A stretch of DNA of 64,000 bases from Cytophagales bacterium (GCA_003454975.1 DMST01000116.1:26659-90658); one strand, 5' to 3'; counted from the stretch's first letter, positions 1-64,000 are shown. Notes: generated by a model not told the origin, from the letters alone. Translations and numbers: made by a program.

Positions 1-141
1 CGCGAAGTAAACGTGAGCGTATCCCCTATACCGGTGACTTGTCTCTATGGTTTTTTTTTGTGATTTTTTAGAGTCAATGAGCTATTTTGCCTGAACTTGA
101 AACGAGTTTGGATTTTCAGGGGCAAAGGACACAGAAACCTT

Positions 142-1569
142 ATGAAAAAGATTATACATTTTATTCAAAAGTCAGGAGTAGAAGATAGTCAGCCAGATTG
201 GTTTAAAAGGAGATTAGAAATTCTGAATTTTGTAGGAATTTTTACTGGTTTGGGTGTCGGTTTTGGATTTAGTGTACTATTCTTAGCGGTAGGTTACGAT
301 ACGGGTGTCCATTTGCCAGCCATTGGTTTCTTTACCTCCACACCCACGTTTCTCTACAACCGATATTTAAAAGCATACAAGTTTGCTAAACTGCAAACAG
401 GTTCTGGTCCTTTTATCCTAGTCTCAATTTTGCTGGTTAACATGGCTGTTCAGGGACGGGAGCCATATACAGCTTATTATGTTGTGGCTTTTGCCTTTAG
501 TCTGCTCCCTTTCTTGGTATGGGACCCCAGAGAGTCTCGTATGCTAATTGCCAACCTCTCCTTCAATGCCTTGGGCCTGCTCATGATACCTGCGTCTGTT
601 GAGCTGTTCGATTTCGAGCCCTACATTGACATGAGTACTTGGGATCTCACCCTTTCTACTACGGGAGTCATCCTGTACCTGTCCATTGTCTTCTCGCTCA
701 TTGCTTCCTACGCTACCCTCTTTCTGCTGGTCAATTTCAATTATGTAGCGGAAACTAAGAATCAAACCTTATTGCAAGAGGCGAAGGAAAATGCCAAGCA
801 GATTGCCGAGAATGAGAAAGAACTGCAAGGGAACTTAACGCAGATTAAAAAGTCGCAAGAGGAAGAGAAAGAGCGTCAGTGGATCAACGACGGCATTACC
901 GAACTCACCTCTATTCTCCGAAAGACGCAATCCAGCCAGGAGACCTTTGACGAAATGGTGTCCTTCATCGTGAATTATTCTGCTTCTAATCAAGGAGCGC
1001 TTTTCGAAACGGTTCGGCCAGATGAGATGGACTATAATAAGGATGTGTTCTTGGAACTTCGGTCCACCTACGCATACGGTCGGAAGAAATTCGTAAAGCG
1101 CCAGATATCTGAAGGTGAGGGACTCGTAGGGCAGGTGTTCCTGGAGAAGGAACCGTTTTATATGACCGAAGTTCCTGAGAAATATGTGAATATTACTTCA
1201 GGACTAGGTGAGGCACGTCCTCGGGCGGTTTTTATAGCCCCCTTGATAGATAATGATGAAGTAGAAGGGATCCTGGAGCTGGCCTCTTTCAAAGTGTTTG
1301 GCAGCCGGGAAAAGGAGTTTTTGAAGCAGAGTACAGAAATCATTGCGGCACATATCCGGAACACCCGGGTGAATGAAAGGACCCGGCTATTATTAGAACA
1401 GTCTCAGCAGCAGGCTGAGGAGATGAAAGCCCAGGAAGAGGAAATGCGTCAAAATGCTGAGGAAATGCAGGCAACTCAAGAAGAGATGCACCGGAAGGAA
1501 AGGGAGTATCTACAAAGGATTCAGCATTTAGAAAGTCAACTTGAATCTGTGCAGCAGCCACAGGGCTGA
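142..1569 (+). CDS. Membrane-anchored GAF-domain protein with a Q/E-rich C-terminal coiled coil and no recognisable output domain
   Basis: The ORF 97..1569 opens on TTG; the first ATG is at 142 (MKKIIHF). The N-terminal ~200 aa contain several hydrophobic helices. GLVGQVFLEKEPFYM...VFIAPLIDNDEVEGILELASF looks like a GAF core. The C-terminus (QQQAEEMKAQEEEMRQNAEEMQATQEEM) is heptad-like. A hairpin terminator follows. Confidence 0.75.
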   Translation: MKKIIHFIQKSGVEDSQPDWFKRRLEILNFVGIFTGLGVGFGFSVLFLAVGYDTGVHLPAIGFFTSTPTFLYNRYLKAYKFAKLQTGSGPFILVSILLVNMAVQGREPYTAYYVVAFAFSLLPFLVWDPRESRMLIANLSFNALGLLMIPASVELFDFEPYIDMSTWDLTLSTTGVILYLSIVFSLIASYATLFLLVNFNYVAETKNQTLLQEAKENAKQIAENEKELQGNLTQIKKSQEEEKERQWINDGITELTSILRKTQSSQETFDEMVSFIVNYSASNQGALFETVRPDEMDYNKDVFLELRSTYAYGRKKFVKRQISEGEGLVGQVFLEKEPFYMTEVPEKYVNITSGLGEARPRAVFIAPLIDNDEVEGILELASFKVFGSREKEFLKQSTEIIAAHIRNTRVNERTRLLLEQSQQQAEEMKAQEEEMRQNAEEMQATQEEMHRKEREYLQRIQHLESQLESVQQPQG

Positions 1570-1600
1570 CCTACACAAAGTATAACGCATAATTGATGAA

Positions 1601-1630
1601 GGGTCTCCAAAGATGGAGGCCCTTTTTTGT
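1601..1630 (+). terminator. Rho-independent terminator candidate
   Basis: GGGTCTCC (1601-1608) pairs with GGAGGCCC (1613-1620), including one G.U pair. A TTTTTT run follows at 1623-1628, directly after the stop at 1569. Confidence 0.6.
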
Positions 1631-1934
1631 TGACCGTGTGTGTGGTTTCCTAGTGAGATTCGGCTAGACAGCGTTGTCTTTCACATGAGTGCATTAATCG
1701 AAAATATCAGGCTATCCACCTAGTATATTTTTTTTGTCCGCTAATTCTAGTTAGTTATGTAGGGTAACTAGTTGAATGTAAAATTAATATTCAAATAATG
1801 TCAATCAGAAAACTTTCTTACAGGCTTTTATCGTATTAACAGTCATGCATTCATCCTAAAATACCCTGATGGATTAAAAAGTGTTCAAAAAATTCAAAAA
1901 ACTTACATAAGAATGTTTTTTGCATTTTTGGTAA

Positions 1935-1942
1935 TATTTTTG
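1935..1942 (+). promoter_or_regulatory. Candidate Bacteroidota -7 promoter box (TAnnTTTG) for the PKS gene
   Basis: TATTTTTG at 1935-1942 lies inside the 540-bp AT-rich leader upstream of the PKS start (2113). No clean -33 TTG was found at the expected spacing, so this is weak. Confidence 0.25.
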
Positions 1943-2112
1943 AACATCTGGTCGATGCTTTTATAAGGGAAAAGCAATAATAGAACTCCAAAAGCAGGCC
2001 TCACGGGCAGTATAGAAGGGGTGCAGGTAATTTTCCGCCAGCTAGAAAAAACGTAACTTCTAAATCAGAATTCATACGGTCAGTCGTAAATAAATTTTCA
2101 GACAAACAGGAA

Positions 2113-5100
2113 ATGGAACAAACAACGCCAACACGTCGAAAATTGCACGAAAAAGAGCCCCTTGCCATTATTGGTATGAGTGCTCGGCTTCCCGGAGACA
2201 TCTATGGCCCTGAAGGGCTATGGAGCAAGCTCTCGCAGGGAGTTGATGGTATTACCGATGTGCCAGGAGATCGCTGGAGCATTGAGAAATATTATGATCC
2301 TGATCCTGATAAAGCAGGAAAGATCAAGTCGAAAAAGGGTGGCTTTATCAAAGGCATGGCGGAGTTTGATGCTGAATTTTTTGATATCTACCCTAAAGTG
2401 GCTGAACGTATGGACCCCCGCCAGCGCCACCTGCTGGAAGTATCCTACGAGGCTATCGAAGACGCTGGGCTCACTTTGGATGAGCTGGACGGTTCTTTGA
2501 CTGCCTGTACCATGGGTGTGTTCTTGGGAGATGATTCCAAGAAGAATGCACACGACGCTTTGGAAGAGATTACTCCTCACACGGCCATGGGTAGTGCAGA
2601 TACCACCGTGCCTGCGCGTTTGGCTTTTAGCTACAACCTGCGTGGCCCTGTGTTCTCGGTAGATACCGCTTGTTCGTCTTCCCTGGTTGCTATTCACCTG
2701 GCCTGTCAAGCCATCTGGACCGGAGATGCTGATATGGCCATTTCTGGCGGGGTGAACATCATGGAAGATCCTGGGCACTCCATCGAGCTGTCAAAAGGGG
2801 GCTTCCTTAGCCCTGACGGTTATTGTAAAACTTTTGATGCTAGTGGTAATGGATATGTACGTGGCGAAGGCGTTGGCGTAGTAATTCTGAAACCCTTGTC
2901 GGATGCTGAAGCAGCGGGTGATCAAATTTATGCGGTCATTCGGAATACTGTTTCCAATTCTGATGGGTATACGGCTGATGGTATGACCGTGCCTAATGAG
3001 TTTGCCCAGATGGACATGCTCAAGAAGGCCTACGGTGATGTGGGTATCCACCCTGCTGATGTGGACTATATGGAGGCCCACGGTACGGGTACTTCGGTGG
3101 GTGACCCAAAGGAAACCTACGCCTTTGGTCACGTGTTTGCCGATGGGCGTGATGCCAACAAGCCCTTGGTAATGGGCTCTATCAAATCCAACATTGGGCA
3201 TACAGAGGCAGTAGCGGGAGTTGCTGGTTTGATGAAATTGGCTCAGGCGATTAACCACAAAGAGATTCCACGAAATCTGCACTTCAAGACCCCGAACCCA
3301 GGGATCAAATTTGACGAGTGGAAACTAAAGGTACCCACTGAGCAGACACCTTGGCCCGAGACAGGAGATCGCCCTGCCCGCGGTGGAGTTAACTCATTTG
3401 GCGCTGGGGGTACCAATGCTCACGCGGTATTGGAGGAGTATGTTCCCACGGAGAATCGTAAGGAAGACAAGCCTGCTGACGAGAAGCGCTATGAATTCCC
3501 GATGGTCTTCGACTTGTCCGCCAAGTCGGAAGCAGGTCTGAAAGCTACCGCTGACCGGTACGTAGACTACTTGCAAGAAACAGAGGAGTCTCTGGCTTCT
3601 ATCTGTTATTCGTTGAATAAGCGGCGCACCAAACACACCCATCGGGTTATCATCTCGGCGTCTTCCAAAGAAGGAGTTGCGCAAGCACTACAGGCGTTTA
3701 TTCGGGGAGATGAATTTGACGGTGTGGTAACCGGTACTACAGACAAAGACAAGAAGCTTAAGATTGCCTTCGTCTGTTCTGGTCAAGGGCCACAGTGGTA
3801 CGCGATGGGCCGCCAGCTGATGGAAACCAGTGAGGTTTTCCGTCAAACCGTAAAAGACATCGATGTCATCTTCAACCGTCTTTCTGGCTACTCGCTTTGG
3901 GAAGAGATGAACCGGGACAAAGACGAGACTCGAATTGGTGAGACTCGTATTGCTCAGCCTTCTATTATGGCCATGCAGATTGGCCTGATCCACATGTGGA
4001 GAGAGCTCGGGGTTGAGCCAGAGGGGCTGGTAGGCCACTCCATTGGTGAGGTAGCTGCAGCCTATGGCTCAGGAGCTCTTACTCTGGAGCAAGCGGTAGA
4101 TGTGATATATAACCGCTCCAAGGAGCAAGATCGCGCTTCTGGCGCAGGGGTGATGTTGGCTGTGGGTCAAACTCTGGCAGACGCCATGAAGGAGATTCGT
4201 GGGGTGGAAGATCGCGTCTCTATTGCGGCGATCAACGGCCCTGAGATGCTGACCCTGGCTGGGGATAAAGAGCCCATCGAAGAGATTGCAAAACGGCTGG
4301 AGGAGAAAGAGGTTTTCAATAAGTTTTTGCGTGTAAGTGTACCTTTCCATAGCCACCACATGGAGCCTCTGAAGGAGGACCTGCTGGCAGGATTGGCCCA
4401 CTTGGAGCCAGGAGAAGCAAAAACTCCTTTGTATTCTACCGTTACTGGTCAGGAAGAAGATGGTTTGCACCTCACCAGTGATTATTGGTACTCCAACGTG
4501 CGGGATACAGTGTACTTCACTGCCGCAATAGAAGAGATGATCAACGATGGCTACAATGTATTCGTTGAGATTGCTCCTCACCCCGTATTAGGTGCTAGTG
4601 TGAACGATATGTTGGGCTCTATGAACAAGCAAGGGACCATCATCACCTCGGCACGTCGGGATATTAAAAAGTTTGAAGGGGGCGTAAAATATGAAGAGTC
4701 TACTTTCCTGCGTGGAGCTTCGCAGTTGGCCATCACTGGTGCCAAGGTAGACTGGACCGTGCTGTACCAAGGTAGCGATGCTAAATATGTGAAACTGCCA
4801 CGCTACGTATGGCAGCATCAGGAGTTCTGGTCTGAGACCAAGGAGCACCGCAAGTGGAGAACGGAGGTAGATGCCCACCCCTTGGTGGAGAACTTCCAGT
4901 TTGGGGCGGATAGCGCTGTGAATACCTTCAATCTGCGTCCGGACAAGCGCGTAGAGAAGTGGTTGGTAGATCACGTAATTGATGATGTATTGGTAGTGCC
5001 AGGTACTGGTCAGGTAGAAATGGCCAATACTGTGGGCAAGATGAAATATGGTGAGGATTTCAATTTTGTAGAAGACCTCAACTTTGACCAGGCCTTAACC

Positions 5101-8100
5101 CTGCCAGATGATGGTCCTTCTCCCTATGTCCGGTTGCGTTTCATTTCCCAAGAAGAAGGGGAGTATGTAATTGAGAGTGCTGACCGTGAGGATGACGAAT
5201 TGGTATGGAAGCAGCACAGCTCGGGTAAAATGAATTTCCTAGGGGATTCGTTTGAGTCAAGAACTGCGGACCTGGAGGTTATTCGTCAGCGCTGTACAGA
5301 GGCAGTGGATGTAACTGCCATGTATCAGGATGTGGCTAGCTATGGTCTGAAGTATGGCCCTACATTTCGCCTGGTGCAAGACATGAACCTTGGGGGAGAT
5401 GCTGAAATACTAAGTACCGTAAAGCTACACGATAGTTTAGGGTATGGAGCGGATCGTTTCGCCTTCCATCCGGCCCTACTGGATGCTAGTTTGCATACCA
5501 TCTTCGGCCAGCGCAAGTCTTACAACGGTAAGAAAGGAAACTACCTTCCAGCCCATATCGATCGGGTAAAAGTATACCAAAAGCCCGATGCAGAGGTATT
5601 GGTGTATGTGAAAATGACCCGCAACGATGCTGACTTCTTAAATGGTGACTATATCATCATGAATCTGGACGGCACCGTGGTGGCTGAGATCCAAGGGTTA
5701 GTATGTAAGTACGTAAAAGGTTCGCGTGGTGAGAGTTTGGACTCTGATTATGAGGGGGTAGCCGAATACGTATGGCAGGCTGCTTCAATAGATGAGCTGT
5801 TGGAAGGCAAAGATGCGGGTGAGCCCAAAGTGGGTAATGTGTTGGTATTGGCCGACGGTACGGGTGTAGGCGAGCACATGATCAATGCCCTCAAAGGCAA
5901 AGTCGATAATCTGTTTGTAGCCCGGAAAGGCGATGCCTATGCAGAAAATACTGTGGATGGCGTGAAAGAATTCACCCTTCCTCTCTCTAAGTATTCTGAT
6001 AAACTAGACCTACAGGAGGCTGGAGATGACAAATCTCCTGAAAAACTGCAGCCCGAATACGAGCAAGAATTGGCTCTGTATTCTCAAATGATCCAAGCGG
6101 CGGGTGCCAATAGCATCGATAAGATTGTGTACCTGTGGGGATTGGATAATACAGTAAACGACGATACCGATTCGGAGACCTTTACCCGCCAAAGCCAGGA
6201 CCTGTTCTTTGGTGCAGTAAACACCATCAAAGCGCTTACTACCGCCAATGAGGATTATACTGGTCAGTTTTGGTTCGTTACCCAAGGCCTGGAACGAGTA
6301 ACCCACGCCGAGGAGCAAATTAACTTCGGCCAAGGTGGTATGTATGGCATCATGCGGGTGCTAGTCAATGAATATCCTAGCATAGCCGTTCGTGCCGTAG
6401 ACTTGGAGAACCATGCTGGTGCTGAGCAATTGGATCTGCTGGTATCTGAAGTGACTACCTATGGCGAAGTACTGAAAAACGTAGAGGTAGCCTTGCGCGG
6501 AACGGATCGTTACCAACGAGTGGCTACCCAAGTAACTGCTGAGGATGCTGAAGACCGGGCGGCTAGAAAGATGAATGCTGCTGGTGCTTGGTTCCACGCA
6601 GACGTAAAAACCATCGGAGATGCGGAATCCATAGTCTTCCGGGAGAAGGTGCAAGCCGACCTGGGCGCTGGTGAAGTACTCGTTGAGGTGAAGGCTGCTG
6701 GTGTTTCCAAAGTAGACGTGGACATCGTGATGAGCCCCGAGTCAGAAGAAGAAGCTTCGTTTGGATATACTGGCAACCGATTGGGCCGTGAAGCGGCTGG
6801 AGTTGTGAAAGCAGTAGGCGAAGGAGTTTCTGCACTGGCAGTAGGCGACGAAGTATACGGTTGGGTAAATGAAGGGGTAGCAGGTATGGCTACTGCCTTG
6901 GAGCGTACCTTGGCTAAGAAGCCTGCCCACATTTCTTTTGAAGAAGCGGCCACTATTACTGTTCCGTTCATGACGGCCCACTATGCGTTGGGTTCTCTGG
7001 CACAATTAGACGAAGGTGAGCGGATTCTGATTCATAATGCCAATACTGGCATTGGCGTGGCGGCCATTCACTTTGCACAGAAGTTGGGTGCTGAGATTTT
7101 TGCTACGGCTAAAACAGAAGAGCAACGGCAGTATGTTCGCGACCTGGGAGTTGAACATGTATTCGATTCAGACTCTGGCAAATCAGAGTTTTATAAAGGG
7201 ATTCTGAAGGCTATCGGTAGTACGGAAGAAGAGAAGAAGCGCGGAGTAATTGATGTGGTCCTCAATAGCCTTTCTGGCAAGGCGACTACACAAAGCATGC
7301 GCTTGTTGAGAGACTTCGGTCGCTTCATCGAATTGAGCAAGGAAGATATCAACGACAACCGACAGCTGAGCTTGGCCAACTTTGGTCGTAACCTGGCCTA
7401 TTTCGCCATGGATATGGATCGCCTGGTGAAGAATAAGCCACGCGTGGCTACGCGGATCTTCCAAGAGGTAGTTGCACTCTTCGAAAACAAAACCGTAACT
7501 CCCGTAAGCCCCAAGGTATTCTCAGTGGGTGATACTCAGGAGGCCATTAAGTTCTTGGCTGACGGTGAGAATATCGGTAAGGTTGCTCTTTCCATCGACG
7601 GCGAGTTGAGCTTGCTGCCCATGAAGGAGCTACGTCTGATGAAGAATGGTAGCTACCTGATCTCTGGTGGTATGGGAGGTTTAGGCCTCACCTTGGCGCG
7701 CAACTTCGCTGGGCTAGGGGCAGGTACTGTGGTGCTCTTGTCTCGTAGCGGTCGGGCCAAAACAGACCGTGATAAGCGCCTCATCCAGGAAATGGAAGAT
7801 ATGGGTACTAAGGTGCTCATGCCTACGGGTGATGTGGCGGATTATGCCCGTATTCAAGAAGTAATTGCTGAGTTGAAAGACGAGGCTCCTCTTCGCGGGG
7901 TGGTACACAGCGCGGCGCTTATGAAGGACTCTACCTTCGGTAATATGGGCCCTGGCACCTACTACAAGGCCTTCCAAGCAAAAGCCTTGGGTGCTTTTAA
8001 CCTGCACAAAGCGGTTAAGGATATCGATACGGTAGACTTCTTTATGCCGATCTCGTCTATCTCTGCCTTTGTAGGTCTGCCGGGTCAGTCCAACTACTCT

Positions 8101-9732
8101 GCAGCCAACAACTTCGAGGATAAGCTATCACTACATCGTCAAGTACTTGGGCTGCGCGGTAGTGCTATTCAGTACGGTGTATTGAGCGGTGAAATAGCCG
8201 GTCTGTCACGCGAAGTAGGTGAAGAGACCGTGCTTAAAGTACTTGAGCAACAAGGTTGGGATATCATGCCCGAGAACCGGATTGTGAATCATGCAAACCG
8301 TCTGATCCTGGATCAGGCTCCGTTCCGGATGCATGCGGATATGCATTGGGGCCAGTTTGGTGAGTTCTTCGCACATCTGCAAAAAGACAGTCGCTTCGAA
8401 GAAGTCCTGAAAAATGCCAAGCAAGGTTCTGGTGGTGAAGGCGGCGGTAGCTTGCTGGACCAATTGAAGAATCTGGACGAAGATGGTAGAAATGCCAAGC
8501 TGCAGGAAGAGGCACAAGGTGCATTGGCTAAAATCCTGGGTACAAGTGCCGATAAGATTGATATCGACAAATCCATCTCTAAGATTGGTTTGGATTCCTT
8601 GATGCTCAATCAACTGCGCAACTGGATTCAAGGTAAGTTGGAGATCAACTTCCCGTTGATGAAGATTGCCAAAGGGCCCACCATCATCGAGCTAGCTGAG
8701 GAGATTCTAAAAATTGTAGAACTGGATACTGCGGCAGGTGCTGGTGATTCCGGTGCAGCCAAGGATGCTAAGCCTGCAGTGAAGGAAATCCCCACTATGA
8801 CGGAGAACGGCGTTACGTTTGAAGCCAAGGATGGCCTATGGATTTCTAAAGACAACTGGCTAGCTAGAGCAGAAGGTGTTAATGACAATGCATCCCTCCA
8901 AATGTTCTGTATGCACGGAATGGGAGGCGAAAGTGAGATGTTCTTCCCCTTCATGCTGAGCTCGCCTAAGGATACCAAGGTGTTCACCATGCAGCAGCCC
9001 GGTCGTGGTCATGGCTCAGGCGCTACTATGGATCGTAGTGGGGAACCCCAATACGCGAAAAGTGAGCAGCTATTGGAGAAAATGATGGAAGTCCTTCTGC
9101 CATGGCTCAACAAGCCTACCATTTTCTGGGGCCACAGTATGGGAGGAATGGAGCTGTGGGAGATTTCTCGCCGACTCAAAGCCAACCATCCTGAGGCGTA
9201 TGCCAATGTGAAAGGTTTGGTGATTTCCGGCACGGCTAGCCCCATTGCCTTGGACAACTGGAAAACCAAGCGAATGCTCGTGGATTCGTTGAACCTGCCG
9301 GTAGATGCTTCTGAAGAACGATTGGATGAGTTGGTAGAGCATTTTAGAGCCATGATGCCAGAGCTACAGAGTGCTACCTTCTTGAAGCGTGTTATCCAAG
9401 TAATGGGTAGAGACATGCGGATGTGGCATGACTTTGAGCCCGATCCAAATCGTGTTCCTCTGGACTTGCCATTGCTTGCACTGGCCTCTACTGAAGATGG
9501 GGTAACTCCTTTCGAAGAGGAATTCCTTCCTTGGAAACAAGAAGTGGAAGAAGGCAAATTTGACTTGGTGGAATTTTTGGGAGACCACTGGTTCCTGACC
9601 ACTCGAGTGAAGAAGAAGGAGGCTGATGGTAGCTTTGCCACCGACGAAAAGGGTAATACCATTGAATTGGCTAATAACGAGGAAATCGTAAAAGAGAATA
9701 TCCAGCGGTTTATTAACCAGTGGGTAGGCTAA
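2113..9732 (+). CDS. Type I polyketide synthase, single fully reducing module KS-AT-DH-psiKR-ER-KR-ACP-TE (FAS/MAS-like, probably iterative)
   Basis: A 2539-aa ORF with an ATG start. The motifs DTACSSS, EAHGTGT, SNIGHTE (KS), GHSIGE (AT), HVIDDVLVVPG (DH), LIHNANTGIGVAA (ER), GGMGGLG plus SNYSAAN (KR), GLDSLM (ACP), and GHSMGG plus GDHWF (TE) occur in canonical order. Confidence 0.95.
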   Translation: MEQTTPTRRKLHEKEPLAIIGMSARLPGDIYGPEGLWSKLSQGVDGITDVPGDRWSIEKYYDPDPDKAGKIKSKKGGFIKGMAEFDAEFFDIYPKVAERMDPRQRHLLEVSYEAIEDAGLTLDELDGSLTACTMGVFLGDDSKKNAHDALEEITPHTAMGSADTTVPARLAFSYNLRGPVFSVDTACSSSLVAIHLACQAIWTGDADMAISGGVNIMEDPGHSIELSKGGFLSPDGYCKTFDASGNGYVRGEGVGVVILKPLSDAEAAGDQIYAVIRNTVSNSDGYTADGMTVPNEFAQMDMLKKAYGDVGIHPADVDYMEAHGTGTSVGDPKETYAFGHVFADGRDANKPLVMGSIKSNIGHTEAVAGVAGLMKLAQAINHKEIPRNLHFKTPNPGIKFDEWKLKVPTEQTPWPETGDRPARGGVNSFGAGGTNAHAVLEEYVPTENRKEDKPADEKRYEFPMVFDLSAKSEAGLKATADRYVDYLQETEESLASICYSLNKRRTKHTHRVIISASSKEGVAQALQAFIRGDEFDGVVTGTTDKDKKLKIAFVCSGQGPQWYAMGRQLMETSEVFRQTVKDIDVIFNRLSGYSLWEEMNRDKDETRIGETRIAQPSIMAMQIGLIHMWRELGVEPEGLVGHSIGEVAAAYGSGALTLEQAVDVIYNRSKEQDRASGAGVMLAVGQTLADAMKEIRGVEDRVSIAAINGPEMLTLAGDKEPIEEIAKRLEEKEVFNKFLRVSVPFHSHHMEPLKEDLLAGLAHLEPGEAKTPLYSTVTGQEEDGLHLTSDYWYSNVRDTVYFTAAIEEMINDGYNVFVEIAPHPVLGASVNDMLGSMNKQGTIITSARRDIKKFEGGVKYEESTFLRGASQLAITGAKVDWTVLYQGSDAKYVKLPRYVWQHQEFWSETKEHRKWRTEVDAHPLVENFQFGADSAVNTFNLRPDKRVEKWLVDHVIDDVLVVPGTGQVEMANTVGKMKYGEDFNFVEDLNFDQALTLPDDGPSPYVRLRFISQEEGEYVIESADREDDELVWKQHSSGKMNFLGDSFESRTADLEVIRQRCTEAVDVTAMYQDVASYGLKYGPTFRLVQDMNLGGDAEILSTVKLHDSLGYGADRFAFHPALLDASLHTIFGQRKSYNGKKGNYLPAHIDRVKVYQKPDAEVLVYVKMTRNDADFLNGDYIIMNLDGTVVAEIQGLVCKYVKGSRGESLDSDYEGVAEYVWQAASIDELLEGKDAGEPKVGNVLVLADGTGVGEHMINALKGKVDNLFVARKGDAYAENTVDGVKEFTLPLSKYSDKLDLQEAGDDKSPEKLQPEYEQELALYSQMIQAAGANSIDKIVYLWGLDNTVNDDTDSETFTRQSQDLFFGAVNTIKALTTANEDYTGQFWFVTQGLERVTHAEEQINFGQGGMYGIMRVLVNEYPSIAVRAVDLENHAGAEQLDLLVSEVTTYGEVLKNVEVALRGTDRYQRVATQVTAEDAEDRAARKMNAAGAWFHADVKTIGDAESIVFREKVQADLGAGEVLVEVKAAGVSKVDVDIVMSPESEEEASFGYTGNRLGREAAGVVKAVGEGVSALAVGDEVYGWVNEGVAGMATALERTLAKKPAHISFEEAATITVPFMTAHYALGSLAQLDEGERILIHNANTGIGVAAIHFAQKLGAEIFATAKTEEQRQYVRDLGVEHVFDSDSGKSEFYKGILKAIGSTEEEKKRGVIDVVLNSLSGKATTQSMRLLRDFGRFIELSKEDINDNRQLSLANFGRNLAYFAMDMDRLVKNKPRVATRIFQEVVALFENKTVTPVSPKVFSVGDTQEAIKFLADGENIGKVALSIDGELSLLPMKELRLMKNGSYLISGGMGGLGLTLARNFAGLGAGTVVLLSRSGRAKTDRDKRLIQEMEDMGTKVLMPTGDVADYARIQEVIAELKDEAPLRGVVHSAALMKDSTFGNMGPGTYYKAFQAKALGAFNLHKAVKDIDTVDFFMPISSISAFVGLPGQSNYSAANNFEDKLSLHRQVLGLRGSAIQYGVLSGEIAGLSREVGEETVLKVLEQQGWDIMPENRIVNHANRLILDQAPFRMHADMHWGQFGEFFAHLQKDSRFEEVLKNAKQGSGGEGGGSLLDQLKNLDEDGRNAKLQEEAQGALAKILGTSADKIDIDKSISKIGLDSLMLNQLRNWIQGKLEINFPLMKIAKGPTIIELAEEILKIVELDTAAGAGDSGAAKDAKPAVKEIPTMTENGVTFEAKDGLWISKDNWLARAEGVNDNASLQMFCMHGMGGESEMFFPFMLSSPKDTKVFTMQQPGRGHGSGATMDRSGEPQYAKSEQLLEKMMEVLLPWLNKPTIFWGHSMGGMELWEISRRLKANHPEAYANVKGLVISGTASPIALDNWKTKRMLVDSLNLPVDASEERLDELVEHFRAMMPELQSATFLKRVIQVMGRDMRMWHDFEPDPNRVPLDLPLLALASTEDGVTPFEEEFLPWKQEVEEGKFDLVEFLGDHWFLTTRVKKKEADGSFATDEKGNTIELANNEEIVKENIQRFINQWVG
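2155..3440 (+). other. PKS ketosynthase (KS) domain
   Basis: Runs from EPLAIIGMSARLPG to GGTNAHAVLEEY. The active-site Cys codon is at 2671-2673 (DTACSSS). The HGTGT and KSNIGHTE His motifs are present. Confidence 0.9.
3760..4662 (+). other. PKS acyltransferase (AT) domain, malonyl-like
   Basis: Contains KIAFVCSGQGPQW and GHSIGE, with the Ser codon at 4039-4041. The downstream VPFHSHHM resembles the xAFH (malonyl) motif rather than YASH (methylmalonyl). Confidence 0.85.
4876..5720 (+). other. PKS dehydratase (DH) domain
   Basis: Begins at HPLVENF. The catalytic-His motif is LVDHVIDDVLVVPGTG (His codon 4972-4974), followed by a double-hotdog-sized region ending near VCKYVKG. Confidence 0.8.
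6590..7597 (+). other. PKS enoylreductase (ER) domain (MDR family)
   Basis: Contains GEVLVEVKAAGV, GDEVYGW, ILIHNANTGIGVAAIHFAQKLGAEIFATA (nucleotide-binding stretch at about 7031-7065) and GENIGKVAL. The preceding 5800-6560 has the size and position expected of a psi-KR structural subdomain. Confidence 0.8.
7648..8200 (+). other. PKS ketoreductase (KR) domain
   Basis: Contains the Rossmann motif YLISGGMGGLGLTLA. The catalytic Tyr in GQSNYSAAN is at 8095-8097. Confidence 0.85.
8500..8720 (+). other. PKS acyl carrier protein (ACP) domain
   Basis: Contains LAKILGTSADKIDIDKSISKIGLDSLMLNQLRNW. The phosphopantetheine-attachment Ser codon is at 8596-8598. Confidence 0.9.
8896..9620 (+). other. 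PKS thioesterase (TE) domain (alpha/beta hydrolase)
   Basis: Starts at LQMFCMHGMGG. The nucleophile elbow is WGHSMGG (Ser codon 9136-9138). The His in LGDHWFL is at 9586-9588. Confidence 0.85.
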
Positions 9733-9761
9733 AGTTTTCCTTGAAGCATAATTAATAGCAA

Positions 9762-9797
9762 AGGGAATTGCCCATCGGGGTAATTCCCTATTTTTGT
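9762..9797 (+). terminator. Strong intrinsic terminator between the PKS and the PPTase; its T-tract doubles as a TAnnTTTG box
   Basis: A 12-bp stem, AGGGAATTGCCC (9762-9773) pairing with GGGTAATTCCCT (9778-9789), includes one G.U pair and closes a tetraloop ATCG. It is followed by ATTTTTGTTTG. TATTTTTG (9789-9796) matches the Bacteroidota -7 consensus and lies 10 nt before the PPTase ATG at 9807. Confidence 0.8.
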
Positions 9798-9806
9798 TTG
9801 TAGCGT

Positions 9807-10577
9807 ATGCCAATACTTACCAACACGGTTGTCTCTGAGCTTCCTCTTCGTGGATACCACAAAGGGTTTCATGCCTATTTGGGTTTCTGCAACGTGGACC
9901 ATGACCGGTTGCTGCAAACAAAAAATCGATACCTGAGCGGGTATGAGCAAGAGCGCTACGATACTATAGAGGCGGTTCCTCACAAGCAATCTTACCTACG
10001 GGGTAGGTACATCTCCAAAGAGGTGTTGGGAGCCTATTTTGAAGAAACCGAGCTCACGCAGTTCAATATAGTCAACGGTATATTTAACCAGCCTATCGTA
10101 GAATATAAGCTAGGGCACAACCGCACGGGAGTAAGCATATCGCACAACGAGGAATACGGAATTGGCGTGGCATTCTCAGAAGAGATTCCCATGGCCGTGG
10201 ATATCGAACGTTGTAGCCTAAGCCAGAAAGAGATCATCAAAAGCCAGATTACCAATGATGAGCGCGAGATGGCGGCAGATATGCCTTGGCAAAGTACGAT
10301 TGCCTATACCGTTTTGTGGACGGTAAAAGAGGCCATTTCTAAGGTAATCAAGACCGGTCTTACCATTCCGCTAGATGTGCTTAAGGTTGGGAGTTTCAAG
10401 GCAAACGAAAATCACATTATTTGTGAATTTGAGAATTTCACCCAGTACCAAACCGTGTCCTTTCGGGTGAAAGACCACGTCTGTAGCATGGCCATGCCAC
10501 TAAATGCTGCCGAAGGAGACGATGTTTTTGAGTTTATTGAGCAGACCTTATTCAACTTAAAGCTACAATCAGTATGA
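9807..10577 (+). CDS. 4'-phosphopantetheinyl transferase (Sfp-type)
   Basis: 256 aa. Contains GVSISHNEEYGIGVAFS, MAVDIERC and WTVKEAISKVIKTG (the W/KEA motif), which together are characteristic of Sfp-family PPTases. It lies immediately downstream of the PKS. Confidence 0.85.
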   Translation: MPILTNTVVSELPLRGYHKGFHAYLGFCNVDHDRLLQTKNRYLSGYEQERYDTIEAVPHKQSYLRGRYISKEVLGAYFEETELTQFNIVNGIFNQPIVEYKLGHNRTGVSISHNEEYGIGVAFSEEIPMAVDIERCSLSQKEIIKSQITNDEREMAADMPWQSTIAYTVLWTVKEAISKVIKTGLTIPLDVLKVGSFKANENHIICEFENFTQYQTVSFRVKDHVCSMAMPLNAAEGDDVFEFIEQTLFNLKLQSV

Positions 10578-10987
10578 CACTACTGATCAAATTGTCCTTG
10601 ATGGTAGTGTTGGTTTTTGGGAGTAGCTGTGCCACTGCTCAGATGAAGTGGGAGGCTTGGGGTGTAAATCAAGAGCTGAAATTTGGTGAAATACTAGTCC
10701 TACCCACAGGTTTAGGTTCCGTTCAGTTTTCAAAATTAGTGAAGGATCATCGTTGCCCGATTGATGCGCAATGCATCACACAAGGAACCGTGATTGTTGA
10801 GTTTACTTATCTAAATAAGGAAGGGGCTTCCTCAGAGATCCAGCTATCTCTGGGTGATGATCAGGATTTGGTACATTCTTTTAGCGAATTTAGTGTAGAG
10901 TTGAAGGAAGTAACCCCACTTCCTAGTTCAGAGAAACCCGTTGTGCCTACAGAATATCGGGTTACGCTGTTGTTTTCTGAATATTAA
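10574..10987 (+). CDS. Small lipoprotein of unknown function
   Basis: 137 aa. The ATG overlaps the PPTase stop (ATGA at 10574-10577). Signal peptide with lipobox LVFGSSC. Carries the conserved-looking Cys pair HRCPIDAQCITQG. No family recognised. Confidence 0.7.
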   Translation: MTLLIKLSLMVVLVFGSSCATAQMKWEAWGVNQELKFGEILVLPTGLGSVQFSKLVKDHRCPIDAQCITQGTVIVEFTYLNKEGASSEIQLSLGDDQDLVHSFSEFSVELKEVTPLPSSEKPVVPTEYRVTLLFSEY

Positions 10988-11109
10988 TTATTGATTTAAT
11001 TGCTATTTGTCAACAGTCAATATACATTTGTAAAACAAACTATTTCGCCAACTTTATTTTAATTCCATCCCAAATTGTTAACGAAATAGGAAGGAAGTAT
11101 TAATTTGAG

Positions 11110-11148
11110 CCTAAAGCACAATTCAATTTTTGATTGTGCTTTAGGTTT
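11110..11148 (+). terminator. Hairpin terminator candidate after the PKS-PPTase-lipoprotein unit
   Basis: A perfect 13-bp stem, CCTAAAGCACAAT (11110-11122) pairing with ATTGTGCTTTAGG (11133-11145), is followed by TTT. Confidence 0.6.
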
Positions 11149-11175
11149 AGTTAGTACTCATGTAGGTTGACAAAA

Positions 11176-11206
11176 AATCCTGGGCTTATAGCTCGGGATT
11201 TTTTTT
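11176..11206. terminator. Second hairpin with a T-run in the convergent gap (pairs better on the + strand)
   Basis: AATCCTGGGC (11176-11185) pairs with GCTCGGGATT (11191-11200). The two G.U pairs on the + strand become mismatches on the - strand. A T-run covers 11199-11206. The hairpin sits between the lipoprotein gene (+) and the FMN reductase gene (-). Confidence 0.5.
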
Positions 11207-11208
11207 GC

Positions 11209-11751
11209 CTAAAAATTCAAGAACGCATCTACCTGTTCCGTAAGTAATTGTTGGTACAAATCGTTGCCCAACGTTTCGCCCTTCAGGTTTTTTTCTATAA
11301 AGGCTAGCTTTGTCTTTTGAGCCAGTACCTGCACACCCAGGTAGTGTAAGATGTCCGTAAGGTGGCTAAGTGCCAGGCCTCCACCCTGCATGCCAGAGGA
11401 GATGCCGATCAAGGAAGCCTTTTTGCCAGCCAGAGGATTAGGGTAGGGTAGGGCATCAATAAAAACCTTCAGTACCCCAGGAAAAGAACCATTGTATTCG
11501 GGCACAATAAAGAAGAACTTCTCTGACTGAAGCATCTTGGCACTCAAGGCATTCAGCTGCTCATTTTTTCCAGACTTCTCATACAAAGCAGAAACCGTGA
11601 TGTCTTCGGGCAAGTCTGCCAAGTCAAGAAATTGACTTTCCACCTGGTGGCTTTCTAATAGCTCTTTTACCCAATTGCCTACCCATTTCGATTTGGCGTG
11701 GTGCCGATTGGTACCAATGACAATGGTGATCATTCCCTGTTCTATTCCCAT
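11209..11751 (-). CDS. NAD(P)H-dependent FMN reductase family oxidoreductase (flavodoxin-like fold)
   Basis: 180 aa. Contains MITIVIGTNRHHAKSK and FFFIVPEYNGSFPGVLKVFIDAL, typical of the FMN_red family. The start could instead be Met7 (11733). Confidence 0.8.
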   Translation of the reverse strand: MGIEQGMITIVIGTNRHHAKSKWVGNWVKELLESHQVESQFLDLADLPEDITVSALYEKSGKNEQLNALSAKMLQSEKFFFIVPEYNGSFPGVLKVFIDALPYPNPLAGKKASLIGISSGMQGGGLALSHLTDILHYLGVQVLAQKTKLAFIEKNLKGETLGNDLYQQLLTEQVDAFLNF

Positions 11752-11952
11752 GGTGTTAAAATTTAGTGTGGAGCAGAATGGTTCAAAACTAAGCCGGAAG
11801 TAGGTAGAATGAACTTTTTGGCAAGATTTTCATTCTCATACTAGCATCACTTGAAAAGGAACTTTGACATGGAGTCAAAAACCGTTATTGTGTCATGGAA
11901 AGTGAAGCACAACTGTAATGGTCTCATTGATAGACACTAAGTAATTTGAGAT

Positions 11953-12279
11953 ATGTTTAGTGAGCTACCGGTAACTATCACCCCCAAGGCTTGGGAAGAG
12001 GTGAAACACATTGTAGAGAAAAAGAATATTCCGGAGGAATATGGCCTACGGATCGGAATTAAAGGAGCCGGTTGCTCTGGGATGTCCTTCTTGTTGGGCT
12101 TTGATAAGAAGCAGCCTACGGATATGGAGTTTTCACAAGATGGGTATCCCATCTACATTGCCAAAAAGGATACCATGTATTTACTAGGGCTACAGGTGGA
12201 CTTTTATGAAGGAGCGGACGCCAGAGGATTCACTTTTGTTAATCCGGACGTGCCTAGCCCAGAGGGAGTGAATAGTTAG
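11953..12279 (+). CDS. Iron-sulfur cluster insertion/assembly protein, HesB/IscA/ErpA family
   Basis: 108 aa. Contains ITPKAWEEVKHIV, GLRIGIKGAGCSGMSF and GFTFVNP, a typical A-type carrier signature. Confidence 0.9.
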   Translation: MFSELPVTITPKAWEEVKHIVEKKNIPEEYGLRIGIKGAGCSGMSFLLGFDKKQPTDMEFSQDGYPIYIAKKDTMYLLGLQVDFYEGADARGFTFVNPDVPSPEGVNS

Positions 12280-12779
12280 CTCAACTTGAAGGGCTTTTTG
12301 GGGAAGTCGTACCAAAGTAGATCTCCCTTGCCCGCCGTAATGTCTGCCCAATCTTCCTGCTCAAATTCAATCATGGCCATACCCAAGGTAGGTACGTTCT
12401 CTATGGGAGTACCTGCCAAACTGTTTACCCAAGCTGTCAGGTCAGGGTTATGTCCTATAATGGCTACACTTTGGTAGGTATTGTTTAGTTGCTGTACGAA
12501 CAAAGTATACTCCGCTTCAGTGGCATGATAAAGTGATTCCTTGGGTTGTATGTCCAAAGGCGATAAACCCAGGCCTTCCGAAATGCCTTTTGCTGTTTCA
12601 AAAGCCCTTCGTGCCGCGCTAGTAAAAATCTGCTCTACCTTAATCTGTCTTTGAGAGAGCCTGTAAGACATCTCGGGACAGTTTCGTAGACCCCGGGGAT
12701 TTAGGGGACGATCAAAATCTGAGAGTTCAGTATGCTCCCAGCTCGACTTGGCATGACGAACTATTAACAGTTTTTTCAT
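12276..12779 (-). CDS. sixA: Histidine phosphatase family protein (SixA-like phosphohistidine phosphatase)
   Basis: 167 aa. Contains LLIVRHAKSSW (RHG motif), RPLNPRG and IIGHNPDL. It overlaps the iscA-like stop by 4 nt (convergent). Confidence 0.8.
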   Translation of the reverse strand: MKKLLIVRHAKSSWEHTELSDFDRPLNPRGLRNCPEMSYRLSQRQIKVEQIFTSAARRAFETAKGISEGLGLSPLDIQPKESLYHATEAEYTLFVQQLNNTYQSVAIIGHNPDLTAWVNSLAGTPIENVPTLGMAMIEFEQEDWADITAGKGDLLWYDFPKKPFKLS

Positions 12780-12837
12780 GATAAAATGGGAGTCCTAAGA
12801 AAAAATAAGGCGAAAGGAAAAAAGTCAAGAATCCGTG

Positions 12838-12845
12838 TACCTTTG
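12838..12845 (+). promoter_or_regulatory. Candidate -7 promoter box (TAnnTTTG) of the cold-shock gene
   Basis: TACCTTTG lies 34 nt upstream of the ATG at 12880. It falls inside the longer 12835 ORF, which argues for the shorter CDS. Confidence 0.4.
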
Positions 12846-12879
12846 GACCGATATCCATTACCAATTGTCTTATTTAATT

Positions 12880-13071
12880 ATGCTCGAAGGTACCGTTAAA
12901 TTTTTCAATGAGTCCAAAGGCTATGGGTTCATCGTCGAAAATGGCACTAACAATGAAGTGTTTGTTCATATTTCTGGACTTACAGAGCCTGTTGCCAAAG
13001 ATGATCGCGTATCCTATGAAGTTCGTGAAGGACGAAAAGGAATGAATGCCGTGAATGTGAAACGCATCTGA
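12880..13071 (+). CDS. Cold-shock protein (CspA family)
   Basis: MLEGTVKFFNESKGYGFIVENGTNNEVFVHISGL contains the RNP1/RNP2-type motifs of an S1-like CSD. 63 aa when started at Met16 of the track ORF. Confidence 0.9.
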   Translation: MLEGTVKFFNESKGYGFIVENGTNNEVFVHISGLTEPVAKDDRVSYEVREGRKGMNAVNVKRI

Positions 13072-13118
13072 TGACACGCAGAAGATATAAAGGAGAAGGA
13101 AGTATTCAATCCTGAATC

Positions 13119-13145
13119 AACCCCGCATGTTGCGGGGTTTTTTTG
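13119..13145 (+). terminator. Rho-independent terminator
   Basis: AACCCCGCA tgt TGCGGGGTT followed by TTTTTT. Confidence 0.85.
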
Positions 13146-13212
13146 TACATCCTTGAAACAAATAGTAGGCTGGTTAAATTCTAACTTAGAACGTGAGTTG
13201 TACGCTGCACCT

Positions 13213-13605
13213 ATGAAAGAACCTTCTATTTCTTTCCATTATGTACCCGCCCACGAATACCTGCTGATTAAGGTAGTAGGGGTTTACCAAGCTACAGCCG
13301 AGAACCATGTGTTCCTGGAGTTTTTGGAGAGAATGAATCAATTCGGGGTTAAAAAGGCGCTCGTAGACTATCGAGAAGGAACCTATCAGTCCAATACTCT
13401 GACGGCCTTGGATCGTCCACGCTTATTAGAAAGTCTAAAAATCCCAAGGTCATTCCGGATAGCCAGCGTGCACCAGGAGAAAACGGAGAGCCTTCACTTC
13501 TTGGAGAGTTTGCTGCAAAACCACCAGTACAAGTTTAGGATTTTTACCCAAATGCAAGAAGCAAAGGAGTGGCTGGAAATCTCAGGCCCTCTTCCTGAAG
13601 AGTAG
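13213..13605 (+). CDS. Hypothetical protein
   Basis: The track ORF begins at TTG 13153, only 8 nt after the csp terminator. The first ATG is at 13213 (MKEPSISF). No family recognised. Confidence 0.5.
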   Translation: MKEPSISFHYVPAHEYLLIKVVGVYQATAENHVFLEFLERMNQFGVKKALVDYREGTYQSNTLTALDRPRLLESLKIPRSFRIASVHQEKTESLHFLESLLQNHQYKFRIFTQMQEAKEWLEISGPLPEE

Positions 13606-13668
13606 CCGGCCTTGTATGTTTGAATTACAGACGGTTTGCTAAAGAAATGATATCCGGCGTATGATCTG

Positions 13669-13716
13669 AAAATACACCCCTCTAAAGCGAAAAATCCGGG
13701 GTAGGGGTGTATTTTT
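13669..13716 (+). terminator. Long inverted repeat (terminator candidate) overlapping a TAnnTTTG box just before guaA
   Basis: A 13-bp stem, AAAATACACCCCT (13669-13681) pairing with AGGGGTGTATTTT (13703-13715), encloses a 21-nt loop. TATTTTTG at 13710-13717 lies 4 nt before the guaA ATG, so a leaderless or very short-leader transcript is possible. Confidence 0.45.
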
Positions 13717-13721
13717 GCCGC

Positions 13722-15251
13722 ATGACCGAAAAGATCCTTATTCTGGACTTTGGTTCACAGTATACCCAGCTTATTGCTCGGCGTGTACGTGAGCTTAATG
13801 TATATTGTGAAATCCATCCTTACAATAATGCGCCTGCGCTAGACGAAAGCGTAAAAGGTGTAATCTTATCGGGTAGTCCTTGTTCCGTTTTGGACGATGG
13901 AGCCCCCAATCCTGACCTGAGCGGTTACCTTGAACAGCAACCTTTGCTAGGGGTTTGCTACGGGGCTCAGTTGCTTGCACACAGTCATGGCGGGAAAGTA
14001 TTACCTTCCGAAATTCGAGAATACGGCCGTGCACGCCTTAGCCGGGTTGATACCCACTTTGATTTGCTCAAGGAGATCAGCCTAGATAGCCAGGTGTGGA
14101 TGTCTCATGGTGATACCATTGCCGAACTGCCCGAGGGTTTTCAGGTCATTGGGTCTACTCCAGATGTACAGGTAGCAGCCTTTAAGGTAGAAGGGCAGGA
14201 TACTTACGGTATTCAGTTCCATCCGGAGGTAACGCATTCGGTAGAAGGAAAGACGGTACTACGAAACTTTGTAGTACATATTTGTGGATGCTCTCAGGAC
14301 TGGACTCCGGATATCTTCATTGATGCCACGGTGGCTGAGTTGAAAGAAAAACTGGGCAATGATAAGGTAGTAATGGCGCTTAGCGGTGGTGTGGATAGTA
14401 CCGTAGCGGCAGAGCTAATTCATAGGGCTATTGGCGATAATCTGTATTGCATATTTGTGGACAATGGCCTCCTAAGAAAGGGAGAATTTGAGCAGGTGCT
14501 GGAAGGATACCGGCACATGGGCTTAAATATCCGGGGAGTAGATGCTAAGGAAAAGTTTTATACCGCACTGGAAGGGATTTCCGATCCAGAGGGTAAGCGC
14601 AAGGCCATTGGACGCACCTTCATTGAAGTGTTTGATGAAGAGGCACACAGGATTGAGGAGGTTACCTGGCTTGGTCAGGGAACCATTTATCCTGATGTAA
14701 TTGAGTCAGTGTCAGTAGGAGGGCCGTCCGTGACTATAAAAAGCCACCACAACGTAGGAGGATTGCCTGAACGCATGAAACTCAAGATTGTGGAGCCCTT
14801 ACGTCTGCTGTTTAAAGATGAAGTTCGCAGAGTTGGGGCTAGTCTACAGATTGATCCTAACATTCTGGGCAGGCACCCTTTCCCTGGACCTGGCTTAGGA
14901 ATCCGTATCCTGGGAGATATCACGGCGGATAAAGTACGGATCCTGCAAGAGGTTGATTACCTATTTATACAAGGGCTACGCGATCATAACCTTTACGACG
15001 AAGTTTGGCAGGCCGGGGCTATGTTGCTGCCGGTACAGTCAGTAGGGGTAATGGGGGATGAACGTACTTACGAGCAGGTGGTTGCCCTGCGAGCGGTAAC
15101 GAGTGTAGACGGTATGACGGCCGATTTCTCGCATTTGCCCCATGAGTTTCTGGGAGAAATCTCCTCTCAGATTATCAACCGGGTGAAGGGCGTGAACCGG
15201 GTAGTATATGATGTAAGCTCTAAGCCACCCTCTACCATAGAGTGGGAGTAA
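13722..15251 (+). CDS. guaA: GMP synthase (glutamine-hydrolysing)
   Basis: [20 protein letters not shown] marks the GATase domain, with the Cys in [16 protein letters not shown] is the ATP-PPase P-loop. The C-terminal ...PPSTIEWE is typical of GuaA. Start taken at Met6 of the track ORF. Confidence 0.95.
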
Positions 15252-15264
15252 TTTATACTTTTAA

Positions 15265-15287
15265 AGGCTGACTTTTCAGCCTGTTTT
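15265..15287 (+). terminator. Rho-independent terminator
   Basis: AGGCTGA cttt TCAGCCT followed by GTTTT. Confidence 0.7.
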
Positions 15288-15331
15288 CTAACCCGTACTT
15301 GTAGTGTCGGGTTGAATTAACCCAACGAACC

Positions 15332-17176
15332 ATGCGAACCTACGGGATAGTACTCTTGCTAGTGGGAATGATGATAGCGCCTGCCCGAGCGCAAGAGCCT
15401 ACGGATTTTCAGGCCCGCTACCGTACTGCAAAAGAATTGTTGCAAGAGGGTAAATATTCGCTAGCCTCAGAGTACTTTTTGGCGCTGGCTCAGGAGGAGG
15501 CTTCCACCAATATTTTTGTAGCCTATGCCGCTTATTACCATGGGTTGGCGGCTCTGTTGAATGGCAACGGAGAACTAGCTGGCGATATATGGGGTAAACT
15601 GGTGGGTAAGTACCCTGATTGGCGGGAGCAAGGAGAGTTGGTTTTTTGGAAAGGCACCATGGCTTTTGCCTCCGGACAATTGGGCGAGGGGTACCGGGTG
15701 TTGGCCCAAATGAAATCAGGGCCTCAGCGCGATGCATTGGAAAAAGTAAAAAGCTACTACACGCTCAAAGAGACCGACGTGCGTCGGCTGCAACGCTTGT
15801 TTGAGGAGTATAGTGATGACCGAGAGTTGGCCGTGCATCTTGCTGATTGTATTGTAATGCAACCTATGGTGCAGCAGAATCAAGAGCTATTAGAATTCCT
15901 GATTGGCGATTTTGATCTTGATCCTTCCACTTATAATCGAATTACCCCGGGCCAGTCAGTCAAAAAAGAACAATACCGGGTGGCAGTACTGTTTCCTTTT
16001 CAGCATGAAGTGTTAAGCCAACGTAGGCCCAATGCCATTCCAGTCTTTTACCAGGGGCTATTTGATCGGTATGAGGGTATGCGAATGGCCCAAGAGGCGC
16101 TTGGAGAGGAAGGTAAAACCATTGAGCTGGTGGCTTACGATACCAAAGGGGATAGCGCTACTACAGCAGGGATCCTTGCTCTGCCCGAGATGAAAAGCGT
16201 CGATCTCATCATAGGGCCATTGTTCCCAGATGCACGCGAGCTCGTGCTTCAGTTTTCTGAAGAGAACCGGATCCCGATGTTCAATCCGCTAAGTGCCAAT
16301 GCAGACGGAATTGGGAATAACCCATTCGCGTTCCTGATCAATCCAAGCCACGAAACCCGGGCTCGTAGAGTAGCTGATTACTTCACGGATAATTCTACCG
16401 ATTCTACAGTCTATATTTTCTACGGAACCCGAACTCAAGATTCGCTATATGCCTATGCATACAAAGCCGAAATGGAACTGCGTGGATTTTGGGTGCCGGT
16501 GGTGATGCAGGTAGACGAAGAGAAATCTCAAACAGGCTTTGAGTTCCTAACGGAAACGGTTCGGTACCATGATTTGAAGGACCTTGATTCGGCCCGAGCG
16601 GTAGACCTGCTCAACGATTACCTGGAAAGGAAAAGGGACAACCCCAATCTACGGCTAGAGAAGGAAGAGGCTTTCCGAATACCCAATGATAGCATAGGCC
16701 ATATTTTGGTAGCATCAGACAACGGCCTGATTGCAGCCAGTATAGTTGGTGCGGTAGAAACTCGGGCCGCAAAAGGCGATTCTATCCCAGTGATGGGATC
16801 CGAACAATGGCTGCTGCAGAACTATGACTACGTTACCTATGAGCAACTGGAGCGATTGGGGGTTATTCTGACGGCTCCATCTTACTTTGAGAAGCAAACT
16901 TCCAAAGCAGAGGGCTTTCAGGAAGCCTACATCCGTCGGCAAAACATTTTGCCTAACCGAGAGGTATTCGAAGGGTACGATATGCTTTGGTTCTTAGGCA
17001 ATATGCTTCATGATCACGGCACCTACTTCCAATTTGGTATGCGAGACCAAGGATTTACCCCCGGTAACTTTGTGCAGGGGTATGATTTCCGGGGTTCCAA
17101 CGATAACCAATATGTGCCGCTACTCCGTTTTCGCGATTATCAGTTTGAGGTGATTTCCTATCAAGGAGAAGAGTAA
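15332..17176 (+). CDS. Secreted protein with an N-terminal TPR-like region and a C-terminal type-1 periplasmic-binding-protein-like region
   Basis: Signal peptide MRTYGIVLLLVGMMIAPARAQ. A helical repeat region follows, then YRVAVLFPF...DLIIGPLF, which resembles Leu/Ile/Val-binding-type PBPs. The function is not assignable. Confidence 0.65.
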   Translation: MRTYGIVLLLVGMMIAPARAQEPTDFQARYRTAKELLQEGKYSLASEYFLALAQEEASTNIFVAYAAYYHGLAALLNGNGELAGDIWGKLVGKYPDWREQGELVFWKGTMAFASGQLGEGYRVLAQMKSGPQRDALEKVKSYYTLKETDVRRLQRLFEEYSDDRELAVHLADCIVMQPMVQQNQELLEFLIGDFDLDPSTYNRITPGQSVKKEQYRVAVLFPFQHEVLSQRRPNAIPVFYQGLFDRYEGMRMAQEALGEEGKTIELVAYDTKGDSATTAGILALPEMKSVDLIIGPLFPDARELVLQFSEENRIPMFNPLSANADGIGNNPFAFLINPSHETRARRVADYFTDNSTDSTVYIFYGTRTQDSLYAYAYKAEMELRGFWVPVVMQVDEEKSQTGFEFLTETVRYHDLKDLDSARAVDLLNDYLERKRDNPNLRLEKEEAFRIPNDSIGHILVASDNGLIAASIVGAVETRAAKGDSIPVMGSEQWLLQNYDYVTYEQLERLGVILTAPSYFEKQTSKAEGFQEAYIRRQNILPNREVFEGYDMLWFLGNMLHDHGTYFQFGMRDQGFTPGNFVQGYDFRGSNDNQYVPLLRFRDYQFEVISYQGEE

Positions 17177-17182
17177 CCTACC

Positions 17183-18481
17183 ATGACAATACAGAAGAGC
17201 AATAGTCAATCCCTGTTTGGAAACGCCAAGCAGTTTATTCCTGGAGGGGTAAATTCTCCGGTACGTGCTTTCAAAGCTGTAGGGGGCGACCCTTTGTTTA
17301 TCAAATCTGCCAAAGGGGCTGTACTTACCGATGAAGATGGGAATGATTTCATTGAGTTGATCAACTCCTGGGGTCCTATGATTTTGGGACATGCTCACGA
17401 GGGAATCGAAGCAGCCGTGATAGAAGCCATTAAGGGTTCTGTTTCCTTTGGAGCACCTACCGCACGTGAGGTAGAAATTGCCGAGCTGATTTGTGAGATG
17501 GTTCCGTCTATAGAGAAGGTCCGGATGGTCAACTCAGGTACTGAGGCTGCCATGAGCGTGGCCCGGCTAGCCCGTGGGTATACCGGTCGCGATAAGATAG
17601 TGAAGATGGAAGGCCACTACCACGGTCATGCGGATTCATTCCTGATTGCGGCAGGAAGTGGCTTGGCCACCAATGGAGTGCCCAACAGTCCAGGAGTAAC
17701 GGAGGGTACGGCAAAAGATACTTTGTTGGTACCATATAACAACCTGGAAGCCGTAGAGCAACTTGTAGCAGCCCACCCCAAGCAAATAGCGGCTATCCTT
17801 TTGGAGCCCGTTCCTGGCAATATGGGTTGTGTATTGCCCAAGCCTGGTTACCTGGAGGGGCTCCGTGCTTTGTGCGATCGTGAGGGCATTGTTCTGGTAT
17901 TTGATGAGGTAATGACAGGCTTCCGTTTGGCTCCCGGCGGAGCGCAGGAAGTGTTCGGGGTTACCCCTGATATAACCGCGCTGGGTAAAATCATCGGTGG
18001 GGGTATGCCGGTAGGGGCCTATGGAGGAAAGAAAGAGATCATGGACTTTGTATCTCCTCAGGGACCTGTATATCAAGCAGGTACTCTTTCGGGAAATCCA
18101 GTAGCCATGGCTGCCGGTTTAGCCATGTTGCAACACCTGAAACAACACCCAGAGGTATACGAATACCTGCAATCAATAACCTATAGAATGGTGAGCGGCA
18201 TAAAACAGATTTTGGAAGATCTCCAGTTGCCCTACACCATGAACCATATAGGTTCTATGTATAGCTTATTCTTTACCGATCAGCAGGTGGTTGATTTTGA
18301 TACGGCACAAACCACCGATACGGAGAGATTTGGACAATACTTCCGGGGAATGCTGGAAGAGGGTGTGTATTTAGCACCTAGCCAATACGAATCACTCTTC
18401 GTTTCTTCCGCCCTCACTGAGGCTCAGGCTGACCAAGTGATAGAGGCCAATAGGCGAGTGCTCACTGCTATGCATGGCTAA
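17183..18481 (+). CDS. hemL: Glutamate-1-semialdehyde 2,1-aminomutase
   Basis: Contains GGVNSPVRAF, SGTEA and the PLP-lysine context FDEVMTGFR...GKIIGGG. The length (432 aa) and end-to-end pattern are typical of HemL. Confidence 0.95.
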   Translation: MTIQKSNSQSLFGNAKQFIPGGVNSPVRAFKAVGGDPLFIKSAKGAVLTDEDGNDFIELINSWGPMILGHAHEGIEAAVIEAIKGSVSFGAPTAREVEIAELICEMVPSIEKVRMVNSGTEAAMSVARLARGYTGRDKIVKMEGHYHGHADSFLIAAGSGLATNGVPNSPGVTEGTAKDTLLVPYNNLEAVEQLVAAHPKQIAAILLEPVPGNMGCVLPKPGYLEGLRALCDREGIVLVFDEVMTGFRLAPGGAQEVFGVTPDITALGKIIGGGMPVGAYGGKKEIMDFVSPQGPVYQAGTLSGNPVAMAAGLAMLQHLKQHPEVYEYLQSITYRMVSGIKQILEDLQLPYTMNHIGSMYSLFFTDQQVVDFDTAQTTDTERFGQYFRGMLEEGVYLAPSQYESLFVSSALTEAQADQVIEANRRVLTAMHG

Positions 18482-19566
18482 TACAAATAGAAAGTAATAG
18501 TAAGGGCTGCTATAGCTGCAAAAAACAGAAACCCTGCATATACCATGCCTTGCAGAAAGAATTTAGCAAGGGTCTTTCGCCAGGATTGGTGATAGACCCT
18601 TTTGAACGAAAAGGCTGTATATATACTGACCAGTACAAACGCGGATAAGGCTACAATAAATCTACCCCCTGCTCCTGTTGCTACATAAATCATGACCAGG
18701 GTAGCCAAGCTAAATATCCAGTAGGCATGTGCGTGCAAATGAAGCCCATGAATAAGATGCTGGATATAAAGAAATTTATGGCGAACGTACCAAAGCCTAA
18801 GTAGGACTGCGAAAATTGGAATCATGAAAAACATCATGATGGGGATGTTCTGAATAATAGAACTAACAAAAACGTGTAGATCCGATTGGGCTATTTTTCT
18901 TGCCTGCTTAAACTCCCGCATGCTGACGGTGACCCAACCCAGGCTATCCCTTGCCACCGAATCTGTTAGGTTGATGTCGCGAAGTACTAACAGTGTCTCC
19001 TTTAGTGTAGATTGGTTAATGGACAGTCCATTTTGATTTTGAACGGCACTATCTACTATCGCTTGTACTTTTTCCTTGTCGAATAGGGTGGTGTCCAAAT
19101 CCAGCGAATCCAAAGGATGAATAGTATAGGTAGTGTCAGGGCTACTTAGGTTCAACCCGAAGCCTTCATCATCATCTGGTCCGGTCAATTTTACCTTTAC
19201 GTCCTCTCCGTTATTAGAATTGGCTAGAATGGACTGCCAGGAGCCTGATTGGTTGCCTACCAGACCTAAAACGAAGAAGTAAACCAGCGAAATTACAAGG
19301 TATAAGCGTATGGGATGTACAAAAGCCTTTCGCTTACCTTGATTGAACTGGTTGGTCAAATACCCGGGATTAAAAAAGAATGGTTTGAAGGTTCCCCAGA
19401 ACCTGGAATCGACGCCAAAATAATTGCTAAAAAACTCGGCAATAAGAGTACTAAGTTTTACGTTGTGGTCGTTGTTTTCTTGGCCGCAATTTGGACACCA
19501 ATTATATACTTCGTTTAGAGTGTAGCCACAGTTTAGGCATTGTTTTGATTTTCTGCGGATGCGCAC
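18478..19566 (-). CDS. DUF3667-family membrane protein with an N-terminal zinc ribbon
   Basis: Contains CLNCGYTL...CPNCGQEN, then PGYLTNQFNQGKRKAFVHPIRLYL and several TM helices. It overlaps the hemL stop by 4 nt (convergent). Confidence 0.8.
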   Translation of the reverse strand: MRIRRKSKQCLNCGYTLNEVYNWCPNCGQENNDHNVKLSTLIAEFFSNYFGVDSRFWGTFKPFFFNPGYLTNQFNQGKRKAFVHPIRLYLVISLVYFFVLGLVGNQSGSWQSILANSNNGEDVKVKLTGPDDDEGFGLNLSSPDTTYTIHPLDSLDLDTTLFDKEKVQAIVDSAVQNQNGLSINQSTLKETLLVLRDINLTDSVARDSLGWVTVSMREFKQARKIAQSDLHVFVSSIIQNIPIMMFFMIPIFAVLLRLWYVRHKFLYIQHLIHGLHLHAHAYWIFSLATLVMIYVATGAGGRFIVALSAFVLVSIYTAFSFKRVYHQSWRKTLAKFFLQGMVYAGFLFFAAIAALTITFYLY

Positions 19567-19709
19567 GACAGTCTGGGTTATGTCAGTGGGTGTTTGCTAT
19601 TCAGTTAAATGTAAGAAAGATTGGGATTTTTCAAGGACCCAACTTGCTTGTTTTCCACCTATTTCATAAGTAATTGTATCTTTGTAGGAAAGCTGAAACA
19701 TAGGAAAGC

Positions 19710-20834
19710 ATGCAGCGAAATTTTACGATTGCCCTAGCGGTAGGATTATTATGTATAAGTCTGATGCCCGAGGCCCTAGCACAGCGTTTGCGTGGAAGCC
19801 GAGGTCGAAATAATACGGTGGTGGCAGAACCGCTGCGTGATGATCCCAATAACATCCATAAGCTGTATTTAGGCCTTATGCCAGTATACTCGGATATGTT
19901 TGTATCCAACGTTACTTGGGGTGTAGGGGCTGACGCTATGATTTATCCCAAAACCGAATTGGGCCAGAAAAAGTATAGCGTACACTTGCATGGACGCACT
20001 ACTTATGCCCCTCAGACGGATCTGAATCGGTTTGTGCACCGGGCCAATATTTCAACGGATGAGGAGTTTGGTTTCAACTCTTTGGCGTGGTATACCTACG
20101 TAGAGGCAGGAGGAGAGTATTTCTTCTTCGATGATCAAGGTGTTACCGACATTTATAAACTACCCGTACAACGCAAAAAGTGGGATCCTCAAGAGTGGGA
20201 ATCTACCGTTACTCCTGATTTTGATATGGAAGGGAAAAAGCGAACGCTCGTGGGTGCTCGCTTTGGTTTGGTAGGTTATCGTAGCGCCGTGAACATTGGG
20301 AATGTAGCAGTACGTGACAGCATTATGATTCGTGGTACCCTCACTCAGGAAGACGGGAGTGTTTTAAATAACGTGGGTTACGATTCTGTGCGAGGACTGG
20401 CTGAGGCATTAGAAGTCCAAGACATCGCTTTCTCCAATGTTACGGTGGGTGCCATTTACGCAGGAGTTTCTATGCGCTGGATATGGAATTTGGCAGCCGA
20501 GCCTGAGGGCCATGCTGTAGCCATCCTCGATAACTTGATCACCGGTTATGCCGATGTCATTATTTCTCCGGCCGCCATCGCTTTTTCAGATATCCTTACT
20601 TTCAATGGAAGTTATGCGGTGGCAGGCTCTAGCCTAAATGAAAATTTTCAAAACCTATTTGGAGGGAGAATTGGTATAGACCTGGCACAGAACCGTTCTT
20701 TTGGATGGGGACTAAATGCTGAGATTGGTTATCGCCCAGGTTTAAGTACCGCCGGTTTTTACATGATGGGAGGCTTGCGTTTCCCGGTGCTAGGTACCGA
20801 TCTGGACTATAGCCGGGAAACGATCCTGAAATAG
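19710..20834 (+). CDS. Hypothetical secreted protein, possibly an outer-membrane protein
   Basis: Signal peptide MQRNFTIALAVGLLCISLMPEALAQ. The sequence is beta-rich with alternating-pattern segments. No family recognised. Confidence 0.6.
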   Translation: MQRNFTIALAVGLLCISLMPEALAQRLRGSRGRNNTVVAEPLRDDPNNIHKLYLGLMPVYSDMFVSNVTWGVGADAMIYPKTELGQKKYSVHLHGRTTYAPQTDLNRFVHRANISTDEEFGFNSLAWYTYVEAGGEYFFFDDQGVTDIYKLPVQRKKWDPQEWESTVTPDFDMEGKKRTLVGARFGLVGYRSAVNIGNVAVRDSIMIRGTLTQEDGSVLNNVGYDSVRGLAEALEVQDIAFSNVTVGAIYAGVSMRWIWNLAAEPEGHAVAILDNLITGYADVIISPAAIAFSDILTFNGSYAVAGSSLNENFQNLFGGRIGIDLAQNRSFGWGLNAEIGYRPGLSTAGFYMMGGLRFPVLGTDLDYSRETILK

Positions 20835-20835
20835 G

Positions 20836-21333
20836 TTATACACCCTCACCGTACTTTCCTGCCATATAATCAGCGGCGTTGTGCACATAATGAGCTGCAC
20901 TCGCCGCTAATTTATTTTTCTCCTCTTCAGTTAGCGCCCGCACTACTTTGGCTGGGGCCCCCATTACTAAAGACCCTTCGGGTATTTCTTTTCCTTCTGT
21001 CACCAAGCTGTGGGCACCAATCACACAGTAGGCACCTACTTTTGCTCCGTTCAGGATGGTGGCTCGCATGCCTATCAACGAGAAGTCACCTACAGTGGCT
21101 CCGTGCACAATAGCACCGTGTCCCACAGTGACGTCATGACCAATGTTTGTAGGTTCTCCTTCGTCTGCGTGTATCACTGCCGTATCTTGAATATTTGTTC
21201 TGTCGCCAATCGTGATGCTGTCAGCATCGCCGCGGATTACCGCTCCGAACCAAACCGAGGCATTATCTCCCAGTGATACATCTGCCCGTACTGTGGCTGT
21301 GTTGGCAATGAAAACGTCTTTACCTAGTTTCAT
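20836..21333 (-). CDS. Gamma-carbonic-anhydrase-family / left-handed beta-helix (hexapeptide) protein
   Basis: Contains hexapeptide repeats and the His pattern ...[25 protein letters not shown]..., as in YrdA/PaaY-type proteins. Confidence 0.9.
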
Positions 21334-21383
21334 ATGGGTTTTCTACTTTTGACTCTCTCTTTTCAAACAAACTAACATTTTTT

Positions 21384-22631
21384 ATGTCGCTTGTCCTTAC
21401 TCATATCAAACAATTGGTGCTTGCAGAAAAGGAACCAAGGCCTAGAGTAGCAGGAGAGGAAATGGGAACCCTCCCCGTCTTGAATGATGCCTATTTATGG
21501 TTGGAGGATGGGCGAATAAAAGCTTTTGGCGCTATGAAGGATTTGCCTTCAACGGAAGGGGTGGAGGTAATGGACGTAAGCGGTAGACTAGTGTTGCCAA
21601 GTTATGTGGACTCTCATACGCACCTGATCTTCCCTGCTTGGAGAGAAGGCGAGTTTGTGGATAAAATCAAAGGCCTGTCATACGCAGAAATAGCTGCAAA
21701 AGGAGGGGGGATACTCAATTCTGCCAGGGCTCTGGCTGAAACATCCGTTGAGGAGTTAGTAGAAAGAGCTTTGCCTAGGCTATGGGAGGTGATTGGTTTT
21801 GGTACCGGCGGTATTGAAATAAAAAGTGGCTACGGGCTGAGTGTAGAAGGGGAATTAAAAATGCTCCGGGCCATTCGCAAACTCAAAGAGTATTCACCTA
21901 TCCCAATTAAGGCTACCTTTTTAGGAGCCCATGCTCTCCCCAAGGAGTATACGGGCCAGCGGAGGAAATACATTGATCTTATTTTGAAAGAGATGCTTCC
22001 TCAGATTGCTGAGGAAGGTTTGGCAGATTATTGTGATGTTTTCTGCGAAGAGGGATTTTTCACCGAAGCAGAAACGGTGGAAATATGCGAGGCGGGTATA
22101 AATGCCGGGCTGAAGGCAAAAATTCATGCAAATCAATTAAATCGATCTGGTGGCGTACAGGCGGGGGTGAAAGTAGGGGCTGTGAGTGTTGATCATTTAG
22201 AAACCATGGGACCCGAAGAAATTCGAGCATTGCAAAAAGCTCAAACTATTGCTACTCTACTGCCGGGTTGCTCCTTGTTCTTGCGTATGCAATACCCTCC
22301 AGCTAGAGATTTGATTCGGGCGGGTATCCCTGTGGCACTAGCCACCGATTACAACCCAGGAAGTGCTCCTGCCGGCAAGATGTCATTGGTCATGAGTTTG
22401 GCCTGCATACAAATGCGCATGACTCCCGAAGAAGCACTGTGGGCGGCTACTTTGAATGGTGCAGCAGCTTTAGAATGGCAGAATGAACTTGGAACTATTG
22501 CCGTAGGAAAGCGCGCTAATGTATTTGTGACGAAGGAAATCCCAAGCTATGCTCATATTCCTTACGCCTTTGGGTCCGATGCAATTGAGACCGTGATTCT
22601 GAATGGGGAAGTGTGGCAAGTACCAACATAA
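21384..22631 (+). CDS. hutI: Imidazolonepropionase
   Basis: Contains YVDSHTHLIF (the metal-binding HxH of amidohydrolases), KIHANQL, VSVDHLE and ALATDYNPGS. 415 aa. Confidence 0.9.
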   Translation: MSLVLTHIKQLVLAEKEPRPRVAGEEMGTLPVLNDAYLWLEDGRIKAFGAMKDLPSTEGVEVMDVSGRLVLPSYVDSHTHLIFPAWREGEFVDKIKGLSYAEIAAKGGGILNSARALAETSVEELVERALPRLWEVIGFGTGGIEIKSGYGLSVEGELKMLRAIRKLKEYSPIPIKATFLGAHALPKEYTGQRRKYIDLILKEMLPQIAEEGLADYCDVFCEEGFFTEAETVEICEAGINAGLKAKIHANQLNRSGGVQAGVKVGAVSVDHLETMGPEEIRALQKAQTIATLLPGCSLFLRMQYPPARDLIRAGIPVALATDYNPGSAPAGKMSLVMSLACIQMRMTPEEALWAATLNGAAALEWQNELGTIAVGKRANVFVTKEIPSYAHIPYAFGSDAIETVILNGEVWQVPT

Positions 22632-22747
22632 CCCAATAGGGTTACGGATTGGTAACCTTTCGAACAAATGGGTGGAGGATCGTTGTTATGTTTTTATCTT
22701 ACTCGAAAACATCCTCCTTTTACACGGAAATAGATCATAACCCCACT

Positions 22748-23170
22748 ATGGAGAAAGAATATACCAACGGAGAAACTACGGTAGTTTGGCGTGCTGAGAA
22801 GTGCGTACACTCAGGTATCTGTCTTTTGGGATTGCCCAAAGTTTTCAATTTGCAGCGAAGGCCATGGGTAGATATGGAAGGCGCAGATACTACGGCTATT
22901 GAAGCCCAAGTGGCTAAGTGCCCTTCGGGTGCCTTAACCATAAAAGGAAAAGACTATTTGCGTGAACAACATCTGGATGAGATCGCGCAAGAAGGAGAGG
23001 GAATTGAGATTACCGTAGTGAAGGGTGGGCCGGTGATAGTATCCGGTGTAGCGCGGGTAAAGAATCCGCGTGGGCGTGTTTGGAAAGAAGGGCAGGATCT
23101 GGCCTTTTGCCGCTGCGAAAAATCACAGAACTATCCGTTTTGTGATGGTAGCCATGTTAAACACGACTAA
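22748..23170 (+). CDS. Fusion of a divergent 4Fe-4S mono-cluster (DUF1271-like) domain and a CDGSH iron-sulfur domain
   Basis: From Met34 of the track ORF: VVWRAEKCVHSGICLLGLPKVF...KCPSGAL (ferredoxin-like), then FCRCEKSQNYPFCDGSH (CDGSH motif). Confidence 0.75.
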   Translation: MEKEYTNGETTVVWRAEKCVHSGICLLGLPKVFNLQRRPWVDMEGADTTAIEAQVAKCPSGALTIKGKDYLREQHLDEIAQEGEGIEITVVKGGPVIVSGVARVKNPRGRVWKEGQDLAFCRCEKSQNYPFCDGSHVKHD

Positions 23171-23203
23171 GGCTTCACCTTTTCTTTTGCTGTAAAAAAA
23201 AGA

Positions 23204-23235
23204 AAGCCGCTTGGGGAACCCCCAAGCGGCTTTTT
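23204..23235. terminator. Bidirectional hairpin terminator
   Basis: AAGCCGCTTGGGG pairs with CCCCAAGCGGCTT. The stem is flanked by an A-run (23194-23200) and a T-run (23231-23235). It sits between convergent genes. Confidence 0.85.
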
Positions 23236-23253
23236 AGTGAGGCCTATCCTCGA

Positions 23254-26200
23254 TTAACGAATCACAATTCGCTCAGCAAAGCGTTTCTCCCCTTCCATAA
23301 TGGATAGGAAGTAAACACCTGGTGAAGGATCGTTTACCGTAATCTCATGATTACCTGCAATGGTGCCCTCATGACGATAAACCGTTTGACCAAGGCTGTT
23401 TGTCAATTCGATGGTTACGTCTTCGGTAGGTGTGCTAGACCACTGAAGTGTAAACGAACCCTGGTTGGGGTTAGGATATACAGCTAGGTCTAGGTCTGAA
23501 GCAAAGCTATCAGATAGGTCGTTTTTCTCGCTGGAACAATCCGAAGAGTTCTGCGTCTCTCCAGCCAAGGCGGCAATTTCAGAGTTGTCCAACCCGTTTG
23601 ACCACATCTTCACTTCATCCAAGGTACCTGAGAAGAACCGATCGGTTTTGTCATTCCGTCCACCCAGCCAGAGTGCAGTACCACTATTTGCATTTAGCGA
23701 ACCATTTACGGTAGCGGTGTAAACCGGAATTCCGTTCACAAAGCCTGTCAACGTTCCGTCTTGCAGTCTCCATGCAATGTGCGTCCAAGTACCCGTCGCA
23801 ATGTTAGAAGCCATCTGGTGTGGTCCTACGTTGCTGGTTCCAGCCAGTGAAATAACCGGTTGCCCGTTGTTCACCATTACCTGATACGAGAAGCTGCTGC
23901 CATCACGGTTTTTGGCCATCAGTACTGCATACTTGGTTGATTGGCTAGTATTTACCCACATCGCAATGGTGAATTCGTTCGACAATTCGAAAGCAGATGC
24001 TGAACCAATGTTGACATAGTCGTTAGCGCCGTCGAATACCATACCTGCGCCATCATAACCAGCGCCGCGTGTCGCTCCTACAATAGTACCATCGTTCAAT
24101 CCCAGAGAATCTACTGCGGTACCTGAAGCACAATCGTCAAAGAGCCATGCACCCAAAATATCGTCTGGGCATTCTGCAGGACTATTGCTGATCCTTGATA
24201 CTTCAGAAGCCATAGTTTGAGATTCCAGAGCTTCGTTAAAGATTCGGATCTCATCAATAGCTCCTTTGAAAGGGCGATTGCCGTCTGGGCGAGCACCAAT
24301 ATAGTGAGAGCCAGAAGCAGTAAAGTTGATGTTTCCAGAAAGGTTAGTTACCGTTCTGTCGGCTACTCCATTAATGTATATCGTAAGCGTGCCTTCCTCA
24401 TAAGTGACCCCGATATGAGACCAAGTGTCCACAGAAAGTGAAGTATTGGCGTCAAAATATCCAGGGTTGGAAAGTCCTCCCAAATAAACGCGAGGTAGCA
24501 ATGAGTTCAGAACGATCACGTTCGAGATACCGGCTTCACTACGGTACAGTAGTACCTCGTTATTGCCATTGCTCTTGGTCGGATATACCCAGAAACTGTA
24601 GCTAAGCGCGTCGCCTTCACCCAAGGTATAAGCCGAGTCATTCAAGTTGGTGTAGTCGTCTACACCATCAAACCACACAGCCTGGTTGTTGTAACCCGAG
24701 GAAACGTATGTATCACCAGAGATTACACCTACCGTAGTGTCATCGGCACCGTTGGTGAGGGTAGTACTGGCACAATCGTCCATGTCAAAGGAGGCCATGA
24801 TGCTGGTTTCATCTGCAGGACATGCTACAGGAGCCTCCTCAAAGCTTGCCAAATAGCTGGCCTGATTGGCTTCCAAGGCGGCAGCATAAATCTGAACCTC
24901 ATCGATCATACCGTCAAAGGCTTGAGCATTAGCCCCGTTACTGCTACCAATCCAAACGGGTTGACCGAAATTGGTATTCAGTGATCCCGCAGGAACAGCA
25001 AGCTGAGAGTTCTGAACTCCATCGATGAAGATGGTCACCAAGTCGTTACCATAGGTGACGGTAACGTGGTGCCAGGGGCCGTCGGCAATGGAAGCACCCG
25101 TACTCTTGTATGGACCGATCTCTTGCAAACCTCCCATGAATACTTCCACAATTCCGCCATTCAACCGGATCATCCAGCTGCTATTAGAACCGTCCTGATT
25201 GCGAAGAATCAGCCATTGCTTAGCATTGGATGAGGTTTTTAGCCACATGGCAACACTAAAGGAAGAGGTAAAGGCCAATGAAGAGTCTGTACCTAAAGAG
25301 ATGTAGTCGTCTACGCCATCAAAATCGAGACCTTGATTGATGTAACCACCACGCCAATCGGCTCCTGATACGGTTCCGTCAGTACCATCAGTTACATCGT
25401 TGGTTGCTATATCACCAGAACAAGCATCCAGACCAAGATCAACAATTAACTGAGACAAGTCACAATCCTCAGGGCCAGTAAAGTTAACTCCTCCGTCTAC
25501 CGTTACTGAAGCCGTTCCAGTGCTTACATTGCCTGAAGAATCGGTTACCGTCAGAGTTACGGTTATGGTTCCGATGTCAGAACAAGCGAAACTAGTTTGA
25601 CTCAAGACCATGCTGGCAATGCCACAGTTGTCTGAGCTTCCATTGTCCACCGCTTCAGCGGTAAGAGAAGCGCTTCCACTTGCATCCAGCGTAATCGTAA
25701 CATTCTGAGTTACCACTGTAGGAGCCACAGAATCGACCACAGTTATCGTAACTGAATCAGTGGCAGAGTTGCCCGATGGATCAGTAATGGTAACACCCAT
25801 CCTGAGGCTTCCAATGTCGGAGCATCCGAAGGAAGTCCGATCAAGCACCTCGGTGAATGAGCAGTTGTCAAAACTGCTATTGTCGATATCAGCAAAGCTT
25901 AAAGAAGCAGATCCATTGCCGTCCAAATACAAGGTGGCATTCTGCACCGATAGGGTAGGGGCTATGGAATCAATTACAGTAACCGTAACGGTGGTGCTAC
26001 CTTCGTTCTCGAAGTCATCGAAACCACTTAGCGTGACCGAATTGGCACCTAGATTACTACACGTAAAGGTGTATTGAGAGAGCTCAAGTGTTAGATTACA
26101 GTTGTCCGAACTACCGTTATCAATATCACCTTCAGTGATGGTAACCGAACCCGCTGCATCCAGATATACCGTGAGGTCTTGACCTATCACGGTAGGTGCG

Positions 26201-28923
26201 ACGCTGTCAATCAAGTTCACCGTGCTTTGCACCGTGGTTTGATTTCCGTTTGCATCCGTAACGGTGATGTCTACTGAGTTCGAAAATGGGTCGCTGCAAG
26301 TGAATGTGGTGTCAGATACAGAGATAGATGCCACGGAGCAATTGTCCGAAACTCCGGTGTACAAATCCGATTCGGATACAGTAACAGAACCGTTGGCACC
26401 CAAATACACATCCAGAGTAACAGCAGTCACCGAAGGCTTCACAGAGTCAACTACAATCACATTGACTGAAGTAGAGGACTGATTGCCAGATGGATCGGTA
26501 ACCGTGAAGGTAACAGGTACCGTGCCTACATCCGAACAAGTAAATGCTGTCTGCGAAGCAGCGTAAGAAGCAATGCTACAATTGTCGGAGCTACCGTTGT
26601 CTAAATCTACGGCAGCGAGGGAAGCTGATCCTTGACTATCCAAATACAGCGTGAGGTTGTTACGTGCTGCCAGAGTAGGCGATGTAGAATCTACCACGGT
26701 AATGGTGGCGTTGGCACTGCTCTGATTACCTGACCCGTCAGATACCGTAAGAGTTATTAGGTTAGCTCCTGTATCTGAACACCCGAAGAGGCTGTCCGAG
26801 AGGAAGTAGCTCAACGATGAACAGTTGTCTGAACTGCCGTTATCCACGTCTGCATAAGAAACACTAGCAGAACCCGAACCGTCCAAATACACCGTGATAT
26901 CTTGTGCCATGGCGGTTGGAGCTACTGAATCAATTACAGTTACAGTAGCGGTCTCGCTAATACTATTTCCGTTAGAATCGGTAAAGGTAATTACGTTTGC
27001 TCCCACATTTGAACAGTCGAATGTGGTATCAGAAGCAACTAGAGATCCCGAGGCACAGTTGTCGGAATAGCCAGTATACAGATCAGTAGAACTTACTGTG
27101 GTAGAACCCGAACCGTCCAAATATACCGTAACGTCCACAGGGGTTACGGATGGAGAAATAGTATCCAATACGGTTACTGTAATAAAGGCCGTATCGTAGT
27201 TTCCAGAGGGGTCGTAGCCAAAGAAGCCTACCTCATTAGCACCCAAATCATTACAGTCAAAAGTGTCTTGGGTAAAGCCTTCTAAGGTGATGCCGCAGTT
27301 GTCAGTAGATGTACCGTTGTTAGCGTCGCTTATCGTGATGGTTTCGGCATTTCCACTGGCATCTAAATATATGGTAAGGTTGCGACCACCTACCGTAGGA
27401 GGAAGGGTATCCAGCACCGTTACTACCGCAATGGCTGTACCTGTGTTACCAGCTGCATCCGTTACGGTGAGGGTTACGTTGTTATCCCCAATATCACCAC
27501 AATCAAAGTTGGATTTGGATATGGTGGTGCTGACAACACCAATATTATCGGTGCTGCCGCCTTCTACCATAGCAACGGTCAACTTATCATCGCCTACGTT
27601 GTCCAGATACAAGGTTACATTATTGGCTACGGCAACAGGATCTTCCAGATCGTCGATATCAAAGGCTTGGAAGAAAATGCCATAGTCATCACCTTCTTGG
27701 GTAGAGGAATTACCATTTTCTCCACTTTGCCAAGCCACGTACATTTTGCCAATGTCGGCGCTCATGGCGACTGCTGGCAAGGTCTGGAAGTCCTGCTCGT
27801 AGGTGTTTACCTGTGTTTGGTTTTCCTTCGCACTGCCCTCAGCGTTGTAGCTCTGCATGAACACACCCGCTTGATCGTCGTCAATGCCCCAGCTAGTCCA
27901 CACAATAGTAAAGTTACCGCCACTTGACATGGCAATGTCTGGGTGTAGTTGATTGTCGGATGTAGTACTGTTAACCTTGAAGTTGCTGCCGTTGCTAGAA
28001 CCATCAGCGTTGTATCTCTGTGCGTAGATACCGTATCCAGATCCATCACGGCTGTAGTCAGACCAAGTTACAACAAAATTAGCGCTGCCGTCCATGGCTA
28101 CGCTGGGCTCCTGCTGATTACCAGAAGTGTTGCTACTTACCCGAAACTCATTGGTATCCTGGGCCACACCCGAAGCATTGTAGCGCCGGCCGTATACTCC
28201 GGTACCGTCTCCGTCCTGTGCGGTGCTTTGCCATACCACAATGAAATTACCCGTAGCATCCATCGCTACATCAGGGTAGGTCTGCAGGCTGTCGGTAGTG
28301 GTATTGATCAGGAACTCCGAACCGTTGACAACCCCAGCCGAACTGTACATCTGGCCGCGAATATCGCCGTCACTTTCCCAAACAATCACGTAGCTACCAC
28401 TAGAAGACATGGCAACGGAGGGAAACCGCTGATTACCTGTGGTAGTGGTGTTAACCTCTCGTTCGGTATTAACGGTGGTACCATTGAGGTTTTTGTAGCT
28501 ATGACGAATATTAAAACCGTCGGTATCAGAACCTTCTCCGTCGGCGCTCATCCATGCGACTACATAATCCTGATCGTCATTCATTGCCACATCTGCATAC
28601 AGCTGAGACCCGCCAGTGTATGTAGTATTAAGCAAGCTTTCAGAAAGTAGGGTAGAACCCGAGGAGTTTTGACTTTCAATGTAAATGCCCGAACCGTCAG
28701 TATCGGCTATTTTGGAGTTAGAAGTCCAAACTGCCACCCAATCACCATCAGAGTTAGTAGCGATGCTAGGCCAGTTTTGTACACCGGTAGTATCGCTAGA
28801 GTTAATTTGTGTTTCCGAACCGCTGGTGCTGATTTGTGCCAGGCCGGGGGCAGTGAGGCCTAGCGTTAAAAGCAGCACCATCCCTAAGAGGGGAGGCTTG
28901 ATTAGTAGGTTTTGCTTTCGCAT
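23254..28923 (-). CDS. Giant secreted adhesin-like protein: 7 propeller-like repeats, 9 Ig-like repeats, 3 LamG domains and a T9SS type-A C-terminal sorting domain
   Basis: 1889 aa with a signal peptide ending ...APGLAQ. There are seven copies of Q-x-x-P-x-[VI]A[MT]...[FWY]V[VI]xW, nine ~78-aa modules (xxTVYLDxxGSxxxxxxDxDNGSSDNC...TxTVTDxSGN...VTVxD), and three FDGxDDY...W[ST]H...IDE[VI] LamG units. The C-terminal AVYPNPNQGSFTL...GVYFLSI...IVIR (23257-23487) is a T9SS CTD. Confidence 0.9.
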   Translation of the reverse strand: MRKQNLLIKPPLLGMVLLLTLGLTAPGLAQISTSGSETQINSSDTTGVQNWPSIATNSDGDWVAVWTSNSKIADTDGSGIYIESQNSSGSTLLSESLLNTTYTGGSQLYADVAMNDDQDYVVAWMSADGEGSDTDGFNIRHSYKNLNGTTVNTEREVNTTTTGNQRFPSVAMSSSGSYVIVWESDGDIRGQMYSSAGVVNGSEFLINTTTDSLQTYPDVAMDATGNFIVVWQSTAQDGDGTGVYGRRYNASGVAQDTNEFRVSSNTSGNQQEPSVAMDGSANFVVTWSDYSRDGSGYGIYAQRYNADGSSNGSNFKVNSTTSDNQLHPDIAMSSGGNFTIVWTSWGIDDDQAGVFMQSYNAEGSAKENQTQVNTYEQDFQTLPAVAMSADIGKMYVAWQSGENGNSSTQEGDDYGIFFQAFDIDDLEDPVAVANNVTLYLDNVGDDKLTVAMVEGGSTDNIGVVSTTISKSNFDCGDIGDNNVTLTVTDAAGNTGTAIAVVTVLDTLPPTVGGRNLTIYLDASGNAETITISDANNGTSTDNCGITLEGFTQDTFDCNDLGANEVGFFGYDPSGNYDTAFITVTVLDTISPSVTPVDVTVYLDGSGSTTVSSTDLYTGYSDNCASGSLVASDTTFDCSNVGANVITFTDSNGNSISETATVTVIDSVAPTAMAQDITVYLDGSGSASVSYADVDNGSSDNCSSLSYFLSDSLFGCSDTGANLITLTVSDGSGNQSSANATITVVDSTSPTLAARNNLTLYLDSQGSASLAAVDLDNGSSDNCSIASYAASQTAFTCSDVGTVPVTFTVTDPSGNQSSTSVNVIVVDSVKPSVTAVTLDVYLGANGSVTVSESDLYTGVSDNCSVASISVSDTTFTCSDPFSNSVDITVTDANGNQTTVQSTVNLIDSVAPTVIGQDLTVYLDAAGSVTITEGDIDNGSSDNCNLTLELSQYTFTCSNLGANSVTLSGFDDFENEGSTTVTVTVIDSIAPTLSVQNATLYLDGNGSASLSFADIDNSSFDNCSFTEVLDRTSFGCSDIGSLRMGVTITDPSGNSATDSVTITVVDSVAPTVVTQNVTITLDASGSASLTAEAVDNGSSDNCGIASMVLSQTSFACSDIGTITVTLTVTDSSGNVSTGTASVTVDGGVNFTGPEDCDLSQLIVDLGLDACSGDIATNDVTDGTDGTVSGADWRGGYINQGLDFDGVDDYISLGTDSSLAFTSSFSVAMWLKTSSNAKQWLILRNQDGSNSSWMIRLNGGIVEVFMGGLQEIGPYKSTGASIADGPWHHVTVTYGNDLVTIFIDGVQNSQLAVPAGSLNTNFGQPVWIGSSNGANAQAFDGMIDEVQIYAAALEANQASYLASFEEAPVACPADETSIMASFDMDDCASTTLTNGADDTTVGVISGDTYVSSGYNNQAVWFDGVDDYTNLNDSAYTLGEGDALSYSFWVYPTKSNGNNEVLLYRSEAGISNVIVLNSLLPRVYLGGLSNPGYFDANTSLSVDTWSHIGVTYEEGTLTIYINGVADRTVTNLSGNINFTASGSHYIGARPDGNRPFKGAIDEIRIFNEALESQTMASEVSRISNSPAECPDDILGAWLFDDCASGTAVDSLGLNDGTIVGATRGAGYDGAGMVFDGANDYVNIGSASAFELSNEFTIAMWVNTSQSTKYAVLMAKNRDGSSFSYQVMVNNGQPVISLAGTSNVGPHQMASNIATGTWTHIAWRLQDGTLTGFVNGIPVYTATVNGSLNANSGTALWLGGRNDKTDRFFSGTLDEVKMWSNGLDNSEIAALAGETQNSSDCSSEKNDLSDSFASDLDLAVYPNPNQGSFTLQWSSTPTEDVTIELTNSLGQTVYRHEGTIAGNHEITVNDPSPGVYFLSIMEGEKRFAERIVIR
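25500..27640 (-). repeat. Nine tandem ~78-aa Ig-like modules with a DN(G/S)S(S/T)DNC motif (protein-level repeats)
   Basis: The repeat starts are VAVANNVTLYLD, PTVGGRNLTIYLD, PSVTPVDVTVYLD, PTAMAQDITVYLD, PTLAARNNLTLYLD, PSVTAVTLDVYLG, PTVIGQDLTVYLD, PTLSVQNATLYLD and PTVVTQNVTITLD. Confidence 0.85.
27660..28800 (-). repeat. Seven ~55-aa repeats, predicted beta-propeller-like
   Basis: The repeats are VQNWPSIATNSDGDWVAVWTS, SQLYADVAMNDDQDYVVAWMS, NQRFPSVAMSSSGSYVIVWES, LQTYPDVAMDATGNFIVVWQS, NQQEPSVAMDGSANFVVTWSD, NQLHPDIAMSSGGNFTIVWTS and FQTLPAVAMSADIGKMYVAWQS. Confidence 0.75.
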
Positions 28924-28929
28924 GGGTGG

Positions 28930-30720
28930 TTATTCTTTAGAAGCTGAAACAGTGGTAGCAGCATCGTTTTGTGGACCCGCTTGGGCTTCCAGCATATTGA
29001 TGCGTTGCTCCATTCGTTGCAAGCTGGCTTCATATTGGTTAAGCAGCTCACCTTGTTGTGCAATATAATCAGTTTGCAGTTGGTTTTCGGCACTCAGTTC
29101 CTGAATCGCTTTCACCAAAGGCACCACAAATTCTGCGTAGCGGATACCCCACATGCTTTGGTTCTCGTCCTCGGGTACTTGTACCCCGCTGAAGTCGTAT
29201 CCTAGTGCATCGGCGGCCGCCTTTACTTCTTGGGCGATGAACCCGGTGTAGCGCATCTCGCTCTTCTCAGCAGTAGCCTCGTCCATGCCGCTCTGGCCCA
29301 GCTTGGCTTTCATGCTGTACACGTCATAGTTGTAGGTTACCGGACGCAGAGTGTTCACGAAAGTCAATCCAGGAACATCCTCAGCAATGTTTTGCTTCAT
29401 CCGGCCGTCAGAAGTAGCCGTCCAGTTTACCGTACCGCCTACGCTGGTGGTAGTAGCGTTACCTACAAATACCGTATTCTCCGTGCTTACCGATGCTTGG
29501 TAACCAATCGCGATGGAGTTAGAGGCAGTAGCCGTAGCTTCTTTACCGATCACTACTGAGTTATCAGCGGATACCGAAGTAGTTGCTCCGATGGCAACTG
29601 CGCCCGTGTTGTTGATCACAACGTCACTACCGATACCTACCGCGTAGCTCTGATCGATGTCCGCATCTTTACCGATACCAATCGAGTAATCGGCCGCTGC
29701 TTCCACATCGTGGCTGTGGCCTAAGGCTACCACGTAGTTACCGCGGTTATCACTCTCGTTACCTACCATGATAGAGTACTGTCCATCGTTGTAGGTAAGG
29801 TAACCCATCATGATCACGTCGTTGGTAGAAGGCGTAGCTTGAGAACCGATGAAAATGGTACGGCTGCGGGTGGTATTGTCAAAGTCAGCATAGGCACCCA
29901 TCCCGACGTTGTCTTCGCCCTCTCGGTTGGTAAACCCGGCTTCGTAGCCGACGTAGGTATTTCGGTTGGCGTTACTGGTACTGTTGGTTCGGTTATTATC
30001 CCATCCGGATCGAGCCCCGACAAAGGTGTTGAAGTCGGCGTGCTCGGTGGCTACCCCGGAGGCGGCACCTACCATCACGTTCCAACGTCCGGCGTCCACA
30101 TCAATACCTGCGGAGTCACCCAATGCGGTGTTGTGGTCACCGTCCCCGTAGTCAGAAAGGGCCTCGTCACCAATACCGGTGTTCCGGTATCCGGTTTCGC
30201 CGGAGATACCTGCTTCGTTACCCACCATAGTGTTTTTGTACCCGGTGGTGTTTTGCTGCCCGGCGTCCTCACCCACGAAGGTGTTCTCATACCCTGTGGT
30301 GTTGGCCGTACCGGATTCTTCACCCATGAAGGTGTTATCGTAACCGGTGGTGTTGTTTTCTCCGGATTCAGCACCGAAGAAGGTGTTGTCACCCCCGGTG
30401 GTGTTGCTCTTACCAGCTTCCATACCGATGAAGGTGTTGTCAAACCCGGTAGTGTTGGTATATCCGGCCATGTATCCGATGAATACGGACTCGGATGTGG
30501 TGTTGTAGCGACCGGCACGGTATCCTACGAATACGGTGTAGTGGCCGGAAGTGAGAGCAGAACCGGTAGAGTCACCGTACATGGTGTTGTAGTCTCCCGA
30601 GGAGATGCTCACCCCGGATCCGGTACCTTGAGTTTCGTTGAGTGTTTGTGCGTGAGATACGCCCAACGTGGTCAGAAGTGTGAAGGCTCCAAAACTGACG
30701 ATGCGTAGCAGTGTTTTCAT
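28930..30720 (-). CDS. Secreted tail-fibre-like protein: signal peptide, 14-residue beta-helix repeats, peptidase S74 (intramolecular chaperone) domain and a coiled-coil tail
   Basis: 596 aa. Signal peptide MKTLLRIVSFGAFTLLTTLGVSHAQ. Contains about 12 repeats of NTTGxxNTFxGxxAG. TSDGRMKQNIAEDVPGLTFVNTLRPVTYNY...GFIAQEVKAAADALGYDFSGV matches the endosialidase-chaperone (S74) signature at about 29080-15. The stop lies 6 nt before the adhesin start. Confidence 0.9.
   Translation of the reverse strand: MKTLLRIVSFGAFTLLTTLGVSHAQTLNETQGTGSGVSISSGDYNTMYGDSTGSALTSGHYTVFVGYRAGRYNTTSESVFIGYMAGYTNTTGFDNTFIGMEAGKSNTTGGDNTFFGAESGENNTTGYDNTFMGEESGTANTTGYENTFVGEDAGQQNTTGYKNTMVGNEAGISGETGYRNTGIGDEALSDYGDGDHNTALGDSAGIDVDAGRWNVMVGAASGVATEHADFNTFVGARSGWDNNRTNSTSNANRNTYVGYEAGFTNREGEDNVGMGAYADFDNTTRSRTIFIGSQATPSTNDVIMMGYLTYNDGQYSIMVGNESDNRGNYVVALGHSHDVEAAADYSIGIGKDADIDQSYAVGIGSDVVINNTGAVAIGATTSVSADNSVVIGKEATATASNSIAIGYQASVSTENTVFVGNATTTSVGGTVNWTATSDGRMKQNIAEDVPGLTFVNTLRPVTYNYDVYSMKAKLGQSGMDEATAEKSEMRYTGFIAQEVKAAADALGYDFSGVQVPEDENQSMWGIRYAEFVVPLVKAIQELSAENQLQTDYIAQQGELLNQYEASLQRMEQRINMLEAQAGPQNDAATTVSASKE
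30075..30600 (-). repeat. 42-nt (14-aa) periodic repeats encoding [NT]T[TS]Gxx[NT]xFxGxxAG
   Basis: The periodicity is visible in ...YNTTSESVFIGYMAGYTNTTGFDNTFIGMEAGKSNTTGGDNTFFGAESGENNTTGYDNTFMGEESGTANTTGYENTFVGEDAGQQNTTGYKNTMVGNEAG.... The repeats also generate long spurious ORFs in other frames and on the other strand. Confidence 0.85.
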
Positions 30721-31272
30721 TATGACTCAGATTGGTTAAATACGCTTGAATTAATGTTTGAGAATAAAAGACAGACCACCGGAGCCCTGCAATTCTGCAG
30801 GTCTATAGCAGCCCAATTTCCTATAGTAAAGATGCTAAAAAGACTTTAGACAATGGCTAATACTGGTAGGGACAAGAGGGTGACAGCGGGGTATTACTTA
30901 TACCAGGTGCTTTATTTTTCTACCAGTGGGAAAACCTTAAGGCTCTTAGCATTTGAACATCTGGTGTTGAAACACCGACGATCATTCATAATAATGTACT
31001 GATTTTATGGGGTAAGTATAGCACAGTGAGTGTCAACAAAGCGTTACTTACCACCACTCTTTCGATCAACTCCCCAAGACTGGGGTTGAAATTTCCAATT
31101 GTCCCCCTATTGTCTCTGGTGAGGTAAGTTGGGGTAGAAAAGAATGTCAGACCTTTGAATTGAGATAAAGAGTCACTTGATTAAGGTTTATAAAAAACCG
31201 TGCGTAGCAGCAACGGTACTATGACTACCTCAAAAATCCTCTGGTTGATAGCTGGAGGTTTTTTTATAGAAA

Positions 31273-31307
31273 AGAGCCGGAAGTTTCCTTGAGAAGCATC
31301 CGGCTCT
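31273..31307 (-). terminator. Hairpin terminator candidate after the lipoprotein gene
   Basis: A 9-bp stem, AGAGCCGGA (31273-31281) pairing with TCCGGCTCT (31299-31307). On the - strand it is followed by TTTCTAT. Confidence 0.55.
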
Positions 31308-31334
31308 TACTGTTGTTAATAAGTGGAGTGCTTA

Positions 31335-32096
31335 TTACATCACATTAAAAAGAGGCTCAAAGATATCTTCCCCTAGCAACTCCTCTACCGAATCTGCAGA
31401 CTTCACATTGTCTAAGGTCATGCCCATGAGACCTGACTTATGTTCGGTGGAAACCCGAGCACCTGTATGTAGGGTGGTCCAGCCGTCCCACGGCACTTGA
31501 ATGCCTCCTAAGGGTAGAACTTGTACCCACATACGCCAGTCGGTGGGTTGGCCATCCTCGTTTACGTACCATAGATAGCTGTCGCCAGGGGTGACACCCC
31601 CTGTATTATACGTTACTAATAGGCCATCTTGAGGCCCCTCCAAGGGGACATACTTGCGTGTAACACCCTCCTCATATAGTTTCACTAGCGGGTTGAACCA
31701 GAAGGTATCATTACAATAAAATTCCCAAGCTGAGGTTAACGCTTCGGAGGCTTCTTCACCGGTAACTAGTTTACCCTCTTTCCACACCTTACCGTCCTGC
31801 GTCTGTAGGTCCATGAGTACTTTGGTGTCTTTCCAGGTGACTTGTGCCAAACTACGGTGCTTATCCCATACGTATTGGTGCACGCCCATAAAGTTGAATT
31901 GTACCACCGGGGTGGCCTCCCAGGCATCAAGCTTTACATACTGGCTGATTTTTTCTGCCAATTCCTCGGCCTTGGGCCCTTCAACCCCCTCGGGAATTGG
32001 GCGATCTAAAGCCGCACATCCGGCTACAGCGGCTATAATTAAGGTGAGAAATATATATCCGCTGATACGAAGCACCTTACGAGCTCTACTTTTCAT
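31335..32096 (-). CDS. Hypothetical lipoprotein
   Basis: 253 aa. N-terminal ...FLTLIIAAVAGCAALD is a lipobox. No family recognised. Confidence 0.7.
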   Translation of the reverse strand: MKSRARKVLRISGYIFLTLIIAAVAGCAALDRPIPEGVEGPKAEELAEKISQYVKLDAWEATPVVQFNFMGVHQYVWDKHRSLAQVTWKDTKVLMDLQTQDGKVWKEGKLVTGEEASEALTSAWEFYCNDTFWFNPLVKLYEEGVTRKYVPLEGPQDGLLVTYNTGGVTPGDSYLWYVNEDGQPTDWRMWVQVLPLGGIQVPWDGWTTLHTGARVSTEHKSGLMGMTLDNVKSADSVEELLGEDIFEPLFNVM

Positions 32097-32768
32097 AGAC
32101 GAGTACTACAGTTTTGTATAAAGTCGTGTGTGTAAACTACAACGCGGTAGTTTAGTTCATTCTCTAACCGGTTTTTACTCCATTTACTTGTCTTCTTTAC
32201 CTCACAGTATGCCCCTAACCTTTCAAGTATTCGCCCTCGGGGTGAAACGTATGAATAATGTGATTAGCTGGAAGAGGATGCGAACCTTACGCCCGATTTG
32301 GGTTGTGACAGTAAATACGGCCGTGCTTAAGTCCTTTGGGTTTACTATTTGGCTAAAGGTAAATAAGATGCCGCCGGGGCGATTCTGTTCTTAGCTTGGC
32401 GATTGAGCTTATGGTAGCCTAATAGAGCATTATAGAGGGCGTCTTTTTCAAAGGAGCGGCGAGGGGCACGGCTGCCATCGTTTTCGAGTACAGTGGTGTT
32501 TATCAGGTCTACTTTCTTCTTTGGAAATGGGTAGTTATCCGGTATTGACCGTCTGCACCAGATACTATCACTACGTCACCACTAGTGATTCCTGAATTGC
32601 CCTGGGTAAAACCCACCTTGGTATTGGTTGAAGAGAGCGGTCATTAGTAGGCTTGAGAGTAACGTGGGCAACGTTGGAGCTCATGCCGTAAAGGAAATGT
32701 GCAATGGTAAGAATGGCATGGTGAGAATAGGTATATGCCGATAATCATAAGGATATTAGTAAATCTAT

Positions 32769-35700
32769 ATGAAATCCTTACCCATGACATTCTTGAGCGG
32801 TGGTTTTTCGTTAGACTTGCAAAACCCACATAAACAAACAGGTGTAGTGTATTTCCAGCAGCTCCGACTTAGTCTGAAATTGGTCGGATTGTGTCTGATT
32901 GTATCCCTACCTACATGGGCGCAAGAAGACTTTTCCGCAACGTTTGCCGGCGATCCTTGTGGGCCTCTTACGGCATCCTTTTCGCCTACAGTAGACGCCA
33001 ACCGTACCGTGACTAGCTATCTATGGGACTTTGGTAACGGCAATACCAGTACCCTGGAATCGCCATCAGCGAGCTATGTAACGGCCAATTCCTATACGGT
33101 TTCGCTTACTATTACCTACTCCGATGGTACTCGAGAGGTAACCAAGGCTGATTTCATTGAGATTTTTCCCAGTCCCACGGTGAATTTCATTTCAGATATT
33201 CAAGGTGGGTGCACCCCTTTGGAGGTTTCCTTTACTGACAATTCTACGGCGCCGGCTGGTGCCTCCATTACTACTCGATTGTGGGAGTTTGAGGGAGGCG
33301 GGTCGGCCACGGAAGCCAATGAAACCGTTACCTTTTCCGACCCGGGCACGTATGATGTTACCTTGTACGTAGAAACCGATCAAGGTTGTTCCGAATCGGT
33401 GACTATCCCAGATTTTATCATTGCCGAAGATCAAGTAGCTCCTTCTTTTACCCCTACCAGTCAGCAGGTCTCTTGTAGCAATAGCTTTGCGGTCAATTTT
33501 GCTAATACCACACCCAACACCGACGGAGGTAACTACGTGTTTGCGTGGGACTTTGGCGATGGCAACACTAGTGATGAGGTGGCACCTACGCATACTTACA
33601 CGGCTCCGGGAGATTATACGGTATCGCTTACACTGGAGGAGACCCTCTCTGGTTGTGTGGGCGGTACAGAAACACGAGTGGATTTAGTGCGATTGGTGGA
33701 TTACACGGCTGGTTTTACAGCAAACCCTACCACAGGATGTAACCCGTTGACGGTACAGTTTTCTGATACCTCCGCTTTGCAGATAGGTAACCAGAGAGTT
33801 TCCTGGGATTTTGGTGACGGTTCGGCCATAGTGTCTGGTGCAGGTACGGGGGCTATTCGCTCACCAAGTCATACCTATACACTTGGAGGCACCTATACGG
33901 TTACCATGACAGTAGAAGACACTGTCGGAGCGTGCGATGGTGCAGCTACTGTATCTGGGCTTATCACCGTGCCAGATCCGGTCATAGCATCATTTACTGC
34001 GGATGAGCGATTTTTCTGTGAGGAAACCTTCACGGTCAACTTTGCCAATTCTAGTACCAATGCGGTATCATACGTTTGGGACTTTGGTGATGGAAATGCC
34101 TCTACGGATGAGAATCCTAGTCATACCTTTACCACCAACGGTGTGTATCAGATAGCACTGACAGCTACTTCTGCCACGGGCTGCACAGATACATTTGTAG
34201 ACACCGTATTCTCCGTGCCTATTGAGGCGAATTTCCTGGTGACCAATACGGATGGTTGCGCTCCCGTTACCACCGATCTGATAAATATATCTACATCCAT
34301 CGTGCCCTTTACAGGGTTCTCGTGGGAAATCCGGGACCAGGCAAATGCAGTAGTGTTTACTAGTGCAGACGAGAACCCAGCAGGCGTGGTGCTGAACGAT
34401 GCTGGTGATTACACGGTAACCTTCGTGGTGAGTTCGACCAACTGTTCGGATACATTGGAGCAAATCATTGAAGTGGGAATTCCGCCGATCAGCATGGATT
34501 TCACAGCAAGTGACACCGCCATTTGTAACGGCGAGACGGTCAACTTCACAAATTTGACCGTGGAAGACGGAACGAACCCCTTCCCGGTAACCTATGAGTG
34601 GGAATATTACGACGGGGCAGGCTTTGTACCCGGAAATCCTAATGATGGTAGTTTCTTTTATGCAAATCTGGATTCAGGTACTTACGATGTCAGCCTGCTA
34701 TACATCAGCAATGGATGTACGCAGGTATTTACTCGCCAGGAGTATATGTACATCAGTACCCCAAGGGCCAATTTTGAGCTGATTACTGATTTGTGTATTC
34801 CTGATTCACTTTGGGGGACCAACCTAAGCGTGGGAGACAGCCGCTGGCTTTGGGAGATTGCTGATACCTTGGGTGCTGTTTTCCTTTCTGATAGTGTCAA
34901 CCGGGATTTGGCTACCAGTCTTACCCCAGGCGATACCTATATTATTTCACTGACGGCCATCAACGATTCAGTGGGGTGCACAGATATCCTCACAGATACA
35001 ATTCAACTTCCGGTATCACTACCCGCCTTTGGTATTGGTATACAAGAGGACACGGTTTGTGTGGACCAAACAGCGACGGTAGGGTCCTCCGCGGCGGCCG
35101 ATAATTATTTCTGGATCTTCTCAGATTCCTCGACTACGGTCACGGCTACAGGAGATACCATTACCCCATTTTTTGATATTCCTGGCTTATATGATCTCAC
35201 GCTGGAACTAACGGTAGGGGAGTGCGTGGTGGATACAACTTGGGAGGATGCCATCCGGATTGCTGATCCCCGGGTGCAGATAGATGCAGATACATTACAG
35301 GGCTGTGCCCCGCTAGAGGTCAATTTCTATGACAATTCCGTCTCTGATGTGGCTATTCTTAGCTATATCTGGACTTTGGGTGCGGATACTCTCAGTACCG
35401 ATAGCGCTTTTACCTACACCTTCGATTCGGCCCAAAATCCCCAGAATACTCCCTATACAGTTGCGTTGACAGTGACAACGGTAGATAGCTGTGTGAGCAC
35501 CCGCAATGTACAGGTACGTGTAACGGATCCTGTGGCTGAGTTTGTGCTGGATTCGGTATTTACCTGCGAAGGAGTACGGTTGGATTTGACCGCCAATGCG
35601 GCAGATAGCGTTTTATATGCCGACCCGGTAGATTCGGTGACTTTTCAGTGGTTCACTAGTGCACCCGGAGTGACTTTGGCCGGGGAGGTAGCTCCTTCGG

Positions 35701-38027
35701 CTATTTTCCCTAACGGTACCCACTCGATTTCTCTACGTTTACAGGATATCAATGGCTGTACGGACAGTATTGGGCAAAGTGTAACCATCAACCGGGAATT
35801 GCCCCAAGCTGCTTTTTCTGCAGACCCTACGGAAGTATTCTGCCCTCCAGCTGCGGTCAATTTCTTCGATGAGTCCGTGCAAGGAAATTCGGGCATAGCC
35901 TCCTGGGCTTGGACCTTCGGCGATGGGGCTACCTCTGGCCTAACGGACCCAGTACGGGTTTTTCAAGATCCGGGAGTGTATGACATTACGCTGGTAATAA
36001 CGGATTCGGCGGGCTGTACGGACACCCTGGTACGGCAAGATTATGTTGACATTCAGGGGCCCACGGGAAGTTTTACGGTAGATGATTCTTTGGGCTATGC
36101 CCCGCTCCCCATCTTTTTTCAGGCAGAATCGCCGGATGATGGTGTGACCTATTTGTGGGATTTTGCCAATGGACAGGTGGACGGTTTTTTTGATGAGTCC
36201 TTTATTGATTACACCTATCCTGGTGGAGGGAATTTCACACCCATTATGACTATCCGGGATGAGCGTGGGTGCGACTTTGCTCCAGACCCAGAGGTCACCA
36301 TCGTGGTATTGGATTGCCCCACCCTCGATCTTGGGTCCGACTTGGTGGCGTGTACCCAAGAGGGAGCATTGGGCCTGGAAGGGTACAATGCAACGCACGA
36401 TATCACTTTAGGTGCTCTGTTTTATGAGTGGAATACCGGCGAAACCACTTCCTCTTTGGTGCCAGCCATGCAGGTAGGGGCAACAGAATATAGCCTAAGC
36501 ATCTGGATCATCGATGATGAGGGTAACCGGGTGTGTGATGCTACGGATACTGTGAATGTGACCTATAATGCTACTCCCCAGGCCGATTTTACCGTTACCA
36601 ATGCCTGTTTGGGGGAGGCCAGTACTTTTTTGAGTATGAGCACGTTAAGTGCCGGTGCTATTTCGGAATATCGTTGGATAACGGGGGATGGACAGCCGGA
36701 CCAGGTAGGCAGTATAGACTCTATCTTGTATGCTTACTCCGGTTTGGGTTTTTTCACTCCTGAGTTAATCGTTACTTCTGATTCGGGTTGTGTAGACACA
36801 TCACAACAAACTATACAAGTGTTGGAAGTGCCCGATGTACAGGTTGTGTCTGTAGATGCCTGTGTAGGAGAGCCCCATACTTTGGTAGCCATCCCGCTAC
36901 TGGAACAAGGTCAGACCATTACCAATTACCGATGGGATACAGATTTGGATGGAACTATAGACCAAGAGGGCCCCATCCTTGAGGAGATATCTCTTGCTCA
37001 ATCTGAGGTAGGTATTTACCAGGCTTTGGTGCAGTTGGTGTCTGATAACGGATGCTTCACTTACGATACGCTTACCTATGAGGCTTTTCCTTTCCCGGAG
37101 CTTACTCTTACCCCGGAACCTGCTTTGGTATGTGAGGGGGAATCCTTGGCGGTGGCAGTGCAGGGAGCAGATACTTACCGGTGGATAGATGGCACTACCT
37201 TGGACTCACTGGTGGTGAGCCCAACACAGGACACTACCCATTATTCGGTGACGGGAACGAACGAATTTGGATGTTCTACAACCGATTCAATAGAAGTAAA
37301 TGTGCTCCGGTACCCCTTCCTGGAACCAGAAACTCGAGGCTGTATCGGGGATACTTTGGTGCTGGATGCAACCATACCTGAGGTGGATGTGGCGTATACC
37401 TGGTCTACGGGTGATACTGATGGGATTCTGCTAGTGACTGAACCGGGTACTTATTCGGTAGAGGCTGTAGTGACTCAAGAGGGAGTGGAATGCTTGCTTA
37501 CTTCTCAAACCAATGCCTCCTTCGATACTTCCACTCCATTGCCAGTATCGGACATCACGGTGTGTTTTGATGATGTGCCCGAAGTGGTCATTAATCCAGG
37601 GGTGGAGGGAACCTACCTATGGCAGCCTTATGGCTTCACGGATTCTGTGTTTGTGACGGCAGCACCAGATTCGGTACAACTCATTGTTACTAATCCAGTG
37701 GGGTGTGTTAGTGATACAGTCATTCAAATCTTCGAAAACTGTACTCCCCAGGTTACTTTTCCTAATGCCTTTACCCCCAACGGTGACGGCCTTAATGATG
37801 TGCTTTTCTCTCAGGGCCAATATTTTATTAACTACCACGTGGAAATATTCAACCGATGGGGAGAGCTGGTATTTGTTACCGATAACCCGGACGAAGGGTG
37901 GGATGGCCTGCGTGCTGATGGGCAACCCCATCTGACGGGAGTCTATCTAATAGTGCTCGTGTTTGAAAATCAGTTTGAGCCGGGTCAAGCCATAACTACA
38001 CGGCAGCGAGTATGGCTCATGGACTGA
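32769..38027 (+). CDS. PKD-repeat surface protein with a T9SS type-B (gliding-motility-associated / CHU_C) C-terminal domain
   Basis: 1752 aa. The hydrophobic signal segment LVGLCLIVSLPTWAQ follows a 34-aa N-extension. At least 10 PKD units carry WDFGDG(N/S)xS...H.Y...G.Y.V.L, followed by further Ig-like modules. The C-terminal FPNAFTPNGDGLNDVLF...FNRWGELVF...GWDG lies at about 37745-38027. Confidence 0.9.
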   Translation: MKSLPMTFLSGGFSLDLQNPHKQTGVVYFQQLRLSLKLVGLCLIVSLPTWAQEDFSATFAGDPCGPLTASFSPTVDANRTVTSYLWDFGNGNTSTLESPSASYVTANSYTVSLTITYSDGTREVTKADFIEIFPSPTVNFISDIQGGCTPLEVSFTDNSTAPAGASITTRLWEFEGGGSATEANETVTFSDPGTYDVTLYVETDQGCSESVTIPDFIIAEDQVAPSFTPTSQQVSCSNSFAVNFANTTPNTDGGNYVFAWDFGDGNTSDEVAPTHTYTAPGDYTVSLTLEETLSGCVGGTETRVDLVRLVDYTAGFTANPTTGCNPLTVQFSDTSALQIGNQRVSWDFGDGSAIVSGAGTGAIRSPSHTYTLGGTYTVTMTVEDTVGACDGAATVSGLITVPDPVIASFTADERFFCEETFTVNFANSSTNAVSYVWDFGDGNASTDENPSHTFTTNGVYQIALTATSATGCTDTFVDTVFSVPIEANFLVTNTDGCAPVTTDLINISTSIVPFTGFSWEIRDQANAVVFTSADENPAGVVLNDAGDYTVTFVVSSTNCSDTLEQIIEVGIPPISMDFTASDTAICNGETVNFTNLTVEDGTNPFPVTYEWEYYDGAGFVPGNPNDGSFFYANLDSGTYDVSLLYISNGCTQVFTRQEYMYISTPRANFELITDLCIPDSLWGTNLSVGDSRWLWEIADTLGAVFLSDSVNRDLATSLTPGDTYIISLTAINDSVGCTDILTDTIQLPVSLPAFGIGIQEDTVCVDQTATVGSSAAADNYFWIFSDSSTTVTATGDTITPFFDIPGLYDLTLELTVGECVVDTTWEDAIRIADPRVQIDADTLQGCAPLEVNFYDNSVSDVAILSYIWTLGADTLSTDSAFTYTFDSAQNPQNTPYTVALTVTTVDSCVSTRNVQVRVTDPVAEFVLDSVFTCEGVRLDLTANAADSVLYADPVDSVTFQWFTSAPGVTLAGEVAPSAIFPNGTHSISLRLQDINGCTDSIGQSVTINRELPQAAFSADPTEVFCPPAAVNFFDESVQGNSGIASWAWTFGDGATSGLTDPVRVFQDPGVYDITLVITDSAGCTDTLVRQDYVDIQGPTGSFTVDDSLGYAPLPIFFQAESPDDGVTYLWDFANGQVDGFFDESFIDYTYPGGGNFTPIMTIRDERGCDFAPDPEVTIVVLDCPTLDLGSDLVACTQEGALGLEGYNATHDITLGALFYEWNTGETTSSLVPAMQVGATEYSLSIWIIDDEGNRVCDATDTVNVTYNATPQADFTVTNACLGEASTFLSMSTLSAGAISEYRWITGDGQPDQVGSIDSILYAYSGLGFFTPELIVTSDSGCVDTSQQTIQVLEVPDVQVVSVDACVGEPHTLVAIPLLEQGQTITNYRWDTDLDGTIDQEGPILEEISLAQSEVGIYQALVQLVSDNGCFTYDTLTYEAFPFPELTLTPEPALVCEGESLAVAVQGADTYRWIDGTTLDSLVVSPTQDTTHYSVTGTNEFGCSTTDSIEVNVLRYPFLEPETRGCIGDTLVLDATIPEVDVAYTWSTGDTDGILLVTEPGTYSVEAVVTQEGVECLLTSQTNASFDTSTPLPVSDITVCFDDVPEVVINPGVEGTYLWQPYGFTDSVFVTAAPDSVQLIVTNPVGCVSDTVIQIFENCTPQVTFPNAFTPNGDGLNDVLFSQGQYFINYHVEIFNRWGELVFVTDNPDEGWDGLRADGQPHLTGVYLIVLVFENQFEPGQAITTRQRVWLMD

Positions 38028-38032
38028 AAAAA

Positions 38033-38057
38033 AGCCACACAGAGGGGCTGTGTGGCT
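38033..38057. terminator. Bidirectional hairpin terminator
   Basis: A perfect 10-bp stem, AGCCACACAG pairing with CTGTGTGGCT, preceded by AAAAAA. It sits between convergent genes. Confidence 0.8.
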
Positions 38058-38082
38058 TCAGGAAAGTGAAATTGTGTTTGAT

Positions 38083-39918
38083 TTAGTTGCTCAACCATGC
38101 ATTGCGTAAAGCATCCTCCTCTACAGTGAGCTCTTCCTTTGGCTCAAGTACATTGTAGGCAATTACTTCCGTGGTGATGGCCTTGGCCTTCAATTTCACC
38201 TTCCTATAACTGCCATCTTCTTGCGGACGCATCACCGTCATGGTTACCTTCTTTTTCTGGGGCGTGTTCGAAAGATCCTCAAAGATGCCTTGGAAGTTGT
38301 TGATATTCAATTCATTGCCCTTGATGGAGACAAGCTCGTCGCCAGCTTGAAGCTTTAGCTTTTGGGCAAACTCAGTAGCAGCGCTAATGTCTTGAATAAA
38401 GATGCGTTCCGTCTCTGAGTTGTAATTGAGGCCAACGCCCATTACTAGCTTGTCTACTGGCATTTCCTCCACAAAGTTTACCCCAATTGCATTGAAGGAC
38501 GCTTCGATGGGTAGGGGAGTAGGACCGCTCACATAGGTGGTCAGGAAATTCTTGATAGAAGGATCAGTCAACTCGGCAATCTTATCAAAGAGGCCGTCGT
38601 CTTGGAAAGAAACATCTTTTCCGTAAGATTTGGCCAAGTCCCGCATAAGATTCTGTAGACCGTAGTCTCCCTCAGACCATTGCCGTAGAGTAATGTCTAG
38701 ACAGAAGCCTATCAAGGCACCCTTCTGGTACACGTTACCATATTCGTCTTCGTACCGGTCAAGCACATACTTACTCATTTCGGTGAAGGGTAGCTCGTCA
38801 TTATAATTTTGCCGGCTATCAATGATTTTTTCTCGGAACTCACTCAAGAAATCTTCCAGATCGGTGAGTCCATATACGATTTGGGCATGGTGCGAAGAGT
38901 ACTCGGTCACGCCTTCGTATAGCCAAAGGTGCTGTGACATTTGAGGGTCGATGAAGTCAAAATCACCAATTTCTTCGGAGTGGATATTGAGGGGGGTTAC
39001 GATGTGGAAAAACTCATGCGATGAAATATTTCGCACAATCTCTGCAATCTGCTCCTCACCATATTCGGGGAGAAAGTACATAGAACTGTAACTATGTTCC
39101 AGAGCCCCATAGGCGCCCGAAAGGGAGTTGCCCTCGAATAGATAGATCAAGAAAGCATAGCGGTCTACGGGCAAGTTGCCACCCAAGTAGGCCTCCTGGG
39201 CTTTCAATATTTCAGTTACCTGGTCCCTTACAAAGGCTGCACTTACTTTGTCTCCGGGGCTATATACAGACACAATCACCTCAGCCCCCCCTACAATCAC
39301 CGTAGCTGTGTCAGGCTCGCAATACATGATGGGCGAATCTGCCAGGTCGAAGTAACGGCTAGCCGTAAAAATATCAGTGTTGCCTTGAGGTGACTTCCGG
39401 TCCAATGCACTAGCACCATAAAAATTTTCAGGCCGGGTGATAGCCACCTCAAACGGTTGGTTTTCGTATCCCTTTAGGTAACCGAACATACCATGATTGT
39501 TGATCACGAAATTGTCCCCGATTTCAAAGTTAGTGCCTGAGGGTTCAAAAACTACATTACCGAGATCAGTGTCGTAGGTGTCGTCTAGTGTGTAGGTGAT
39601 TTGCGCCAGTTCCTCGGCATTAGCAATTTGCCAACGGTTTACACCTACTTGATCTGTACTTAAGGAGTTGCCCTGTACATCGTAGGCCATAAAACTGGAG
39701 ACGAAACGCCCAAAGTCGCTGATGCTGTAAGTGCCCGGTACAATCTTAGGAATTTGAAATTCTACCAAGCTATCGGTTACCGCTGGGGTATTGAGTACTA
39801 TTTTCAGCTGATCGTCTACTACCTGAGTGAGATCCAACTGGTACCGATAGGTATCCTGAGCCACCAATGATCCCGAGAATAATAGGCCCAATCCCAGGGC
39901 CATACATCGCATTTGCAT
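38083..39918 (-). CDS. Peptidase M61 (glycyl aminopeptidase family) with a C-terminal PDZ domain
   Basis: 611 aa with a signal peptide. The zinc motif is ISSHEFFHIV (HExxH), with a downstream YEGVTEY. The PDZ-like segment is LQAGDELVSIKGNEL. Confidence 0.85.
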   Translation of the reverse strand: MQMRCMALGLGLLFSGSLVAQDTYRYQLDLTQVVDDQLKIVLNTPAVTDSLVEFQIPKIVPGTYSISDFGRFVSSFMAYDVQGNSLSTDQVGVNRWQIANAEELAQITYTLDDTYDTDLGNVVFEPSGTNFEIGDNFVINNHGMFGYLKGYENQPFEVAITRPENFYGASALDRKSPQGNTDIFTASRYFDLADSPIMYCEPDTATVIVGGAEVIVSVYSPGDKVSAAFVRDQVTEILKAQEAYLGGNLPVDRYAFLIYLFEGNSLSGAYGALEHSYSSMYFLPEYGEEQIAEIVRNISSHEFFHIVTPLNIHSEEIGDFDFIDPQMSQHLWLYEGVTEYSSHHAQIVYGLTDLEDFLSEFREKIIDSRQNYNDELPFTEMSKYVLDRYEDEYGNVYQKGALIGFCLDITLRQWSEGDYGLQNLMRDLAKSYGKDVSFQDDGLFDKIAELTDPSIKNFLTTYVSGPTPLPIEASFNAIGVNFVEEMPVDKLVMGVGLNYNSETERIFIQDISAATEFAQKLKLQAGDELVSIKGNELNINNFQGIFEDLSNTPQKKKVTMTVMRPQEDGSYRKVKLKAKAITTEVIAYNVLEPKEELTVEEDALRNAWLSN

Positions 39919-40013
39919 AGTATAGTAAAAGGTATGATTAGTGTATTTGAGGCTAACGTACGAGGGAAGCCGTAAAGTGCCAACGGAATCTTGATGATAG
40001 GGTGATTCCTAGA

Positions 40014-43000
40014 TTATTCTGCATTGTTAGGGGGTAGGGAGGGTAGCTCGATGGTGAAGGTGGTGCCCTGCCCTAATACTGAGGTGAGAAATACTTTGCC
40101 TTGCAGCTTTTCGATGGACTCCTGAACTATGTATAGCCCTAACCCGGATCCTTTACTGTTTTCTGAAGCTCGGTAGAACATTCTGAATATCCCGGCCTGA
40201 TGCTCTTCGGCTATTCCTTGCCCATTGTCTTCAAATTTCAATATAGCTTTCCCATCCTGTACGGTGGCGTAGATATTAAGATAGGGGTCTCGCCGGTGGG
40301 GACTGGAATATCGGAAAGCATTGCTGATCATATTGTTTATCACCACGTTGAGCCGGCCGCGGTCGGTGTAGAACGGTTCGTTGATATCCAGAAACAACTC
40401 CCTACGTACTACCTTGGCCTCCTCCATGAACTGCAGGTCCTCAATCACCCCCTCAATCATCTCTTTGAAATTGATCGGTTCGCCTTTTACCTCCAGCCTG
40501 CTATTTCGGGAATAATGTATGATCTCCTGAACGAAGTTGTCCAGCTTGCGCACACTTCGTTCCATTAAGCCCATGTATTCACGGAGCTTATCCACGTCGT
40601 TTTCTACCTTGGCCAAGTTGATGAGCCCCAGTACAGAAACCATGGGTGCACGGAGATCATGTGAGGCGCTATAGACAAACCGATCCAACTCTTGGTTGGT
40701 CTTTTTCAGTTGGTCGTTGCTTTCCTTTAGCTCCGTTTCGGCTTGTTTCCGCTCGGTAATATCCATTAAGGTACCGTAGAGCTTCACCAGATTGCCACGG
40801 CTATTCATCAGGGGTTCGCCTACGGTGTTAAAATACCGAACGGGGCCCTGGGGTAGCATTACCCGGAAATCGAGGTCAAATGGAGTGCCTTGGTCCACAG
40901 CATCCCCCAAGGCAAAAAGCAGAGCCTCCTGGTCGTCAGGGTGAATGACATCAAAATTATCGGCGATAGAGATAACATTTCGCTGTTCCTGGGTTAGGCC
41001 CAGTAGCGTATTGATTTCATCAGAGAATAGCAGAGTGTCTTCTTCTGGTGAGTACTCCCAACTGCCCATCTTGCCCAGCTGCTGGGCTTCCCGCAGTCTA
41101 TTTTCACTATCAATCAGTTTCTTCTCGGCCTCTTTCCTCTCCGTAATGTCAATTAAGATGCCGTACAACTTCTCCAACGAATCATCAGGGCCATGTTCCG
41201 GACGGCAGATAAAGTTGAGGTAGCGGGTGCCATCTTTTCTTATGATTCTTAAATCTAAGTCAAACCCTTTGCCTTCATCCAGGGCGGTACGAAGTGCCCG
41301 GAACACCTTCGGTTTATCACTGCGGTGAATTCTGTTGAGAATAAGGTCTAGTGAGGGAGAGTCTATTACCGGATCAAGCTTGAAAAGGCGGAACAACTCG
41401 TCTGACCAGATTACCTCATTGGCACCTACCCGGTATTCCCAGTTTCCCATCCGGGCAATTCTCTGGGCTTCCTTCAGAGAATTCTCCGAACTAAGGATGC
41501 GTTCCTCGGCCGCTTTTCGCTCGTTTATGCTTCTAAAATAGACCGAAAGCCCTTCGGATGAGGGGTATACATGCACCTCGAACCATGTCTCTGAGGGTTC
41601 GAAATACTCCTCAAAGTCGACTACCCGGTTCTCCTCAATCGCCGTATGGTAGTACTCATAAAAACTCTGAATCTGCTCTTTCGGAAATACATCCCAAATA
41701 ACCTTATGAAGGAGTTCATCTCGGCTAATCCGAAGCAAGGACTCTCCTTGCTTATTGATGTAGGTTACCTCCCAATTCTTATTGAGAAGGAACATGGCAT
41801 CCGTAATGCTCTCCAGAATGTTGGTGCTTCTCTGGGCATATTCTACCAGTTGTTTCTCCGTCAGCTTCTTCTCGGTAACATCCTGCAAAATCACCAAAAT
41901 GGAATTTCTTCCATCGGTGTTCATGTACCGTGGGATCAGCGTAACATCCAGAAACAAAGGGCTACCATCCGCTCGGTGGATATCTATTTCCCCTTTCCAA
42001 ATTTTGCCCTTTCGTACTGCCCTGTCAATCTGTGCAAAGCTTTCAGAGCCAGGGATCATATCGGGAAAATCCCGAATGTTTTTTAGAACCAAGGCGTCCT
42101 CGTCAAGCCCGTAGGCTTCGCAGAAGTTCTTGTTGGCCGTTAGAAAATCACCCCTCAGCGTGAGCGTAACCACCATGGAGGCGGCATCCAACGCATGGTG
42201 GAACTCCTCGAGTGCTTTGTGTGAACTGTGCAGAGCCTGAGTAGCCATGAGGCTCTCTGTCACATCATTAATGATTTTCAGAGTAGCCTCGCCGCCCAAA
42301 TAGTAAATCTGGCTGGCTTGTACTTCCGCATATATTAAAGCGCCGGCTTTAGAATGGTGCTTTTCGGTGCTAACTCCCGCCAGTATATTGGAGTCGAAAT
42401 CTGAGGAAACCGCCTGCAAATCTGCCCAGTGCATGGTTTGCCACTCGCTTTGTGAGAACCCGTAGTGTGATATGGCGGTGAGATTGGCCTCCAATACCTT
42501 GCCTGTGTGAGTCTCTACTACCAGAATAGGATTGGGATTGCTCTCAAACAATTCACGGTATCTACTTTCGCTTATTCGCAATTGCTTCTCCCACTCCTGC
42601 CGCTCCGTAATGTCCATGCACACCAGTAGCACCTTGTCTATCTTTTGCTGTGCATTGTAGAGGGGGCGTAGCTCCAACGAGTAGGACTTGTTTTGAAAGG
42701 AGACATCCAACTGGCTGGATTCTCCATCAAATGCGTCCCATATTTTTTCTTCCACCATTTTGTTGAGGGACTTCCCAAAAAGATAGTGGATGCTCTTGCC
42801 TTGCAGATGGCTTTTTGACTGGCTGATGTCCCGCAAGCCTTGGCCTTCTGAAAAAAGAATGTCAAACCCGCGATTGATCATCAAAATGAATCCGCTGGGG
42901 AAATTCTCTGCCAGATTCCGGTACAGTTCCTCGCTTTGGGTCAAGGTTTCCAGCGTACGTTTTTCGCGGGTAATATCCCGAAAGGCGCCAATTACTTTGG

Positions 43001-43799
43001 CCACCTTGCCATTCACGTATATCGGTCGGCAGTTGGCGTGCACGTGGAAGAACTTGCCTTCCTCATTGATCATCTCAAACTCCCCACTACCCGGAACGCC
43101 TTGGTCGCGGGCATTGCCTAAAATTTCCTGCGCTCGGGTAGACGACTCTTTGAAAAAATACCGCATGGCAACCTCAAGACTCACCGGATAGTCCAGTGGT
43201 AACCCATAGATGCGATAGATCTCATCTGTCCATACCATCTCGTCAGAATCTATCTCCCACTCCCAACCGCCTACACGGGTCATTTCTTGGGCGGTTTCCA
43301 GCACCGATAGGTACTGAGATTCCTTGCTGATATTTTCTAGGGTGATTACAAACTGGTCTTTCCTCTTTTCCGGTATAGCCTGGTAGATGGTAAGCCTAAA
43401 AAAGACCAGTTTGCCTTGTTTGTCCAATCCTTGCCAGGTACTCGCATTCTGCGATTCGGTATGCTGGCTGGGGTGGGTCAAAATCTCCTTTAATGCTCTA
43501 TGGCCATCTACTTCTAGCAGGTCATGAAGAGCTTTGCCCACGGCTTCGGTTGCAGAATAGCCCGTGATTTGGGTAAACCCAGAATTGACGTGTTGGATGA
43601 GAGTGTCAGAATTGACAATGCAAATGCCGACCGAGATATCTTGAAAAACGGATCGGGCCCATTCGTTCACTTGCTGCGATTTAGCAAGCTCCTCCCTCAG
43701 ACGCATATTCTCCTTTTCCAAGGCCTCCATCGAAGGAGTTTGGGGAGAAGAAGCCTCTGGAGAAAAAGAAAGATTTTGATCCTCTGGATGGGAGTGCAT
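40014..43799 (-). CDS. Multi-PAS sensor histidine kinase (HisKA + HATPase_c), cytoplasmic
   Basis: 1261 aa. About 8 PAS/PAC units, each separated by a coiled coil plus a TERK(Q/E) junction. The H-box is FVYSASHDLRAP. The N, G1 and G2 boxes are MISNAFRYS, EDNGQGI and GSGLGLYIV. There is no adjacent response regulator. Confidence 0.9.
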   Translation of the reverse strand: MHSHPEDQNLSFSPEASSPQTPSMEALEKENMRLREELAKSQQVNEWARSVFQDISVGICIVNSDTLIQHVNSGFTQITGYSATEAVGKALHDLLEVDGHRALKEILTHPSQHTESQNASTWQGLDKQGKLVFFRLTIYQAIPEKRKDQFVITLENISKESQYLSVLETAQEMTRVGGWEWEIDSDEMVWTDEIYRIYGLPLDYPVSLEVAMRYFFKESSTRAQEILGNARDQGVPGSGEFEMINEEGKFFHVHANCRPIYVNGKVAKVIGAFRDITREKRTLETLTQSEELYRNLAENFPSGFILMINRGFDILFSEGQGLRDISQSKSHLQGKSIHYLFGKSLNKMVEEKIWDAFDGESSQLDVSFQNKSYSLELRPLYNAQQKIDKVLLVCMDITERQEWEKQLRISESRYRELFESNPNPILVVETHTGKVLEANLTAISHYGFSQSEWQTMHWADLQAVSSDFDSNILAGVSTEKHHSKAGALIYAEVQASQIYYLGGEATLKIINDVTESLMATQALHSSHKALEEFHHALDAASMVVTLTLRGDFLTANKNFCEAYGLDEDALVLKNIRDFPDMIPGSESFAQIDRAVRKGKIWKGEIDIHRADGSPLFLDVTLIPRYMNTDGRNSILVILQDVTEKKLTEKQLVEYAQRSTNILESITDAMFLLNKNWEVTYINKQGESLLRISRDELLHKVIWDVFPKEQIQSFYEYYHTAIEENRVVDFEEYFEPSETWFEVHVYPSSEGLSVYFRSINERKAAEERILSSENSLKEAQRIARMGNWEYRVGANEVIWSDELFRLFKLDPVIDSPSLDLILNRIHRSDKPKVFRALRTALDEGKGFDLDLRIIRKDGTRYLNFICRPEHGPDDSLEKLYGILIDITERKEAEKKLIDSENRLREAQQLGKMGSWEYSPEEDTLLFSDEINTLLGLTQEQRNVISIADNFDVIHPDDQEALLFALGDAVDQGTPFDLDFRVMLPQGPVRYFNTVGEPLMNSRGNLVKLYGTLMDITERKQAETELKESNDQLKKTNQELDRFVYSASHDLRAPMVSVLGLINLAKVENDVDKLREYMGLMERSVRKLDNFVQEIIHYSRNSRLEVKGEPINFKEMIEGVIEDLQFMEEAKVVRRELFLDINEPFYTDRGRLNVVINNMISNAFRYSSPHRRDPYLNIYATVQDGKAILKFEDNGQGIAEEHQAGIFRMFYRASENSKGSGLGLYIVQESIEKLQGKVFLTSVLGQGTTFTIELPSLPPNNAE

Positions 43800-44090
43800 G
43801 TATTTCTAACTAATTCGAGTTTGTGCGGCGGATATATTAATACAACCTTGTTTCGCAATAATTCGAAAAGTTAGGTACTTCCAGTTTGCAGTACAACCAT
43901 TTGTACTAAATACAGACAAGGTCCTTAAAAACTGCCGTGAAAATCAGACAAGAGGCAATCAGTGGTGAAGCCCTCAGAATGTTTGGACCTAATTGGTACA
44001 ATAATCAAGAAAATGCCCTCCTACCAATCCCTATTTCCATAATGGAATTTTGAGGTTGAGAAAAAGTTTGACCGTATGTGGGAGTCGAAT

Positions 44091-44363
44091 CTATACTCGC
44101 ACGTTTTCTTTCAGGCGTTCCATGTACTTGATTTTATTTTTAAAATACAATGTGGCAATGTCGGTGATTATGTCATTTTTCCGTAACTCTTTCAACACCT
44201 TCCTTACGTAATCAGCAGTATATTTTTTGCCGTCAGACTTTGCCGTTAGGTTAGCAATTCTTTGATAATCTCCGTGCTCTACAATAGATGGGTTTTCTTT
44301 AATTATTTCAATTGCACCTTTTGCCTTGCTCATATCTGTAATGTTTATTTCTTGACGGGTCAA
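44091..44363 (-). CDS. Small hypothetical protein in an AT-rich islet
   Basis: A 90-aa, Lys/Ile-rich ORF with no recognised motif. It is the only sizeable ORF in the visibly AT-rich 43800-44627 interval. Confidence 0.4.
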   Translation of the reverse strand: MTRQEINITDMSKAKGAIEIIKENPSIVEHGDYQRIANLTAKSDGKKYTADYVRKVLKELRKNDIITDIATLYFKNKIKYMERLKENVRV

Positions 44364-44627
44364 GTATACATTTTCAGGCTTTTATATACAATTATTGAAT
44401 TTAGTTTATCAATAGTATCTGTGAATTTATTCATAGTTACTGTGCTTATGATCTGTGGTTGAGTTAGTTGCTATCTGGTTTTATAGACCGGTATAAGCTG
44501 GAATATGGGGTGAGGTTAATAAACCGCCATATCACAATCTGCACGGTTGAACCCATTCTATTGTACTTCAGGTGGTATTTTTGGTACTATGCAAATAGAA
44601 TAAACAAACTGCCATAGGATATCATCT

Positions 44628-45137
44628 ATGAAAAAGCTTATTGTATTTGTGATTGTTTTATGTGTTTCCACAAGTGTGTGGGCACAAGAGGAACTGCCCG
44701 TTGAACAATGGTATCAGTTTTGGGTGGGCAACTGGGATCTTACTTGGCAAGATGCCGGCGGTGGTACGGGCAAAGGCACCAATCAAATAGTGAGAATTCT
44801 AGACGGAAAGGTGATCCAAGAGAACTTCAAAGCACTAGAAGGAGCGCTGGCAGGCTACAGCGGAATGAGCCTTTCGGTGTATAATCCTACCGCAAAACAA
44901 TGGAAGCAGGCCTGGACCGATAGTCAAGGGGGGTACTTTGATTTTACTGGCCGCAAGGACGAGGATCGGTTTTATTTTGAAACTGCAGAGACCGACAACG
45001 GGCAGGGAGGAGTGCAACAGCGCATGGTGTTCTACGAAATCACTGAGGAAGCTTTTACGTGGGATTGGGAATCAACCCAAGATGGAGGAGCCACCTGGAC
45101 CCTCAACTGGAGGATCCAATATCGAAGACAGCAATAA
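44628..45137 (+). CDS. Hypothetical secreted protein
   Basis: 169 aa. Signal peptide MKKLIVFVIVLCVSTSVWAQ. Beta-rich and Trp-rich. No confident family. Confidence 0.65.
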   Translation: MKKLIVFVIVLCVSTSVWAQEELPVEQWYQFWVGNWDLTWQDAGGGTGKGTNQIVRILDGKVIQENFKALEGALAGYSGMSLSVYNPTAKQWKQAWTDSQGGYFDFTGRKDEDRFYFETAETDNGQGGVQQRMVFYEITEEAFTWDWESTQDGGATWTLNWRIQYRRQQ

Positions 45138-45146
45138 GCTTCCGGA

Positions 45147-46217
45147 TTAAGCGAAAGCTGTACGTGTATCGGTTTGGTTAAGATTGGGGTGCCGATGCAT
45201 TACCCAAAACCAAAGTGGTGGTAGCAGAGATAGTACCATCATGCCAGGGTATCCGGTGGGCATTTGTGGGCTATGGTCATGGTGCCGCAAGATTTGGTAA
45301 GGGCGGGAGGCAATGAAGTGATGATCAGAATGACGGCTTAGCTCAAACAAAAGTAGGCGCCCCACTACGTGATTGCTATTCCAGGAGTGGTGCGCCTGCA
45401 CGCGTTCATATTTTCCTTGTGCATTCTTCTGCCGTACTAGCCCGTAGTGTTCTATGTAGTTCACCGTTTCTAGTAGTAGAAACCCTACCGTGGCGGTGGC
45501 CACAAAAGCCAGGGCAACAGGCACGGAAAATACCAAAGCGATACTGACAATCAGGCCTAGCTGCAAAGCCTGGAAGCGGAGCATCTCATTTTTCCAGCTG
45601 AAAAAGCGAATTCCTTTCCTTCGTAGTCTTTGAGCCTCTAGTTGCCACGCGGACCGAAAGCTGTAGAAGACAGAACGCATCCAGAAGGTATACACCGCTT
45701 CTCCACGGCGTGCCGTTGCTGGATCCTCAGGGGTGCTGGCATGCTTGTGGTGCCCACGGTTATGCTCTATATAAAAGTGCATATACAGAGATGAAAGCAA
45801 CAACGTTTTGGATAGGGCGCGCTCATAAGGTTTAGTCCGGTGGCCTAGCTCATGGGCTACATTGATACCCAATACACCACACATGAGTCCCATGCCCATT
45901 ATTCGGCCTAGGTATTCCATAGCATGCAACCCGGGTTCTTGAATAACTACACAAAACCAAACGAGAAAAACCCACTGGGTGGGTACTGTGAGATACACCA
46001 GCCAATCATAAAACCGATCCGATTTGGCAACCGCCTCTTCCGCAGCTGTCATATTGGTCTCATTGGGGCGGAAAAAGAATTCCAAAAGAGGCACCAACCC
46101 AAATGCATACATAATGGGTAGCCAGGTCCAAATGCCTTCTTGGGTAAAAGCAACAGCGGTAGTGGCCGGTATGGAGAAGACCAACAGGTACTTGAGGGCG
46201 GCGATTCTTCTATTCAT
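45147..46217 (-). CDS. alkB: Alkane 1-monooxygenase (AlkB-type integral-membrane di-iron hydroxylase)
   Basis: All four signature boxes are present: HELGHR, EHNRGHHKH, NYIEHYGL and LSRHSDHH. There are several N-terminal TM helices. Confidence 0.88.
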   Translation of the reverse strand: MNRRIAALKYLLVFSIPATTAVAFTQEGIWTWLPIMYAFGLVPLLEFFFRPNETNMTAAEEAVAKSDRFYDWLVYLTVPTQWVFLVWFCVVIQEPGLHAMEYLGRIMGMGLMCGVLGINVAHELGHRTKPYERALSKTLLLSSLYMHFYIEHNRGHHKHASTPEDPATARRGEAVYTFWMRSVFYSFRSAWQLEAQRLRRKGIRFFSWKNEMLRFQALQLGLIVSIALVFSVPVALAFVATATVGFLLLETVNYIEHYGLVRQKNAQGKYERVQAHHSWNSNHVVGRLLLFELSRHSDHHFIASRPYQILRHHDHSPQMPTGYPGMMVLSLLPPLWFWVMHRHPNLNQTDTRTAFA

Positions 46218-46243
46218 ACGGTAAATATAAAAAACTTGAACTA

Positions 46244-46273
46244 ATTAAACTATAATAACCAAAATAGTTTAAT
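46244..46273. promoter_or_regulatory. Perfect 10-bp inverted repeat, candidate TetR operator in the alkB/tetR divergent intergenic region
   Basis: ATTAAACTAT (46244-46253), a 10-nt spacer, then ATAGTTTAAT (46264-46273). The repeat lies 27 nt from the alkB start and 37 nt from the tetR start. Confidence 0.5.
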
Positions 46274-46309
46274 ATTTAGTAAATCAGACAAGCTCCTTAT
46301 CTTCGCAGC

Positions 46310-46912
46310 ATGGGTAGAAAAGCAACCACGCGGGAAAGAAAAACCCCCGGGCCTTCCGTACAACGCTGGCTGTCTGACCTATTTTCTTACTGGCAGCAGC
46401 ACGGTATGGCCCATCAGACGATGGACGACTGGGCTGTAGCGGTGGAGAAGAGTAAGGCTACTTTGTATGCCTACTTTAAGTCTAAGGAGGAGATGGTAGA
46501 GGCGGCATTGGCTGTGAAACTGCAGAACATCCAGGCCTTCGAGGGCCCCTTGCAGGACACCTCTCGCTCCTATGTGCAGCGCTACAGTGATGCCTTCGAA
46601 CTCATTTCTCCCCAGCTTGGTGAAATTTCGGTACTTTTTCTGAGTGACTTACGCACAGAGTTTCCGAAGCAGATGGCCATTGTAGAAACTTTTCTGAACT
46701 ACGTAGGGAAGGTATTGGGTGAGTTTTATCAGGAGGGATTCCAGGCGGGGGCCTTCCGTGAGGTTAGTATTCCCATGCTAGTGCAGATGGATCAGCTATT
46801 TTTTCAGCAGCTTACCGATCCCAAATTTTTGCAAGGGGCGGGTATTTCCTTAAAAGAAGCGGTTACCTACTTTATTGAGTTGAAGTTTCAGGGACTTCTT
46901 CGGCATCATTAA
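46310..46912 (+). CDS. TetR/AcrR family transcriptional regulator
   Basis: N-terminal HTH TMDDWAVAVEKSKATLYAYFKSKEEMVEAAL. 200 aa. Divergent from alkB. Confidence 0.85.
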   Translation: MGRKATTRERKTPGPSVQRWLSDLFSYWQQHGMAHQTMDDWAVAVEKSKATLYAYFKSKEEMVEAALAVKLQNIQAFEGPLQDTSRSYVQRYSDAFELISPQLGEISVLFLSDLRTEFPKQMAIVETFLNYVGKVLGEFYQEGFQAGAFREVSIPMLVQMDQLFFQQLTDPKFLQGAGISLKEAVTYFIELKFQGLLRHH

Positions 46913-47738
46913 ATAGATGATACCCACATACCCGACAAAACTTGGCATCATGGGCATGCTTCTTCGCTCCGCAGTTGGGGCAGGGCCCGGGCTTCTTTTG
47001 GCTTTTTTCGGCCTTGGATAGTTCTACGGATACTATGCCTGTAGGTACGGCAATTATGCCATAGCCCAATATCATGATAACTGAGGCCACAATCTGACCG
47101 AGTGGGGTTTCTGGGGCTATGTCTCCGTACCCTACCGTGGTTAAAGTAACAATGGCCCAATACACACTAATGGGTATGTTGCGGAAGCCATGCTCGGGGC
47201 CCTCTATGAGGTACATTAAGCAGCCCATGATGACCACTAAGGTGATGACGGCGCCAATAAAAACGGTGATTTTGGCCATGCTTTGCAGTAGTGCAGTCCG
47301 CAATACTTCCGCCTCGCCCATGAAGCGGGTAAGCTTAAGTACCCGAAATACCCGTAGCAACCGTATGGCCCTGATAACGAGTAGGTATTGGGAACCCGCA
47401 ATTAGTAAGCTGAGAAAGGTGGGAATAATGGAAAGTAGGTCTATGATGCCATAGAAGCTAAATATGTACCTGCGGGGCCTGTCCACTACCAAAATCCGCA
47501 GGACATATTCTAAAGTGAATAGTACCGTAAAGCTCCACTCCAGAGTAAAAAATAGGCTGGCAAATTTGATGGAGTAATCACCCACCGTCTCCAGCATTAC
47601 CACAATGATGCTGGATAGAATGGCTATCAGCAAGGCAACATCAAAAGCTTTGCCCTTGGGCGTGTCACTTTCGAATATGATGATAAACAGGTTGAGTCGC
47701 CAACCAGGCTTGATGTGATCTTTGTTGAAAGGGTGCAT
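46872..47738 (-). CDS. Voltage-gated (Kv-type, 6TM) potassium channel with a C-terminal zinc-ribbon tail
   Basis: The S4 helix is IRAIRLLRVFRVLKLTRF. The selectivity filter is TTVGYGD. The C-terminal tail is CPNCGAKKHAHDAKFCRVCGYH. Its 3' end overlaps the tetR 3' end by 41 nt (convergent). Confidence 0.88.
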   Translation of the reverse strand: MHPFNKDHIKPGWRLNLFIIIFESDTPKGKAFDVALLIAILSSIIVVMLETVGDYSIKFASLFFTLEWSFTVLFTLEYVLRILVVDRPRRYIFSFYGIIDLLSIIPTFLSLLIAGSQYLLVIRAIRLLRVFRVLKLTRFMGEAEVLRTALLQSMAKITVFIGAVITLVVIMGCLMYLIEGPEHGFRNIPISVYWAIVTLTTVGYGDIAPETPLGQIVASVIMILGYGIIAVPTGIVSVELSKAEKSQKKPGPCPNCGAKKHAHDAKFCRVCGYHLFNDAEEVPETSTQ

Positions 47739-47998
47739 CCGGTCTTGTTTTGGCGAAAGGATGATATGCTCACTGCCGTGCCGCTAACATGCCTTTTTAC
47801 GGCTTACTTTCACATAAAGGTAAGCTTGTGTTTGCAATACTTCGATATGCGATCCAGAGAACTGTAAATGAGCATAAAGGGAGCAAGAAAATCAGGGTAG
47901 AAAACTAAATCTTTGAAATCCTTTTCTCAAGGCTTGCATACAATAGGTATTCCTGAATAAACTGCGAAAAAGTAGGATTTTCGCCTAGGAGGCTTTTT

Positions 47999-48688
47999 AT
48001 GAAGAAATCTACGACCCTGGTGTGGCTAGGTCTGTTTTTGTTGGATGCGGTACTGCATTTGGTCAGTACGCAAATTGAAGGGCAGCTATTTAACCAGGTG
48101 ACAAAGGCATTACTGATGCCCTTGTTGATTGTATATGCCATTACCAAGAAAAGTATTATCGCTCCTCGGCTAAAAAGGAGCCTGGTCATTGCACTTTTAT
48201 TCTCTTGGGTAGGTGACATACTGTTGGCCCTTCCGGTGTCAGGGTATTTTATTCCTGGGTTGGCGGCATTTTTAGTAGGCCATGTAGTCTATATTGTAGC
48301 CTACGGATACGCCTCAGCTACCTATCCGCTCAAGGTAATTTGGCACAGGTGGTGGTACTCTCTCCCCATAGTAGGGTATGGCTTTAGTTTCATTGCTTGG
48401 TTACTACCCAAACTGCCTTCGGGTCTGGAGATTCCGGTGGTTCTTTATGCTTTGGTAATTACTGTGATGCTACTCGCTGCTGCCGGCCGTGGTAAGTATA
48501 CCCATCCTACTAGCTTTATCTTTGTTTTGTTAGGGGCCGTCTTCTTCGCATTGTCCGACAGTATGATCGCGATCAATCGCTTTGTGAACCCCCTGGAACA
48601 GGGTAGCCTGCTCATAATGAGTACCTATATTTTAGGGCAGTGGCTGATTACCGAAGGTTTGCTTCGGCATCCGTCCCCGGCTGAATAG
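47999..48688 (+). CDS. YhhN-family lysoplasmalogenase (TMEM86-like)
   Basis: 229 aa with about 8 TM helices. Motifs KALLMPLL, FSWVGDILL, FLVGHVVYI and FFALSDSMIAINRF. Confidence 0.8.
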   Translation: MKKSTTLVWLGLFLLDAVLHLVSTQIEGQLFNQVTKALLMPLLIVYAITKKSIIAPRLKRSLVIALLFSWVGDILLALPVSGYFIPGLAAFLVGHVVYIVAYGYASATYPLKVIWHRWWYSLPIVGYGFSFIAWLLPKLPSGLEIPVVLYALVITVMLLAAAGRGKYTHPTSFIFVLLGAVFFALSDSMIAINRFVNPLEQGSLLIMSTYILGQWLITEGLLRHPSPAE

Positions 48689-48775
48689 TAGGTATGCAGA
48701 GCTTTTTTGGGAAATAATTGGTATTTTGGTACCCTGCAAATTCACCAAATTTGGTTTCACCTATCGATTACTACC

Positions 48776-49255
48776 ATGAGAAAGATTGACGCGCTGCTGA
48801 ACGAATATGGCGAAAGCCACCAGAATGCTTTCAATAAACGCGTGCACTGGATCTGTGTTCCCTCTATATTTTTTAGCATTGTGGGCCTTATAACGAGTAT
48901 TCCCTCTGGGTTAGTTTCCGACTTGCTGCCAGGTCTGGGGGCATATGCCAACTGGGCCACGGTAGGTATGGTCATGGCTTTGGTATACTATCTGCGCCTG
49001 AGCTTTCCCTTGTTTCTTGGGTTTATCCTTTGGGGAGCATTTTGCCTGTGGGGTAATGTGCAACTGGCTGGTTTAGGTTTTGCTCCCTTGTGGGCTATCA
49101 GCCTTACCATCTTTGTGGCTGCTTGGTTGGGACAATTCTACGGCCACAAGGTTGAAGGCAAAAAACCTTCTTTCTTCAAAGACTTGCAATTCTTGATGAT
49201 TGGCCCTGCTTGGCTTCTGCACTTCATTTATAAAAGAGCAGGGGTGAAGTACTAA
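48776..49255 (+). CDS. DUF962 / Mpo1-like membrane protein
   Basis: From Met24 of the track ORF: YGESHQNAFNKRVHWICVP and GHKVEGKKPSFFKDLQFLMIGPAW, as in the YGL010w/Mpo1 family. Confidence 0.8.
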   Translation: MRKIDALLNEYGESHQNAFNKRVHWICVPSIFFSIVGLITSIPSGLVSDLLPGLGAYANWATVGMVMALVYYLRLSFPLFLGFILWGAFCLWGNVQLAGLGFAPLWAISLTIFVAAWLGQFYGHKVEGKKPSFFKDLQFLMIGPAWLLHFIYKRAGVKY

Positions 49256-49276
49256 ACTGCGGTTCATCTAAAATAG

Positions 49277-49309
49277 AAAACCCCGAATCCTGATCAGATT
49301 CGGGGTTTT
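49277..49309. terminator. Bidirectional hairpin terminator
   Basis: A perfect 13-bp stem, AAAACCCCGAATC pairing with GATTCGGGGTTTT, between convergent genes. Confidence 0.88.
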
Positions 49310-49332
49310 CTTATGTATAGGGATGGCCCACT

Positions 49333-51648
49333 TTACGTGTATCTGCGTTCTTGAAACTTGCCTAGCTTCTTCAGCATCCATTTATATGCCTTGCCTGAAT
49401 AATCCTTCGGATCAGGATCATCGATGGCATTTTCCTGGTCAGCAAAGTGAGGATATACATACTCGTCCATAAACTCTTCAATGCGATTCTGTCGTGCAGG
49501 ATTGCCAATCAGCAATACCTGATCATCTATATCATCTATTACATCGATTTGCGTTGGCGGATGAGTTTCCTCTGCTTTTTCTATCCAAACTGAGTGGAAG
49601 GTATAGGCAAAGCGGAACTTATCATGGTGTAACTTACACACCGGGCCTTTGGCCAGGTCATGAGCATCCCATAGCCATACTTCGCTCTGAAATTCTCCCT
49701 TCTCCAAATTTACCGGCACCGTTACCGTACATAAAATGTACCCATCCTGATCTTCAGGGATAGCCTCATTGCGTGTTTCGCGAGGAATAAACTGGATTGA
49801 GCGTATGTAGTGCTTCTCCTCAAAGAGGTAGAAATCGTCAATTTTCAACTTAGGTGCGCTATGGTCTACACGGGCCAAGCCTATCGGGACACCGGTTTTG
49901 CATAGCTCTTCCATCTTCTCTATGGATACTTCCCGGTTAGGATAGTCCTTGTACAGCTCAAAGATGAACTCAGTCACATGGTCCTTGTCCAGCCCGTATA
50001 TCTGCCAGTACATACTTTTCAGGTCCTCCACTCGAGGGCCTACCTCTTCGTATCCGCGGAACGTGTATAGCCCTACCGCCCAGGTGTGAGCGCCAATGTT
50101 TTTGGGGTCTTCCAGGTTTCCGGTTTCGAAGAGCACGCTGGTTTTATCGTCTACCATCTTGCCCGTGGTAGGATCAAAAACGAAGCGACCTACCCGGCCA
50201 ATGTCCATTGGGCCTACGCTCAGGTAGCCCAGGTGTTCTTTATCGATGGGCTCACCGGTTTCCATCACCTTGTCAAAGTGCCGCATCCATTCCGCGGGGC
50301 AGTTTGCGGTGTTGTTGGCCGTCATTACAGTGATCAGGCCGTCCTCCTCCTTGTAGTTGGCGGTGAAGTGTACGCATTCCAGCGGAATAAGTGCCCGCAC
50401 GGCTTCTACAGAAGATTTCCCAGGTACCAAATCGCTTTTCTTTACAAAGTAAAGCGCCGAGATGGGGTGCATGGGCTGGGTGAAAAGCTCACGCATCGTC
50501 TCCTCAATATCTGGAATTAGCGGCTTGATCAGGTTAAACATCAGGCTCAGGTTCACCTTGAACGAGCTGTCAGAGAAGATTACGTAGTTCTCCGTAACCC
50601 CCATCTGGTGCATGTTATCCCGGATCTTGATGTCCTTACCGCCACAGCGGATCCGCCAACGCTCCACATCCGGAGTGCCGTCCCACATAGTTAGGAACAC
50701 CGCATCATCCGGGATGATACTTTCTTTAATATCCTCAAACAGATCCTTGAATTTGGGGTCTTTCTTGGCGGGCAACTCTTTGGTGTCCTCCATCATAAAC
50801 CGTTCAAATTCTCTTTGGCCCTGCTCTTTCCCTTTGGCGCGTGCCTTTTCGGCTGCTTTGATGATCCGCTCTTTAGTCTTTTCCGGATCGCGCAATGAGC
50901 TAATCAAAATCCGCTGAAAGCCCACCAAGGTGGATACGCCCTTGAGGTAATTTACTACATATACCTTTTTGTCGTTGTAGTCCCAGATGGGGTGTGCCGT
51001 AGAAAGAATGGCTTTGAAAGGATAGCGCCACAACCACTCAGGTACAAGCGATGCCGTGTCATCATTCTTAAGGATGGGTGCTTTCAGATCCAAATGGAGA
51101 GGGTCTACTTCCCAGGGGCGCCCCGCCTCATAGGTCCCTAGCATCCGTATAGGCCCCTCGTCCTCAAACCGGATAGGAATCATGGCCACATTGAGTTGGT
51201 TGGCTTGTCCTAGCTGCATGCTAAAACGAGCCATGCCAGTGCTGTTGAATTTCCAATCCCAGCTATCGAAACGCTTGTCGGCGCGTGCCGGTCCCCCATC
51301 TCGCAAGGCGTAGTCTGCCCAGTAGGTCGGGGTTTTCGCCAAGCGAGTTTTGAGCTTCACTTTGCCCTTCTCGTCAAAGTCCATCCGGATCATCATTCCG
51401 TCTCCGTTGAACAGAGGGCTGCCATAGTCGGGTAGCCTATTGCCTTCATGGTCTTTTTCTACAAAAGGAAGGCCTCCCGAATCCACGGTGCCTACAGCAG
51501 AATTGAAATACACATGACCCGCTAGGTCTTGGGGGAGCTCCCCTTCTATTATATTGAGATCAACATCAAGCTCCTCACGCGAGGCACTGATAAACCGATC
51601 CATCGGCGGGATGAACCGGAGTTCTTCCTTAAAGCTATTGTCCGCCAT
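49333..51648 (-). CDS. Carotenoid-oxygenase (CCD/RPE65/stilbene-oxygenase) family protein, unusually long (771 aa)
   Basis: Four candidate iron-ligand His residues sit in family-like contexts: STAHPIW (codon 50992-50994), NMHQMGVTENYVIF (50608-50610), ECVHFTANY (50368-50370) and YTFHSVWI (49594-49596). The early FNGDGMMIRMDF motif is also present. Confidence 0.75.
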   Translation of the reverse strand: MADNSFKEELRFIPPMDRFISASREELDVDLNIIEGELPQDLAGHVYFNSAVGTVDSGGLPFVEKDHEGNRLPDYGSPLFNGDGMMIRMDFDEKGKVKLKTRLAKTPTYWADYALRDGGPARADKRFDSWDWKFNSTGMARFSMQLGQANQLNVAMIPIRFEDEGPIRMLGTYEAGRPWEVDPLHLDLKAPILKNDDTASLVPEWLWRYPFKAILSTAHPIWDYNDKKVYVVNYLKGVSTLVGFQRILISSLRDPEKTKERIIKAAEKARAKGKEQGQREFERFMMEDTKELPAKKDPKFKDLFEDIKESIIPDDAVFLTMWDGTPDVERWRIRCGGKDIKIRDNMHQMGVTENYVIFSDSSFKVNLSLMFNLIKPLIPDIEETMRELFTQPMHPISALYFVKKSDLVPGKSSVEAVRALIPLECVHFTANYKEEDGLITVMTANNTANCPAEWMRHFDKVMETGEPIDKEHLGYLSVGPMDIGRVGRFVFDPTTGKMVDDKTSVLFETGNLEDPKNIGAHTWAVGLYTFRGYEEVGPRVEDLKSMYWQIYGLDKDHVTEFIFELYKDYPNREVSIEKMEELCKTGVPIGLARVDHSAPKLKIDDFYLFEEKHYIRSIQFIPRETRNEAIPEDQDGYILCTVTVPVNLEKGEFQSEVWLWDAHDLAKGPVCKLHHDKFRFAYTFHSVWIEKAEETHPPTQIDVIDDIDDQVLLIGNPARQNRIEEFMDEYVYPHFADQENAIDDPDPKDYSGKAYKWMLKKLGKFQERRYT

Positions 51649-52352
51649 TTTGATGTATGTGCTTGGTTAGGTGATGGTAATGTAGTTCAATTTTTTTGTC
51701 TTGAATAGGAAGCAATGCGATTAATCGATGAATGAACCTGTTTGTGACTAATCAACTCAAAAAAACCTCCTGATTGAAAAATAATGACTACCAAAGGGAA
51801 ATCAGTCAGATGGACTTTTCGAGAAAACCTTTGCTTTCATGGAGTTGGTTTGGTATCGGTGGTATGGGGGTAAAGGAATTAATGTGTCAAAAATGCCGAT
51901 GATGAACATACGTAATTGTTGTAGTGTCTCATGGGATTTACCTGAAAGCTTACTGGTAGCCTGAGTGTCACTACGGAAGACCGCAATCCTACAAAAATAG
52001 AGGCCCATCCAAATGAAATAAGGCTCCGTGGCTGGGCAGCGCTGCTCTCGTGTGTCATTAACATCCTACAGATTCTGCTCATTCCTGAGTGCGAAATATT
52101 ACCCTGCCTGCACAAACGTAGTGCGATATTGAAGGATGCGGCGGTAGTCCAAAATATTGCCCTTTCGGGTGAGAATACCTGTTTTCAGGGATACTCTATT
52201 GGGTCCTTTTTAGGGATAAACTACGGCATTTAGCCCTTATCGAGCACAGCGCACCCACAGGCTAATATGTGGCTGGGGAATTCTGCCTCACAAACTTCGC
52301 TTGTGGAGTATGTCCGATGTACAGGTTTCACTAGTAGCCACGGTGGCTGTGA

Positions 52353-52994
52353 TTACTCAATTAGCTTCATGTTGCGGGCCTTTATGACCAGCTCAACGGC
52401 ATTTTTCACCTCCAGTTTTCGCATCAGGTTCGCTCGATGAGTATCTACCGTACGCGGACTTACAAAGAGCGAATCAGCAATCTGGGCACTGGTTAGCCCC
52501 TCACCTACCATTTTGAGCACCTCTTTTTCTCGCTTCGTTACGTGTACCTCCTCTTCCTCATCGTCCTTTTTGCCAGAGCCTTGGGCGAAATTCTCCAGTA
52601 CCACCGCCTGAATGGTGCTGCTAAAGAAAATCTTACCCTCTGTTACCCATTTTATGGCATCTAGCATATCCGTTCCGGCATCTCCTTTGGCTACATATCC
52701 CTTAGCACCCAGCTCCAAACACTTGTCTACATATTGGTAGTCACTGTGCATGGTGAGCATGATGATTTTTGTGGGGGTTCCTTGCTCCCCCAGTTGGTTC
52801 AGAACCTCAATGCCTGTCATGTCGGGCATAGAAATGTCCAAGATGGCCACATCCGGTTTGTTTTGAATAATCAATTGTAAAGCGGTGGCTCCATCTCCTG
52901 CTTCCGCCATTAGTCTCAGGCCTTCCTGGTCGGCCAGGGTGGCCTTGATGCCGTTGCGTATCAATTCATGATCGTCTGCGATGATGATATTCAT
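52353..52994 (-). CDS. NarL/LuxR-family response regulator (REC + HTH)
   Basis: Contains IIIADDHELIRNG, PDVAILDISMPDMTG and LTMHSD. The C-terminal segment is TKREKEVLKMVGEGLTSAQIADSLFVSPRTVDTHRANLMRKL. Confidence 0.95.
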   Translation of the reverse strand: MNIIIADDHELIRNGIKATLADQEGLRLMAEAGDGATALQLIIQNKPDVAILDISMPDMTGIEVLNQLGEQGTPTKIIMLTMHSDYQYVDKCLELGAKGYVAKGDAGTDMLDAIKWVTEGKIFFSSTIQAVVLENFAQGSGKKDDEEEEVHVTKREKEVLKMVGEGLTSAQIADSLFVSPRTVDTHRANLMRKLEVKNAVELVIKARNMKLIE

Positions 52995-54424
52995 GGTAGT
53001 AGGGCTATAGGTGCAGTTAAATGGACTAAAGTTCCCAGCTTTTCGCTAGACTCAATGGTGAGCTCACCATTGATAATGGCGGCCCGATCCTTCATGTTTT
53101 TCAGACCGTGAGAGGAGTGATTGGTTTGGAGTTGTTGTATATCAAAACCCTTCCCATCATCTTCTATGGTCAGGTCTATCGCATGAGTTTCCAGCGTCAT
53201 CTGAATATGGATAGTCTCTGCTTGTGAATATTTAATAGCATTGTTCAAGGCCTCCTGAATGATACGGAACACAGCAATTTTCTGACTGTAAGGCAAATCT
53301 GGGGCTAGTTCTCCGGCCACCAGTTTAATCTGTCCTTCAAATAAGGGGGCTAAGTTGTTTACCAGGCTTTGTACGCACTGTTTTAGGGGCAAGTCTTCCA
53401 GAGTCCTAGGTATTAGGTTTTCCGAAATACGGGTGGTCTCCTGAATCGCCTCGTCCAACAATTGCCGAAGCGGCTGGGTGTGTTCCGGGCTTGCATGCTT
53501 ACTGAGTATGGTATCTATGTGCAATTTGATACCGGATAACATCTGGCCCAAGCTGTCGTGCAGATCGCGCGCCACCCGAGTCCGTTCCCCTTCCTGTCCT
53601 TCTATCAAGGCAGCCAGATTGGCACGTTCTATCTCCTTCTTGAGCTGTTCGTTGCGGTAGTCAGTGGTGATGTCCCTAAAAGTGAGCAGATACCCTGCTT
53701 GGGAATCCGTGCCGGTCTGGAAGGGTACCAAGGTGAAATCACTAAATACGCGATCTTTGAGTAGGGGGGAGAGGGTCCAGGCACCATCCAAATGATGATC
53801 GCTTTGCAAAGCAGACCACCAACTAGTGTGTTCTGTGGTCCCATCCGTTCCTTGAGGAACGGCCTGGATCACATCGGTGATGGGTATTCCTGCCAGATCA
53901 TCTGATGCTTGTAGTATGTTTTTGAATACCGGATTGACAAAGGTAATGCAGCCCTGTTGGTCTAGCGTAGCCAACGGTACTGGTATAGAATTCACGGCAG
54001 CGAAGAACTTTTCTTCACTTACCCGAAGCTGTTTTTCTACCTGATCTTTGTGCAAAACCATTTCAATATTGGTGAGGAGTTCACGCTCATTGAAAGGCTT
54101 CATTACGTAGCCAAAGGGACCGGTAATTTTTGCCCGTTCTATAGTTTCTACATCCGACAAGGCAGTCAAGTAGATAATAGGTATGTCTTGTTCTTCCCGT
54201 ATTTGAGTGGCTGTTTCTATACCATCCATGTCGCCCTCCAGCATGATGTCCATCAAGATTAGGTCTGGAGTGTGTTCGCGAGCTTGACGAAGTGCGTCAT
54301 CACCGTTAGTCACTGTGCCCACCACGCCATATCCTGCATATTCCAGGCTTTTCTTCAAGTGTAGGCCCACCATCCTGGCGTCTTCTACTATCAACAACTG
54401 CTTTGGGGCCAGGGCATCCATCAT
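52991..54424 (-). CDS. Hybrid REC-PAS-HisKA_3-HATPase sensor kinase (NarX/DegS-type H-box)
   Basis: The N-terminal receiver is LLIVEDARMV...DLILMDIMLEGDMDG...MKPF. A PAS-like middle follows. The H-box is ERTRVARDLHDSLGQ. The ATPase boxes are EALNNAIKYS and EDDGKGFD. The stop overlaps the regulator's start (ATGA at 52991-52994). Confidence 0.9.
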   Translation of the reverse strand: MMDALAPKQLLIVEDARMVGLHLKKSLEYAGYGVVGTVTNGDDALRQAREHTPDLILMDIMLEGDMDGIETATQIREEQDIPIIYLTALSDVETIERAKITGPFGYVMKPFNERELLTNIEMVLHKDQVEKQLRVSEEKFFAAVNSIPVPLATLDQQGCITFVNPVFKNILQASDDLAGIPITDVIQAVPQGTDGTTEHTSWWSALQSDHHLDGAWTLSPLLKDRVFSDFTLVPFQTGTDSQAGYLLTFRDITTDYRNEQLKKEIERANLAALIEGQEGERTRVARDLHDSLGQMLSGIKLHIDTILSKHASPEHTQPLRQLLDEAIQETTRISENLIPRTLEDLPLKQCVQSLVNNLAPLFEGQIKLVAGELAPDLPYSQKIAVFRIIQEALNNAIKYSQAETIHIQMTLETHAIDLTIEDDGKGFDIQQLQTNHSSHGLKNMKDRAAIINGELTIESSEKLGTLVHLTAPIALLP

Positions 54425-54493
54425 GGAGTATTACAAATAGAAGTTAGGATTTTACCAAATCATTGGTCATAAGGTAGCAATCATGGTCAAGGC

Positions 54494-57400
54494 TCACAAT
54501 GATTTTGGGAAAAACACTTTAAATGTTGTTCCCTGGTTAGAGTCCACGGTAACATTTTCTGCTTTGAGCTGAGAAATAAAGACTTCGATGAATTGAAAAC
54601 CGAGACTTCCCTGGTTGGGGAATTTACCTTCTGGTAGGCCTATTCCATTATCCTTTACCGTGAGTACATGGTGGTTCTCCCCTTCCTCTAATATCACCCA
54701 GATGCATCCGGTATTTCGACCATGAAAAGCATGTTTGAAGGCATTGCTTACCAGCTCGTTTATCAGTAATCCCAGGGTAGATACCATATCTACATGCAAG
54801 GTGATGTCAGCTACCTCTTTTACTACCTCTATGTGCACGCCCTCGTGGGTATAAGATGATGCTATATCACGTATCAATCCTTGCAAATAGGGTAGAACAT
54901 TCAAATGGCCGAATCCATGCACTTGTAAAAGCCGCTCATGAATTTTTGCCAGTGATTTTATTCGGTTCTCCGTATCCCGGATAAAATTCTGAAGTCCTTC
55001 ATCTTTCGCTTCTAATTGGTTCAGGTATAGAATGCTGGAGATGAGCTGTAGGTTATTTTTAACCCTATGGTGTATCTCCCGTATCAGCATGTCCTTATCC
55101 TCCAGGGCTACATTCAGGTCCTCTTCCACCGATTTCTGGTGGGTTATGTCCGTGGCCGTACCTACAAACAGTAAATCGCCTTGTCGATCTTGAATGGCAT
55201 CGGCGCGAGCCAGAATCCAATGCAAAAGTCCGTCCGGAGTGATGATTCTGTATTCTTCGTTGAAAGGAGCCCCTCCGAAATGAGCTTCAAGCGCTTGGGC
55301 TATCCTGGGCTTGTCCTTATCATATATGGACTGGAAAAAGATCTCCGGATTTTCAAAGATTTCGGCCTTTGGTACCTTCCAAAGGTCCTCGAAGGAATCA
55401 CTAATGAATATCATTTCCTTGCTGTTCCGAATCCAGAAAACCTCGCGCAGGTTGGTGGAAAGTAAGTTGAAGCGGTATTGGGCTTCTTGTAGTATTCTTT
55501 CCGTATTCTTTTTCTCGGTTACGTTCTGATGGGAAATGACGGCCCCGCCTTCTTCCAATGGAATGGGCTCAACCCGCATTCTAAACCATCGCTCTTCTTT
55601 TGGGGTGTGGCAGGGGTATTCCTCTTCGTATTGGTGCCCGGCGGCCAATACTTCACGAATGCCCTTGAGGGTAGTCTGAAGTTGTAACTCACCTGCTTTT
55701 ATGCCCACCTCTATCTCCTCCAGATAATTTGCTCCTTCTGCACTGGTGTTGAGTATGTTTTCATTCTCTTGTGCAAAATTGATCCAGTTTTGGTTGGTAG
55801 CGGTGATGATGCCTTCTTGATTGATGATGCATACCATGGCGCCCGGGCTGGCCAGAAGGGCTCGTTCCATTACCTTTTTGCGCTGTAGTTCTGTCTCCTG
55901 GGCTAACTGTTGCGTAATATCACGACCTACCGCGAACAACCGGTTGGAGGGAGAGTCTACCACGGCCGTCCACTGTAGGGTTACTTCCTTGCCTTGGCGG
56001 GTAGTATAGGTGATATTAGTAGGAGCAATAGTTCCCGATTTTCGCTGTTGGTTGCGGTCCAGGGCCTGCTGTAAAGGGGACATGCCTACCTGCTCCGCCA
56101 TATCCTCCCATTCGAAGGTAGATAGGTCCTCTTCCAAGGAAAGTTGCAGTGCCTCCCGCATGGTTTGATTCATTTCCACCACCTGACCCTGTAAAGTCAT
56201 CACTATCATATACTCTGGCGAAAGATGAAATAGCTGGCGGTACTCCTCCAGTCGCTGTTGCTGTAGTATGCTTTCTGTAACTACCCGAGTTACAGAATAA
56301 ATCTTCTGGCTCTCATTGTCAGAGATAGCATTCCATTCCAGCCATTCGTACCCGCCATTTTTCTTTAGATAGCGGTTTCGGAAATTCACCACCTCCGGTT
56401 TTTCGCCCCATATTTCTTCCGCTTCTTTTAAAGTGTGCTCCACATCATTGGGGTGTACAAAATGAAGAAAAGGATTCGCCATCAGTTCCTCTTCAGAATA
56501 CCCCAATACGCGCATCCATTCTGGATTGATTTGCGTGAAAAAGCCATCAAAATCTGAGATGGAGATCAGGTCGTTGGAGATGTTAAACAACCGGTTGAAC
56601 TCTTCCAGTCGCTCTTTATGTTTCAGCTCCTCGGTAATGTCTCGAGCTACAAAGTATACTTTTTGCTTGGGCAGATCAGAGACGAAATTCCACTCTAACC
56701 AGCGGTAACTGCCATCAGCACACTGGAATCGGTTCTTTATTTTGCCCTCCCTGTGTGATACCTGGGCTATTTCTGTTGTAAACTGGATGGTTCTTTCCAG
56801 ATCATCCGGATGGATAAAGTTTACTGAAGGCTCACTAATTAAGGTGTCGAAGGTATGGCCTAGCGTTTTTATCCATTGGGGATTCAGTTGCTCAAAATAT
56901 CCTTCGAAATTTGCCACCCCAATAAGGTTGTTGGATAGTTCAATCAGCCTACCATAGTTTTCCAGCTCTAGCTGCGCACGCTTTTTCTCGTCTATGTCCT
57001 GAAACACTCCCGTGAGTTGCACCACCTTGCCCTCTTTCACAATAGCATGCCCCATGGCTCGCACCCAAATTTCACGGCCCTTGGCAGTGATGAAGAGGCA
57101 CTCCAAATCCCACGGAGTCTGGTGGGCAGAGGCTTCATTGACGGCATCGCGAATGATATCACGGTAATCTGGGTGGTAAAAGTTGATGGCTTGCTCCAGG
57201 TCTGGCTCGTAGTCCATAGGCACCTCATGCAGGCGTTTAACCTGGTCGCTCCACCAAATGTGGTTACTAGCAAAGTCCACAATCCACCCTCCAATTTTGC
57301 CAATCTCCTGAGCCTGTAGCAGCCGCTCTTCCCGTATACTGGCATGGCGCCGCTGGGCCTCATCGGCACTCAGGTTGTTTTGCAGACTCACAAAGCTGAC

Positions 57401-58102
57401 TACCTGGCCTTGCTCATTGTGGATAGGATATATGGACCACTCCACAAAATAGCGCTTATCGGTTTTCGTGTAGTTGTACGTTCTTCCATGCCAAGGGCGC
57501 CCTTGGCCTATAGCTTCCCGCAATTTTTTGGTGACCTCAGGGTCGGTGTCAGGGCCTTGGAGCATTTTAGGATTTCGACCCAGTAGTTCTTCTTTGGAAT
57601 ATCCTGTGAGCTGACAAAAGCTAGGATTTACATAGATCATTTCAGGGTTAGCGGGGTCTCCGTTGGTGATGCATATAGCATCCTGAATATGCTCCACAGC
57701 ACACTGGAAGGCATCTACGGTTTCCTGTATTGCGTCTCCGGATGGGGTTAGGCTATCAGAAGGAGTGAAAGCAACCGCCCAGCCATGGTCCGTCGTGCGT
57801 ACTACACATTGCGTATTGTACTGCTGGCCTTGCCAACGTACGGTGGCGAGGGATATTTTGGCTTTGCGCTGAGGTTGGCGTTCGAGTTGGTGAGTAATAG
57901 AAAGGTAGGATGCCACGTCGAGTAGTGTCTTTATGGGGGTGGCTTGCCAGTCTTGTGGGGCGATTTCCCATCCTTTGTAGGTTCCGATTACTGTCTTAAT
58001 GATGCCTGATTTATCGACTTCCAAAAAAATGGTATCCACCAAATCGGCGTAGGTGGAAACTAACAGATGCTCGTTCTCCATGCGTAAAATATAGGAACTC
58101 AT
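54494..58102 (-). CDS. Multi-PAS sensor histidine kinase with a HisKA_2-type (HWE-like) transmitter
   Basis: 1202 aa with about 7 PAS/PAC units. The H-box is REIHHRVKNNLQLISSIL. The ATPase segment is LINELVSNAFKHAF...VKDNGIGLP. Confidence 0.9.
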   Translation of the reverse strand: MSSYILRMENEHLLVSTYADLVDTIFLEVDKSGIIKTVIGTYKGWEIAPQDWQATPIKTLLDVASYLSITHQLERQPQRKAKISLATVRWQGQQYNTQCVVRTTDHGWAVAFTPSDSLTPSGDAIQETVDAFQCAVEHIQDAICITNGDPANPEMIYVNPSFCQLTGYSKEELLGRNPKMLQGPDTDPEVTKKLREAIGQGRPWHGRTYNYTKTDKRYFVEWSIYPIHNEQGQVVSFVSLQNNLSADEAQRRHASIREERLLQAQEIGKIGGWIVDFASNHIWWSDQVKRLHEVPMDYEPDLEQAINFYHPDYRDIIRDAVNEASAHQTPWDLECLFITAKGREIWVRAMGHAIVKEGKVVQLTGVFQDIDEKKRAQLELENYGRLIELSNNLIGVANFEGYFEQLNPQWIKTLGHTFDTLISEPSVNFIHPDDLERTIQFTTEIAQVSHREGKIKNRFQCADGSYRWLEWNFVSDLPKQKVYFVARDITEELKHKERLEEFNRLFNISNDLISISDFDGFFTQINPEWMRVLGYSEEELMANPFLHFVHPNDVEHTLKEAEEIWGEKPEVVNFRNRYLKKNGGYEWLEWNAISDNESQKIYSVTRVVTESILQQQRLEEYRQLFHLSPEYMIVMTLQGQVVEMNQTMREALQLSLEEDLSTFEWEDMAEQVGMSPLQQALDRNQQRKSGTIAPTNITYTTRQGKEVTLQWTAVVDSPSNRLFAVGRDITQQLAQETELQRKKVMERALLASPGAMVCIINQEGIITATNQNWINFAQENENILNTSAEGANYLEEIEVGIKAGELQLQTTLKGIREVLAAGHQYEEEYPCHTPKEERWFRMRVEPIPLEEGGAVISHQNVTEKKNTERILQEAQYRFNLLSTNLREVFWIRNSKEMIFISDSFEDLWKVPKAEIFENPEIFFQSIYDKDKPRIAQALEAHFGGAPFNEEYRIITPDGLLHWILARADAIQDRQGDLLFVGTATDITHQKSVEEDLNVALEDKDMLIREIHHRVKNNLQLISSILYLNQLEAKDEGLQNFIRDTENRIKSLAKIHERLLQVHGFGHLNVLPYLQGLIRDIASSYTHEGVHIEVVKEVADITLHVDMVSTLGLLINELVSNAFKHAFHGRNTGCIWVILEEGENHHVLTVKDNGIGLPEGKFPNQGSLGFQFIEVFISQLKAENVTVDSNQGTTFKVFFPKSL

Positions 58103-58267
58103 TAGGGGGCTTACAATTTACTGGGCCGGCCTTGGGCAAGCATCGGTAGATGTGCGTAAATTTGGGTTAGCCCAGGCTCAACAGCACTCCTGAAGTACTC
58201 AGGGCACGAAAGTCTGGGTATTTGTTTAAGATTTTGGCAATTGTTTTTTGATTATCAAGCAATTACC

Positions 58268-58275
58268 TATCTTTG
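58268..58275 (+). promoter_or_regulatory. Candidate -7 promoter box (TAnnTTTG) for rpmE2
   Basis: TATCTTTG at 58268-58275, with TTG at 58248-58250 upstream. It lies 43 nt before the ATG. Confidence 0.4.
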
Positions 58276-58318
58276 CAATCCTTTTTGGGAAAGAACGGAG
58301 ATAAAGCATTCATAGATC

Positions 58319-58588
58319 ATGAAAAAAGATATTCATCCCGAATACAACTACGTAGTCTTTGAGGACCTGGCCAGCGATTTCAAATTCCTGACCAAGTCAA
58401 CCATGGGTTCTAAAGAGACTATCAAGTGGGAAGACGGCAATGAGTATCCGTTGATAAAGGTGGAAGTTAGTTCTAACTCTCACCCCTTCTACACGGGTAA
58501 GAACATGCTGTTGGATACTACCGGTCGGGTGGAGAAGTTCAAGCAGCGCTACGCCAAGAAGAAGCCTGCTCAGAAGAAAGAAGACTAA
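58319..58588 (+). CDS. rpmE2: 50S ribosomal protein L31, type B (zinc-independent)
   Basis: Contains [17 protein letters not shown] and HPFYTG. It lacks the CxxC pairs. 89 aa with a basic tail. Confidence 0.95.
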
Positions 58589-58620
58589 TACAGGTCTGCT
58601 TCTCTCTCCGAAGGGAAAAA

Positions 58621-58656
58621 AGTCTCCCGCACCAAGCTGTGTGGGAGACTTTTTTA
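58621..58656 (+). terminator. Rho-independent terminator
   Basis: AGTCTCCC (58621-58628) pairs with GGGAGACT (58643-58650), followed by TTTTTT. Confidence 0.8.
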
Positions 58657-58666
58657 TTTTTGCCCC

Positions 58667-59872
58667 ATGCTGCTACTATTGGTGGACCCGCTAGAGGTCC
58701 GCACCAACCTACTGCCCCTTACCTATACCCGGCCGGTGGCCGGTATCCGGGTGGGCATCGAAACAATTTCTGAGAAATGGCAACGCCGCCTGCCGGGCGA
58801 ATGGGCCTACATTACACAAGAATATCTGGAGTCTCGCTATCCGTTTCGGGTAGCGGATGACGTACTGCTCCTGCATGGTGGGGTGTGCCCTTCGGATGCC
58901 TTGGTGCTAGCGCTGGAGCAATTGGCCCCAGGGCAATCACTAGTACAGGGCGATACCGTGCTGGCTACCCGTGGTGGCGAGCAGGAGGCCCAGAAAGCCA
59001 GATCTTCCGGGGTTATTCCCCAACTACAGCCCGTAGCCTTTACCCAGGAACTCACTGTCATTAGCCAGGTATGGCATATCTTTCAGAAGAACGGGGAGCA
59101 AATCCGGGCCGATTTTGAGGCCATTACCCAGGGACGCCATAGCGCTGGGTTGGATTGCCCACATACTACACTACTGGGCAAGGAAAACATCTTTGTGGAG
59201 GAGGGGGCCAAGGTGACAGCAGCCATTTTGAATGCTGAGCGAGGGCCCATCTACCTGGGAAAGAATAGCGAAATACAAGAAGGAGCCATAATCAGGGGTC
59301 CTTTAGCTCTGGGCGAAGGTTCGGTAGTGAATATGGGGGCTAAACTGAGAGGAGATAACACCGTAGGGCCGTGGTGCAAGGTGGGAGGTGAGGTGAGCAA
59401 CTCTGTGCTGTTTGCCTATAGCAGTAAGGGGCACGATGGCTTTATTGGCAATACAGTGATTGGTGAATGGTGCAATCTGGGTGCGGATACCAATACCTCC
59501 AACCTGAAAAATAACTACGCTCCCGTGAAACTCTGGAACTATAAGAAAGGGGGCTTTGTGAACAGCGGCCAGCAGTTTTGTGGTCTCATCATGGGCGACC
59601 ACTCCAAGACGGGAATCAACACCATGCTGAACACCGGTACGGTGGTAGGGGTAAGTGCCAATATCTTCGGCCCAGGCTTTCCGCGCAATTTCATTCCCTC
59701 CTTTGCTTGGGGCGGTAGCCAAGGCTTTACTACCTTTCAAATCAGGAAGGCCTTTGAAGTGGCCGAACGAGTTATGCCGCGTCGCAATCGTGAGTTAGAC
59801 GAGGCAGAAAAAGGGATATTACAAACGGTATTCGATGCTTCTGCTGAGTACCGTATTTGGGAGAAAAAATAG
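58667..59872 (+). CDS. GlmU-like putative sugar-nucleotidyl transferase with a left-handed beta-helix (hexapeptide) C-domain
   Basis: 401 aa. Nucleotidyltransferase-like N-terminus (LLPLTYTRPVAGIRVG). The hexapeptide repeats are ...GAIIRGPLALGEGSVVNMGAKLRGDNTVGPWCKVGGEVSNS.... Confidence 0.8.
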   Translation: MLLLLVDPLEVRTNLLPLTYTRPVAGIRVGIETISEKWQRRLPGEWAYITQEYLESRYPFRVADDVLLLHGGVCPSDALVLALEQLAPGQSLVQGDTVLATRGGEQEAQKARSSGVIPQLQPVAFTQELTVISQVWHIFQKNGEQIRADFEAITQGRHSAGLDCPHTTLLGKENIFVEEGAKVTAAILNAERGPIYLGKNSEIQEGAIIRGPLALGEGSVVNMGAKLRGDNTVGPWCKVGGEVSNSVLFAYSSKGHDGFIGNTVIGEWCNLGADTNTSNLKNNYAPVKLWNYKKGGFVNSGQQFCGLIMGDHSKTGINTMLNTGTVVGVSANIFGPGFPRNFIPSFAWGGSQGFTTFQIRKAFEVAERVMPRRNRELDEAEKGILQTVFDASAEYRIWEKK

Positions 59873-59874
59873 GT

Positions 59875-60999
59875 ATGCGTTTTTCGGCCATTCCCGGGCA
59901 TACGGGCATAAAACAAACACTGCTTTCGGCAGTACAGCGCAACCATGTAGCACATGCGCAGTTATTTGTGGGGCCTGAAGGTAGTGCTACCTTGCCCTTG
60001 GCGTTGGCCTACCTCACCTACCTCAACTGCGAGAACCCCTCTGGCATCGATAGTTGTGGTGAGTGTCCTTCTTGCGTAAAGATGGATAAGTATATCCATC
60101 CAGATCTCCATTTTGTGATGCCCGTAAGCTCTACCAAGCAAGTCACGGGTAAGGATGTGGTGAGCCAGAGTTTCTTGAAGGAATGGCGCGAGTTTTTGGT
60201 CGAGAGCCCCTATGGGTCCGTTGAAGATTGGGCGTTCGCCTACGGAGGTGAGAACAAGCAGGTGAACATATCACGCGAGGAGAGCCGCCAAATCATTCGT
60301 AACCTATCCCTGAAAGCCTTTGAGGGGCGCTACAAGGCCATGCTGATCTGGCTGCCAGAGTACATGCACCCCTCGGCCGCCAATGGCATCCTTAAGATCT
60401 TGGAAGAACCACCCGAGCGCACGGTGTTTATCCTGGTGACTCAGGATACCGAAAAGCTGTTGACCACCATTCTTTCGCGTACGCAAAAGGTACAGGTGCC
60501 AGGCTTTTCTGATGAGGAGGTAGCCCAAATACTGGAAACAGAGTACGAAGCTACCGACACCCAGGCACGACAGGTGGCACACCTGGCCGAGGGCAATCTA
60601 AGTGCGGCCCGTAAGCTGCTTAGCCAAGTGGAGGACGATAGCCATGCGCTCTTCCGTGACTGGATGCGGCTGTGCTATGTATGGGATTTTACCAAGCTGG
60701 TGACTTGGTCAGATGACTACCAGAAGATGAGCAAGGCTAGCCAGCGCACCGTGTTACAGTACGGGATTAACCTGCTGCGCGAATCGCTGATGAGTTCAGC
60801 AGGAGTGGAAGACCTCATTCGGCTGTTTGGCGAGGAGGTGGAGTTTGTGAAGAACTTCGGGAAGGTGCTGGACGCAGACAAAATTGCTGGTATGTACGAA
60901 GTGCTCAACCGCATGCTGTATTACTTGGAGCGAAACGCAAGTCCCAAAATCCAGATGATGAACCTGAGCATGAAATTGGCAAGGATTCTACGGGGGTGA
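59875..60999 (+). CDS. holB: DNA polymerase III subunit delta'
   Basis: From Met7 of the track ORF: HAQLFVGPEGSATLPLALAY, the zinc module CGECPSCVKM, and LKILEEPPERTVFILV (AAA+ clamp-loader motifs). Confidence 0.88.
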   Translation: MRFSAIPGHTGIKQTLLSAVQRNHVAHAQLFVGPEGSATLPLALAYLTYLNCENPSGIDSCGECPSCVKMDKYIHPDLHFVMPVSSTKQVTGKDVVSQSFLKEWREFLVESPYGSVEDWAFAYGGENKQVNISREESRQIIRNLSLKAFEGRYKAMLIWLPEYMHPSAANGILKILEEPPERTVFILVTQDTEKLLTTILSRTQKVQVPGFSDEEVAQILETEYEATDTQARQVAHLAEGNLSAARKLLSQVEDDSHALFRDWMRLCYVWDFTKLVTWSDDYQKMSKASQRTVLQYGINLLRESLMSSAGVEDLIRLFGEEVEFVKNFGKVLDADKIAGMYEVLNRMLYYLERNASPKIQMMNLSMKLARILRG

Positions 61000-61101
61000 C
61001 CAAAACCCTTGTTCTTGCCAAGAATGGATAGTTTCTCTTCGGACAGGAAATAGATCCCCGACACCTGATCAATACCGCCACTTATTCTATAGTTGACAAG
61101 C

Positions 61102-61133
61102 TAAAAAAAAACAGCGCCTCTCTCAGGCGCTGT
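61102..61133 (-). terminator. Rho-independent terminator of the 623-aa ORFan
   Basis: An 8-bp stem, ACAGCGCC (61111-61118) pairing with GGCGCTGT (61126-61133). On the - strand it is followed by a T9 run (the complement of 61102-61110). Confidence 0.8.
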
Positions 61134-61156
61134 AGATTTAGTAGGTATTGGCTTGT

Positions 61157-63028
61157 TTACACTTCATAGAAGAATGCTTGGGCAGGAAAGGGCTCAGGAG
61201 TTTCAATGCTGTCGCCGATCAGTCTTCTGAGGGACACGTGCAGGTCTAGCATATAGGTACATCGACTAAGTGAAATGTTATTTGCCCCATGGTTTATGCC
61301 CAGATTTGCGTTGTTTATGGTGGCGGTACCGGTGGGTAAAATGTCATTTTGTGGTAGCCGGGCTCCATCGGTTAAGGTGAAGGTAGGCCCACCTGATTTT
61401 CTGAGGGTGATGGAAGCGCTACGCAAGTGCGGATGATGGACCGTATAGGCCACTCCTATATTGCCTGAGACGGGGCTGCACAAGTTGGTGCGGTTGTCAA
61501 CTAGGTCCATTTTCAGCACCGGATCTGCATTGCTGATGTACACCGAGTTAAGGGTAGTGCCGCTTTGAGGAGGTGTTTGGTATACCCCTTCTGAAATCAC
61601 CTCTCGCATCTCAAACCGGATGGCAATCTTTTGCCGGGGCATTGGCTGGGCAATGGCATCGCCGGGAGTATTTACCGTGGGCGTGGTAACACGCGGGCTC
61701 ATATCGCTAGAGATTTTTGCCGAGTCTATACCCATAAGGAACTCACTGTCCCAGGCCCAACTCCCGGTATTCAGGTCGTTTTCATCCAGATTGGGATCAT
61801 TCTGAAAGGTTTTACGGATGCATTCCAATAGATTGACCCAGCCGTCCGCTTTTATGAAACTCTGTTCCAGATACACATCTACTGAGTCATTGGAAAGGTT
61901 ACTCGTAAGGGTGCCCAACAATACACGTTGGAAGTAGGGCGAGGTGCCATCAATAACATTGGGGCTAAAGTGGCTTTGGTCAATATAGGTTCGGCTCGCC
62001 GTGATGGCGTTGGCGGCGGTAACGGTAGTGCTCACCAGAAAGCGGTACTCGTAGGGGTTGCCGGTAAGGGTCTCTAAACTAGAGGTAGGCGGCACATTGC
62101 CTTGCATAGCCAATACCCCTTTGAGCGCAAAGCCATTACGGGCAAAACCATCAGTATCAAAAGCATGAAGAGATCTGTCATCAGGAATTTTGAGGCTACG
62201 TGCAATCCGCAACCAGCCACCTGAAGTTGCTGTTCCTTCTAGCGGTACACACAGACTGACACAAAAGCAGTGGCCTCGGTCCTTGCGGTCGGGTTGCATC
62301 CCTACCTCCCTATTCTCCTTGAATACTACATCTCCGTCGGGTGACTGAACCTGAAAATATACGTCAGGTCCAAAACCGCCAGTGTTAAAAGGGGTCTCTA
62401 CGTTGAGGCCTAAAAAGGACAGGAAGGTTTGTTTGAAATCCAGGCTTTGGTAATCAATACGGAAATAGCCATTGTCATCAGTAATGGCCGTGCCAAGGTT
62501 GTCATCGTTTAGTAGGTCCTTATCCATTGCCGTGACCCGATATCCTTTGGCTGGAATCTTAGAATTTTTGCAGGAGACGATTCGGCCGCATATGACCCAG
62601 GCGTCGTACAGTTTGCGGATCACATTGCACCAGAAGTCTTGGTATAGCCGAAGCGTTACCTTCATTCCTTCCTCTTCCCAGCGGTCTGGGGTAAAGGTGG
62701 CCACCCTAATCTGTACGGTCTTTTTTACCTCGCTTCTCTGGTGCGGTAGCTTAGAAAGCTTTACGTGTAGGGTGACACCCGGTGTAAGCTTGGCAGCATC
62801 TACATGCAATTCGAAACTGCCGTCTGCACTGGTTTGGGCGCTGCCTATGGGTTTGCGGCCATCTAGTTCATCTTCCTGCACTATGCTTTGGAAGCTGATG
62901 TTGCCCTTACCGCTGTAGGGCTCCTCAGTCTTTAGTTGCTCATAAGCAATGATGGTGACCTCCGGAAGGAATTCCGTACAGTCGTTGCATAGTTCGGCAA
63001 GGGTCTTGCCAATGATAATCTGACTCAT
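61157..63028 (-). CDS. Hypothetical 623-aa protein with no signal peptide and transthyretin/CarboxypepD_reg-like segments
   Basis: A long uninterrupted ORF with its own terminator. The segments GSAQTSADGSFELHV and CGRIVS...GYRVTAMDKD...GTAITDDNGYFRIDY resemble carboxypeptidase-regulatory-like beta-sandwiches. The rest is unrecognised. Confidence 0.7.
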   Translation of the reverse strand: MSQIIIGKTLAELCNDCTEFLPEVTIIAYEQLKTEEPYSGKGNISFQSIVQEDELDGRKPIGSAQTSADGSFELHVDAAKLTPGVTLHVKLSKLPHQRSEVKKTVQIRVATFTPDRWEEEGMKVTLRLYQDFWCNVIRKLYDAWVICGRIVSCKNSKIPAKGYRVTAMDKDLLNDDNLGTAITDDNGYFRIDYQSLDFKQTFLSFLGLNVETPFNTGGFGPDVYFQVQSPDGDVVFKENREVGMQPDRKDRGHCFCVSLCVPLEGTATSGGWLRIARSLKIPDDRSLHAFDTDGFARNGFALKGVLAMQGNVPPTSSLETLTGNPYEYRFLVSTTVTAANAITASRTYIDQSHFSPNVIDGTSPYFQRVLLGTLTSNLSNDSVDVYLEQSFIKADGWVNLLECIRKTFQNDPNLDENDLNTGSWAWDSEFLMGIDSAKISSDMSPRVTTPTVNTPGDAIAQPMPRQKIAIRFEMREVISEGVYQTPPQSGTTLNSVYISNADPVLKMDLVDNRTNLCSPVSGNIGVAYTVHHPHLRSASITLRKSGGPTFTLTDGARLPQNDILPTGTATINNANLGINHGANNISLSRCTYMLDLHVSLRRLIGDSIETPEPFPAQAFFYEV

Positions 63029-63339
63029 GGGATCAATGAATTAAGTTGGTTCATGAAAATTCGAGTGCCAAGATCAAGGCATTTCCAATGAAATGATTCA
63101 GCCCATCCACCAGGAAAGGGGTGTGTCTTTCACCCAAAAGTGCATTGGGTCATTTAACGGATAGGTTAGGGTAAATCACGATAAAAGGGAGCGTGGGTGC
63201 CCGTAGAGGGGCTTTCTCTACTGGATGGTTGCTGGGATTTGTGGCCTTGCCATATACCTGCCACCTTGAGGGCAATTGCTGGTCCTTTTCGAGGCTACAG
63301 CAAGGAATCAACCTAATGTTTAACCATCACTATTATATT

Positions 63340-64000
63340 ATGAGAAGGATAGCTTCCCCCATTCAGCTACTGATTGCAGGCCTGCTAATGGCCAATTTAT
63401 TGGTGTTCTGTTCCAACACTAGTCAAGAAGGCTCCGCAGATAAATGCCTGGCTGTAGGAAATGAGATGCCTACGTTTGTACCTATTGCTGAATATATTGC
63501 CAATACGAGTCGGTATAAAACAGAAATTGCCGATGTAGAAACCCGAAAGCTGGTGAGTATGAACAGCCTCTGGAACGACCAGGGGCCTAAGGCGGCCTCT
63601 CAGCATATTACTTTTACTATGGCCGAGTTGAAGGGGTTTATTTACAATGTAGAACAGCGGTATTTGCAGACCTACAACACCCTACCGCAAAACCTGAGTA
63701 TAACGTGGTCTTATGCCTTGTATGGCAGGGATGCTCATTATCCGTCCGGACATGCGGAATACAAGTCATTACAAACATTGTATGGTATGCCCAGTATCCT
63801 CACCGCCAAGGGGCCTTCGTTGTTGTACATTACGGATTCGGCTATTTTTCAGGAGGATGAGGTAGATGATGTAAATGAGGCCCAGTCGGCTTTTTTCTCT
63901 TTCCGTTCTACTGATGCTGACTCTACCTCTGGTTTAGACAAAGTAGGGGGTAAAGATGTCTACGCCATTACGTATGATCCCTTTAACCGTGGTGGACTTT
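63340..64000 (+). CDS. Hypothetical lipoprotein (partial, runs off the window end)
   Basis: Hand translation from ATG 63340 gives MRRIASPIQLLIAGLLMANLLVFCSNTSQEG... (lipobox LVFC). The frame stays open to position 64000. It is absent from the ORF track because it has no stop in the window. Confidence 0.6.
   Translation, partial: MRRIASPIQLLIAGLLMANLLVFCSNTSQEGSADKCLAVGNEMPTFVPIAEYIANTSRYKTEIADVETRKLVSMNSLWNDQGPKAASQHITFTMAELKGFIYNVEQRYLQTYNTLPQNLSITWSYALYGRDAHYPSGHAEYKSLQTLYGMPSILTAKGPSLLYITDSAIFQEDEVDDVNEAQSAFFSFRSTDADSTSGLDKVGGKDVYAITYDPFNRGGL

What the first reader, a model, noticed from the sequence alone, without database searches (positions are those of the whole stretch)
1570..10987. 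Stand-alone FAS/MAS-like fully reducing type I PKS with its own PPTase and a coupled lipoprotein in a Bacteroidota genome
One 2539-aa ORF carries a single complete module, KS-AT-DH-psiKR-ER-KR-ACP-TE.

It has no loading module, C-methyltransferase or docking region, and there is no second PKS/NRPS gene in the window.

Every catalytic residue I could read is present:
- KS Cys at 2671-2673, plus the HGTGT and NIGHTE His motifs
- AT Ser at 4039-4041
- KR Tyr at 8095-8097
- ACP Ser at 8596-8598
- TE Ser at 9136-9138 and His at 9586-9588

This architecture matches animal FAS and mycocerosic-acid-synthase-type iterative synthases. It implies iterative assembly of a saturated fatty-acyl-like chain released by hydrolysis. 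That would run in parallel to the type II FAS normally used by Bacteroidota.

A 540-bp AT-rich leader precedes the gene. An Sfp-type PPTase and a small lipoprotein follow it.

The product and its role (specialised envelope lipid, or a signalling or defensive lipid) cannot be derived from the sequence.
Basis: partly seen in the sequence, partly recalled or inferred. Interest (0 to 1): 0.75.

Follow-up and report, generated by a model that had tools for sequence, protein, structure and literature searches.

The report
Orphan fatty-acid-synthase-like polyketide synthase locus
A marine Cytophagales bacterium carries an intact single-module, fully reducing polyketide synthase with its own activating enzyme, a divergent member of a widespread but unstudied Bacteroidota family that probably makes a saturated fatty-acid-like lipid.

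Summary
It is the only PKS-type gene in the 64 kb.

It is not unique. About 2400-aa proteins with the same architecture (40-45% identical) occur in many Cytophagales genera and in a few Proteobacteria. No member has a known product in the literature searched, and published antiSMASH runs list comparable clusters as "Type I PKS" without a known match. In a KS-AT tree the window protein is the deepest branch of this family.

The resemblance to animal FAS and MAS is architectural only:
- The KS is closest to cis-AT modular PKS (CurL).
- The AT is malonyl-type.
- The TE is type-II-thioesterase-like.

The conserved gene set is PKS plus a PPTase immediately downstream, plus a membrane signalling-type protein. 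The "lipoprotein" is confined to this lineage: three proteins in 5.8 billion.

Most likely function: iterative, FAS-like synthesis of a saturated acyl chain released by hydrolysis. This is inferred, not shown. I rate it a new member of a known kind, of moderate interest.

The parts
142..1569 (+). Membrane GAF-domain protein (475 aa as annotated; the ORF from TTG at 97 gives 490 aa). It has an N-terminal multi-helix membrane domain, a long helix, a GAF domain and a C-terminal coiled coil, with no enzymatic output domain. It is the conserved partner of this PKS family.
   Evidence: Pfam GAF_2 at 5.8e-10. Homologs lie next to PKS-PPTase in 22 other loci. AF2 model pLDDT 89.5, with only the GAF domain matching PDB folds. 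A 100% match to DCE41_20925.
1598..1625 (+). Terminator-like hairpin plus T-run that ends the GAF gene transcript.
   Evidence: -19.5 kcal/mol, z = -4.6.
1626..2112 (+). Intergenic region upstream of the PKS (34-35% GC). It presumably holds the PKS promoter and 5' UTR. No known RNA family was found.
2113..9732 (+). Single-module type I PKS, 2539 aa, KS-AT-DH-(spacer/psiKR)-ER-KR-ACP-TE.
2155..3285 (+). KS domain (C187, H323, H363).
3769..4692 (+). AT domain (S643, R668). The GHSIGE and VPFHS motifs indicate a malonyl-type AT.
4876..5718 (+). DH domain (H954 in HxxxDxxxxP, YGPTF, D1124xxxH1128).
5719..6603 (+). DH-ER spacer, presumed structural psiKR. No methyltransferase remnant was detected.
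   Evidence: weak matches only.
6604..7593 (+). ER domain (MDR type). NADPH motif A-N-T-G-I-G; K1743 and D1767 present.
7648..8184 (+). KR domain (GGMGGLG; K1957, S1982, Y1995, N1999).
8509..8718 (+). ACP domain (phosphopantetheine attachment at S2162 in GLDSLM).
8899..9603 (+). Thioesterase domain of the type II TE class (S2342, D2462, H2492).
9762..9789 (+). Strong hairpin plus T-run between the PKS stop and the PPTase start. It is a likely attenuating terminator and is conserved in the relative MAG.
   Evidence: -21.4 kcal/mol, z = -5.3.
9807..10577 (+). Sfp/HetI-type 4'-phosphopantetheinyl transferase (256 aa).
   Evidence: Orthologs lie directly after the PKS in 29 other loci.
10574..10987 (+). 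Small secreted or probable lipoprotein (137 aa, Cys19). It is translationally coupled to the PPTase (ATGA overlap) and is lineage-restricted.
   Evidence: The structure model is unreliable.

Best explanation
The locus encodes a stand-alone, FAS-like type I polyketide synthase.

Proposed steps:
1. The adjacent Sfp-type PPTase converts the ACP (S2162) to its holo form.
2. The malonyl-type AT (S643) loads malonyl units. A short or pre-formed acyl starter is presumably loaded too.
3. The KS (C187/H323/H363) condenses.
4. KR, DH and ER fully reduce each beta-carbon.
5. Because no other module exists, the single module is used repeatedly.
6. The fused type-II-like thioesterase (S2342/D2462/H2492) hydrolyses the mature chain, giving a free, largely saturated, unbranched fatty acid.

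Shown here: gene integrity, domain order, presence of all catalytic residues, absence of partner PKS genes, and conserved linkage to a PPTase. Inferred: iteration, full reduction in every cycle, chain length, starter unit and hydrolytic release.

The gene belongs to an orphan family spread through Cytophagales. Its conserved neighbours are a PPTase and a membrane signalling-type protein (GAF here). This points to a specialised, regulated lipid rather than bulk fatty-acid supply.
For: - The ORF is intact and has the complete reducing domain set.
- Every catalytic motif is present and nearly invariant across 68 family members.
- The AT carries GHSIGE and VPFHS. Phe at the specificity position is established knowledge for malonyl-type ATs.
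- The ER aligns to the SpnB and CurK ERs with the catalytic Lys and Asp kept.
- The TE is nearest to the hydrolytic type II thioesterases RifR, Mtb TesA and human OLAH, and to free-standing TEs of about 250 aa.
- No other KS, AT, ACP, KR, ER or TE homolog occurs in the 64-kb window. None occurs within 10 kb either side of the gene in any of the 52 family loci.
- A PPTase lies directly downstream in 41 other loci (29 Sfp-type and 12 EntD-type), as it does in the window.
- The best solved full-length relative is the iterative MAS (895 bits). Dictyostelium Pks16 is also high (693 bits).
Against: - There are no expression or product data.
- Iteration cannot be read from sequence. A single or few elongations of a pre-formed acyl chain would fit equally well.
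- Iterative reducing PKSs can skip reduction steps.
- The window protein deviates at two motifs. The ER has TGIG instead of GGVG. The DH has HxxxD instead of HxxxG, although Asp occurs in 27 of 68 family members.
- The TE is divergent: only 2 library proteins match at E <= 1e-30.
- A strong hairpin separates the PKS from the PPTase.
- In the one close relative MAG, the PPTase-lipoprotein pair sits after a different gene.
- The enterobacterial family members have no adjacent PPTase.
Confidence: 0.6

Rival explanations
1. The enzyme is an elongase rather than a de novo synthase. It accepts a fatty acyl chain made by the cell's type II FAS and adds one or a few fully reduced C2 units. The product would be a longer, special-purpose fatty acid, released by the TE.
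For: The protein starts directly with the KS and has no loading domain. The nearest solved full-length relative, MAS, works this way on long-chain starters (mechanism from established knowledge). SwfA-type monomodular PKSs are discussed as 'iterative or single elongation' (PMC3908369).
Against: No fatty acyl-AMP ligase or acyl-CoA ligase lies next to the gene in the window or on the public contig. None is conserved in the family loci. Sequence alone cannot separate this from the best explanation.
Confidence: 0.2
2. The enzyme is a programmed highly reducing PKS. The reducing domains are skipped in some cycles, so the product carries hydroxyl groups or double bonds. The TE-like domain off-loads it by lactonisation or by transfer to an acceptor. 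The product could then be a signalling or bioactive polyketide.
For: By KS sequence it groups with secondary-metabolite cis-AT PKS (CurL, PikA, DEBS) rather than FAS. Genome papers report antiSMASH 'Type I PKS' clusters in Reichenbachiella and Fulvivirga, but whether those clusters are this gene was not checked. Neighbouring genes encode signalling-type membrane proteins: GAF, MCP-like, or a 7TM histidine kinase.
Against: The TE resembles hydrolytic type II TEs, not macrocyclising PKS TEs. No tailoring enzymes are conserved nearby. All three reducing domains are intact and conserved.
Confidence: 0.15
3. The gene is a decaying or silent relic with no current function.
For: Some assemblies of the same locus show the gene split into three ORFs (L056). 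The relative MAG's copy loses similarity in the TE region.
Against: The window and a JGI contig carry an uninterrupted 7.6-kb ORF. All catalytic residues are kept. GC and GC3 are like the host genes. The splits are most simply assembly errors in low-coverage MAGs.
Confidence: 0.03

Closest known systems
Orphan Cytophagales 'type I PKS' family (for example Persicobacter, Flammeovirga pacifica, Catalinimonas alkaloidigena, Rhodocytophaga aerolata, Reichenbachiella)
   Same: Collinear over 98% of its length at 40-45% identity, with the same KS-AT-DH-ER-KR-ACP-TE order and the same signature motifs. A PPTase lies directly downstream and a membrane GAF protein lies in the locus.
   Different: The window protein is the most divergent member: mean 42% identity against a family median of 52%, and the deepest branch in the NJ tree. 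It is 100-150 aa longer through insertions. The GAF gene is upstream, and triplicated on the contig, instead of downstream. It has an extra lineage-specific lipoprotein gene. No family member has a known product.
Mycocerosic acid synthase and MAS-like PKS of mycobacteria (PDB 9D2Y, 5BP1, 5BP4)
   Same: An iterative single module with KS-AT-DH-psiKR-ER-KR-ACP. It is the best full-length match among solved structures (895 bits).
   Different: MAS uses methylmalonyl-CoA. It lacks a TE and depends on an acyl-AMP ligase and an acyltransferase (established knowledge). Here the AT is malonyl-type, a TE is fused and no ligase is nearby. The NCBIfam Pks2 model scores 1141 against a cut-off of 2400.
Metazoan fatty acid synthase (PDB 2VZ8, 8VF7) and Dictyostelium Pks16 (9NJU)
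   Same: The same order of catalytic domains, ending in ACP-TE, and predicted fully reducing chemistry.
   Different: KS similarity is much lower (268-282 bits) than to bacterial cis-AT PKS. No pseudo-methyltransferase was detected. The TE is nearer to type II TEs, and the FAS TE is not among the hits.
cis-AT modular PKS modules such as CurL (PDB 4MZ0)
   Same: The closest single KS by sequence among solved structures (446 bits). The KS-AT linker matches the CurL-like Pfam model.
   Different: Those are modules of multi-module assembly lines with docking elements. This protein is a lone module with no partner.
Monomodular PKS/FAS of Gram-negative bacteria and symbionts: SwfA, SupA, WcbR/RkpA (PMC3908369), and the iterative PfSgaAB sphingolipid PKS of Pseudomonas (PMC12134224)
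   Same: A single reducing module in a non-actinobacterial host, thought to make a lipid-like chain. Products are mostly unknown or lipid-like.
   Different: The SwfA architecture, as read here, ends at the ACP and is paired with reductase-sulfotransferase and radical SAM genes. Here there is a fused TE and none of those partners. The SwfA KS lacks canonical HGTGT, which is present here. No sequence comparison was possible with the tools.

Membership tests
Orphan Cytophagales PKS-TE + PPTase family | Full-length collinear homology with KS-AT-DH-ER-KR-ACP-TE in proteins of about 2400 aa | tested here: met
   40-45% identity over 98% of the query to 68 proteins.
Orphan Cytophagales PKS-TE + PPTase family | Groups with the family, apart from modular PKS outgroups | tested here: met
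   NJ tree on 883 KS-AT columns. The family is monophyletic and the window is its deepest branch. There is no bootstrap and a long branch, so placement within the family is provisional.
Orphan Cytophagales PKS-TE + PPTase family | PPTase gene immediately downstream of the PKS | tested here: met
   Window 9807..10577. The same arrangement occurs in 41 other loci (29 Sfp-type, 12 EntD-type).
Orphan Cytophagales PKS-TE + PPTase family | Membrane GAF protein in the locus (Sfp-type PPTase clade) | tested here: met
   Window 142..1569 is 27-37% identical to the GAF genes that follow the PPTase in 22 loci. Here it lies upstream.
Orphan Cytophagales PKS-TE + PPTase family | Family signature motifs (AT GHSIGE and VPFHSHHM, ACP GLDSLMLNQLRNWI, TE GHSxGG and GDHWF) | tested here: met
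MAS-like mycobacterial PKS | KS-AT-DH-psiKR-ER-KR-ACP single iterative module | tested here: met
   Domain order. Best PDB match is MAS. psiKR is supported by position only.
MAS-like mycobacterial PKS | Methylmalonyl-specific AT (GHSQGE / YASH) | tested here: not met
   GHSIGE and VPFHS, invariant in the family.
MAS-like mycobacterial PKS | No TE; partner acyl-AMP ligase and acyltransferase genes | tested here: not met
   A TE is fused. No AMP-binding or PapA-like gene is in the neighbourhood. The Pks2 NCBIfam model scores below its cut-off.
Metazoan type I FAS | Order KS-MAT-DH-...-ER-KR-ACP-TE | tested here: met
Metazoan type I FAS | Pseudo-methyltransferase between DH and ER | tested here: not met
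   The 290-aa spacer has no Pfam match at E <= 5 and no PDB match better than E = 0.2.
Metazoan type I FAS | Nearest sequence relatives are FAS | tested here: not met
   KS scores 268-282 bits to FAS against 446 to CurL and about 350-390 to DEBS, Pik and MAS. This is a bit-score ranking, not a full phylogeny.
Metazoan type I FAS | FAS-type TE domain | tested here: not met
   The only PDB hits at E <= 0.01 are type II TEs (RifR, TesA, OLAH and others).
PUFA synthase PfaA / heterocyst-glycolipid-type synthases | PfaA model score; tandem ACPs | tested here: not met
   TIGR02813 scores 380 bits against a cut-off of 1010. There is a single ACP.
SwfA / SupA / WcbR-RkpA monomodular PKS-FAS | No TE; partner reductase-sulfotransferase, radical SAM or capsule genes; non-canonical KS motifs in SwfA | tested here: not met
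   A TE is present. The partners are absent from the window. The canonical HGTGT is present, in contrast to the description in PMC3908369. Direct sequence comparison was not possible.
Sfp-type PPTase (ORF 9807..10577) | PF01648 domain with the Asp/Glu metal site and W/FxxKE motif | tested here: met
   PF01648 at 4e-11, with weak HetI, AusB and EntD NCBIfam hits. The motifs AVDIE and WTVKEAISK are read.

The most novel reading that the evidence does not exclude
The PKS-PPTase pair and its invariably adjacent membrane signalling-type protein could form a self-contained module that makes and senses a lipid signal in gliding Cytophagales.

The adjacent protein differs by clade. It is a GAF protein here, triplicated and next to a hybrid histidine kinase. 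It is HAMP-MCP-like in the Reichenbachiella/Ekhidna clade. It is a 7TM hybrid kinase in one MAG. In Catalinimonas the GAF protein is followed by a SpoIIE/SiaC partner-switch set.

Under this reading, the fatty-acid-like product is a diffusible or membrane-resident signal whose level is read by these proteins.
Probability: 0.12. Interest if true: 0.7.

Novelty: new member of a known kind. Interest (0 to 1): 0.42.

Why it matters
Bacteroidota are thought to build their lipids with a type II FAS. This work points to a conserved type I, FAS-like synthase with its own PPTase across many Cytophagales genera. It has no known product and is always linked to membrane signalling-type proteins. That suggests an unrecognised specialised lipid in these abundant marine and soil polysaccharide degraders.

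The family is compact: effectively two genes. Several members are in cultured strains, so the question can be tested directly by heterologous expression. The enzyme is also a naturally TE-terminated, malonyl-specific, fully reducing single module of bacterial origin, which could be useful for fatty-acid engineering.

The chemistry expected is conventional. The window's copy is simply a divergent member of the family.

Tried and rejected
- Closer relatives in JGI metagenomes. Two scans, one with the ACP-TE protein and one with the window+L002 alignment, found nothing closer than 31%.
- Regulatory RNA in the leader. Rfam at E <= 1 gave only chance-level hits on the terminator. A strict Bacteroidota promoter pattern (TTTG-N17-23-TAnnTTTG) does not occur in the leader, so no promoter is claimed.
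- Shared sensor domain between partner proteins. hhalign of the GAF-partner and MCP-partner families showed no homology (probability 1%).
- Fold of the GAF protein's membrane domain. Foldseek matched only the GAF domain.
- Fold of the lipoprotein. The AF2 model had pLDDT 49.8 and was too poor to search.
- psiKR and pseudo-methyltransferase. Pfam and PDB searches of the DH-ER spacer gave no significant match.
- Horizontal transfer. GC and GC3 of the PKS are in the host range.
- A characterised family member. Six full-text searches found none.
- Rejected idea: that the lipoprotein is a core part of the system. It is absent from all other family loci.

Full report
**What is in the sequence**

The window carries an uninterrupted ORF at 2113..9732 (+) of 2539 aa. 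Pfam assigns, in order, KS, KS-AT linker, AT, DH (PKS_DH_N plus PS-DH), an MDR-type ER, KR, ACP and a PF00975 thioesterase. There is no methyltransferase, loading, condensation or docking domain.

- C187 in DTACSSS
- S643 in GHSIGE
- Y1995 in YSAAN
- S2162 in GLDSLM
- S2342 in GHSMGG
- H2492 in GDHWF

HGTGT and NIGHTE are also present.

Further catalytic residues are present and are invariant or nearly so in 68 homologs:
- DH: H954, D1124, H1128
- ER: K1743, D1767
- KR: K1957, S1982, N1999
- AT: R668
- TE: D2462

Two deviations stand out. The DH motif reads HxxxD rather than HxxxG, but Asp occurs in 27 of 68 family members. The ER nucleotide motif reads TGIG rather than GGVG.

The ER aligns end to end with the SpnB and CurK ERs, with the catalytic Lys and Asp matched.

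The 290-aa DH-ER spacer has no significant Pfam or PDB match. 'psiKR' is therefore a positional inference, and no pseudo-methyltransferase is evident.

tblastn of each domain against the 64-kb window finds only the gene itself. The other long ORFs are type IX secretion (T9SS) cargo proteins and PAS histidine kinases. The 'stand-alone' description is therefore confirmed.

**Flanks**

ORF 9807..10577 is an Sfp/HetI-type PPTase (PF01648 4e-11).

ORF 10574..10987 overlaps the PPTase stop (ATGA). It encodes a 137-aa protein with a signal peptide ending at Cys19, and it has no Pfam match.

A 12-bp-stem hairpin followed by a T-run lies between the PKS stop and the PPTase start (9762-9789; -21.4 kcal/mol, z = -5.3). 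Only 17 nt separate it from the PPTase ATG. PPTase expression therefore probably depends on read-through; this is an inference.

The 543-bp spacer upstream of the PKS is 35% GC. This is unremarkable next to another spacer at 30%. It begins with the terminator hairpin of the upstream gene (1598-1625). It matches no Rfam family and holds no canonical Bacteroidota promoter pattern.

**Source**

Exact look-ups identify the genes as DCE41_20910, 20915, 20920 and 20925 of a 'Cytophagales bacterium' MAG. The PKS is HAA14015.1, annotated as a hypothetical protein. The same locus was recovered from three other assemblies.

T9SS sorting domains in the window agree with a Bacteroidota origin.

**It belongs to a family**

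The best database matches are about 2400-aa proteins, 40-45% identical over 98% of the length, with the same architecture. They come from Persicobacter, Flammeovirga, Catalinimonas, Fulvitalea, Saccharicrinis, Rhodocytophaga, Xanthocytophaga, Aureibacter, Reichenbachiella and many MAGs.

A genome scan with an ACP-TE alignment returned 52 loci. Most are Cytophagales. Some are Yersinia, Serratia, Methylobacter and Skermanella, and two are MAGs labelled Rickettsiales.

Family members are a median 52% identical to each other, but the window protein averages 42% to them. In an NJ tree of the KS-AT region, the family separates from modular PKS outgroups and the window protein is its deepest branch. 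That tree has no bootstrap support.

The only close relative is a fragmentary Bacteroidota MAG, at about 72% identity over ER-KR-ACP. Two metagenome scans found nothing closer.

**What is conserved around it**

In the 52 loci no second KS, AT or ACP gene lies within 10 kb either side.

A PPTase lies directly downstream in 41 other loci. It is Sfp-type in 29 and EntD-type in 12.

In the Sfp-type clade, 22 loci then carry a membrane GAF protein of about 460 aa.

An AF2 model (pLDDT 89.5) shows a helical membrane domain, a long helix, a GAF domain and a C-terminal coiled coil, with no output domain. Only the GAF domain has PDB fold matches.

On the public contig, two further paralogs and a divergent hybrid histidine kinase precede the GAF gene.

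Other clades carry different signalling-type neighbours:
- The EntD-type clade carries a HAMP-MCP-signal protein instead.
- One MAG carries a 7TM hybrid kinase.
- Catalinimonas adds SpoIIE, DUF6272 and SiaC genes.

The GAF and MCP partner families share no detectable homology.

The small lipoprotein has no homolog in any family locus. It has only two homologs in 5.8 billion proteins, both following the PPTase in the same lineage. It is therefore a lineage-specific addition.

In the relative MAG, the hairpin-PPTase-lipoprotein unit follows a FAD amine oxidase gene rather than the PKS.

**Relation to known enzymes**

Over the full length, the best solved relative is the iterative mycocerosic acid synthase (895 bits). 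It is followed by a trans-AT bimodule, Dictyostelium Pks16 and DEBS, with animal FAS at about 545 bits.

With the KS alone the order changes:

| KS comparator | Bits |
|---|---|
| CurL | 446 |
| PikAI | 391 |
| DEBS | about 365 |
| MAS, Pks13, Pks16 | about 350 |
| LovB | 321 |
| Animal FAS | 268-282 |

The TE matches only type II thioesterases such as RifR, Mtb TesA and human OLAH. In a 1.8-billion-protein library it matches family C-termini and then free-standing TEs of about 250 aa.

All NCBIfam equivalog models (Pks2, Pks13, PfaA) score far below their cut-offs.

The AT motifs GHSIGE and VPFHS indicate malonyl specificity by established motif rules, unlike MAS.

The protein thus has the FAS/MAS domain order. 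It descends from the bacterial cis-AT PKS radiation and carries a TEII-like release domain.

**Literature**

Six full-text searches found no characterised member. Genome papers on Reichenbachiella and Fulvivirga report an antiSMASH 'Type I PKS' cluster. The Reichenbachiella table gives no similar known cluster (PMC10752948). For Fulvivirga only two of the 16 BGCs had close MIBiG homologues (PMC12565237). I did not check that those clusters are this gene.

The known analogues are other monomodular PKS/FAS:
- SwfA, SupA and WcbR/RkpA. SwfA ends at the ACP and has different partner genes (PMC3908369).
- The iterative PfSgaAB sphingolipid PKS (PMC12134224).

**Interpretation**

The best-supported reading has confidence of about 0.6. 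It is an iterative, FAS-like synthase, activated by its own PPTase, that builds a saturated unbranched acyl chain from malonyl units and releases it by hydrolysis.

Gene integrity, domain set, residues, solitary status and PPTase linkage are shown. Iteration, complete reduction in each cycle, starter, chain length and release mode are inferred.

The rivals are an elongase acting on pre-formed acyl chains (0.2), a programmed partly reducing PKS (0.15) and a silent relic (0.03).

The recurrent neighbourhood of membrane signalling-type proteins is unexplained. It supports a speculative reading in which the product is a lipid signal (probability about 0.12).

**Verdict**

The gene is a divergent new member of an orphan family of a well-known enzyme kind. 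The 'trio' should be redefined as GAF protein + PKS + PPTase. Interest is moderate (0.42).

Noticed in passing
Upstream of window position 1, on the public contig (L056 6651-11428; L057 4509-9286): Three tandem paralogous membrane-GAF genes (461, 467 and 475 aa, about 44% identical). The last is window 142..1569. They are preceded by a divergently transcribed hybrid histidine kinase-response regulator and nuoHIJ genes.
   Followed up: partly
L028, L030, L032, L034, L035, L041, L051, L053, L060 (next to PKS-PPTase): In the Reichenbachiella/Ekhidna/Marinoscillum clade the partner gene is a HAMP + MCP-signal (chemoreceptor-like) protein. This is unexpected in non-flagellated gliding Bacteroidota.
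   Followed up: partly
L061 18278-22508 (Catalinimonas alkaloidigena): The GAF gene after PKS-PPTase is followed by SpoIIE phosphatase, DUF6272 and SiaC-family genes. This looks like a partner-switching signalling set.
   Followed up: no
L011 11787-15383: A 7TM hybrid histidine kinase (HisKA_7TM, HATPase, two receiver domains, Hpt) directly follows PKS-PPTase in a MAG labelled Rickettsiales. The label may be a binning error, since the L030 'Rickettsiales' copy is nearly identical to that of Marinoscillum.
   Followed up: no
window 9762-9806 and L059 about 2085-2130: The hairpin, T-run and the bases up to the PPTase start codon are conserved in the relative MAG, although the upstream gene there is a FAD amine oxidase rather than the PKS.
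   Followed up: partly
L002 about 3480-3622: At the contig end, where the TE coding sequence should continue, there are tandem copies of a roughly 22-nt unit (GGTGGTCTCCAGTGACCATCTC...). This is either an assembly artefact or a disruption of the relative's PKS.
   Followed up: no
L017, L019, L022, L031, L042, L046 (about 11130-11770): An extra ORF of about 210 aa without any Pfam match sits between the PKS and the PPTase in six family loci.
   Followed up: partly
L044-L049 (Yersinia and Serratia): Enterobacterial copies of the PKS have no adjacent PPTase or GAF/MCP gene. The Y. pekkanenii copy is followed by a SAM-dependent methyltransferase.
   Followed up: partly
window 23254..28923 (-), 32769..38027 (+): Two very large T9SS cargo proteins: Laminin_G repeats with Por_Secre_tail, and PKD repeats with CHU_C.
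   Followed up: no
window 40014..43799 (-), 54494..58102 (-), 49333..51648 (-): Two multi-PAS histidine kinases (one HWE/HisKA_2 type) and an RPE65-family carotenoid oxygenase homolog.
   Followed up: no
L001 25131-27230 (Persicobacter sp. CCB-QB2): eboA, TatD and UbiA genes (an ebo-type cluster) lie about 8 kb downstream of the PKS. This is probably coincidental.
   Followed up: no
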